Shown piece by piece: positions 1 through 64,000 of a stretch of DNA of 64,000 nt. The notes below the pieces were generated by a model. The model saw only the letters and a program-made list of their open reading frames with translations, was not told where the DNA came from and made no database searches. Both the position numbers and the translations under genes were made by a program. Source of the stretch: Eledone cirrhosa (lineage: Eukaryota); the NCBI GenBank assembly GCA_964016885.1, contig OZ024743.1, forward strand, positions 155,248,001-155,312,000, given 5' to 3'. Every line of letters starts with the position of its first letter. Position 1 is the first letter of the stretch.

Positions 1-39
1 TTTTTTTTTTCTTTTTTTTTTTTTGCCCATCGCTGGTCT

Positions 40-200
40 CGGCTCTGAAAATCTCAAATTGGCAGATAACCTTTCAAGAAAGAAAGATATTCGACTGAAT
101 TATCCACTATCCCCGACTTAATTCAAACGGCAGACTTATCATGTGATTAGCTTCCCACAGAAAGGTAGAGGTATATAGACTAAAGCAAACGCGACTAGCA
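40..200. repeat. Unclassified dispersed repeat; diverged inverted copy at about 13920-14060
   Basis: gaaaatctcaaat...tgaattatccacta...aattcaaac...tgattagc matches the reverse complement of 13920-14060. Confidence 0.6.
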
Positions 201-993
201 GACATTTCAGTAGAAATTCTGACTTTTGAGAAAGATTCCAGATGATTGGAGATGTTCAATGCTCATGCTGAGTTTTACTCAATGAAACTGCCGTAGGGAA
301 ACTAAGTAAATGGGTAAATATTTATTATCTTATATATTGCGCTATAATGGATAATCGCATTTAAAGTCCGTTAAAAGTTCTTGGCACTACCACTATTACC
401 ATCGCTTTCCTCTAGCCATAGGTATTGGACACATGAGCCGAATGCTACCATTCTGTTATACATCAATGTGAACTGCTATTTCTAATAGCCATCTTTTCAT
501 CTGTTAATAATTTGTGTGTGAGACACATTGGTTGGGTGCTTTTGACGGGAACGAAAATATTGATTGTTTTAGCTTCCCGCGACCACGTAAAATTGGTAAA
601 TCGGTGGCTAGTTGAGAGATAGAATCTTATCGGGTACCAGTTGGTAATCGCTCTAACGTGTAAGCCGTCACAAACAGACATGACCGGCATGGACTGGTGT
701 TCCGATTCTGTCGATCGATTGGTTATTGATTAGGCGTAATCCGCTAATGAAGCCCCATAAGCCGATTGTGCTTTGTTGCATAATACATGCAGACGGATGG
801 TGCAGTGCTCCTTACTGCTGCATTAGTGCGGCAGAAACTCGAGTCGGGGCACCATTATAGGCACCCGTTTAACGTGTGCTGTGTTGAAGCAAATCACTAT
901 GTGTAGACTGTGGAAATGTATTTTATATTGCCCATGGAGTACGGTGAGATAAAACCGGTACTGGCATTGATAAATATGCTGTGTCCGTCAACT

Positions 994-1036
<43 letters not shown>

Positions 1037-1037
<1 letters not shown>

Positions 1038-1450
1038 GATATTAAATGAATGGAAACTATACTTATAAAACCATATTTATTTCATTATACATATTTCAGG
1101 GATACCAAATTAAAATATGGTATGCCTTCATCAGACAAAATACAATATATAAACAGTTTTATAAATAATTTTGACATACACTATCAGATGCGACCATTAT
1201 TTTTGGAAGCTGTCTGGATAGTGAGATGTTTATAATTATTTTATTAGTTATAGTGTTAAGCACAGTTATAAAAAAGACGGAGAGAAAGAATAAACAGAGA
1301 GAGACAAGGAGAGAGATAAAGAAGGAGAGAGAGAAAAGTAAGATATATATAAATAGATAGGAGGAAATGAAAAAGAAAGAAGAAATAAAGAAATAAGAAA
1401 GACAAAAGAAAGCAACAGAGAGATAATAATTCATCATACAGATAGAAAAA
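1037..1450 (-). mobile_element. PLE-type 3' terminal (pLTR-like) fragment with HHR; related copy on + at about 36620-37020
   Basis: Reverse-complement similarity to 36620-37020; both copies end in (TA)n. Confidence 0.65.
1078..1142 (-). ncRNA. Type I hammerhead ribozyme
   Basis: tattttgt-CTGATGA-aggcatacca..tggtatccct-GAAA-tatgta-TA-atgaaata. Confidence 0.75.
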
Positions 1451-1626
1451 CTCAAGAGAGAGGAGGATATTGTGACAACTTTACGTCATGTCTTATTAAG
1501 TTGAATTAACAATGCATATGAAATGAGTAATAAAAATTTAAATATCAATATTCATGAATGAGACAGATATATAATATGAGAAAATAACATTGTTCAATAA
1601 TGACCATATGTTTAGTTTAAAACCTT

Positions 1627-2799
<1,173 letters not shown>

Positions 2800-2800
<1 letters not shown>

Positions 2801-3666
2801 ACATATTTATAAATATCTATATTACTACAGACACGCAAACCAAACATAAACGTATCCATAATACACATACATACACATATACACATGAATATATACACGC
2901 ATATATAAAATACACCTATAACATATACAAGCATATATATGTACGGAAAGGTACACGTACCTCCACAAACATACGGATAAGGAATACTTACCTCTACAAA
3001 TAAGTAATGGTATATAAGTAACATAAAATATAGTTAGCGAAAACATCAAGGCGTAAATTATCTGCGTATTGTTCGTACTATCCGTCATGGTAAAATGTAG
3101 GGCTGTAATACAGGAAAGTGTTATGCATTTCCTGTTTACAAGCCGAAATTGCCTCAGATGTTTTGTTTAAGATGTGACCATTGGCGTAGAGTATTACCAG
3201 GGCTTCAGTAGCGCAAAGATCGCATGGTATTTTGTTTCTTTTATACGATCTAGCTCTAGCTAGGATCTCCCAGGGCAACCTTTGAGACTCTAGATATAAG
3301 CTGAAAGTGAAGTCATGTTCTTTCTCAAAGGTTTTGTCTTTGCGTGTAATTGTTTTCACCGCTCCACATAACGCCGTGCTATGTTCGGTTTTTTCCATTC
3401 TTTGCCAGGGAACGTCTACAGGAACCAAACTATCGTATTCCTGTTTCCTTCGGTGGCTACGTTTTCCGAAATATTTAATTTTGCGTCGACAGATTGATTT
3501 TTTTTTGAGTTTCAAATGATCCCGTTAAGGGTGAATGCAGCAATTCTTTGCTTAAACCTTAATCTGTTATTTTAATAAATATTTGCTCTATGGTTTTCAT
3601 ATATTTGATATATATATTATTCTTATCGACCCCTCTTCGAATGATAGTCTTCATATTTATTAGTAT

Positions 3667-3670
<4 letters not shown>
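2800..3670 (-). mobile_element. Truncated Naiad-like PLE: GIY-YIG C-terminus plus inverted 3' arm; same family as 9030-12408
   Basis: WEILARARSY..PCDLCATE..ILNKTSEAISACK; 2900-3320 matches about 9950-10390, and 3330-3670 matches 12060-12408. Confidence 0.85.
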
Positions 3671-3716
<46 letters not shown>

Positions 3717-4111
3717 ATACATTGGGAGGGTCATGTTGCCAATAAGAAACACAAGCACCAGTTGCTTTCACTTCAATTTATTATATATTTATAAATTTAC
3801 AAATTTATAAATTCATAAATTTCTGGTTGGTTGGTTGGTTCCACAACGAGATAGTTGTTTATATATAGTCATAGTTCTTTCGTCACACACTATGTGACCT
3901 CTTCAGTGACTGGGGACTCCTTTCTTTGTTTCTGTGCCTCTCCTTTGTTCTGTCCTACGCCATTTTGTTTCTGTGTGTGTGTTGTGTGCTCAGTCTGCGC
4001 ATGCGCCATATCCGGGTGTCAGTGTGTGTTTATGTTCATTTATCTATTTGTTTATTTATATGTTACTGGTTGGTTGTTTGTTCTATGTGTGTGTGTGTTT
4101 TCATGTTGTCC

Positions 4112-4577
4112 TTAATTGTAAGTTGTGATGTTGCTGTTCCACTCATATTTTCTATTTAATTTTGGTTGTAATTCTTTTATGTTTATTGCCTATGTAATTT
4201 GTCTAAACGTTGCATCTTTTCTGTGTGTAGATTCTATTTTTATTTCTATGTTCTCTAATTTACCCTTGTGTTCTATCTTAGCATGTTGGTAGAGTACAGA
4301 TCATTCTTTATTATCTTGAAGGTCTCGCCAGTGTTCATTTATCCGTTCCCCTACACTACGAGCTGTCTCAACTATGTACACTATATTTTTGTCTCTACAT
4401 TGTCCTTCGGTACATCTTATGCTATACACTACATTTCTAGTTTTACAGTTAATATGGCGGCTTATTTTACAGGTTATACATTTCTTATCTATACATGAGG
4501 GTCTTTGAAAAGGGTATGTATTGCTAATAAGTGTTTTTACGGAGGTACATGGTCTTTCTACTATCTTAATATTGAGT
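4112..4577 (-). pseudogene. GIY-YIG endonuclease (C-terminus of the PLE ORF)
   Basis: Inverted copy of 6574-7039; CxxxxCxxC linker and NVVY motif, with YIGET decayed to YIVET. Confidence 0.85.
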
Positions 4578-4587
4578 TTATGTTTAT

Positions 4588-6560
4588 TTAGGGCCTTCTA
4601 AATTTGTAAGCTATTTCACCTCTAGCGGTTGTATCGATGAACATTACACTCTGGTATTTATTGCTATCATACCATGAGTTTATTCTATTAGCCATGTTCC
4701 TAGTTCTTTCTATTCTATTCCAAAATTTGCTCCTATACAAGGGGCAGGTCCCATTTATGTCATTATTTACCATTTTTTCCCATTTGGTTCTGGCTCCTTT
4801 ATACACTCTGATTCTATCTCTCTGATTGTAGCCAGAGAACTGCATACGGTGGATGAAGTGTTGTATGTGTCTCTCTAGTTCTTCGGGGTTGCACATTCGG
4901 GACACATTTCTCATCACCCGTACCAAATCCGCAATCAGTATGTTGATTTTGGTATGGTCCGAAATGGCCGAGTTTCGGTGGATCAGATGTTTGGAAGTCA
5001 TGGGTTTGGCATACTGGGAATGGAGGATTTGTTTTTTCTTGTTAATGGTATCTAACCAGAGCTCTGTGTCTAGTACAGGTAATCGATGGTTGGGGTGTTT
5101 ACTTGAGTTGTCTATAGTAACTCTAATGATCTGGTGGATGGATTTTGCTATTTGCTGGATGCTTTCCATTGTGTTTTTCTCTAGTTCCTGACTGTCCTCT
5201 AGTGGGGGTGTCTTAACTACGATGTTTATATCATCTACGTAGCGGGAGTACATTATCAGGGTTAAGGGGTCTTCTAATTGTTCTTTAAGTTTAAGTTTAA
5301 GTCCACTGTCCCACCATACCATGAATAAGTTAGCTATGTCGCCTGCAATGCTAACACCCATGGCTGCTCCTTCCTCCTGGGCATATGTTTTTCCATTAAA
5401 TTTGAACATATGTTCCTTAAGGGTTAGTTTTATGCTGGCCCCTACCGCATGTGCAATCATTTTCTTCAGTTCATCGTGGTTTTCGGGTGTCCGTATGGCT
5501 CTGGTCCACCCGTTCCATCTATCTGTGTGGGTTTTCTTGGCCATTGAGGTAATGGTAGGTGGTCTGCCTCTTGCTGGTCTTGTAGGGCACAGGTTGCTAA
5601 GGTCATATGTGTCTAGGTAACTATTACTATAGGTAAGCTTAAGTAGGACTCCCAGCTCACTGGTATCAATCCCACGGAACTCAACCTTGCTCTCACTGAT
5701 CATTTCTAGGCATTTCTCCACAGCAAAATCCACGTCAATAGATGGATACAGGGACACAACACCCATACTGCCTATTATGCAGTTTGTTAGGTCCCCAGAT
5801 CGTTTACTCACGCCGATTCTGCTGAGGAGGTTCTCCGTGCTGTCACATACATCAGGAGACATTTCAATGATGGGGCGTATGATCAGGGAGAGGAAGTAGG
5901 ACAGTCTGTAGTTACTAGCAATGTTAGCTCCACAGACTGGCCGTGTTGGTGGTCCCGCGACAGGGTCACAGCCCGTTTTATGGTCTTTTCGAAGCCCATA
6001 CAACGCCGGCACGTCATTGTTCCAGTCCTGGAAGTTGTTGGCAGTCCTTTTGTTGGGCTGCATTATATTCGTCCACATCACCATATGGGCATTGAGGGCT
6101 TTTTCTCTATCATTATGCTCCTGTGATGTTACCTCTCTTGTGTTAGTGATGTGGGGTTTCATTGCATGGATGTAGTTTGGAAGGCTGTCAACCGACATTC
6201 TGCCAGACTTGTCTGGTGGAAAGCATGCTATCTCTCCATTACGTGAGCGCTGCATGAGCTTACGCAAGCCATTTGCAGATTTTTCTCCCAGTTGCTGGGC
6301 CTCCATTCTATTATGCTTCTTGCTATACTGTTCTATAATATTTCTAAGTTCGGATCTAGCTATACTAAATTGTGCTTCTGTTTGTTCATCGACCAGCGAC
6401 GGCAATTGCGTGCGTTTGTTAAATGGTAAAGTCGTGGCGTGGACTCGTCGCAGGTCGAATGATTTATCGGAGGGATTATAAAACGGAGAGTTCCAGGCGG
6501 CTGCTTTATGTGTACTAGTGCTATTGTTATTGTTAGTTGTGTTGTTTCTATTTCTATTTC
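4588..6560 (-). pseudogene. PLE reverse transcriptase, 5'-truncated; a 1-nt frameshift near 4590 separates it from the GIY-YIG domain
   Basis: PDKSGR, YGLRKDHK, PTRPV, SLYPSID, QEEGAAMG, SRYVDD and LPVLDT motifs. Confidence 0.92.
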
Positions 6561-6573
6561 TATTTCTATTTCC

Positions 6574-7039
6574 ACTCAATATTAAGATAGTAGAACGACC
6601 AGGTACCTCCGTAAAAACACTTATTAGCAAGACATACCCTTTTCAAAGACGCTCGTGTATAGATAAGAAATGTATAACCTGTAAAATAAGCCCCCATATT
6701 TACTGTAAAACTAGAAATGTAGTGTATAGCATAAGATGTACCGGAGGACAATGTAGAGACAAAAATATAGTGTACATAGGTGAGACAGCTCGTAGTGTAG
6801 GGGAACGGATAAATGAACACTGGTGAGACCTTCAAGATAATAAAGAATCATCTGTACTCTACCAACATACTAAGATAGAACACAAGGGTAAATTAGAGAA
6901 CATAGAAATAAAAATAGAATCTACACACAGAAAAGACGCAATGTTTATACAAATTACAGAGGCAATAAACATAAAGGAATTACAACCAACATTAAATAGA
7001 AAATATGAGTGGAACAGCAACATCACAACTTACATTTAA
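6574..7039 (+). pseudogene. GIY-YIG endonuclease copy in the inverted arm
   Basis: CIDKKCITC..RNVVYSIRC..YIGETARSVGERINEH; TGA at 6824 where the other arm has CGA. Confidence 0.88.
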
Positions 7040-7239
7040 GGACAAAATGAAAACACACACACACATAGAACAAACAACCAACCAGTAACATGTAAATAAA
7101 CAAATAGATAAATGAACATAAACACACACAGACACCCGGATGTGGCGCATGCGCAGACTGAGCACACAACACACACACAGAAACAAAATGGCGTAGGACA
7201 GAACAAAGGAGAGGCACAGAAACAAAGAAAGGAGTCCCC

Positions 7240-7284
7240 AGTCACTGAAGAGGTCACATAGTGTGTGACGAAAGAACTATGACT
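7240..7284 (+). ncRNA. Minimal hammerhead ribozyme (copies on - at 3867-3911 and 14504-14546)
   Basis: agtca-CTGAAGA-g-gtcaca..tgtgac-GAAA-gaac-TA-tgact. Confidence 0.75.
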
Positions 7285-7497
7285 ATATATAAACAACTAT
7301 CTCGTTGTGGAACCAACCAACCAACCCGAAATTTATGAATTTATAAATTTGTAAATTTATAAATATATAATAAATTGAAGTGAAAGCAACTGGTGCGTGT
7401 GTTTCTTATTGGCAACATGACCCTCCCAAAGTATAACAATATCGGTTTCAACACACGAATTCAGATAAATAATCTTGCTAAACAAATTCAGAAACGA

Positions 7498-7532
<35 letters not shown>

Positions 7533-7533
<1 letters not shown>

Positions 7534-8250
7534 AGTGGTTACACAACAGTTAGTTCACCATACCGAGAACAATTGGTTCACCTTAGCGGATCCTCAGCTC
7601 GGAATACGCATGGTTATAGGAACAGGAAGGACAACCGTACGAACGCGCATGTGCAGAAATCCAGTTACTTCACTCAGGCAATACTAGACTGCGTGAGAGA
7701 GGTGTAAGGGAGAAAACTGCGAAATTCGCACCCCACGTATGGTCCCTCAAGGACTCAAGTATAGACTACTCAATTCAATGGAAAGCCATCACTAAGTCCA
7801 AGCCATACGCAAGTGGAAATCCGACGTGTGGCTTATGTATTGACGAACGAATAACTATTCTAAAGAGATTACGCAATATTGATTGCATAAACACGAGTAT
7901 GGATTTTTCACACGTTATCCACACATCGCCAAACACCTATTGCATAATTACAAGGCTCCGGACTGATTCTTTGTAATATTATTTTCAACCTAAAAACTGT
8001 TCAGACTTTCGCAGTTACTCCCTTACACCTCTTGCACGCAGTCTACTATTGGCTGTGTGAAGTGACCGGGTTTCTGCGCATGCGCGTTCGTACGATTGTC
8101 CTTCATGTTCTTATAACCATGCCCATTCCGAGCTGAGGATGGGCTAATGTAAAACAATTGTTCTCGGTATGGCGAACTAACTGTTGTGTAACCACTTCAC
8201 GCCCCATGGCCTGAGTGCTCTACCACTACTACGGATATTACTTTCCAGTG
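7533..8250 (+). mobile_element. Short Naiad-like PLE: GIY-YIG C-terminal remnant, inverted arms (7533-7725 and 8007-8198), tail
   Basis: 7730-7900 translates HVWSLKDSSIDYSIQWKAITKSKPYASGNPTCGLCIDE; about 190-bp inverted repeats; TA flanks. Confidence 0.85.
8128..8167 (+). ncRNA. Decayed hammerhead ribozyme (inverted copy at 7563-7602)
   Basis: Two-copy consensus ccgag-CTGAGGA-t-cc..gg-t-GAAA-caattg-TT-ctcgg; each copy has a mutated GAAA. Confidence 0.6.
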
Positions 8251-8258
8251 TTCCACCG

Positions 8259-8397
<139 letters not shown>

Positions 8398-8987
8398 CGT
8401 TGTCACGCTCACGTGTTTTTGAGTGGTGCAAGAGGTTTAAAGAAGGACGCAATTAGGTGCAATATGACCCCTGGAGCGGAACGCCCTCAACAACGAGGAC
8501 TGAGGTCAACGTTGAGCGCGTTTTGGCAGATGGTGCGTAGCGATCACCGGCTGACTATTCGACTGATAACAAATGAGCTGGGCATCAGTCGAGACAGCGT
8601 CTGGAAGATTCTCACTAAAGATTTGGACATGCGGAAAGTCTGAGCGAAGATGGTGCCAAAACTGATGAACGATGAACTGAAAGGTCGACGCATGCAAGTG
8701 TGCCAGGACCTCCGCGAGCGTCTTGAAACCCAACCAGACTTGCTAGGGACAGTACTCACCGGTGATGAGTAATGGATCTTCGGGTACGACCCGGAGGGGA
8801 CTCGTTTTGAAGACGTGTACGACATCAAAAAGGCCGTGACGACGGAACTGCGGAGCATCCCGGAAAAATCCTTCCAGAAGTGCATGCAAACGTGGCATGC
8901 ACTTGGGTGGAAAAGTGAACTAGATTCCAGGGGGATTACCCTTGAAGGAGAAAACTCTTTGTGTGAACTTTTCTGACCCACCTCGTA
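8398..8987 (+). mobile_element. Internally deleted mariner transposon, right end with TIR
   Basis: RLTIRLITNELGIS, AKMVPK, VLTGDE*WIFGYDPE joined to GTRFEDV; ends in ctgacccacctcgTA. Confidence 0.88.
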
Positions 8988-8998
8988 TATATATATAC

Positions 8999-9029
<31 letters not shown>

Positions 9030-9035
<6 letters not shown>

Positions 9036-12000
9036 CAGATTAAGGCTTCAGCAAAGAATCGCTGCTTTCACCCTTAGCAGGATCTTCTGAAACTAAGAAA
9101 GTCAATCTGTGAACGCAGAAGTAATTATTTCAAAAATCGTTGCAACCGGAGGGAAGACAGGAAGACGATACTTTGTTTCGTGGAAACGTTACCTGGCAAA
9201 GAACGGGAAAATACGAAGATAATACGTCATTATTAGGGCGTTGAAAAGCAATTATATGCAAAGACAAAACCACGTTTATGGTATCAAAGAAATCGTAGAC
9301 TAATATTCTATTAGGTGGTTCATGGAGATTTTCTCTGGCAATGGACGGTAAAAACGAAGAAAATACGTCATATGTGGAGCGGAGGAGAACAATTGCACGC
9401 AAAGACAAAACTACGTAAATGGTATAATTGAAGTCGTAGACTAACATTCTAACTAGGAAACCGAATGATTCTCGGCTTCAGAGTTAAGAATAAAGTAAAT
9501 AAAATACAGAGGTAATTGAAATTAAATAAATATATATACGCATCCATATACGTTCATACACAAGCATGCGCGAAAACACTCGCCATAGGAATGCAAATAC
9601 AAGCATGTACACAAAAAAAACCGCACGCACATACAGAACCCACGTAACGCCTGTACACGCACACATACGAATGTATGCACCATATACACATAAAAATATA
9701 TTTTAAAAAACAATATATATATATGTGTGTGTGTGTGCGTTTGTACATATAATTAAATAAACGTATATAAATAAATAAATAAATATGTATATAACGCGCG
9801 CACACACATACCTACATGTAAATACATATATGTTCGGAGACTACGTCAAACAAAACTCAAAGTACACATATACACGCACCCTACATACGTACGAACCCTA
9901 ATACTCACACAGACGCAAGACTCGCGTATACACATAACCAAATGCATATGTACCAGAATATATAATATATACGCCCTAATATATACAATAAAATATACGT
10001 ACGAGAAAGTATACGTACCTTCATAAAACATACAGGTAATATCTATACTTACCTATACAAATAAGTAATGGTATAAACATATAATTAGCTACCACATCAA
10101 GACGTAAAATATCCGCGTATAGTCCGTACTATCCGTTACGGTATAATGTGGGGCTGTAATCCAGGAACGTTTTTTGCAATTTATGTTTACAAGCCGAAAT
10201 TGCCTCAGATTTTTTGTTCAAGATGTGGTCTTTGGCGTAGTGTATTTCCAGAGCTTCAGCGGCGCAGAGGTCACATGGTCTTTTATTTCCGTTATACGAC
10301 CTAACCAAAGCTAGGATCTCCCAGTTTAACTTATATTGGGTTGGTGTCTATTAAACTCCAGATATAAGCTGAAAGTGACGTCATATTCCTTCTTAAAGGG
10401 TTAATAAAAGAATGGGTATGCATGTAAAGACGCTGCTTGCATCTATTGGCAGTTAACCCTATGTAGGCCCTACGGGACGTGGGTGTGTCAACCTTACATT
10501 TGTAGACAATGTTACTAGAGAGGCATTTCACGGATAGGCGGCCGTCGACCCGATTCCTACAATTACAGTTAGTACTAGATATAGGGTTGCACGTGTTCCT
10601 ACGGCTAGGTAGTTTAGCTAAATGTGAAGCTGTGATGTTATGTGCAAGGTTATGAGTCGTAGAGCAATATATTTTAATGGTATTTCTATTAACAATTTTA
10701 CTATATTTATGTGTTTGGAGAAAATGCTTCATAATAAGGGAGAGAAAGATCTTAGCTAATGGTGTGGCTACCTCCATATTATATGGTGGGTTATACCATA
10801 TAATCGGCCGGGATCTATTTGTTCTAGGTTTATTCTCGTACTCTATATATGCTACCTTATCGACAAATCCACTCCGACCAAGAGCTTCAATGTAACATGT
10901 AGATTGGTCGTTGAAAATATTCTCGTTAGTAGATAGACGGGAAAGCTACAAAGAAAGGTTTCTTACCAGGTTCTTGGTTATGCTGGAAGGATAGTTATAA
11001 TACTTACTTGTGTAATTAAGCGTATCATTCGGCTTTCTATACGGGTAGTGCAAGCCATTCTAGAAATTGAGGGTAACGTCGTGGTAATTAACGACCAAGA
11101 GGTTGGCATCAACCTGTATGGAGAGGTTGAAGCCTTTATAGAAGGCTGTGAGTTATTTTCTGAACCTGTCGCAAGCACGTGGGCCGCACATTGTCATGGT
11201 CAAAAGACCATCATCACGGTACAAACCACCGCCCACGTTTGGGGAATTATTCCTTGTTAGAGAAAAGAAGGAAAAGGCCTATAAGATCAGTAACCTCCAT
11301 TGAATCGCTGGCGCTCATACTCACGTCGAATGAGGTACTATTATATTTTTTAATCGAAATAGAGTCGTTGAAATTAATCACCGACTTACGGGCATTGAGG
11401 ATGACATCAACTTCGAAATCCTTAACCACTTGAGTGTTTTAGCGAAATTGATAGCTCTAAGGAGAAGTGGTAAAGTGATGGAGGAGTAGTAATTATTCAT
11501 GTCGAATTGGATATGTTCCTTGTTGCATATGCCGTTGAACCAATCAATCAGCGCGAACGAATTGTTCCACAGTGCAAGAGGGGCCAAACTTCTAATTTCA
11601 GGTATAATTCTATATAAAGTCCTTTTACTAAGTCTACCTAAATCGGACTTCGTAGGGTAAATAAGCCGAATAGAAGGGTTGTTCGGGAAATTGGATTTGT
11701 GATTCTTCAGGGTAAAGTGGGGAGAAATAGGGTCCAGATGTTCAGTCCGGTCCAGGATGTTGAGATCAGAGGTGATTTTAAACCCAGCATCGTTGATTTC
11801 ATTAATGACGCTCCGATTAGCTTTACCGTAATCCTTAGTTACAGCATTATGTAGCAGTTGAGAGTAAGTACTGCGCTCCACTTGATATAGATTGCAGTTT
11901 TGGCGGAGTGGACGTGCACGGCATCAGAATCCTTAATAGAACGAATTCTATTATTCAGCTCCTGCTGGAAGGAATTGCTCCTATTCCGAAATTTGATACT

Positions 12001-12403
12001 CGGTATGAGAACCACCTAATGGAATATTAGTCTACGACTTCTTTTATACCATACATGTGGATTTGTCTTTGCTTGTAATTGTTTTTCACCGCTCCAAATA
12101 ATGACGAATTAACTTCGTTTTTTCCCGTTCTTTGCCGGGGAACGTTTCCGCGAACCAAAGTATCGTCCTCCTGTCTCCCTCCTGTTGCAACGTTTTAGTT
12201 TTAAATTTACTTCTGCGTTCACAGATTGACTTATTAAGTTTCAGAAGATCCCGTTGTGGGTGAAAGCAGCGATTATTTGCATAAGATTTAATCTATTATT
12301 TTAATAACTATCTACTCTACGGTTCTTATATATTTGATATATATGCATCCTTATCGAACCCTCTTTGGATTTTTTTCCTCAATTATTATTCAATTATTAT
12401 TAT

Positions 12404-12408
<5 letters not shown>
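9030..12408 (-). mobile_element. Naiad-like PLE: frameshifted RT plus GIY-YIG at about 10130-12015, inverted 3' arm at 12050-12408
   Basis: QFDMNNYYSSI, MSASDSMEVTDLIG, GLYRDD, WYNPPY, CNC, YIGLT; 9030-9270 is the inverse of 12060-12300. Confidence 0.92.
12237..12287 (+). ncRNA. Hammerhead-like motif with CAGAAGA core (copies at 9043-9095 on -, 3508-3560 on +)
   Basis: agttt-CAGAAGA-t-ccc..ggg-t-GAAA-gca..tgc-NN-aaRNY. Confidence 0.55.
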
Positions 12409-12496
<88 letters not shown>

Positions 12497-12501
<5 letters not shown>

Positions 12502-13084
12502 ATAACAGGAGGCTGGTCTGCTGTAAATACTTGAAAGGTTTATTATACTATGATCATTTTACTTACCGGGTTCGGAATGAATCCGTTGACATTATCAGGT
12601 AATTAAAAATATAACAAAGGAATATATAAGATAAAATCCATGGTGCTGAAAATCAGAGACAAGAGTGCGTCCGACAATTTACCAGTTTCTACCTCTGAAG
12701 GCCATCCTCAAGGGGTCGATAAGTCTTATAGGCGGCCGACCCAGGTAGAAGCGGCTAAATTGTCGGTCGTCCTCTTGTCTCTGATTCTCAGCACCATGGA
12801 TTTTATCTGTTAAATTTCTTTGTTATATTTTTAATTACCTGATGATGTCACCGGATTGAATCTGAACTCGGTCATTGAAATTATTATAATATAATAAACC
12901 TTTCAAGGATTTAGACCAGTCCAGCCTCCTGTTATTTTATTATAATTAACCCCGTACTCGCACCATCAACTACACAAATGAAAACGGGTGAGTTGCATTA
13001 CGTTGAATGCTGTCCTTAATATTCCACTGAGCTTCACCACGCGGAATGACCAGTTCTATCTAGTGGTGAACAAACAAAACTAAC

Positions 13085-13090
<6 letters not shown>
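12497..13090. mobile_element. Non-coding fold-back element (arms 12497-12692 and 12750-12945, plus tail) with decayed HHR at about 12834-12892
   Basis: About 195-bp inverted repeat, CTGATGA-tgtca..tcatt-GAAA, TA flanks. Confidence 0.75.
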
Positions 13091-13168
<78 letters not shown>

Positions 13169-13307
13169 TATATATATATATTAGGGTAAACATTGATGCA
13201 ATTCAATTCAAGCACTCAACGTACTTTTTACACATAGGAGTGACGGAGTAAATATCGAATAAGGAAAAGCGAAGTAGTTTCAGATGTTCAAGTCCTTTAA
13301 TAATAAT

Positions 13308-13381
13308 GCTGTGATATATATTTCAATGACGACACTGGCCACACTGTTCTGTGTGCGAGTGTCGTGACATCATCAGACAGC
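13308..13381 (-). ncRNA. Type I hammerhead ribozyme
   Basis: gctgt-CTGATGA-tgtcacgacact..agtgtcgtcatt-GAAA-tatata-TC-acagc. Confidence 0.85.
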
Positions 13382-13511
13382 TTGTTACATAATAAGGTTG
13401 CTTCCGAGGCAATCCAAATTGAATCGACATGGGAACGGATGAAACGGTGAAAGGTATTCTATTTTCTAATTTCAAACCTGCTCACTGTTTCAAAACATAC
13501 TTTCTTGCCAA

Positions 13512-13567
<56 letters not shown>

Positions 13568-13730
13568 GAAGTAAGTATGATTTGAAACAGTGAGCAGGGT
13601 TGAAATTAGAAGATAGAATAGCTTTCACCGTATTCTTGACTAAAGGATTTTTAGCCTGGTAATGGGGTTTAGAACCCTCAGATAAATACCAAAAGATGAG
13701 TATTGACGTATATGTATATATATATATATA

Positions 13731-13841
<111 letters not shown>

Positions 13842-14264
13842 TATATGTGTTAATATGTGATCGAGTAATCAAGTTGGTCAGATCGGTCTGCTATATTTGG
13901 CAGACTCTGCACTAGCCATTCTCCACATACCACTGCCTTTCTCTAGGACGCTAATCACGTGATAATTCTCCTGTTTGAATTTAAACGACACTAGTGGATA
14001 ATTCAGTAGAAATTCTTTATTCCTTGAAAAGGTTCCTGGGATTTGAGATTTTCAAAGCTTATGTTGAGATTTGCTCAACAAAATTGGAGTAGGAACACTG
14101 AGTAGGGAGATAACTATTTCCTTATGTACATTGCATTTGCATAATTATCCTGTTTTGTGCTCTGAATAATTGATTGATTTTTATTAACTCCTTAATCGAG
14201 CCAAATTGGTATGGCGCATATGCCATGAGCGGATTTGTTTAAACATATCTACATATCTGTATTT

Positions 14265-14335
<71 letters not shown>

Positions 14336-14353
14336 TACATATATGTATATATA

Positions 14354-15230
14354 TTGTTATACTTGGGCGGGTCATGTTGCCAATAAGAAACACACGCACC
14401 AGAAGCTTTCACTTCAATTTATTATAATACATTTATAAATTTAGGAATTTATAAATTTCAGGTTGATTGGTTGGTTCCACAACCAGATGTTTGTTTATAT
14501 ATTGTCAAAGTTCTTTCGTCACACATTCTGTGACCTCTTCAGTGACCGGGGATTATTTACTTTGTGTTTGTGCCTCTCCTTAGTTCTGTCCTACGCCATC
14601 TTGATTTTGTGTGTGTTGTGTGCTTAGTTTGCGCATGTGTTGCATCCGGGTGTCTGTGTGTGTTTATATTTGTTTATTTACATGTTACTGGTTGGTTGTT
14701 AGTTCTATGTGCGTGTGTGTTTTCATTTTGTCCTTAATTGTAAGTTGTGATGTTGCTATTCCATTCATGTTCTCTAATTAATTTTGGTTGGAGTTCATTT
14801 ATGTTTTTTGCCTCTGTTATTTGTCTAAACATTGCATCTTTTCTGTGCGTAGATTCTATTTTTATTTCTGTGTTCTCTAATTTGCCCTTATGTTTTATTT
14901 TAGCATGTTGTTAGCGTACATATGATTATTTACTATCTTGAAGGTCTCGCCAGTGTTCATTTATCCGTTCCCCTATACTACGAGCTGTCTCACGTATGTA
15001 CACTATATTCTTATCTCTACATTGTCCTTCAGTACATCTTATGCTATATACTACATTTCTAGTTTTACAGTTAATATGGAGGGCTTAATTTACAGATTAT
15101 ACATTTCTTATCTATACAGGCAGGTCTTTGAAAAGGGTATGTATTACTAATAAGTGTTTTTATGGAGGTACCTGGTCTTTCTACTATCTTAATATTGAGT
15201 AGATGCTAAACAAATTCAGAAACGAAATAT
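14354..15230 (-). mobile_element. 3' fragment (GIY-YIG plus UTR plus HHR) of the 3711-7500 family, with a 24-nt inverted terminal piece
   Basis: Co-linear with 3711-4577; right end gctaaacaaattcagaaacgaaat is identical to 7477-7500. Confidence 0.9.
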
Positions 15231-15239
15231 CTATATACA

Positions 15240-15334
15240 GAGAGAGAGAGATAGAGAGAGAGAGAGATAGGGAGAGAGAGATATATATATATAGAGAGAG
15301 AGATAGAGAGAGAGAGAGATAGATGGATAGATAG

Positions 15335-15400
<66 letters not shown>
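15240..15400. repeat. (GA)n/(GATA)n microsatellite
   Basis: Directly visible. Confidence 0.9.
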
Positions 15401-15402
<2 letters not shown>

Positions 15403-15873
15403 GGATACACACTCTATATTTTTGTATATACATATATAACACATGTGTGTGTGACTGTGTGTAAACCTAGTTAATACTTCATGAAGAATCATATTATTAA
15501 GTAATTATATCTTATAATCATATGATATACTTCTTTTTCATTCAATACTATTGATAATTTATCTAATATGTCATAGAATACCTTCATTCTTGGCAGCTTT
15601 AGCGAAATAGATGCATTGAATTTCCATGCATCTTTATCCTCATTTCATGAAAGGATAATGAAATCTAACTAATGAAGAAACCAGAGATATTGGAAAAGTG
15701 AGATATTCAATCAAGCAATATTCAGTTACTTTCACATTGAATATAAACCCTTTATCAAGAATATTTTGTTACATCAGCATTGCACTATTGACATTATACC
15801 ATGATCAACATATTCGTTCATAATGGACGGCAATTTAATGCATGCAACTAGCTCACATGCATTATAAACCCTC

Positions 15874-15984
15874 TCTTCTTCTTCTTCTTCTTCTTCTTCT
15901 TCTTCTTCTTCTTCTTCTTCTTCTTCTTCTTCTTCTTCTTCTTCTTCTTCTTCTTCTTCTTCTTCTTCTTCTTCTTCTTCTTCT
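15874..15984. repeat. (CTT)n microsatellite
   Basis: Directly visible. Confidence 0.95.
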
Positions 15985-17872
15985 ACTCCTTACTTTGTTG
16001 CTTATTCACCTTTCCCACTTAATTTCAATCTCACTTTCAATAGAATCCTATTTTCTGATCATCCCATCCATTTCTCTTCCCCTTCCTCCTCGACCTCCCC
16101 ATTCACTTCATCATCATCCTCATCCTTATCATCGTCAACATAATCGTCGTCATCGTCTTAACCATATTCCACGTTCATAATTATATATAATTTATTAATG
16201 GTATTCAAATGCTGATACAAGCGTCACTGATTTATAAATCTTAATTTACTCTCCACTATTCGAAAATGGATCCAGATATTTTGCATATGAAATTAAACTC
16301 ATACGTTTCTATGTTTTATTCATGTCACAAAGAACTACAATTTTATATTTTATTTTGATTCATTATCTGATCTTAAAACAAACAATTAAAATGTATTATA
16401 CTAGTGTTTAGAAGGTGTGTGGTAGAATGCAAAAAGAGATACATAAGGAAAAGTGGATATACAATAACATAAGGCTTATTGCTATTTATTTTGAAAGAAA
16501 ACGGCATTTCACATGACACCTTTCAAGACTCTCGATGTGACTGATAGAATATTCAAAGTAAACTACTACCTCACCGAGGCCCTTGAAGAAGGCTATGAAC
16601 AAATGGATTGTCATAAAAGCTCTTGAGCCTAGTGTGGTGTTAAACTGAGTAGAATCAACATTTTACCTCTAACCACTGTAAGCCAGAGAAAAATCCGGAG
16701 AGAATTCCATCTTACATTTGCATTTCAACCCATCAACTTCCATGGACAAATACTGTATTTTGCCACCCTCAATCAAATAAATAGCAACGTTGATCCCGAC
16801 AGGTATTTTAATACATTGCGTAGGAATCTGGGAAAATTAGTGCACGCATATTCCCCCGGCGATTTATGTATTACGGAGAGCACAATCGATATACGTAGTC
16901 TAATTTATTAAACTAAGAGATGAGTAGAAATCCACTGTTACTTTATGAGATATGATATGGAAATCATATAGGTATGTGTTTTAGTTCTCAGCTTGCTATT
17001 CATTATGAACCTAATACACATATTCACACCTATCTCCTTAGTCTGTTTTATTCTTAGAATTTAGGAGAAAAACTATTAAAATAGACGAATACTGCCAACA
17101 GATAATTTGTGAAACACGTGTAATTTAGACATATCTTCTCTTTATTTATCAGATAATCTGGAAATACTTCTGATTATATTCACAATTATATATAATTTCC
17201 TAAATGCTTTATTCAATGCTTCGTTTGCGAATAGCATATTCTCTTTGAGAATTGTTGAGAGAGCATAATGAACATGATGAGAGAGCATAATGTAATGTTG
17301 AGAGAGCATAATGAACATGTTGTGTGGACTAAAATGACGACACCTCCAAAATCAGACCGTACAAGTAGAGATTCAACGACAATGGTGCCATTGCCTCAAT
17401 ATTATTTCTGATCACATAGTGCCCGAACAAATTCTATGAGGTATTTCATCTGAATTTCTAACCATTCTACCGATTTGCCAGCTAACATGAATATTAACGA
17501 GATTAATTTCGTTGACGTGACGTACGGTTGAATACAAAATTATCACATTAAAAACTTGACTCTTTCATCATTCCGTGTAGAAGATAAAATAAGATGAATG
17601 GTGGCGATATGAAAACCGAACCATAAATTTCACCAGGCAGTAATTTAATGAAAAGTTCTGAACAGGCAATAAATGATGAATATTCTCAGCTTGAGGGAAA
17701 CAATGTTTAATAGTTTAGAAGAGTGTTACAAGGAGATAATCATCATGCTTTAGTTGTGATTATCGATTTTGTGCCTTAATAAATAGGAATACTTTATTAA
17801 AATTTACCGAATTCCCAGAAATATTTCATGAATTTCTTGCCAAGAAACTGAGTCAACGTAACTATTTCTCTA

Positions 17873-17908
<36 letters not shown>

Positions 17909-18654
17909 TTAACTTGGTTAATTATTCATTAAGGTGTATTTTTGTTGTAAATAAGTTGTATATTAGAGATGGTCATTTGAAAGAAGAAAATTAGAAATGA
18001 TTTCGAAATGTTTGAAATGGAAAGTTGGTGAGCAATGCTCTCCACAATGTGTCAGACGTTAAATATGACATAAACGAATATAGATAATTTATAATTAAAA
18101 GATAAAATGATTAAAAAAACAGTAAGTTGATGTTTACTTAGTATACACATGAGTATAATCGAGTCAGAGGCATCTGATTCTCGTCAACAACAGACCAGAA
18201 TGTTTAATTATAGGATACAGTTAACTGATGAATGCATTTAGAAGATCTGTACGTTTTAATATTGTTTGCAAATGTACTCATTATACTGGTATCTAATACA
18301 TTTGGCATTATCAGATAATTTCTAAATTGCTTTAGATGTTGCGAATATTTGTATTTGATATATGTATCTCATCCACGAACAGAATTTGTCAGTAACAAGA
18401 TATGTTACGGTAGATTAATCCCCTTTGAAAGAAAGCTTCTTTTTATGTGCAATAATTTGTTAATCATTAAACATATTAACCTTTGGCTTAAATCATTTCC
18501 CCCTCTAACAGATCCCAAACAAATTTGTATATCAAGTTATTTATTTACAGCAACAGTCTTCTGTTATATACACATGAATATACACTCCTCGATTGCGTTT
18601 ATGAGTAGTTTCAAACAAAATATTAGACGTGTATTTTTAGTAATATAATAAAGG

Positions 18655-18790
18655 AGATGGAATGGCAGAAGGGTTAGATTGTCGGGTAAAATGGTTTGTG
18701 ATATGTTTACGTTCTTTTTATATTCTCACTTCAAATCCTACCGAGGGCAACTTTGCCGTTCATCCATCTGGGGTCGATAGAACATTATCA
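18655..18790 (+). mobile_element. Decayed tRNA-derived SINE
   Basis: ttcaaatcctaccgagggcaactttgccgttcatccatctggggtcgata resembles 24510-24562. Confidence 0.65.
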
Positions 18791-19637
18791 TTGTATTGAA
18801 TTTCGTATAATTGATACACAATGTACTGTTGTAGCAGGAGAATATTGCAGTGACGCGCAAAAGCACACGAATTAAATTACTATAGTAACAAAGCCCATTA
18901 TGTTTTAGATTAGGTTAACGTCTTACACTTACTGATATTGGTTCAGTATTTCTAGATAGAAGCGGTTGGGAAATTTATGTAGAGCATGTTTTACAATTAT
19001 CACACAACCTGAACATTCCCCCATAAAACGCTATTTCTTTCCATTTCACTCAGTACAGACAAATGAATAAATATTTTCACCATGTTTCTTATATATACTT
19101 CATTACGTTAGCATAGATATTTCCCAAAATACGTAAATATTTATTTAGCTATTGATTATAGAACAATTTCAGAAACTTGTTGAGTGTGAGATGTGTGGTG
19201 TGGAGATAACAAAATGCTATATTCCCCCAAATCTAATAGCATTCACTTATTTTTGTAGGCACATTATGTTAATTACCATACATAAACAGAATGAATATCA
19301 CGCATGACATAAATCTTGAAATACACTGTTCAGTTAGCATTGTTCAATTTGTTAATTTTATGTTATTGTACTTATTTCAACATTGTATTAAAATAGAAAC
19401 AACAATAATTTCAGAGAAGCGTTATTATACTGGTCTTTCTAAATCATATTGTTCTCTTTATGTTGTCATAAAGACAGTCTTATTCTTTGACAGTGACTAT
19501 GGTATTTGCTGCAGGCTTAGCTATTCAAAATGCAGGCCATAGGTTAGTGCTTATACACATACACACATGCACGCACACACATGTACATATATATATAGAT
19601 ATATATATATGTATATATATATACACACATACACACA

Positions 19638-19733
<96 letters not shown>

Positions 19734-20684
19734 AGTGTGTGTGTGTGTGCTTGTGTGTGTGTGTGTGTAATTCCTAGTAATCATAAAATGCTTCCTTTAT
19801 AATATTTGAACAAAACCAAATCAAACTTCAATAAAAATGACATAAATAACAAAATACGAATTTGATTTCATTTTAGTCTATATTTTATGTTTTTGTTTTT
19901 TTCTTTAAAATGTGTATCTTTTGTGTTCTGTCATGGGAATGATGTTAAACTATTCGCAATCGAAATGTAAAAAGTAAATGTAATTGGGTTTTTGTAAAAC
20001 TCATTGCCCTTAAGGAAACCTTTGTGAAGTTGTATGCAGTTCTGTTGTAATTTATCTATATTTGTTCAGGTAAAAAGTAGCCTTTAAATGATTAACAAAA
20101 ATGGCAACATTGCACCGAGTTTATTTAAGTTCTAGACTAAATAAACTCTAATAAAAATGAGTACAGTACATACTATGGCATCACAGAGACATTTAGCAAA
20201 AGGAGATATTCCAAGTATAATAAAAACAATTACCATATTATGCAAACATTTGTGATACCAGTATAGGAAGATAAATTCCCTTTTTAAAGAGACCTGTTGC
20301 ATTTCAGCATACTTAAATACAAATAAACTAATTAATTAAACGCGATGGCACATACTCATTGTTCTTGTAGAGCTTACGGTAATGAAGCGTATATATTAGA
20401 CTGAATATCATTTGTGATGAGAGGATGGAACGTCTGTTGTGTAAAGGGCAAATCGCTTGCATCTCGCATAAGCAGACACATATGCCCTGATCATCGTAGC
20501 TCATGATGCGTTGATGTGAAACTTATTGATATCCTATAGACAGCAAGTTAGTGATGAAAGTCCGGAAATGATAGTATAAATGGTTGAAATAAGGAAGGCA
20601 ACCTCATTTGAAAGATACTTTTAGTTGGATCATTAGAAATAGAAAGGATTCATATCTGTATCTCATATCACTTTTGATTCTTTT

Positions 20685-22985
20685 GTCTTCTTCTTTTTCA
20701 TCCATTTACTCTAGAGAGGGTTGCAAGGGAAGAGGCTTCAGCCACTCCTTCCAGCTGGGCCTGTCAGAACCATCCATCTTCAACAGATCCTGCTGGATCC
20801 TCAAGCGTGACCAGCCAAGCTCATGGATGTTATCCAATCATCTTGCTCGGTGTCTGCCCCTGGGTCTAATACGGTTTGGTCTTGCCCGTAAAATCTGTCA
20901 CGCGATTCTTTCCTGAGCTGAGACATTCTAACCACATGCCCATAATATCGGATCTGTGATCTCTAACTTCAAAAAATGGGCTACTTTACTAGTAGTGACA
21001 TTCCGATCTCAGAGTTACGCACGTTATCAAGTAACGTTACTCCAAAAACCCTTCATAGGAATCATATTTTGTCCGCTTGTATTTGCGATCGTATACTTTC
21101 GGTCATTATCCAAGATTCATGACAATATGTAAGGGTTGGCATGAATGACGAATTGAAGATAGCAAGTTTGGCTTTTACGCCTACCTCCTTTGTTCTGATT
21201 ACAGAATACGTGAGGGAACGCATTGCTTCACCAGCACCTGCAAATTTTGCAACTAATTCAATTGCCTGCCTTCTATTACTCGTGGACACGGCTCCGAGAT
21301 AATTTAACCTCTTTATCTGCTTCTGTGGAACTCCATCCACAGGTAACATGGAGTTGGCAGACAAGCGTTTTCCCAGCACTAATTATCATTCTATATGTAG
21401 CAATCGGCATAAAAGTGCAAGTCGAAGATCATCTTCTGTCGAACTAAGCAACACCATGTCGTCTGCAAATTCTAGCCGACTGATTTTACACCCGCCAGTC
21501 ATGATACCACTCCCACCTGGTTGCGCATGCCCATCATGTTCATGTTAATAATTGTTTCTACTTTTGACACAAGGCCAGCAATTATTCCAGTGTATTACTG
21601 GTGCTTTATTTTATCGAGCTCGTAAGGATGAAAGGCAAATTTAACCTCGGCGGGTTTTGAACTCAGATCATAAAGGGGCATAACTCTTTGCTGCAAAGCA
21701 TGGCATCAGTCCCTCGACCGATACTGCCAATCTACCGCCAAACCACCGCCATGGCGGAGTCCGCGCCCCACATAGAATGGTTTCGAGTTAGCACTATTTA
21801 TCCTAACACAAATACTCGGGCACTCATATAGAAACATCAGAGCAGCAAGAAGCTGATCATCAATGCCATACTCCTGCACATTCTTCCACAGCAGGTTCCG
21901 AGGGACGTGGTCATATAGCTTCTAAAGGTCTACAAAACAAGAATATGCTTCTTGGCCATATTCCCACAATTTCTCGAATGTCTGCCACAGTGTGACTATT
22001 TGGTTGGCTGTGCTGCGTCAGGAGCAAATCCCACTCTGTTAATGAGCTATCTTGATAATCTCTCTGCATCTCTTTGCTTTACACTTAGCATACACTTTAC
22101 CGACGTGGCTTAACAAGGAGTACCCTCTCTACATTGAACAAACTTTTAAAAATTGGGATTATCACTCCCGATTGCCATTACTTGGATGCCCTTCCGGAAA
22201 TCTAGGAGCAGCCGGCACACACGAGTCAGCCGGAGTATACCTTCTCTTTTTAAGGTTTTTAACATCATCTCGGGCCAGACATCATCTTACCCGACGGCTT
22301 TAAAACATTTCAGCAATTTAAATGCTCTTGTGACCTCAGCCTCTGTGGGATTAGTCAGCGCTTCCAGATACACCTCATGTACATCAGAAGATACAGATCC
22401 GATCGGATTTAGGATATGAAAAAATCAAGTTCGTGAGTATTCACCCATCTGAAGAGAGGAGTACTCTAGATGCTTTCTTGATAGCAGGTGTGGAGTAGGG
22501 CTTTTTTTTACGAAGTCGGCGGATGGTCTGCCACAACATTTTATTTGTCGATCTCAAGCCGGATTCTAACTTAAACACAATGTCTAAACTTTGGAGGTTT
22601 TTACTGTTTCTGTTGCGATATTTCATGACTTCTTTGTACGCTCACTACTTTGCTGGGATGGCATCTTTGACTTCTTAATTGAACCGAGACGTCTTCCTGT
22701 CATTCAGTGGCACACCATCTCGCTTTCGCCCGCATCAGTTAACAGCTGAAGCGGAAATTGCTGCGCTGAACACTTTCTACTCAACGTCTCAACGTACTCA
22801 TTTTGCTCAGGAAATTTTCTGAATTCGGATGCAATAGTACCTATATAAATTATCCTGGCTTCCGTATCCACCAATGCTTCCCACTTTATCCTGTAGGTCA
22901 CCCTGGCCCTGCCAGGTGTGTGGCCTATTTTGGCTTTAGGACGTCTCAAGTGACAGATTGCAAGATAGTAATCAGGTGACAGCAC
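20685..22985 (-). mobile_element. Decayed RTE-clade LINE (endonuclease end plus RT), interrupted by a SINE
   Basis: Minus strand: PDYYLAICHL, CFVDL..AYDHVPR, FADD at about 21460, NYLG, PTLTYCHESW. Confidence 0.85.
21547..21760 (-). mobile_element. tRNA-derived SINE inserted in the LINE
   Basis: Reverse complement of 24437-24630. Confidence 0.85.
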
Positions 22986-24436
22986 AAAAACAAAGAGACC
23001 AGAGACAATGACAGTTATTTATGGATCCCTGTCCCTAATTCTCCTTAAACCATTTATATTTAAATCGTCATCTATATTTACAGACGTCCATCAAAATACA
23101 CGATATTTTGAAATATTTCCATTGCGATTGGAAATAAGAAATATTTTAGTAAATAATTTACTAAAGAGACAAAAAAAATATTTTGTTTATCATTGGTCAC
23201 TTCTAATAAGGTATAATGTAATTTATTATGCTAACATGTAATGGTAATCATCATATTGTATTAATGGTAAGACAAATATTTCAAGGTTTTAGCTTTATAA
23301 TTACCGTATATTTGATATGAATTCAAAGACTAGAATTCTGAAAGTTAAGGGTGAACTAATAAAAAGGTTTAATTTCCGGTAGATGTATATCTAGTTTCCT
23401 ATACGTGTCAATAGTAACGATTTGATATCCCAGTCAGTATCACTGTCAGTGTAAAATACGTTAGTGATGCTGATTTTCAACAAGAAAGTATCAATAACTA
23501 TGTGATGTTGATCATCCACTGTTTATCTCTTGTTGAGTTATGATTATAAGACAATTAAGTCAGTATAATCTCCACCGTTAATCAAAAAGAGAGAAACACG
23601 TTCATAGACAACAACGCAAGTAATAACATAATACTAACAAGTTAGTATGACAAGGAATATTATTATTGGCATCAGCACCTTTTAACGAATCGATTAAAAT
23701 ACGTAAGCTTAAATGAAAAATAAAAAAAATAAAATAACCCAGACATCTTATATTTGATTAAAACGAGTACAAAATCGAAGGCAATTAAATAATTGGAAAT
23801 GCTCCAAAAATACTATCTTTTCAACTGAAGCACAAATGTAGACACTTGAACATACACACACATGCACACATACGCCCCCCCCCCCCCCCCACACACACAT
23901 ATGTAATAGTTTAGACGAGTTGAAAATACAACCATAGAAAGCAAATAATTCAAAGCTGAAATGTAATTTTATAGTCCACAGCAAAATAGGTGAGCGAAAG
24001 GTCAGAGTTTAATCCAATCGTTTAATTTCCAATCTCAGTAAATTTACAACATCACAGTGCATATATACATATATTTTCGAAATGGAGATGTCCAGTTACT
24101 TGTTCTTGTACTATCAGTCGCTTGATGCTATGAAACCGGGTTAAGCACCGGCCAAATGAGCCCTCTGGCTTTAGACAGCCATTAGACTTTTTTATGTGTG
24201 TGTATTTTGTTGTGTGTATGTGTGTGTGTATTTGTGTGTATGTGTGTGTGAGTCAGTGTGCGTGTGTGTATGTGCAATTACATTGTTATATAGAGATATG
24301 TATGTTGGTATATATGTTGTAATATACATCGCGTATAGCAGCTCGTGATATTTTATGCTTTTGTCGAATTATTAACGTATTTTCATGAACGAAAAAAATA
24401 GGTCACCAGTGTTAAACAGTTAATGCATTATTTATT

Positions 24437-24630
24437 TGGCGGATTAGCAGTATCGGTAGAGGGTCGGACGCCATGGTTTGACGCATAGAGTAAACGGCCC
24501 TTGCCATTCTGAGTTCAAATCCCGCCGAGGTTAAATTTGCTTTTCATCCTTACGGGGTCGATAAAATAAAGTACCAGTAATGCACTGGGGAATTTGCTGG
24601 CCTTGTGCCAAACTTAGAAACAATTATTTA
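24437..24630 (+). mobile_element. tRNA-derived SINE (Octopus-type)
   Basis: tggcggattagcag A-box-like start, B box gagttcaaatccc, core tttgcttttcatccttacggggtcgataaaataaagtaccag; several copies in the window. Confidence 0.85.
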
Positions 24631-25368
24631 TTTGATCTACACATGTTTCATTATCTACGGATGTTATTTAAAATAGACTTAGGAAGATAGTCGGGATCAA
24701 TTGTATGTACAACAATGAAAAATATTTAATGACAGACCCATGCATGCCCGTATGTGCATGTTGCAGTAGAAAACTGTAAACAAATGTTTTTCTAATATTA
24801 TTGCAGTTTGGAATTGCCAGAATTATTTAATAGTACTTTTCTTAATAGTTGTTCTGCCGTGTAATACCAACACACCTATTCCGATTATAATATCATCTAT
24901 ACCTGTCGTGAGCGAATATATAGTAGTATTTACTGAGATTATAATGAAATGTAACCACAGTATATAGAAATGATGTGTTAACTGTTGAACCTTGGTGGCC
25001 TATTTTCTTTGTTAATATATGCGCTGTGATTATAACTTTAAGATGACCGGAAGTGTACCAACTTGATTTACCTCTTACATACCTCTCGCCAATATGCATT
25101 TAGAATAAACAACTTTTGAGCTTTAAATAAATATATGAACGCCTTAATAGATTATAGAATTGATTATATTCATATATCATTGTCGTCCGTTCTGTTTCTT
25201 CCTGCATAGCTTTCCAGTTTATCTTCTAACACGCTGTGGTGAAATGTAATGTATTTAATGCGCTCGAAGCAATGGTGATCCACGGACGCCATCGAAGAGG
25301 GGGAATCGTCATTTTGGTTGTGTTTACTCAAGTTTTCTAAATAAAATTTCTCTTTATATATATTTATA

Positions 25369-25442
<74 letters not shown>

Positions 25443-25446
<4 letters not shown>

Positions 25447-26185
25447 ACATCGTCAGTGGTGCTATTATTTCCTCCCGTTGTATTGTATGTCTACGCCATT
25501 TTTATTCAGTCTGTCTATATATTTATTTGTTTATTTGCGTGTTTGTTTATTTTATGTTGTCTTCTTTGCGCATGCGTGTGCGTTTGTGTATAGTGTTGTG
25601 TTTGATGTGTGGTGTGTGTTCATGATTGGGTTACTAGTGTGTGTTTATGTGCTTGTGTATGTATTTATGTATTTATTTATTAATTTATTTTATTTTATTA
25701 ACTTATTTATACTTCTCTTAGGTCAGTGTTGTTTGTTTGGGTGTTGTTGTTATTCCATTCATTCTTTCTGTTTAGTCTTGGTCTTCTAAGTTCTATTTCA
25801 CTGGACTCACTGATTTGCCTATCTGCTGGGTCATTTCTATGTTTAGATATTATTCTAATTTCTATGTTGTCTATGTTACCGTCATGTTGTTGTCTGGCAT
25901 GTTCGTATAGTACTGACCCGTTTTTTCGTCCTTTTAGTTCCCCCCAGTGTTGGTCTATCCTTTCACCTATGCTACGAGCTGTCTCACCTATGTATGTTGT
26001 TGTCATGTTTGTGCAAGTACCCTCTGTACATATTATGCTATAGACTAGGTTTCTAGTTTTACAGTTTATCCGGGGGTTTACCTTACATATGATACATTTC
26101 CTATTGGTACAGTGGGTTTTCTTAAAAGGGTAGGTTTTGCTGATCAGGATGTTATGGTGGTTCCTGGCTTTTCTACCACCTTACG
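25443..26185 (-). mobile_element. PLE 3' fragment (GIY-YIG) related to the 3711 family; ends at a lone CTGACGA next to (TA)n
   Basis: CKTRNLVYSIMC..TYIGETARSIGERIDQH..LNRKNEW. Confidence 0.88.
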
Positions 26186-26395
26186 GTATATTTAGTCAGT
26201 TTCTACACGCTGTTGAAATGTTGGGTAAATAATGTATTTGGGTCACCGCGAAGAGGCCGCTTTCGGTTACTTATCAAATATTTCTTCATAGGAGACTTTA
26301 TTATTATAGCCTGGTCTAATTGATTTTTTCATTGGGGGGAGGAAATTGTATATATTGTATCTAATAATTCTAAGGGCACGATTTATGATATATGT

Positions 26396-26516
<121 letters not shown>

Positions 26517-26518
26517 CA

Positions 26519-27833
<1,315 letters not shown>

Positions 27834-27838
<5 letters not shown>

Positions 27839-28584
27839 GTCCAGGCTATAAGAATAAAGGCTCCTATGAAGAAATATTTGATTAGTAACCGAAAGCGTCC
27901 TCTTCGCGGTGGCCCTAATACATTATTTACCCAACATTTCAACAGCATATAGAAACTGACTAAATTTACCGTCAACCATACACAATTAGGTGAACATTTA
28001 AACTTAGAAGAAACGTGTACATACCGTAATTACATCTCTACCATGGTTTCGTCCGTATTTTTAGATATCCTATTGTTAAGGACGAACCTAGAGTAACAGA
28101 CTCTTCAGGAGACAAACTCAGTTGGACAGTCAATTTTCCAAAGCGATCGCGCCAATAATAGATTCAAAAATGGCTAAGAATCGTGACGTGGCAGTGGTCA
28201 AGTTAGAAAGAATGTGACTAGTTGCTTACGGCGGGTAGAGTTGTTGCTAGAAAGCGCAGCCCAATATCGCACAATTGCATCTCAACCCAACGGGAGATTA
28301 TTAAATATAAAGATTTACATATGCATAAAGTCACAGATATATATGTGGCAATCGGTCACGTTGTGGCTCAATGAAGAATTAATAAATTAAATAATCAAAG
28401 CAATATATCATAAATCATGTCCTTATAATTATTAGATAAATATATATACCATTTGGGAGAGGAAATGGTATATATTTTATCTAATAATTCTAAGGACATG
28501 ATTTATGATATATTTCTCAGATTATTTAATTTATTAATTCTTCATTGAGCCACAACGTGACCGGTTGCCACATATATATCTGTC

Positions 28585-28590
<6 letters not shown>
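27834..28590 (-). mobile_element. Non-coding HHR element, about 640-nt permuted unit, with inverted arm 28454-28590; second fragment at 26186-26395
   Basis: Fold-back centred near 28454; 26186-26395 bridges the end of the unit to its start. Confidence 0.75.
28034..28113 (-). ncRNA. Type I hammerhead ribozyme
   Basis: gtctc-CTGAAGA-gtctgt..acggac-GAAA-ccatgg-TA-gagat. Confidence 0.85.
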
Positions 28591-28635
<45 letters not shown>

Positions 28636-29248
28636 ACAGCGAGAAAGAGACAATTATTAGGGAGAAAAATATATTTTTTTCCTTTTTGGATTCTCTCTCT
28701 TCACTCTGTGTTAGAAAATGAATAACACGAAGTGTTCTACTTTGTGTGAAAGTGTTAAGGTATTAGTTAATTTCACCCTGTTTTCATATATATATATCGT
28801 AACTCGTTTGCTTCCTCTCCACACTTCATTATAATATATATATATATATGTTTGTATACATATATATATATATATATAAAATATTAAAAAAATAATGAAT
28901 AAAACAATGAAACAGTTCCTTATATTAAACAAAAAAAGTTCATTAATTAACGATCGTTTCTAGGATATATATGTGTTAGAATTGGCATGCATATTCAACA
29001 GATCTATGTACAAAATTATACAAAATTATACAAACTATCAAGATTAAATATACATACCAAACACACATATATGCCGTCTTCAGAAATAATGAAATATATT
29101 TATTGATAATAACAACAATTCAAAATTTCAGGTCCGTTTGGGAACGGAGTTCAAATTGACCAATGAAAATACAAAAAAAATTATGCAGTTTGGTGTGTGT
29201 ATATACATGTAACTAACTTCGTACACTACAAAGATATATGCTCACCAA

Positions 29249-30295
29249 ATGAAAAGTACACACTTAAATGCCACCCACACTATACCCCAAAATACCAAAT
29301 CTTCTAATATAAAATATAGTAACTCTCAAAAAACTACTCATCATACAACTCTAATAAATATTAATAATAAAACTCCTAATAAAAAAGATAAATCACCTAA
29401 ATCTACAAATATAACTAAAAATGGTTGTGGTGAGATCATTAACATTAATCCTCCTAGTAAACATCACGATACAACCTATAAAAATAATAAAAATAATAAA
29501 CAACATAGAAACCGTAATAGACGGGTTACTTGGTATAATGCTCCATTTAATTTACAAATTAAGGATAATATTGCTAAAAAAATTTTTTATATCCTAGAGA
29601 AAAACTTCCCGCCAAACCACAAATACCATCAAATCTTAAATAGGTCTACAGTTAAATTCTCATACTCAACAACAAATAACATAAAACAAAATATAAGTGC
29701 CTATAATGCATATAAATGTAAGAAAACCATAAGTATACCACCAATACATCAAACTAACCATAATATCTCCTCAAATACAGAATTAACGAAAGGTTGTAAC
29801 TGTAGAAACAAAGCAAACTGCCCATTAAAAGGGAATTGTCTTGTTAACAACATAGTCTATAAATGTAATGTTAAAACTAAAGATTCTATTTGCTCATATA
29901 TAGGAGCTACTTCTAACAATTTTAAGACAAGGTTTAATACCCACAAGCATAGTTTTAAAAATGCCGCACTGGCTAATACAACATCTCTAGCAGAAAAAAT
30001 CAATAGTTATAAAAATAAGAATATAGAATATGATTTGACCTGGAGTGTGCTCAAAAGAGCCACCCCTTATCAAAATAATAGAAATGAATGTAGATTATGT
30101 TCCCAAGAACTATTTGAAATAATGAAATCTAAGGATATCCTATTAAATAAACGACAGGAATTAATTATATCGTGTAATCATAAACTAAAAAAACATTTAA
30201 ATATTATAAACCTAATTAATTATTATAAACCTAATTATTTTATTATAAACCTAATTAATATTATAAACCTAATTATTTTAGAAATTAATATATAA
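29249..30295 (+). CDS. C-terminal part of a Naiad-like PLE protein (linker plus GIY-YIG), open frame
   Basis: VTWYNAPF, CNCRNKANCPLKGNC (CxCx5Cx5C), IVY..SYIGAT..FKTR..H, CRLC..LLNKR..CNH. Confidence 0.85.
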   Translation: MKSTHLNATHTIPQNTKSSNIKYSNSQKTTHHTTLININNKTPNKKDKSPKSTNITKNGCGEIININPPSKHHDTTYKNNKNNKQHRNRNRRVTWYNAPFNLQIKDNIAKKIFYILEKNFPPNHKYHQILNRSTVKFSYSTTNNIKQNISAYNAYKCKKTISIPPIHQTNHNISSNTELTKGCNCRNKANCPLKGNCLVNNIVYKCNVKTKDSICSYIGATSNNFKTRFNTHKHSFKNAALANTTSLAEKINSYKNKNIEYDLTWSVLKRATPYQNNRNECRLCSQELFEIMKSKDILLNKRQELIISCNHKLKKHLNIINLINYYKPNYFIINLINIINLIILEINI

Positions 30296-31472
30296 TTTAA
30301 TTTAAATGTTAGTTAACCTATAAATTTAATTTAATTAAAATTCTACTACAGATGAGAATATAAAATATTGTGTAATCATAAATTGTGAAAAACCTTTAAA
30401 TATTACTAATATATACTTAGTAATTTAATTTATAGATTAATTTTAATTTATTTAACCCTTTATTAAAATTCCTTTACAGATAAAATATAACAAAATATCG
30501 TGTATTCAATGACAGAGAAATAATTTTTAGTATTATAGACCTAATTAATATACATTTTAGAAATATATTTATAATTTGGTTTGAAATTTAGTCAACTTAA
30601 AAATTTAATTTAATTGGCTTAAAATTAGTATCCTAATACAGACGGATTGCAGAGTGTCATGTAATCATAGAATGGGATGTGTTTTGGATGTATACCTAGT
30701 TAATATATTCTTTGCAATTTTTGAAAAAATATGTATATGTATGTATGTATATGTATGTGTATGTATATATATATATGTGCATATATATATATGTATATAT
30801 ATGTATATGTATATGTATTAATTTTGATTTCTGTTTGCATATAATTATATTCTGCTATTGATAAAATACAATATCTGTTTTATTTATTATATACCTAATT
30901 AACATATACTATAGAAATTAATATATAATTTTTAATTTAGTTAACCTATAATTTATATTCTACTACCGATGTAATACTTTATTTGTTTTTTCCCTATTAC
31001 TAAATTCATTTCCTAATATTGATACCATAACGTTAATAATTTTAATTTAGTTATACTATAATTAATACTCTACTGCTATTTAACTTCAAAATTCTGCTTC
31101 AAATATTATAAACCTAACTAATTTACACCTTAGAAATCAATATGTTAACTATCTTTAGTTTAGTTAACCTATAATTAATGGTATACTTATATTGAAATGC
31201 ATAATTTTGCCTTATTTCTTGCATTTCCTAACACTGAAACTATGTAAAAACATATATTGAGATCCAAATACAGATTAATATTCTATGTTTCTTGAAACAT
31301 ATATTTACTATAATCCCCTTCTCCACCCCCCCCCCCTTTCCCCCATACTATTATTATCTGTATTTGTAAGCGTGTATGTATGAATATATATGTAGGTAGG
31401 TGTATATATGTTTGGGTGTTTATATCTGAGTATAAAAATACATATATGCGCATGCAAATAAGGATGTATGAT

Positions 31473-31556
<84 letters not shown>

Positions 31557-31561
31557 TGTAC

Positions 31562-31614
<53 letters not shown>

Positions 31615-31617
<3 letters not shown>

Positions 31618-32215
31618 CAGTTGGTGCTACTGGTAACATGTATCCCAGTACAACCTGTCCCATGGTCGGGTCGTTGGCGACTAAACTGGCAACCCCACCA
31701 AGGTTTCTTGGTGAGGAGGGTGACTTTGGACATCCTGCAGGACTAAAAACAAAACCTGTCAAAGGGAAAAGGAGCTCTTAAGAGTCAATGGCCATCCAAA
31801 ATCACCGGGAGGGATGACCCCTTAGCCTTTGTCAAGGCAGAATTCTAGGAGAAGGAAAACTCTGATATAACACCTGCAACCCTGATGGTATCCAATGATG
31901 TTGACTTGTTCTTCTTTTTGGTAAATATCATCTTGGTTAAGAGAGTGGGACTGGCTTTGTGCAGTGCCTTTGCTCACTATAAAAGCTTCACGGCACAGGC
32001 ATTGCTTTATATCTGGAGATCTCTCTGCACTTGTCGTCACATGGTACCATGGGCCCAGCACTATGTGTCAGTAATTGTCACAAGTGTAGTGTTTGTACCA
32101 GAGTTTTCAAGTCGCTGGCTGGACTAAAAAGTCACACTCGTTCAGCGCATCGGTAGGGGTTCTCCTACATGGATATAAAGTAGTGGCCGTACTCGAAAAC
32201 GAGTTGGCAGCCACC
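31615..32215. repeat. GC-richer unclassified insert between TA tracts
   Basis: Sharp composition change bounded by (TA)n; no protein motif recognised. Confidence 0.4.
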
Positions 32216-33255
32216 ATATATATGTATATATGTATGTGTGTGTGGGCGTGTATGTGTGTGTATATATATGTGTGTATGTATGTGTGTGTATATATGTGTA
32301 TGTATATGTATGTCTCTCTATATATATGTGTATCTTCGTATCTATGTGGGTATATGTGTGTATGTACATGTATGCACATGTATATGTTTATGTGTATATG
32401 TGTGTATGTGTATATGTGTACGTGTGCGCACATATATATGTGAGTGTGTGTGTGTGTGTATATATATATGTATGTCTATGTATATATATATTTGTATGTG
32501 TATATATATATATTATTTATTATTATAATATAACTTATGTGTATATATGTATATGTGAAGGTGTGTATATGTATATATATATATATGTAAACATATATGT
32601 GTATGTGTGTTTTTGTGTGTGTGTATATATATGTATATATGTGTGTATGTATGTGTTTGTATGTGTGTTTATGGTTGTATGTGTGTGTGGGTATATATAT
32701 ATATGTATGTGTATATATATATATATGTGTATATGTATCTCTATTTATGTGTGTATATATGTATATGTATATACCTTTTTCTTTGTATGTCTGAGTTGTG
32801 TGAGAATGTAGTGGTGTTTGTATGTATATACGCATATATGGATGCGTATGTATTTGTATATATGCGTATATGTAAGTGCGTATGTGTGTGTGAATATATA
32901 TCTATGTCTATGTATGAGTATGTATGTGTGTGTATGTATGTGTGGGTGTATGTATGTATGTGTGTATGTGTGTATATATATGTGTGTATATGTATGTGTG
33001 TATGTGTATGTATGTATGTATATGTGTATGTATATGTTTATATATATGTATATATATATATATATATGTTTATTATATATGTGTGTGTGTGTATGTGTGT
33101 ATATATATCTTAAATATATGTGTATGTGTATGTATGTGTAGGTGTGTGTGTGTATGTGACTATATATGTATGTGCGTATATGTGTATGTATGTATGTGTA
33201 TGTGTGTGTACATATATGTATATATATGTATATATATATATATATATATGTGTGT

Positions 33256-33287
<32 letters not shown>

Positions 33288-33497
33288 GTATATGTATCTC
33301 TATTTATGTGTGTATATGTGTATATGTATATACCTTTTTCTTTGTATGTCTGAGTTGTGTGAGAGTGTAGTGGTGTTTGTATGTATATACGGATATATGG
33401 ATGCGTATGTATTTGTATATATGCGTATATGTAAGTGCGTATGTGTGTGTGAATATATATCTATGTCTATGTATGAGTATGTATGTGTGTGTATGTA

Positions 33498-33528
<31 letters not shown>

Positions 33529-33810
33529 CTGTATGTATATGTGTGTATATATATGTATGTATGTGTATGTCTGTATGTATATAAGTATGTATGTGTATGT
33601 ATATGTGCGTGTATATATATGTGTGTATATATATATATGTGTGTGTGTATATATGTGTGTGTGTATATATGTGTATATATGTGTGTATATATATATAAGT
33701 ATGTGTGTATATGTGTGTATATATATATGTATATGTTTATATATGTGTGTGTGTGTGTGTTGTACGTGTAGATGTATATATATATATCTATATATATATA
33801 TATATATATT
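32216..33810. repeat. Degenerate (TG/TA) microsatellite containing a duplicated block about 560 bp apart
   Basis: ccttttctttgtatgtctgagttgtgtgaga block occurs at about 32775 and 33333. Confidence 0.9.
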
Positions 33811-34422
33811 TTCTTGATATATTTCCTTTTTCTTTTTTCTTTTTCTTTTCTTTTCTTTTTATTTCTAAGTTTATAGATACATCTATAAATAAGCAGTCTG
33901 CCGAAACCGTTGAATACTGACCTCTCCCCCCCTCCCACCTAATTTCTGTATCTTGATCTAAATGTGTGTGGCAGTGTTTATGTGCGTGCATTAATATCCA
34001 TATGCTTATGATAATACTATATCCACACATATATATGTGTGTGGGGGTGTGTGTGTGTATGTATGTTCGTAATTATGTGTATGTTTATGCATATACGCGC
34101 GTGTGTGTGTGAGTGTACGGATATGTGTGAGTATGTGAATATGTGTATACATTTATTTCATATTTATGTGTCTATACGCATTTTATCTGTGGATTATAAA
34201 CTTACAGAGACATTAGCCTTGAATTTTTGTATTTGCATACATCTTTTTGGCATGCGTATGCATGTGAGCATATATCTTTGTATAAATATGTGTACGAAGT
34301 TAGTTACATGTATATACACACACCAAACTGCATAACATTTTTTGTATTTTCATTGGTCAATTTGAACTCCGTTCCCAAAAGGACCTGAAATTTTGAATTG
34401 TTGTTATTATCAATAAATATAT

Positions 34423-34577
34423 TTCATTATTTCTGAAGACGGCATATATGTGTGTTTGGTATGTATATTTAATCTTGATAGTTTGTATAATTTTGTATAA
34501 TTTTGTACATAGATCTGTTGAATATGCATGCCAATTCTAACACATATATATCCTAGAAACGATCGTTAAATAATGAA
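34423..34577 (+). ncRNA. Hammerhead ribozyme with very long stem II (copies on - at 28939-29093 and 62584-62714)
   Basis: ttcattattt-CTGAAGA-cggcatatatgtgt..acacatatatatccta-GAAA-cgatcg-TT-aaataatgaa. Confidence 0.8.
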
Positions 34578-34771
34578 CTTTTTTTGTTTAATATAAGGAA
34601 CTGTTTCATTGTTTTATTCATTATTTTTTTAATATTTTATCTTGACTCTGTATTCCGTTTATCTTTCACCGAAAGTGATTTTTCATTGCATCTCTTCTTT
34701 CCATGATATCCGGACTACATTGAGTTCTTCATACGGATTGGACACTACCGTAAACTCTTGGTAGATTTATC

Positions 34772-35700
<929 letters not shown>

Positions 35701-35749
35701 CTGATAATCTACTGTGTGTAATATTTATATTACAACACAACGGAAAATA

Positions 35750-35828
<79 letters not shown>

Positions 35829-36370
35829 TATGTATCCATGTATGTATGTCTATGTATATGTGGGTCGATATATATCGAAATGTATAATTTGAATACATTC
35901 TATGAATGAACTCATGTAAAAGGGTTTTTTAAGATTTATGCTTTAGATATATTCTTAAGAAAAACTTTAAAGATTAAGACGTTATAGAAAACAAATTTAT
36001 ATTTTAACAGTCACAGCTGTATACCATGTGGGTTTATACTTTTATAACATTTAATCATTAGAACTATCTAAATTACAAATAAATCAATTGACTTTCCCTC
36101 ACGCTGTATTGCTAATACTAAGAAGAGTTTTTCTTAAGTAACATCTCTGAACATTCCTATATTTTGAACATATATTTTGTTATTTCTTATAAGTTTTATT
36201 GTTAATTGAAAAATTAATAATAAATTGTTGGTTGAAGATTAATATTAAATTTATGTAATAATAACATATATTTTAATAATATATTTTGATAGTATATATG
36301 TATATATATATATATATATATTTATAGATATATGTGTATATATATATTCTTTTAATAATATATAGATCAC

Positions 36371-36464
36371 AATTTTTAATTTTTAATTTTTAATTTTTAA
36401 TTTTTAATTTTTAATTTTTAATTTTTAATTTTTCATTTTTAATTTTTAATTTTTAATTTTTAAT
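36371..36464. repeat. (TTTTTAA)n tandem repeat
   Basis: Directly visible. Confidence 0.9.
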
Positions 36465-37015
36465 TCATAGATCTCAATAGTTTAATCAAATTTAAACATT
36501 AGAAAAATTTCTCCGGTTACTACTATTTATTTATTTATTTATCTAGCTACGCTAACTCAGCCACTATATATTTATCTTTTCACTTCATCATCTCATAAAA
36601 TTACGTTAATAAAACATTCTCTCACTTAGGGTTTTCTCTTTCTCTTTCTCTTTCTTCTTTTGTTTTTGCTCTTCCTTTTCCATTCCTTCTCTTTTGTTTT
36701 CCTTCTTTGGATTTGCTCTTTCTGTCACCTTTTCTTTGTTCCCTATTCCAACGGCATAATTTTAATGTATCGGATTTAAATCTCTCCGACACTAATTTGC
36801 ATAATAGACCTATAATAAAATTAGTAACCCCACTATCCGGGAGCTTCCAACGGACAAGGTCGCATTCTTTTAAGGGTATGTCAATATTTGTTTATAAAAC
36901 TGATCTATATTATATTTTAACTGATGGAACCGCACCATAATTTGCTTTGGTGTCCTTGAAATATGTATAATGAAATGAATATGGTTTTATAAATATAGTC
37001 TCCATTGGTTAATAT

Positions 37016-37101
<86 letters not shown>

Positions 37102-37188
37102 CATATATACATATACATATATATACATACATATATAAATACATATATATATAGATATATAAATATATATATATATAAATATATATAC

Positions 37189-37593
<405 letters not shown>

Positions 37594-37661
37594 CATATAT
37601 ATATACAACCTAACTCGTGTGCTTCCTCTCCACATTTTATTATATATATATATATATATAT

Positions 37662-39335
<1,674 letters not shown>

Positions 39336-39404
39336 TAATCCAGAATTAGTCCAGAATTAGCCATCGAAACGGCTTGAGCTCAGCCGTCGGGGTCCTACTT
39401 GTTC

Positions 39405-39449
<45 letters not shown>

Positions 39450-40719
39450 AACAAGTACGACCCCGACGGCTGAGCTCAAGCCGTTTCGATGGTTAATTCT
39501 GGTCTAAATAAACATATTTAGCCTGGTAAATGAATAGCCAGGGGGTAATTCCATATATGGTAAAAGTGATTGTCACAAGGATTGGACAAAAGCTTGTTGT
39601 TAAGACATATGATTTTATGGAAGGTAGGGGTAGCTGAACTTGCCAGTAGAAGAAATACGGTGAGGGAGTGGAGGAAACCCAGTCAAGCGTTGAAAGTGAA
39701 AAATACAGTAGATTCTATCGATAGTGTATAGAATGTCGAAAAAGTATACTAGAGAAGGGGGGGAGTTGAAACAATAAGTAAATCTAGAGGGAGTAATCAA
39801 AAAGCCGTTATAAAAATGAGGAAATATATAAAAAATATATAAAAAAAATATAAAAACAATTTCTGGTTACTACTCCCCTTCCACACTCATCAAATCTCTC
39901 ACTGGTACTGCTAAGCTATAGAAAAGTTTAATAGGTTGCAAGGAATACTAAATACGAGATTGTAGTGAAAGAATGTTATGAGGCCATCATTACAGGGGAT
40001 TTACCACCACTACAATAGTTAGTAGTAATCACCCAATGCTATCTTACAATGACAGGTTAATAAGTTGAGGACCTAACATACTAAAAAAAACTAATACGAA
40101 ATATTAATTCAGAATCCCGAAATTAATACGAAATATTAATTCAGAATCCCGAAACTTGAATACTCATACAATATATATATAAGTAATGCTACAATACATA
40201 CATTCTAATACAATCTACATAAATATTCATACAATATACATAAAAAACTAATACAATATATATAAATACTGCTACAATACATACATTCTAATACAATCTC
40301 CATAAATCCTCGTACAATATATATGACAAACTAACTAATACGAAATATTAATTCACCCCCCCCCCCCCAACAAAAATATTAAATACTAATATACAAGAAT
40401 GTAAAGCAGAAATTCCACTAAAATATCTAGAAATCACGGAAATGGGGCAGCAACCAGAGAAGATGCAAGTATATTGGTTCTAGCACATCTGCTATAAAAA
40501 GCGGAATCGGCCAATTCTATCATAAAAAAGGGGGTGAGGGTACTGAGGCTACAGAGGACCGAGGGCTACATCGGGGTGGGCGAGCAGGTGAAAAGAACGA
40601 CGACAAAGAAGGATATCTGGGGTGGAAGGCCTAGGAAGGGATGGGGGAAGAAGGAAATATAGAGGAAACGATAAACAATATATAAAAAAGAATATATAAA
40701 AAGTTAAGCCAAACGCCAG

Positions 40720-42235
40720 ACTTAGCCTATGGAAGTAATCTCATGGTTCAGCAATATGGAGGACAAACGAGAGTCAAAATTCATCCAGTTTGACATAGAG
40801 AGTTACTATGCTTCAATTACCTTACAGTTCCTTACGGTCGCCTTGGACTTTGCCGAGACACTCGCGCCCATCACCGACCAGGAAAGAAATACCATCCTCC
40901 ACGCCGGGAAGACAGTCCTACTTTTTGACAACTCCAAATGAATAAAGAGAGCTCCCGACCCCCCTTCGACGTCAGTATGGGCGCGACTGATTCGGCTGAG
41001 GTCACAGATCTTATAGGATTATTCCTACTATTTAAACTCATCGATATGTTTCCTGCATTCGGAGGAGGATTGTACCTGATGATGAGCTCCTTACCCTCAA
41101 AGGGTGCAACCCCAGTAGTACAGACCGGGTCCTTAAACAATTAATCAGCTTCTTCCGAGACTGGGGATTTAAAATAACACTACATACGTCCCTAATCCGA
41201 GTAAACTTCCTGGACGTTACCCTTAAACTCGATATTGATCTGTACTACCTATACAGGAAACCAAACGACAACTTGCACTACATCCACCGCCGGTCGAACC
41301 ATCAATAGAATCATCAATAACCTGGTTACAAATATCTCCCTCGCATATCTCGTTTGTCAGCTAATGAGCAGATTTTCGAGGAATATGCGCCTTATAACAA
41401 CCAGTCAAGCAAGCGGAGTGGCTTCCGGGAGGAAATATCTTATCATCCTGCTTCCATTAGTGGAACCAGCAGGCGACACCGTCAATCACGCCATGTAACG
41501 TGGTTCAATCCTCCCCACAATGCCGAGCTGACAACACCTATCGGGAAAATCTTCTTTAGGCTCATCGACAATCACTTTCCACTACAACACGGCTACCACA
41601 ACATAATCAACAAAAACACCATCAAACTCTCCTACAGCACCACACCTAACTTTGCACAAAATATCGTCTACTGTAACAACAAAAAACTACACCACTATGG
41701 AAGAAATAACCTAGATAGCAGTGGAGAGCCGACCAGGTGGTGTAACTGTCCTGATGGATCCCTTTGCCCCCTCGACAACAGATGCAGTGATCGTAATGCG
41801 ATCTACCAGTGCAACATGAGGACGGACACCTCCAACAAAGCTTATATAGGATTAACCGCTTGTGACTTCAAGACCCGGCTCTACCAACACAGACATACTT
41901 TCCGAAACCCGGCCCGGCGTGACGCCACTATACTTTCGGGCCACATTTGGGACGTCAAAGATAATAATATAACCTACAATCTTATTTGGAGCATACTGTC
42001 CAGAGCAAACTCTTACACGGGAGGACGCCGTCCGTTTAACTCATGCTCGGAGGAAACATTACAATTGTTGTATTCGACGGACCAACTCCTAAACAAGAAA
42101 GGCGAACTGGTAACTGCATTCAAACACAGATTGCGTAGGACTTACCTCGCCCTCAAACCCCATAATGACCCGGGGGATGGGGGGCTGGTTAGACAAGGGC
42201 TGAAACACCCCACTTGCCGACTTTGTAAGGGGTAA
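40720..42235 (+). pseudogene. Frameshifted Naiad-like RT plus GIY-YIG
   Basis: FIQFDIESYY, MGATDSAEVTDLIG, VNFLDV, TWFNPP, CNCPDGSLCPLDNRC, YIGLT..FKTR. Confidence 0.92.
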
Positions 42236-43406
42236 CACCAGATTACAAAGGTAGACGTAACTTTTTTATATATTCTTTTTTATATATTTTTTATTGTTCC
42301 CTCTATATTTCCTTCTTCCCCCATCCCTTCCTAGTCCTTCTACCCCATATCCTTCTTTGTCGTCGTTCTTTTCACATTCTCGCCCACCCCGATGCAGCCC
42401 TTTGTCCTCTGTAGCCTCAGTACCCCCCCCCTCCTATTTTATGATAGAATTGGCCGATTCCGCTTTTTATAGCAGATGAGCTAGAACACAGACACTTGCT
42501 TTCTTCTCTGGTTGCTGCCCCATTTCCGTGATTTCTACATATTTTTTAGTGGTATTTCTGCTTTACTTTCTTGTATATTAGTATTTTTTTTTAGGGGGGG
42601 GGGGGGGTGAATTAATATTTCGTATTAGTTTTTCATATATATTGTACGAGTATTTATGTAGATTGTATTAGAATGTATGTATTGTAGCAGTATTTATATA
42701 TATTGTATTAGTTGTTTATATATATTGTATGAGTATTTATGGAGATTGTATTAAAATGTATGTACTGTAGCACTACTTTTATATATATTGTATTAGTATT
42801 CATGTTTCGGGATTCTGAATTAATATTTCATATTAGTTTCGGGATTCTGAATTAATATTTCGTATTAGTTTTTTTTAGTATGTTCGTCCTCAACTTATTA
42901 GCCTGTCATTGTAAGATAGCATTGGGTGATTACGACTAACTATCTTAGCGGTGGTAGATCCCCTGTAATGATGGCCTCATAACATTCTTTCACTACAATC
43001 TCGTATTTAGTATTCCTTCCCACCTATTAAACTTTTCTATAGCTTAGCAGTACTAGTGAGAGATTTGATGATTGTGGAAGGAGGGTAGTAACCAGAAATT
43101 GTTTTTTATATTTTTTTATATATTTTTATATATTTCCTCATTTTTATAATGGCTTTTTTGTTTACTCCTTCTAGATTTACTTATTGTTTCAACTCCCCCC
43201 CCCTTCTCTAGTATACTTTTTTCGACCTTCTATACATTATCCTTAGAATCTGCTTGACAGGGTTTCCTCCAATCCCTCTCCCTATTTCTTATACTGGCAA
43301 GTTCAGCTACCCCTACCTTCCACAAAATGCGATGATAGAAGCATATGTCTTAACAACAAACTTTTGACCAATCCTTGTGACAGTCACTTTTACCATATAT
43401 GGAATT

Positions 43407-43501
43407 ACACCCTGAGAAGTTCGGGATTCATTTACCAGGCTAAAAATGTTTATTTAGTCCAGAATTAGCCGGCGAAAGGGCTTGAGCTCAGCCCTCGGGA
43501 T
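43407..43501 (+). ncRNA. Hammerhead-like ribozyme with stable stem III (copies at 53992-54086 and partial ones at 39350, 39460, 53740)
   Basis: Consensus acccc-CTGAG(G/A)A-stem II-GAAA-cggct..agccg-TC-ggggt; covariation gggct/agccc. Confidence 0.7.
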
Positions 43502-43592
43502 CCTACTCGTTCCTATAACCCAATCTACTACCCTAATTATTGAGTACTTTGGTGCGTTATGGTCCATCTGGCTCCTTACCCCATTTCCTTCG

Positions 43593-43665
<73 letters not shown>

Positions 43666-43666
<1 letters not shown>

Positions 43667-45170
43667 CAAACAAGGACAACGTTTTACAGTAAAACACAAT
43701 TTCACATGCGCATCAGAAAACCTAGTATATGTACTAACGGGCTCCGGCTGTCGAGAACAATACATAGGCCATACTAAAAACAGCCTCCGTTAACGCATGA
43801 CTGTCCATAGATCACAAATCCAAATACCCGAATACAGAAACATAGCACTGAGTGCACACATTGATACCTGTGCGCCCCAAATCATCCCAAATTTAGAATC
43901 TTTCTCCTCTACAAATTTAAAGATAGTGCCACCCACACCCAGCGCTTCAGCAAAGAATCTCACTTTATTAACAAATACCGACCCCGTCTAAACACTTCTT
44001 TCTAAGACAAACTCACAGCATACACACGTTGACAAACACACCTACATGAGATACATCCTACATACATTTCTATCCACATATAAACACAATGACATACGTA
44101 AACACACATGTGCAAAACAAATATACACAAATTCGCATACCTTTTGATGTTTATAGATATACACGGGCCGACACGCACACATACACATGCAATCACATGT
44201 ATTGCACATTTATGGGTGCATACATATTTGTACACAAGTATCCCATACGGCGGGGCCAAATGGATTCCTCTTGCAGTACGTACAATCTGGACTCATGTAC
44301 GCCTTGTTGTTATGACAGTACTATACATGATTTCGCCTCTTTTATTATTGATGCTATTGATGTTCTTTTGAGAGTATCGTTTCTGCAAATGACTGAAAAT
44401 CTCGAATAATGTACGCAATTTGTACCAGTACCACATAAATACAGGTCCATCCACACAGACACACGCACACACGCATGAGCTCGCGTACACTAACATAGAG
44501 ACACACACACACACACACACACATACACACACACACACTTCTCCGTATAATACAAGAGCTGAAAAATCTGTTTCAACATGTTAACATCACCCCCCCCCCT
44601 ACACACTCACGTACACGCACATTCCTACTGACTGATTCATTTCCATTACCACAAAAATGAACCACTTTGTTACACACACACATATTTGTCTTAATAGACA
44701 CCTGTACTGTTGAGCTCTCAACATGACTGAAATTCAATCAAGCGGAAAAGACATTCTTCGACAAACCTACATTTGGCGCGAAATAAATTCGCGCTAAAAT
44801 CAATTTAAACATTCACGTGACTTCTACCGACCAATCAAATGAGAAATGTATAATGCTTATTCACATGACATTCAACAACCAATCAAATCTTAATACCTCC
44901 CAAGCCACTTTTTTCACATAAAACAGGAAGAATTTTCAAAACTGATCAGATTAGAGCAAAAATCACGAGCACTCTATCTCAAAATTATTTTTCAATAGCA
45001 TTAGAAATGCGCAACCAGTAAAAACTTAAAACTAAAACTGAATACTAACTAATACTTATTACTAATTTATACTTATTCCTAATTAAACTGTTTTTCACTG
45101 GGAAAAATATATCAGCATTTTCTTTTCCTTTTCACACAACTCGTGTGTCCCACCTCCATTCTTTTAAATA
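43666..45170 (+). mobile_element. 3' fragment of the Neptune-like PLE (GIY-YIG plus UTR)
   Basis: HNFTCASENLVYVLTGSGCREQYIGHT; reverse complement of 56935-58560. Confidence 0.9.
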
Positions 45171-46127
45171 TATACAGTATATATATATATAAAAATTTCA
45201 GGTTATCAATAATGTAGTGATAATATATCGTTACGTTTAGGTTTGCTCAACGAGTATAAATTATATTCCGGAGAAAATGTAGAAAAGATGAATATCAAAT
45301 GAAGGATATAAATACATTGCGTCTCCATATTTCCACGGACAGAAATTTTGTAAATTATGTAATATGGAATTATTTTGTATTATGAAATCCAAAAACATTT
45401 TATTAAATAACAGAATAGAGCGATCGTTATACTGTAACCATCGCTTAAAATCTACATTTTCATATTACAAATACTACCAGGATTGAACGCCTGTCTCCAT
45501 CTCCGTTTGATTGTCAAAATACATATTAACATTCTCTATTAGTCTTAATTCTATCAACTCTTCTATTATTTACCATTTAATATAAACTGCTATAGATAAA
45601 ATGAGATTTCTTAATTCAATTCCCTAATGCATATACCAGCTGGCTACTATCATTGATGTTATTCAGTAGCAGTCGAAATCTCCCCCTTCCTTAATTGGCA
45701 CTTTATAATTAATACTACTACACCAAATGACCAGCCCTGTCCATTGTTCAATTGGTCAAGTATAGATTAAAATAGGCACTCCCAAAAATTCTTATTTATA
45801 TAAAATAAACCATTTACGCATTGTATTCTCATTAGAAACTCTTTATATACTTGTTTAGCAGTAAATTGAATTACCATCTGTCATATACTATCCCCTCTCT
45901 TCTTCCTCTATTACAACTAATATAAATACTTCAATTTTTCTGATTTTTTCCAATTTATCCAAAATCTCTGAAGAAGTGACAACTGATTATACATTTGCTA
46001 TCGGATACTTGCTAACATTATATGATTACGCAAGCAGCGATACATAGGTATTCCGTCTGTTACAGAAACATATGTCAATACCTAATAAATTCCTTTTTTT
46101 TTTAAAAAGCACCTTCATTTTATATTC

Positions 46128-46181
<54 letters not shown>

Positions 46182-46239
46182 CGTTTAGTTTCCGTTGAAA
46201 AAGTCATTAAATATATAATATATATATATATTTACGGGA

Positions 46240-46556
46240 ACTGATCTGGCTTCATTTCTACAGCTGGATGCCGTTCCTAACACCAACTTCATTTACAGTG
46301 AGTGCTGGGTGCTTTTTTTTCGGAGCTCCTATACGTCCATCTTACAGTGTTGGCTGGGTGCATTTTTGCCGGGGCATCTGCACGACCACTTTGCAGTGGA
46401 ATGATAGGGACCCTAGTCCTATCATCTCATTTCCACAGCTGGGTAAACTGGAGCGATGTGAAATAAAGTGTCTTGCTCAAGGAAACATCACATCACCCGG
46501 TCTAAGAATTGAACTCACAAGCTTTCGCTTGCAAGGCCAATGCTCTAACCACTAAG
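46240..46556 (-). mobile_element. SINE-like repeat remnant
   Basis: Minus-strand tRNA-like head (gacttagtggttagagc..gtgagttcaattc) followed by ccttgagcaagacacttta. Confidence 0.65.
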
Positions 46557-47377
46557 TCATATATATATGTGTGTGTGACAAAATCAAAGGAGGCAGTAGG
46601 TTCAGCGATCGGCTGTAGCGAATAATATCCGACTGCAAAGATTCGATATAATTGAAGCCTCGACGTCACTGACACTGGTTGGTCAATTATTACATGTTTG
46701 ACCAATTTTATGTTAATACATATTCCCACCTCCATTGATCTACTTACATAGGTTGTACTAGCACAATTAAAGATATTCCTTCATTAAAACTTCGTGCCTG
46801 GTCTTCAATCGGGTCTGAAATAAATTACTGTAGACTTGTTGTGTGAGATTTAGAGAATAGCAATAGACGTGGGTCAAGTAAATGGAATCGTTCGATTTAA
46901 CATCAACACATGTCCCTCTCTTTAATATTCGGATTATATTTCTGAAAATAGGTATGTTATTCCCAGCATTTAGGCACAATACCCACACTTACCTACATCA
47001 CAAAACAAAATAAATTTAACATATATCTTCCTAAATTCATGAAATTTACCTGGTATTACCGGTTTTTCTCTGAAGTTATAATCCTTGTCAATCTTGAATC
47101 TCATAATTCCTCCCGAGATTTACATTTTTTCGATGTTGCTGAGGAAAAAAAAATTCAAGATTTTTGAAATGTCATCTATCCACATATTTTATCCTTTATA
47201 CGGATCCCATATACTCTAAAATGGTTTCACACTTTGCAATTTTGGTATTCGTGCGTAACTAGAAACGTTCCATATAAGGGGATTATGCAATCCAAATATT
47301 GTTGATTGGTAGTTTTTCTAAGATTTAATGCATAGGTTACACCGAAACATCACATCTGGATTAAGCTTATTTGCATT

Positions 47378-47465
47378 TAATAATTGTTTCTACTTTAGGC
47401 ACAAGGCCAACAATTACCCAGTGCATTACTGGTACTTTATTTTATCGACCCTGTAATAATAAACG
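47378..47465 (-). mobile_element. SINE 3' fragment
   Basis: Matches 21547-21630. Confidence 0.75.
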
Positions 47466-48764
47466 ACATCATTTTCATTATTGATCTGTTATATATATTA
47501 CATTAATTGTGTATACTATACATTATTTTGAAATGATAAACTATGATCACAAGGATGTAGATACTTTCTGTTAGACAAATTGCTAAATGTATAAAGATAA
47601 AAGAAAAAAATACTTTCTTTATCACATACAAACAACTTGTGCGACAGCAATGAAACAGCTGCCGAAAAAATAACTATGCATGTGATTTTATTATGTTTAT
47701 GTAATTGTCATAATTGAGTACATGATTGACTACAATGCGACGCTTATTTCCATATTTTACATTTTATCTTAGGAAGTTAGTTTAATTTCTTCTTAACTAC
47801 ATATCAATGGTAGTAAATTGAATATTAATTGGTTCTAAAACTAAAAATATATTTTCCATTCAAAGGTCTATTGAAATAAATAACTAATAGTATGATAACA
47901 TTTATTTTGATATGGAAGTCAATGAAACAATAATGGACAACTTATGCATGTTTAATAGTTCAGCAGTGGCAATATCTCCTTTCCATAATGTTTTGAAATG
48001 ATAATGACTTTACTAAGTATATATGCAAATCCGTACCATTGGAAATGAAGAAAAACACATATACTGTCCGTTTAAGTTTAAATAACACAGAGCATCAAAG
48101 ACGAATTCTATATTAAAGATTTTTTCTTTGGGATCAGTAACAGTCCTCAAAGTTTTGCCTTTGTTAAATGATTATTATATTGATTTTGGTATAGATGTCT
48201 GCACATTTCATTATTTACTGATATAGTTCATTGTTTGATATCAACCAGATCCGTTAAAAACTTTGAAAGACAATGGCTATTAACACTAATCAAATAATCA
48301 TTGTAAAATGGCGGAAAGATCAATGATGGTGAATTGGGTGCATTGTTGTTATATGATTAAATTGCTATAGATTATAACGATGAGAATGTTTGAGGGAGCT
48401 AATTCATGGTTTTGTAAATTATTACTTGAACATTTCCCGATAATTCAGGCTTGCCTCTTTACAATGGTGCCACGGAGCGGAATCACACTCAACAGGATGA
48501 CATTAAACATACATGTAAGTATCGAACACAAAAGTCCGAGGTCACTTCAGTACATTATTGTAGCCATGCACCAGCTGACTTCGACATGTATTCTACTGCA
48601 GCGGCATAATTGTCTTTAAAAACATGCACGCATATTTCAAAAATGCATGCAAATGCGTGCCAATCAGTCATGGAAAACGATGCAAATGTGATAGATTGTT
48701 GTGGCCTGATTTTCGCAGTTTATTGTATATATTGTGAAACGGCAACCACATACTTTTCAGATAT

Positions 48765-48862
48765 GTAACCTTCTCGATCCACTCATACACATTTTTATAC
48801 GATAATGCACTATCACCGTATTGTGTTAAAAGCCTCCGATTAATTTCAGCTCCTGACAAAAC
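48765..48862 (-). mobile_element. Mariner transposase N-terminal HTH remnant
   Basis: SGAEINRRLLTQYGDSALSYKNVYEWIEK. Confidence 0.7.
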
Positions 48863-49945
48863 TCCGCATATGCGTATGTATATATTGATACCTATTATTT
48901 ATACATATTATTTCTGGTAATGTCTACAATTCTACTACCTAATTGTAGTTTTAATTAATATGCCATGGAAAATGGTGTAAAAGGAATATGAAACCCGAAA
49001 TGAGAGGATACGGAAGGAGAAAGACGTGCTCAGTGATTTGTATGAAAACATAAAATGAGAAATATTTATCAGTGCCACCCGCAGAAGTGAAATAACGTAT
49101 AGTTTTAGAATGACTTTCGATGAACTAAAGTTGAAAATTACGACAACAGAAAATATAATCAGCATTATTTAACCATTTAAGTAAACCCCACTACTCAGAG
49201 AAATTGTAAGGTTCATTAGGCAGTCTCATGAGTAAATTGTAAATGGAGTATATTGGATATAATAAACATAAATAAACAATGTAGAAATACATCCAGGGGC
49301 GTACATAACAGAAAATAGACTTGAACTATAGACAAAATGAAGAAGTAATGGTGGGAAAGCAATGATATCAAAAACTCGTTAAAACTTTACCAAATTTAAC
49401 ATGGTGGCTCACTAGAAAGCTGTGAAGTAATAATCGTCATTCTACACATCGGATATAGTCAATTTTTAGAAAGGTTAAGACAAAGACCCATAAAGAATTA
49501 TATATTCCCAGCAAAAATAAAAAGCAGCAATGCCATAATAACATCGTCACAACATAGTGACACAGGCATTATTATGACACATAGGAATTATTATGACACA
49601 TAGGAATAAACAAAATACACAGCTATACATAAAACCCCTCAGATAAAATGCAGAGGAAGAGTAGTAAATAGTTAGTGATGGGTAAGAATGATAAACATAT
49701 AAAACATAGAAATGTATACACATTCACATTACTGACATCGTAGCAAAATGTTAAGGAGAAGGTGGATTAATTCTGGAGTCATACAGGGAATGTGTCTCAG
49801 CCCTATGGTGTATACTTCCCAACTGTAAACACAAAATGCCAAGTAAAATCTTGATAATAGAAGGATGAGTATGGTACTATTTGGAAGCGAGATTGAAATG
49901 ATAAAAGCTGGTACATACAAACACACACACACGCACGCGCGCGCG

Positions 49946-50010
<65 letters not shown>

Positions 50011-50021
50011 TAATATAGAAG

Positions 50022-50072
50022 AGATTCTACAGGACTAGAACTGTTTCATTCATGAGAAATCATCAGGAATCT
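50022..50072 (-). ncRNA. Type I hammerhead ribozyme
   Basis: agattc-CTGATGA-t-ttc-tcat-gaa-t-GAAA-cag..ctg-TA-gaatct. Confidence 0.8.
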
Positions 50073-50342
50073 GACTGTTCAAGTAAATATGCTGGTATTT
50101 ATATCTTTTCTGGTGGTGGTAGAGAGTGGGGAGTGGGATGGGTGGAGGCCATTGGTTGAAAGAAAAGGGAATTCATTAAAAGCTAATTCTTATTTAGAGT
50201 GGTAATTTATATTTAGAGTGACAAAGGCAGAAAGAATTCTATAAAAAAGTTCAAATTTTGGGTAACTCTCCTTATTGTCAAGTTTCTCTTAAGCTATATT
50301 TCAGGTGTCTACAAGCACATTCACACACAACCACACAGACAA

Positions 50343-50382
<40 letters not shown>

Positions 50383-50388
<6 letters not shown>

Positions 50389-50729
50389 AAGTTAAGTAAA
50401 AGTCAAATGATTAAAATTTAGCTTCGTTTATTACTGCTATATATATTTCAGTGACAGCCATCTTTGGCTGTGACCTCTTCAGGCAGTTTGAATTAGTATG
50501 GTATAGACAAGTACATATACTAATTCAAACTGCCTGAAGAGGTCACAGCCAATGATGGCTGTCACTGAAATATATATAGCAGTAATAAACGAAGCTAAAT
50601 TTTAATCATTTGACTTTTATTTAACTTTATTTTACACTACTCCGGAGTAACCAAACCAACCTGCGCACTTCGTCGATTGCTCCAGCCTGCATACTGAGGT
50701 GTTGGTATACAACCAACATAAACTCAAAA

Positions 50730-50731
<2 letters not shown>
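50383..50731. mobile_element. Short fold-back element (arms 50383-50500 and 50517-50633, plus tail) with an HHR in each arm
   Basis: Near-perfect inverted repeat of about 117 bp; TA flanks. Confidence 0.85.
50529..50583 (+). ncRNA. Type I hammerhead ribozyme (copy on - at 50433-50487)
   Basis: actgc-CTGAAGA-ggtcacagcc..ggctgtcact-GAAA-tatata-TA-gcagt. Confidence 0.88.
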
Positions 50732-50777
<46 letters not shown>

Positions 50778-50789
50778 CATATATATATA

Positions 50790-53597
50790 TTTACGATCAC
50801 TTAGTTACATACAAACATTCTGCCTAAGAAAACTCATACAACACCTACACCGCATGCTACAACAACACATACGGACTATTTCCAGCCTTATACCACAACT
50901 CGCTGAAACTCCAGAACCTCTGTCCAGAATTATCTCCGCCGCTATAGACAGGTTATACCACCATCGCCGAGACTAAGAGAAAATACGCCTAACGCAAACA
51001 TTTCTCAAACTCAGCATGGCTAACCGTCTTAACAACATCCCAACTCTAAGCACCAACAGAGGGGAACAAGACGGTACCAACACCGAACCTAGCGGCGCCC
51101 CGACTAACAACACACCTGACGCAAAACACCTCGACACAGACTTGACAGGATCCCTCTCCCGAGAGGAATTAGACCTCCTCAGCCTGGGTCCCAAGTTCAT
51201 ATTGAAACAGAGACTGGACGACAAATTATGGCTCGACATAGAAACGAATTTCTGTCGGGCTGCTTACCAACTAAAATGGATATCGACTCTCGGCAACAAC
51301 ACCACGGAATCTAACAAACCCAAATTCCCGTTATACCAACTGCATTGCCCACTCTGTCCACCGCCTGCCAACCGTGAGCTTGAAAAAAAACTCTCGAGGC
51401 TAAAACATTCCGTATTTAACATCTTACGGAAACAGAAGAAGATAGTCCCAAACCTCTCCAGGACACAACAACTCGCCCTGAAGAACCTACGGAATAGGGA
51501 ACTTATATACTTACCATCCGACAAAGGTAAAGAGTTTTGCGTCATCTCTCAAGCCACATACAACAGACCTAGCCTTTGAACACCTAAGTGACAATGAATT
51601 TTATACAGAGATCCCGGACATGACTGCAGCCCATATCGAAAAACAGACCAACTCCATCTGGTTCGATATATGTAGGAGAAGACAACTCCCAAATAAATTT
51701 AAGCTCAACTACACTACTAGAAATAGCAGACTGCCCACTTTCTACCACCACTTTTCCCGGGCATGTCAGTAGCTCCGAGGAATTTATACGTAGACTACAC
51801 CAACTCCAGCCAGAACAACTTAAACTAAATAGATACACCTTTAGCCTCGACGTTGTCTCCCTCTACACTACAGTCCCCGCTCATCCAGCTGTCGATGTAT
51901 TGACGGACTGCGTGGTCGCAGAGGACATCCACTGCTACGGCCTCCATCCGACGGACATACACCAGCTTTTGTTCTTCACAGTAGACAACACGTACTTCAC
52001 CTTCCACCAAGACACATACAGACAGACAACAGGATTACCCATGAGATCCAGCCTATCGGGCCTGCTGGCCATCGCCTATATGAACCAGCTACAATGCCGA
52101 GCCCTGAACACCTGCTATTCCCATACCTTCTTCAGCCGATATGTAGATGACATACTCATCCTTACATCATCCCCTAAGGAGGCAGATACTATTTACACAA
52201 CATTCTCCAGCATGGACGCCAATATAAAGTTCAGCATGGAACACCCACGATGACCGCGGATCCCTATCCCTACTGGACTTCCAACTCAGGGTAACAGAGG
52301 AAAGCAACATCCACAACTGGTTCTATAAAAAAGCCGCCAGCAGGGACCTGTTCGTACATTTCAGATCGGCCCTCCCAGCCGGCGCTAGGTTCGGATACAT
52401 AAGGAACGAACTTACACGTATCTGGAACAAATGCACCGACGAAAGAGACCGAGACACACACACGACACACTTCCTGGAAGTACTCAAACTGAACCGATAC
52501 ACGACATCCACCACAAGCCGTGCCAGAGAGAACGGAGGACACCGCACTCGAGGCACTAACACTTGCTTTCTGAAGCTCCCACATTCAGTGACGAAACAAC
52601 AACAGCCATCCGCAGAGCTATCAGGCGAGAGGGACTAGATATCCAACTGGTCCACTCAGATCCTTCTCTACGCGGACAGCTAACCAACAGACACTCCACC
52701 AGACATGATAAGTGCTGCAGGCTAGCCTATCCAACTGCCCCATCAACGACACAGACCTATGCCACCAGGCTTACGTCGTATACAGTCTAGAGTGTGACAA
52801 ATCCAGCAACTTCTACGTAGGTAGCACCACCAGACCACTCCACATAAGAATAACAGAACACCTCAATACTAACGCCTACTCATTTAAGAAACACCTAGTT
52901 AAATGCAAAAACACTGACAGAGCCATAACAGTTAGGATAGAAACTAAGGAAAGAAACCTCGGCAATCTTAGAATTAAGGAAGCACTAATTATAGACAAAA
53001 CACAACCACCAATCAGTAATAGACTAGAACTCAACACCCAATTTATAACTTGATAGAGCTTCTAGCCCCATATTTACACCCACCACCGTACACACACGCA
53101 CATACACACGCACGCACACACATACACACACACGCTTACACCTCCACTTATTCTCTCTCACACACACACATACACACACAAAGACCAGTTCTAACACGAA
53201 ATAACATCTATCCACAACATTTACGTATAGACATATCTTCTCACACGCACACACACACACACACACTCACATACTTACACCTTCATGCATTCTCCCACAC
53301 ACTTAAACAAGCATGTACAAAAAAAAACCTTTTAAAGGGAGACTACTCTTAATCCACCTAATCTTAACACTTTAACTTTAGAGATAGAACAGATACTCTA
53401 TACCATTTCCTGTCAGCATGACTTGGCAAGCTATTTAGAACACTGGTTTAACCGCTTTACTTCCCTCCGATCCGAAGAAGAGATATCATCTCGAAAATTA
53501 AGGACATTTAAATCAATCTAAAAGACTAATTGTCAACGATATCTTTTGCATTTGCATATTCTTTATTCTATGTCCATACGTACATTGTTTTGGCTTT
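50790..53597 (+). mobile_element. Decayed PLE: frameshifted RT plus GIY-YIG at about 50800-53053, then 3' UTR
   Basis: LSLGPKF, PSDKG, SLDVVSLYT, QTTGLPM, FSRYVDD, YVVY..FYVGSTTRPL..R..EH. Confidence 0.92.
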
Positions 53598-53614
53598 ATT
53601 ATACATATACACAC

Positions 53615-53667
<53 letters not shown>

Positions 53668-53670
<3 letters not shown>

Positions 53671-54095
53671 CGAAGGAAATGTGGTAAGGAACCAGGTGAC
53701 CATAATGCACCAAAGAAATCAATAATTAGGGTAGTCAAGCCGTTTCGACGGCTAATTCTGGACTAGATGAACATTTTTATGCTGGTATATGAATAGCCGA
53801 GCTTCTCAGGGGGTAATTCCATAAATGGTAAAAGTGATTGTCACAAGGATTGGTCAAAAGTTTGTTGTTGAGACACATAAATCTATCATGGCATATGATA
53901 GAATTATTATTTGCCATGATAGAATTATGTGTCTCAAAAACAAACTTTTGATCAATCCTTGTGACAATCACTTTTACCATATATGGAATTAACCCCTGAG
54001 GAGCTCGGCTATTCATATACCAGGATAAAACTGTTCATTTAGTCCAGAATTAGCCGTCTAAACGGCTTCAGCTCAGCCGTCGGGGTCCTACCCGT

Positions 54096-54098
<3 letters not shown>
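53668..54098. mobile_element. Fold-back element made only of the 3' ends of the 39447-43595 family
   Basis: Arms 53737-53892 and 53913-54068 align to 43330-43595. Confidence 0.88.
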
Positions 54099-54153
<55 letters not shown>

Positions 54154-54170
54154 ATACATATATATATACA

Positions 54171-54252
<82 letters not shown>

Positions 54253-54281
54253 TATATATGTATATATATATATATGTATAC

Positions 54282-54312
<31 letters not shown>

Positions 54313-54328
54313 CCTATATATATATATA

Positions 54329-54372
<44 letters not shown>

Positions 54373-54437
54373 TATATGTATATATATATATATACATATA
54401 TATATATACATATATATATATACCTATATATATATAT

Positions 54438-54495
<58 letters not shown>

Positions 54496-54497
54496 AA

Positions 54498-54640
<143 letters not shown>

Positions 54641-56360
54641 GCGGCGACCAAGACAACCGACAGTATGGTAAGTGTTACCCGACTGGTATCGCCACCCGCT
54701 ACAGCCTATTAGAGTTATTCCTTAACTATGAGAAAGACCAGCAACGGCGGCGGCATATTACCAACACCCTCCCACCGGCGTCTAGCCACACATAAAAAGT
54801 ACGGAGGTAAGACGCTCCCACCCGAACATAAAGTAATGGGGACGGATAACCGGCTACAGCACAGGAACAACCGTAAGTACTGTCAACTAGGAAGCACAAC
54901 CTGTAGCAAACCCACTGTAAAGCGGAAACACCACCGTAATATCATATGGTTACCCCACCTACTCTCGGAGTGTGACCTCCGACGTACCGAGGATATTTTT
55001 CGAAGCCTTGGAGAGGAATTTCCCACCTAATCATAAATACAAAAAACACTTAACAGGAACACTATCGAAATATCCTTCTCTACCACCACCAATCTAGCTG
55101 ACACCATAGGAGCAACTAATCACAGTAAGATTAAAAAAACACTACACTTTAGAACAGATATATCTAGAGCTGACAGCAATACTAATAACCTTAACATCCC
55201 CCTAACAGCACCAAATAGGGTGAATTGCCGCCCTAGCAGACGAAACCCACCTAACCAGGCCGGAATTGGAGAATATACCGGCGACCCACACGCGTCACCT
55301 ACCCACAGCAGAAGGGGCTGCGGCGTACGGAATAATTATGTTACAACACCGCACGCCTTGAGAGTTAACAGTACCAATGACAGAGTTAGATACATAGATA
55401 ACAACATAGATAGCAATAGTAATAGCTTTACTTCAGGAACTAGGAGCGACCATGACAGAAAATACAATTGTCGTGACAGGCGTGGATGCCTTCTCAGGGG
55501 AAACTGCCTGACTGATAAGGTTATTTATAGGTACACCGTAACTAGCCATAGCGGAGTTAAACACTATATAGGAGCCACATCTGGCCAGTTTAAAACGAGA
55601 TTTAGAACGCATCTGCAATCTTTCTGGAACAAACAACTAAGACACTCCACATCGTTTGCCAACTACGTCACCACATTGCAAAACCCCAACATAAGATTCT
55701 CCACACACTGGGATATTGTCAGTAAGGCTGCACCCTACAACTTCAGGGGACAATTCCAGCTCTGCCTCGTGGAACTGTACTACACCATAAGAACACCCCA
55801 CGAGTACATAAACAACAGAGCAGAATCAGTTATTAATTGTAAAGACCGTGTACAGGCGTCGTGTTTTGCCTGGGAGGCGACTGTGACATGAAAACTACTA
55901 ACTGGGTCCCCCTGCCCGAACCATAACACCCAGGTGGGCAGGCAGTATGAACAAACATCTGTGAACCAAATGTACACCGAAGACCATACTCGAACAAGTA
56001 TTAGTGAAGCAACATCCACTAAATAATAAATGTACACCCCAGACCCGACCTATACTGGCACTACTGAAACAACACACATAATATAAAGATGCTAAACACC
56101 AGCATATGAACAGGCATAACAATCCACACGGGACTGATTGCTTGAACACCAGCCAGAGTTGCTCCCCCTGCTCTGTGATAATAAAAAACACATTCATAGA
56201 GGGGAAAAAATGAACAATGATGTTAATTCAACCGGGAATTCCCTCTTGGGTCCTATATTGATCATTATTTTGCTTTCCATACCCTTGCAAAACGTACGTA
56301 GGCGCACTATTATATAAACATATTTTAACGGTTTTAAACTCTTTGTATTCATTTCCTATA
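54641..56360 (+). mobile_element. Decayed, 5'-truncated Naiad-like PLE (GIY-YIG at about 55460-55890)
   Basis: RNIIW, FPPNHKY, NCRDRRGCLLRGNC, HYIGAT..FKTR, WDIVSKAAPY. Confidence 0.85.
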
Positions 56361-56364
56361 TATG

Positions 56365-56505
<141 letters not shown>

Positions 56506-56692
56506 ATACACATACACACATATACATACATACCTATATATATATATATATATATGTGGTATTTTCTTCGGGGTTATAGGAGGCTTAGCTCTGTTTCTCG
56601 ACCGTTATATCGCGTGACTATCTCCCCCTCCGCCTTTTGGGATTCTTTCTCACGTCGTGTAAACGCGTTCTTGAGACTAGTAAAATGAGGTA

Positions 56693-56782
56693 TCCTCTTG
56701 ATAAGTCGGCAGACCTCGCAAGGACTCTATATCTTTATGATATATTGTTTTTGTTTATGCCACGAAACTACGTAGTCGAGGA
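56693..56782 (+). ncRNA. Decayed hammerhead ribozyme in a short TA-flanked element (56557-56832)
   Basis: tcctc-TTGATAA-gtcggca..tgccac-GAAA-ctacgtag-TC-gagga. Confidence 0.55.
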
Positions 56783-56850
56783 ATTTAGGAGCATTTAGGT
56801 ATGATACATTGTATTACTAATTATATCTAAATGTTTCTTCTCTCTTCATA

Positions 56851-56923
<73 letters not shown>

Positions 56924-56934
56924 TATATATATTT

Positions 56935-57500
56935 AAAAGAATAGAGGTATAACACACGAGTTTTGATATATTGGTAAAAGGAAAAGAAAATGCTGACAAA
57001 TTGTTCCCAGTGAAAAATAGTTTAATTAGGAATAATTAAACATTAGTGATAAGTATTGGTAAGTATTCAGTTTTGGTTTTAAGTTTGCACATTTCTAATG
57101 CTTTTCAAAAATAATTTTGAGATAGAGCGCCCGTGATGTTTGCTCTAATCTGATTAGTTTTGGTAATTCTACCTGTTTTATGTGAAAAAAGTGGCTCCAG
57201 ATGTATTAAAATAAGTTTCGCGCTAATTCGTGTTGCAAAATTCTTGTGGTCAAAACAATTTTGATTGGTCGGTAGAGGTCGTGTGAATGTTAAAAATTGA
57301 TTTTGCGCCAAATGTAGGTTTGTCTCCAGTGATTGAGAAGTCACTGAAAAATAAATCTTTTTAGACAAATATGTGTGTGTGTGTGTGTGTGTGTGTGTAG
57401 TAGTAAAGAGGTTCATTGTTGTTATAATGGTCAGTAGGGATGTGTGTATGAATTGCAGTCATGTTGACAGGTCAACAGTTCAGGTGCCTATCAATACAAG

Positions 57501-57531
<31 letters not shown>

Positions 57532-57734
57532 TGTGTGTGTGTGTAGCAGAGTAATTCGTGGTAGAGGGGGATCGGACAGTAGGAATGTGTCTGTACGCGT
57601 GTGGGGATATTTTAACATGTTAAAATATATTTTTCAGCTCTTCTATTATACGGAGAAATGTGTGTGTGTGTGTGTGTGTATATGTCTCTTTGTATGTTAG
57701 TGTACGCATGTGTATGTGTGTGTATATATAGGTG

Positions 57735-57767
<33 letters not shown>

Positions 57768-60700
57768 TTGGACCAGTATGTTTGTGATACTGGTAAAAAT
57801 GGTGTACATTATTCGATATTTTCAGTAAAAACGATTCTCTCAATAGAACATCAACAACCATAATAATAAAAGGTGTGAAATGACATATTATTGTCACAAC
57901 ACCAAGGTGTGTGTGAGAGTGTCCAGATTGAACGTACTGCAAGGGGAATCCCTTAGGCACTGCCGTATTGGAATACTGTGTACAAATATGTATGTGCCCA
58001 TCAGTGTGCAATGCATGTGTGCGTATATGTATGTGTGTGTGTCCGCACGTTTATATATATAGATATCAAAAGGTATGCAAATTTGTGTATATTTGTGTTG
58101 CACCATAGACCATGTGTGTTTGCGTATGTCATTGTGTTTATATGTGGATAGAGATGTATGGAGGATGGATGCTGATGTAGGTATGTATGTTGACGTGTGT
58201 ATGTTGTGGGTTCGTCTTAGGGAGAAGTGTTTATACGGGGTCCGTATTTGTTAATAAAGTGAGATTCCTTGCTGATGCGCTGGGTGTGGGTGGCATTATC
58301 TTTAAATTTGTAGAGGGGAAAGTTTCTGAAGTTGGGATGATTTTGGGCGGCACAGGTATCGATGTGTTAACTCAGTGATATTTTCCTGTATTCCTGTATT
58401 TTAATTTGGCATCTATGGACAGTCATGCGTTGGCGGAGGCTGTTTATGGTCTGCCCTATGTATTGTTCTCAACAACCTGAGCAAGTTTATTCATATATTA
58501 GATTTTCTGATGCGCATGTGAAATTGTGTTTTACTATAAAACGTTGTCCTTCTTTGAAATAGAATTCCGAACCCTCTATTAGGTTGATGCATACGCCACA
58601 GTTGGATCTATCGCATTTTTTTCCTGTGGGTTTCGTTGTCAAGGTTGGCAGTACTTTGGCATGCGTTAGGATGTTTTTCATTGAGTTAGATTGTCTTTTG
58701 CTCTTTATGTTATCGTGTGTTCGTAGGATTTGGTTCATTCTATGGTCCTTTTTTAACACAGCGATGTTCTGGTGGATGGTGTCAAAAGCCTCATTGTTGA
58801 GGGGGTTGTGTGTGGAGATGTATGGAAGAGCTTTTAGTTTCGGTTGATTTACTTTAGGGTGTCTAAGGTCCGGGGTACTGAGTTTTAGGGCACGTTGGAT
58901 TTCATTGTCAATTAATGATGCAGGGTAGTCCCTGCCTATGAGCGTGTCCTTTAGTTCTTGTAGCCGTAAGTAACAGGTGTTTTTTATTGGATACTATAGT
59001 ACACATTCTCTTAGCTAAGTTGTAGGGAATATTAATTTTAACATGTCTAATGTGGCAAGAGTTGAAAGGAAGATATTGCTTGGAGTCTGTGGGATTGTAG
59101 TATATGTCTGTTTCTATTTTTTTGTTATGAATCTTAATGAGGATGTCGAGGAAGGGGAGTTGTTGATGGCTGTATTCCATCGTAAAGTTAATATTCGTGT
59201 TGAGCCCATTTATAAGGGTGTGAAATTCTTTAAGTTTCTCGAGGTTTTCGTGCCAAAGGTTGAATCACTCATTTAGATATCGCTTCCAGTTCCTTTATAT
59301 GTGTAAGTGGAGAGTGTTTCCAAATTTGTTTAGTACTTTAGTGTAGAGGGTGATTTCCAGGTATCCCATGACTACGTTGGCATAAGTGGGGGCTGTTTTC
59401 GTTCCCATAGCGGTCCCAGATTTCTGCCTGTAGAATTTCTTATTGAAAACGAAGTAATTGTTCTCCAAGATAAACTTGAGTTCCTCTATCACGAATTCCT
59501 TTTTGGTGCGTGTGAGTTCATTGTGGTAATTATCCAGCCAGAATTGGATAGCTTCTATTCCTAGGTTGTGGGGGATGTTGGAGTATAGGTTGACTACATC
59601 GAACATCACTAGTAGGGTTTGTTCAGAAAGGGGCATATTAGGGAGGTGATTGAGCATATCTAGGTCGTCTCTTATATAGCTTTTGATGTTTTTGAGAAAG
59701 GGCTTGAGAAGTGTATCAATGAAGTTGCTAAGGCGGTGGGTTTCGCAAGCGGGGCCTGCTATTATAGGTCTTAATGTGAGATCATTTTGTGAGGGGACAT
59801 TGATGACTATGTCTGTGGCTTCCTTGCATGCCTTACTTATTAATTCGCTTTTATTCGATGTTAGGGATACCGTAGAAAAGGCTGGATTTACTTGTGAAGT
59901 CTGTGATGAAATGAATTCCTTGTTAGAGTTTTTAGGTTTCTCATAATTTTCTGTTGAATGTAGTGTTCAGCCTTTTCGTAGTATGTTTCGTTTTCCAAAG
60001 TGGAGAGCGCTAAGTTGATATACAGTTCTGTCTCCATTAGGACTACTGTACTCCCTTTATCAGCCTCTTTAATTGTAATAGTTCTGTCGGTTTTTAATCT
60101 ATTTAATTATTCCCATTCTTTCTTGTTGAGGTTTGGCTTGTGTTTTTGTCTGTGCAAGTGTTGGTAAGGGAGTTTGTGATGTGTTCACATACTTCGTCCA
60201 GGATTTCATTTCTACCGTTTGATGGGGTGTAGTTGCTTCTATTTCTGGCTAATGATTCATCCTCATTGTACTGGTCGAATAGTTCTTCACTGAATCGTAA
60301 CTTTCTACAGAAGTCTGTGATGTCTTCCTTCATTTCATAGTAGTTAGGACGTAGTGGGGTCGGTGTGAATTTAAACCTTTGGAGAGCAAGTTGATAAGGT
60401 TGGGTGTTGGTTCGGCACTAGTTAGATTGATAATTTTTAATACTCTCGGTTTCTCCTCCCTGTCTTGTGTTATTGTGTTTGCCTGTATCTGTGTGCTGTG
60501 TCGAAAAGATGGTTGGGGTAGAGGGGTTGTCTGCTGATGTTAAGAGGTCTCCTGTGTTTGTTATATTCCTTGTTGTTGTCAAATGTGGTTCGTGTTCGTG
60601 GTTGTAGATTGAATGGGGTGTTCCTGCATTCCGAGTATGGATGTGTTTCTATGTGCCATGTTGCATTGTGGTGTTATAGGTGGCCTACGTTGTTGGTTGT

Positions 60701-62518
60701 ATCGTGTGGTGTTGGTTTGTTGTGTATTGTGGAAGCGAGAGTTGAGAAAATGGAAATTACCTTGCTGTCCCCTTGAAGCGGGGAAGTTGTTACATCTATC
60801 ATGGTGGTGGTATCTTTTCCCTATGTTTGACGATGAGGCATCCGCGTACTAGTTGAGTGATTTGGTATGGTGTCTCCTTGAAGGGGGAAAGTTGTAAATG
60901 TAATTCTGGGGGTGATGATTTCTAGGGTTTTTGTTTCTTCTTATGGTAGGGAGGTTGGGAAGTTCATCTTCGGTGTGGTGCTTCCTTCTTCTTTTGTTAG
61001 TGACTGGGGGGATTGCGAAGTTGTTGTGCGGTTCGGATATGGGTTTTCCTATTTTTATGAACGGGTTATTGGAGGTGTAATCCGTTTGAAAATCGATTCA
61101 TAGTTTAGGAACCAAGCGGCACTTTTTTCCCAGCGTTGAAGGGATTTTAGTTCTTCTCTGTTGCAGTCCCCTTTCCATAATTTAGAGATCTTCTCTACCT
61201 TGGGACCTTCAGTCTTATTGTTGATTTCCAGGAGGATCTCTTTATCGATGGTTTTGATTTTGTCCTCATTTGTCTGGGCCCTCAATTTAAGAAGTTCAAT
61301 TTCTGTCTTCATATTTTCCAATGCCATTCTTTCCCTAAGGTATCTTTGAGGTTCGGGTTCATTTGGAATGGGCTTTATTTGTATTTTACGGGGGAGAGTT
61401 AGAGGAGTTGAGTTAAGCCATTTTTCATATATCTCCGCTTTGTTGTGATATTGTATCATCTTCCAGAATGAGAACATTCTGTCTCTGGGGGATTTGTTCC
61501 ATTTTGGAATTGTTCGAATTTTCATTTTGTATGAATCAATCTCACATGGTTCTTCGTTGGGTTTTCCTGGGTTGGTAGTAGTGAACATAGTTTGGATAGT
61601 ATCGCAAAGGTTTTGAAGTTTATCGCCGATTTCGGAGGGTTTCTATCCGGTGATGGTTTCCTCATTTGTGGAGTCATGTTTGTCGAGCAGCACAGATAGG
61701 TTGGTGTTAATTTTCTTGAGCACCTGTAGAATCTCTTCATTTGTGTTGATAAGAGTTGTATCTGTTTTTGTTGGCATTTTCTGTATCTCGTGTGAGGATA
61801 TGATATTTAAAAGAATAGAGGTGTCACACACGAGTTATGATATATTGGTAAAAGGAAAAGAAAATGCTGACAAATTGTTCCCAGTAAAAAAATAGTTTAA
61901 TTAGGAATAAGTAAAAATTAGTGATAAGTATTGGTTAGTATTCAGTTTGGGTTTTAAGTTTTAACGGTTGCGCATTTCTAATGTTTTTCAAAAATAATTT
62001 TGAGATAGAACGCCCGTGATGTTTGCTCTAATCTGATTAGTTTTGGTAATTCTACCAGTTTTATGTGAAAAAAGTGGCTCCAGAGGCATTAAAATAAGTT
62101 TCGCGCTAATTCGTGTTGCCAATTCGTCTCAATCAACCGAGACAAACCTACATTCGGCGCAAAATCAATTTTTAACATTCACATGACCTCTACCGACTAA
62201 TCAAAATTGTTTTGACCACAAGAATTTTTGCAACACGAATTGGCACGAAACTTATTTTAATACATCTGGAGCCACTTTTTTCACATAAAACAGGTAGAAT
62301 TTCCAAAACTATTCAGATTAGAGCAAACATCACGGGTGTTCTATCTCAAAATTATATTCGAAAAGCATTAGAAATGCGCAACCAGTAAAAACTTAAAATC
62401 AAAACTGAATACTACCCAATACTTATCACTAATTTTTACTTATTCCTAATTAAACTATTTTTCACTAATTAAACTATTTTTCACATTTGTCAGCATTTTC
62501 TTTTCCTTTTACCAATAT
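56935..62518 (-). mobile_element. Near full-length Neptune-like PLE with direct pLTRs (56935-57240 and 61803-62125) and an inverted arm (62135-62518)
   Basis: pLTR alignments; RT and GIY-YIG remnants; TA flanks. Confidence 0.92.
58220..61831 (-). pseudogene. Neptune-like polyprotein (long N-terminal region, RT, Zn linker, GIY-YIG) with frameshifts
   Basis: ADKG, RPIIAG, FDVVNLYSNIP, QKSGTAMGT..APTYAN, LPFLDI, CDRSNCGVC, FTCASENLIY, QYIGQT. Confidence 0.9.
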
Positions 62519-62526
62519 ATATATAT

Positions 62527-64000
62527 AAATTAATAAAAACAATGAATAAAAACAAAGAACAATTTCCTTATATTAAAAAGTCATCATTTTACGATCGTTT
62601 CTAGGATACATATGTGTGTTGGTATGTATATCATATGGATATATGTAAAAATATTACAAACTATCAGAGGAAATATACATACCTTCACATATATGTGCTG
62701 TCTACAGAAATAATGAGATTTGTTTATTGAAAAACCCCAACAAAGATTTAATATAATAGGTCTGTTTGGGAACATGTTTTTAATAGACCAATAGAAAAGT
62801 AGTAAGAGGTCAAGTTGATAGAATATTAGTAGTAGCATCATTATGGAAACGTCTTGTTGAGTCAAACTAACCCACAAGTTAACACTATCCACTACACGGA
62901 GTACTCCAACTGGACTACATCTAAGTAGACTGCCTATAACGATAACCTCTTATCCCGTACACATAGCTTCCACCTGGTTGAGCAACAACATTAACGCACG
63001 GTAATAACATGGAAAAGCACCACATATGCATGGCACTGAAAATCATACATATACCTACAAATAAGGACTATACACTAGGCATCATACAACGGACTAATGA
63101 TTTCATCCGCAGAATCCGATGGAAGGTTTACTACTACGAGAAAGGACCCGCTAATAACACGGGAGAATTTACCAAAGAGAATTACGGATATAAATTCTGC
63201 AAAACCCCTCCAAATAACCCCACACTCGATGCCTTCGAGCTGGACCTTATGAATAAGTGGAACTAAATTCAAAAAACGAACACATCATAACAAATTACAA
63301 AATGACATCAATACACTACTAAAAATACTAAGAAACACCAACGGTATCATAGTAAAAGCAGACAAAACATCAAACGTATATACTATGGACCTTAATACAT
63401 ACAATAATTTCATTCGACGTGAACTACATAAAAAATACAAAAAAACAAATAAATCTACACCACTAGCATTAATAAGGAAGGTTTTAGCATAGTAAATAAA
63501 CTCGAAATATCCGACAGAACCGAATCTATGACGCAATGCAACCCCACATTTAACCTTAAGGATCACACAAATAATATTGAAACAAACCCTACTATTACAT
63601 TAATATGCCCATCCAAGTCGGATATATTTAAAATTAGCAAGAATATTCTAGATAGAGTAATCGCACAAATTAAGGGAAAACTAGAAATCAATTTATAGGG
63701 TAACACTAATGAAGCAATTGAATGGTTCAATATAATAGGAAATATGGAAGAATACAACTTCATACAATTTGACATAAATGATTACTACGCATCCATATCC
63801 CCAGTCACCCTAGATAAAGCACTAATATTTGCCCAAAATAACTCGTACCTTAACCCAGATGAAATTAAAATAATACTAGCAGCTAGAAGGACTATCATAA
63901 CATTTTAAAATAGCTACTGGGAAAGAAAAAATAGGATGAAAGGCTTCGTAATCACAATGGCATCGAACGATTCAGCGCAAATAACAGATGTTGTGGGAAT
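62527..64000 (+). mobile_element. Naiad-like PLE 5' part with inverted HHR arm (62527-62790); the ORF from 63009 is frameshifted and runs off the window
   Basis: FIRRIRWKVYY, KADKTSNVY, TLKDH, FIQFDINDYY, MASNDSAQITDVVG; the arm is related to 28876-29165. Confidence 0.9.

What the first reader, a model, noticed from the sequence alone, without database searches (positions are those of the whole stretch)
27834..28590. Second circularly permuted HHR unit, about 640 nt
The minus strand 28454 to 27834 contains a canonical HHR and ends in ..gcctggactaatt. The copy at 26186-26395 continues past that point through about 21 nt directly into the sequence that starts the 28454 arm (ggaaatNgtatata..tctaataatt), closing a circle of about 640 nt. 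It has no ORF and no evident similarity to the 522-nt unit.
Basis: partly seen in the sequence, partly recalled or inferred. Interest (0 to 1): 0.8.

Follow-up and report, generated by a model that had tools for sequence, protein, structure and literature searches.

The report
Hammerhead RNA parasite of Penelope elements
This is one copy of a 657-base non-coding repeat that carries a predicted self-cutting RNA motif and sits in TA microsatellites at well over a hundred places in an animal genome, with the same insertion pattern as the genome's Penelope-like retrotransposons, which likely copy it, probably from a circular RNA that has not been observed.

Summary
Real, and of a known kind. The minus strand holds a type I hammerhead (cut predicted at 28039/28038) in a non-coding, circularly permuted unit. 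The family period is 657 nt, not about 640: the 26183 copy has a shortened linker. I mapped 157 insertions: 147 run through the end-to-start junction, 11 hold two or more same-strand ribozymes, the longest is 2.9 units, and none runs into a gene. Outer ends fall at two fixed ATAT sites 98 nt apart, fused to (TA)n. Of 53 head-to-head insertions with both ends at these sites, 52 pair a short with a long end; the two arms share alleles (92% against 58%). The neighbouring autonomous Penelope-like family shows the same pattern, and three insertions join the unit head-to-head to Penelope-like fragments. So: a non-LTR retrozyme, likely moved by Penelope-like enzymes. The circle itself is inferred; no RNA data were available, and uncut multimers fit too. 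An unchecked earlier scan note describes a similar TA-targeted unit (tRNA, no ribozyme) in another genome.

The parts
27834..28454 (-). Left arm of a head-to-head insertion: unit positions 1-620 of the 657-nt unit (sense on minus)
   Evidence: 91-95% identical to 41 other near-full hits
28033..28114 (-). Type I hammerhead: stem I 28114-28109 with 28038-28033; core CTGAAGA 28108-28102; stem II 28101-28096 with 28056-28051 around a 39-nt hairpin insert; GAAA 28050-28047; stem III with palindromic ACCATGGT; predicted cut after GTA, between 28039 and 28038
   Evidence: core intact in 97 of 127 insertions with a whole ribozyme; stem pairs kept across subfamilies
28455..28591 (+). Right arm: unit positions 650-657 then 1-129, ending in (TA)n about 20 nt short of the usual long end (position 149)
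   Evidence: 132 of 143 identical to the left arm
28589..28631 (.). (TA)n target microsatellite
27834..27840 (.). 7-nt overlap (AATTAG core) joining the unit tail-to-tail to the 522-nt unit; likely a deletion between two neighbouring insertions
   Evidence: only the window spans this junction among 41 matches
26183..26393 (+). Second copy: unit positions 482-657 (linker 16 nt short) then 1-51, ending at the short fixed end in (TA)n
25441..26183 (-). 3' fragment of an autonomous Penelope-like element (PLE1; frame 26180-25707 with GIY-YIG-like motifs), joined head-to-head to the second copy and ending in (TA)n inside its own minimal hammerhead
26683..27840 (.). Neighbouring head-to-head insertion of the unrelated 522-nt unit (context, not part of the family)

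Best explanation
A 657-nt non-coding repeat with a predicted type I hammerhead ribozyme, dispersed in (TA)n microsatellites with two fixed 3' ends, that is likely a non-autonomous retrozyme copied by the reverse transcriptase-endonuclease of Penelope-like elements, probably from a circular RNA. Steps. (1) Inferred: copies with two or more ribozymes are transcribed, the ribozymes cut (probably as dimers, through the palindromic stem III) and the 657-nt monomer is ligated to a circle, as shown for other animal retrozymes. (2) Inferred: a Penelope-like protein nicks both strands of a (TA)n tract. (3) Shown as a footprint, inferred as a reaction: each strand primes reverse transcription inside the RNA at one of two ATAT sites, position 51 or 149 (293 and 391 nt after the cut site), one site per strand. 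(4) Shown: the copies run past the ribozyme cut site and the unit junction for up to 2.9 rounds and stop at scattered places. (5) Shown: arms are joined head-to-head, short end on one side and long end on the other, and carry the same allele; now and then the partner arm is a Penelope-like fragment. The window locus is such an insertion, with its left end lost.
For: Period 657 and tandem copies. 157 distinct insertions from 193 loci: of 221 outer 3' ends, 132 at positions 44-53 (122 exactly at 51), 68 at 144-156, 21 elsewhere; TA-rich DNA follows 118 of 132 and 63 of 68. 66 insertions are head-to-head; 52 of the 53 with both ends in these classes pair short with long (binomial P 1e-14 against one half). 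Agreement at 28 subfamily-diagnostic sites: opposite arms 509 of 552, tandem rounds of one arm 437 of 486, different insertions 58%. 101 of 108 motif-anchored arms read through the cut site; 11 of 157 insertions hold 2-3 same-strand ribozymes. Ribozyme stems are kept across subfamilies: 355-401 C-G 91, T-A 24; 364-392 T-A 88, G-C 14; 353-403 G-C 118, A-T 3; six one-sided changes keep a pair; the only subfamily-variable core position is N7. The autonomous family PLE1 (frames of up to 1167 codons, RT then GIY-YIG) also ends at two sites in (TA)n, 551 and 594-609, and the six loci where I read both outer ends pair one of each. Head-to-head joins of the unit with Penelope-like fragments at three loci: the window (PLE1), L118 (PLE3, long end opposite the unit's short end), L078 (a GIY-YIG fragment 37% like window 29213-30295). 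Two internal start sites and cutting of both strands were shown in vitro for a lizard PLE (PMC11167929); circles were shown for coral, mussel and axolotl retrozymes (PMC7229834).
Against: No RNA evidence of transcription, cleavage or circles. In the lizard PLE, uncut RNA was the dominant template and ribozyme mutants still inserted (PMC11167929), so read-through of the cut site does not need a circle; 8 of 9 Xenopus retrozymes tested did not cleave (bioRxiv 2026.07.22.740005). The active fold is 1.9-5 kcal/mol above the minimum in the window copy and in 4 of 5 other copies tried (the fifth lacked the core), and the circular monomer is only moderately structured (62% paired, z about -2.2, 25 shuffles, 2 copies). 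Core positions are not better conserved than the rest (2.6% against 4.2% mismatch, P 0.25). Covariation counts are sequences, not events: about three double changes; 18 copies break pair 358-398 and 11 break 364-392. In L119 one round differs from the other two at 6-7 of 27 diagnostic sites, and L144 agrees at only 19 of 26, which one circle would not give without a template change. The 52 of 53 include one duplicated locus (L202/L203) and two long ends that really stop near position 129-133; 13 head-to-head insertions have one end at neither site. Loci were chosen by similarity searches, so lengths and proportions are biased. The three mixed joins could be deletions between neighbouring insertions.
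Confidence: 0.6

Rival explanations
1. Same element and same carrier, but the template is the uncut linear multimer transcribed from tandem copies; the ribozyme is slow, protein-dependent or used for something else, and circles play no part in spread.
For: Uncut RNA is the dominant template of a PLE in vitro (PMC11167929). 11 of 157 insertions could supply multimers. Mixed alleles between rounds in L119 and L144. Internal starts give permuted ends without any circle.
Against: No array above 2.9 units among 157 insertions or in the motif hit lists, so 5'-truncated copying of linear templates should wear the tandem form away. No shared source flank was seen at the 28 one-sided 5' ends away from TA, apart from a common SINE. 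The ribozyme fold was kept across subfamilies.
Confidence: 0.28
2. The unit is the solo pseudo-LTR of an autonomous Penelope-like element not yet found; the copies are its 5'-truncated remains.
For: The insertion pattern equals that of PLE1. In Xenopus 24 of 57 retrozyme families match known elements, nearly all PLE ends (bioRxiv 2026.07.22.740005). The best match between the unit and the PLE1 untranslated region is the unit's long end against the sequence just after the PLE1 ribozyme (28 columns, 4 of 200 shuffles as good).
Against: Long arms continue into another round of the unit: of 108 arms traced upstream, 10 reach about a full round or more and I saw none entering a shared non-unit sequence. 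The only coding neighbours at one-sided 5' ends are inverted (2 of 28). The unit is absent from the 24 PLE1 loci outside the window.
Confidence: 0.09
3. A DNA-level repeat (satellite or foldback/MITE-like) whose hammerhead is a relic or chance.
For: Palindromic copies; no Rfam match; the unconstrained fold of the window copy is not the ribozyme.
Against: Fixed 3' ends with scattered 5' ends, unequal outer ends, dispersal over many chromosomes, and compensatory changes in the ribozyme stems.
Confidence: 0.03

Closest known systems
Non-LTR retrozymes of animals (Cervera and de la Pena 2020, PMC7229834; Li, Clavereau and Pollet 2026, bioRxiv 10.64898/2026.07.22.740005)
   Same: Non-coding, low GC (35%), type I hammerhead with a 2-bp stem III and palindromic loop, tandem or partial tandem units, no LTRs, living beside autonomous PLEs.
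   Different: 657 nt against 170-400 nt for the tested ones (inside the 51-972 range of the 2026 survey); stem II has a 39-nt insert; mostly short dispersed insertions, no long arrays seen; no clear homology to a pseudo-LTR found; two fixed ends, (TA)n targeting and head-to-head pairing are not described in the parts of these papers that I read.
Penelope-like elements with C-terminal GIY-YIG, Neptune/Nematis type (Craig et al. 2021, PMC8557442; Frangieh et al. 2024, PMC11167929; Cervera and de la Pena 2014, PMC4209133)
   Same: 5' truncation, partial tandems, inverted arm, a tail at one end only, microsatellite targets, starts downstream of the hammerhead, read-through of the cut site.
   Different: No ORF; the tail is 98 nt against 30-40 nt in print and 43-58 nt in PLE1; the starts share ATAT with the target, whereas the lizard element started at a non-homologous AC-rich site.
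Non-autonomous Chlamys elements such as MRC1 (PMC8557442, passage)
   Same: Non-coding PLE dependents in head-to-tail copies.
   Different: Those resemble their autonomous partner at the 3' end, and most Chlamys lack a canonical hammerhead.

Membership tests
Non-LTR retrozyme | Type I hammerhead in each unit | tested here: met
   core intact in 97 of 127; stems I-III pair; no Rfam hit, long stem II insert
Non-LTR retrozyme | Head-to-tail units with at least two ribozymes | tested here: met
   11 of 157 insertions; not the window locus
Non-LTR retrozyme | No protein coding; GC under 50% | tested here: met
   longest stop-free frame 67 codons; GC 35%
Non-LTR retrozyme | No LTR structure | tested here: met
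   fixed 3' ends, scattered 5' ends; primer-binding site and polypurine tract were not searched for
Non-LTR retrozyme | Highly self-paired circular fold | tested here: inconclusive
   62% paired, z about -2.2 in two copies
Non-LTR retrozyme | Self-cleavage and accumulation as circular RNA | not testable with these tools
   needs RNA data or bench work
Non-LTR retrozyme | Homology to a PLE pseudo-LTR (2026 preprint) | tested here: inconclusive
   one 28-column AT-rich match to PLE1 (4 of 200 shuffles); other PLE families of the genome not surveyed
Penelope-like element, autonomous | ORF with RT and GIY-YIG endonuclease | tested here: not met
   met by the neighbour PLE1 (motifs read, Atlas look-alikes; Pfam gave no hit)
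Penelope-like insertion signature | 5' truncation, partial tandems, inverted arm, tail at one end, microsatellite target | tested here: met
Plant LTR retrozyme | Type III hammerhead in LTRs, 4-bp target duplication | tested here: not met
   type I topology, no LTRs; duplications cannot be read in (TA)n

The most novel reading that the evidence does not exclude
A Penelope-like enzyme dimer primes both strands of a cut (TA)n tract on one circular ribozyme RNA, at two fixed sites 98 nt apart with fixed roles, rolls round the circle and joins the two products head-to-head; the two roles can be filled by RNAs of different families. The genome then records both the retrozyme's carrier and the origin of the Penelope 'tail at one end', and offers a 657-nt minimal substrate to test it.
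Probability: 0.35. Interest if true: 0.75.

Novelty: new member of a known kind. Interest (0 to 1): 0.5.

Why it matters
That Penelope-like elements move animal retrozymes is proposed from co-occurrence and sequence likeness (PMC7229834; bioRxiv 2026.07.22.740005). Here the insertions themselves carry the Penelope footprint, down to direct joins with Penelope-like fragments. The near-strict pairing of a short with a long end (52 of 53) and the shared alleles of the two arms constrain how these elements build their inverted structures, a point named as open in PMC8557442. A short non-coding RNA with two mapped start sites is a ready substrate for the in vitro system of PMC11167929.

Tried and rejected
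RNA: no RNA holder listed; three runs of unknown kind from one sample were laid as contigs; they show many variants of the unit and say nothing on expression or circles. Pile-up of 5' ends just after the cut site: 8 in positions 416-424 against 3.6 expected (P 0.03; 7 insertions; rank 18 of 657 windows; the best window is 418-426). Not used as evidence: most sit at the palindrome GTAATTAC or join by TA microhomology. Copy number: 77 and 114 exact motif hits; only 1 of 24 and 0 of 23 independently chosen copies match these motifs exactly, so the family is probably many hundreds to thousands, not measured. Rfam: no match. Pfam: no hit for three PLE frames; PLE1 is placed by motifs and Atlas look-alikes only, and 'Neptune-type' rests on its cysteine linker and TA target, with no tree. 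A PDB sequence search failed on a frame slip and was not repeated. The 27834 and 26183 joins as mobile composites: rejected, each seen once. Two separate source alleles for the two arms: rejected; one molecule cannot be told from two transcripts of one locus. Earlier scan notes near this place: none; by sequence: one unrelated chance hit. Paper searches listed no report of this family or of short/long pairing in retrozymes; the library is partial and no supplements were read.

Full report
Setting. The window is G000:C4:155248001-155312000 in an animal genome of 3.0 billion bases, dense in (TA)n tracts. Unit positions below count along the sense strand; position 1 is window 28454 on the minus strand.

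The observation. My own descriptor finds 4 hammerhead-like sites in the window, one at 28108 minus; Rfam finds none. The motif is type I: 6-bp stem I, CTGAAGA, 6-bp stem II closed around a 39-nt hairpin, GAAA, 2-bp stem III with the palindrome ACCATGGT, cut predicted after GTA (28039/28038). A short stem III with a palindromic loop is the usual animal form and works as a dimer (PMC4209133, part 1 of 4 read). The copy at 26183-26393 does run from the unit's end through 21 nt into its start. But tandem copies elsewhere lie 657 nt apart, the family linker is 37 nt, and the short linker occurs in 2 of 40 junction hits. There is no ORF and no same-strand likeness to the 522-nt unit.

The family. 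I held 193 loci, from four searches (30 loci of 95 matches to the whole unit, most of 77 exact hits of a ribozyme motif, 30 of 40 junction hits, most of the 100 listed of 114 hits of a downstream motif). After merging overlaps and dropping insertions cut by a locus edge, 157 remain. The 30 best copies are 95.6% alike pairwise. 147 of 157 run through the end-to-start junction; the median insertion is 689 nt (biased by my searches), the longest 1910. Of 221 outer 3' ends, 132 lie at positions 44-53 (122 at 51), 68 at 144-156 and 21 elsewhere; both sites end in ATAT and are followed by TA-rich DNA in 118 of 132 and 63 of 68 cases. Three long ends, the window's among them, really stop near 129-133 and were carried on by the aligner through TA. 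5' ends are scattered. 89 insertions are one-sided (71 short end, 11 long, 7 other), 66 are head-to-head, 2 neither. Of 53 head-to-head insertions with both ends in the two classes, 52 pair short with long, 1 short with short, none long with long; one pair of loci is a duplicate. At 28 subfamily-diagnostic sites the opposite arms agree 509 of 552 times, successive rounds of one arm 437 of 486, different insertions 58%. So both arms come from one allele: one molecule or one source locus. Exceptions exist (L119, L144, L118).

The ribozyme. In 127 insertions with a whole ribozyme the core is intact in 97. Subfamily changes in the stems mostly keep pairing (double changes at 355-401, 364-392, 353-403; six one-sided changes), and N7 is the only subfamily-variable core site. 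These are few events, two pairs are broken in 11-18 copies, and the core is not significantly better conserved than the rest (P 0.25). The active fold lies 1.9-5 kcal/mol above the minimum; in the window copy a G at position 371 lets TTCGTCC pair with GGACGAA and hide part of the core. The cut site is no barrier to copying: 101 of 108 arms pass it, and 11 of 157 insertions hold two or three ribozymes in line. A weak excess of 5' ends just after it is confounded.

The carrier. Left of the 26183 copy lies, inverted, the 3' part of a frame with GIY-YIG-like motifs. Its family, PLE1, has 150 scored matches at about 90% or more and frames up to 1167 codons with a YVDD reverse transcriptase and a cysteine linker (motif names from my knowledge); the nearest Atlas clusters carry RT, animal HTH and GIY-YIG families; Pfam is silent. 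PLE1 has its own minimal hammerhead, ends in (TA)n at two sites 43-58 nt apart, and pairs one of each in the six two-armed loci I read (L041, L046-L049, L054). The unit is not part of PLE1: it is absent from the 24 PLE1 loci outside the window. Three insertions join the unit head-to-head to a Penelope-like fragment with TA at both outer ends: the window, L118 and L078; in L118 the partner's long end faces the unit's short end.

The window locus. On the plus strand: (TA)n, two arms of the 522-nt unit, the inverted arm 27834-28454, the forward arm 28455-28591, (TA)n. The 27834 join has a 7-nt overlap and is seen only here among 41 matches. Both facing arms lack their natural ends, so a deletion between two neighbouring insertions is the simplest reading (inference). 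With one ribozyme, this copy is probably a dead end.

How it likely works. Multimer transcript, self-cleavage, ligation to a circle (inferred from PMC7229834, parts 2-4 of 6 read); a Penelope-like protein cuts both strands of (TA)n and primes inside the RNA at 51 and 149, one site per strand (footprint shown; a like reaction was shown for a lizard PLE, PMC11167929, parts 1-2 of 4 read); synthesis rolls past the cut site and the products join head-to-head. I put carriage by a Penelope-like enzyme at about 0.85 and the full account with a circular template at 0.6. The main rival is an uncut linear multimer (0.28), which the lizard data favour and no test here excludes.

What is known. Non-LTR retrozymes are described, with families of 51-972 bp and a proposed PLE origin (bioRxiv 10.64898/2026.07.22.740005, parts 1-3 of 5 read). 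Partial tandems, inverted arms, a tail at one end and (TA)n bias are described for PLEs (PMC8557442, 12 passages read). Five searches listed no paper on this family or on end pairing in retrozymes; no supplements were read, and they may hold such data. An unchecked note of this scan reports a TA-targeted, tRNA-bearing unit of like pattern in another genome; it came after my reading and did not change it.

Verdict. A real new member of a known kind, with an unusually clean record of how it inserts. Interest 0.5.

Noticed in passing
window 26683-27840 and 34870-35660: The 522-nt unit also seems to have two fixed ends about 92-95 nt apart (near 27496 and 27590), one on each arm of the 34870-35660 copy; its hammerhead-like core CTGACGACGAAA (27248, 27770 plus; 26921 minus) has no stem II.
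   Followed up: partly
window 3709-7498, 7533-8260, 9017-12407, 12493-13088, 28876-34775, 39444-43594, 50382-50732: At least seven more head-to-head repeats flanked by (TA)n, each flush with TA on one side and with roughly 55-145 extra nt on the other: the one-sided tail is general in this window.
   Followed up: partly
L050:5780-5810 (minus); window 25441-25456: PLE1 carries a minimal hammerhead about 250-300 nt before its two usual ends; the window copy instead stops inside stem II of that ribozyme.
   Followed up: partly
window 50482 (minus), 50534 (plus), 1134 (minus): Further hammerhead-like motifs; the first two are the arms of one palindrome.
   Followed up: no
L205 and L161: Two insertions both join at unit position 59 to the AT-rich tail of copies of one SINE-like repeat (window 21545-21742, 24435-24628); independent microhomology joins, or a SINE-driven source.
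   Followed up: no
window 3709-7442 and 29213-30295: Two more Penelope-like families: PLE3 (684-codon frame, about 70% like PLE1, sharing its short-end motif) and a GIY-YIG-like fragment of another type.
   Followed up: partly
L046:1716-5219 (minus): The PLE1 frame has an asparagine-rich stretch of about 150 residues before the RT.
   Followed up: no
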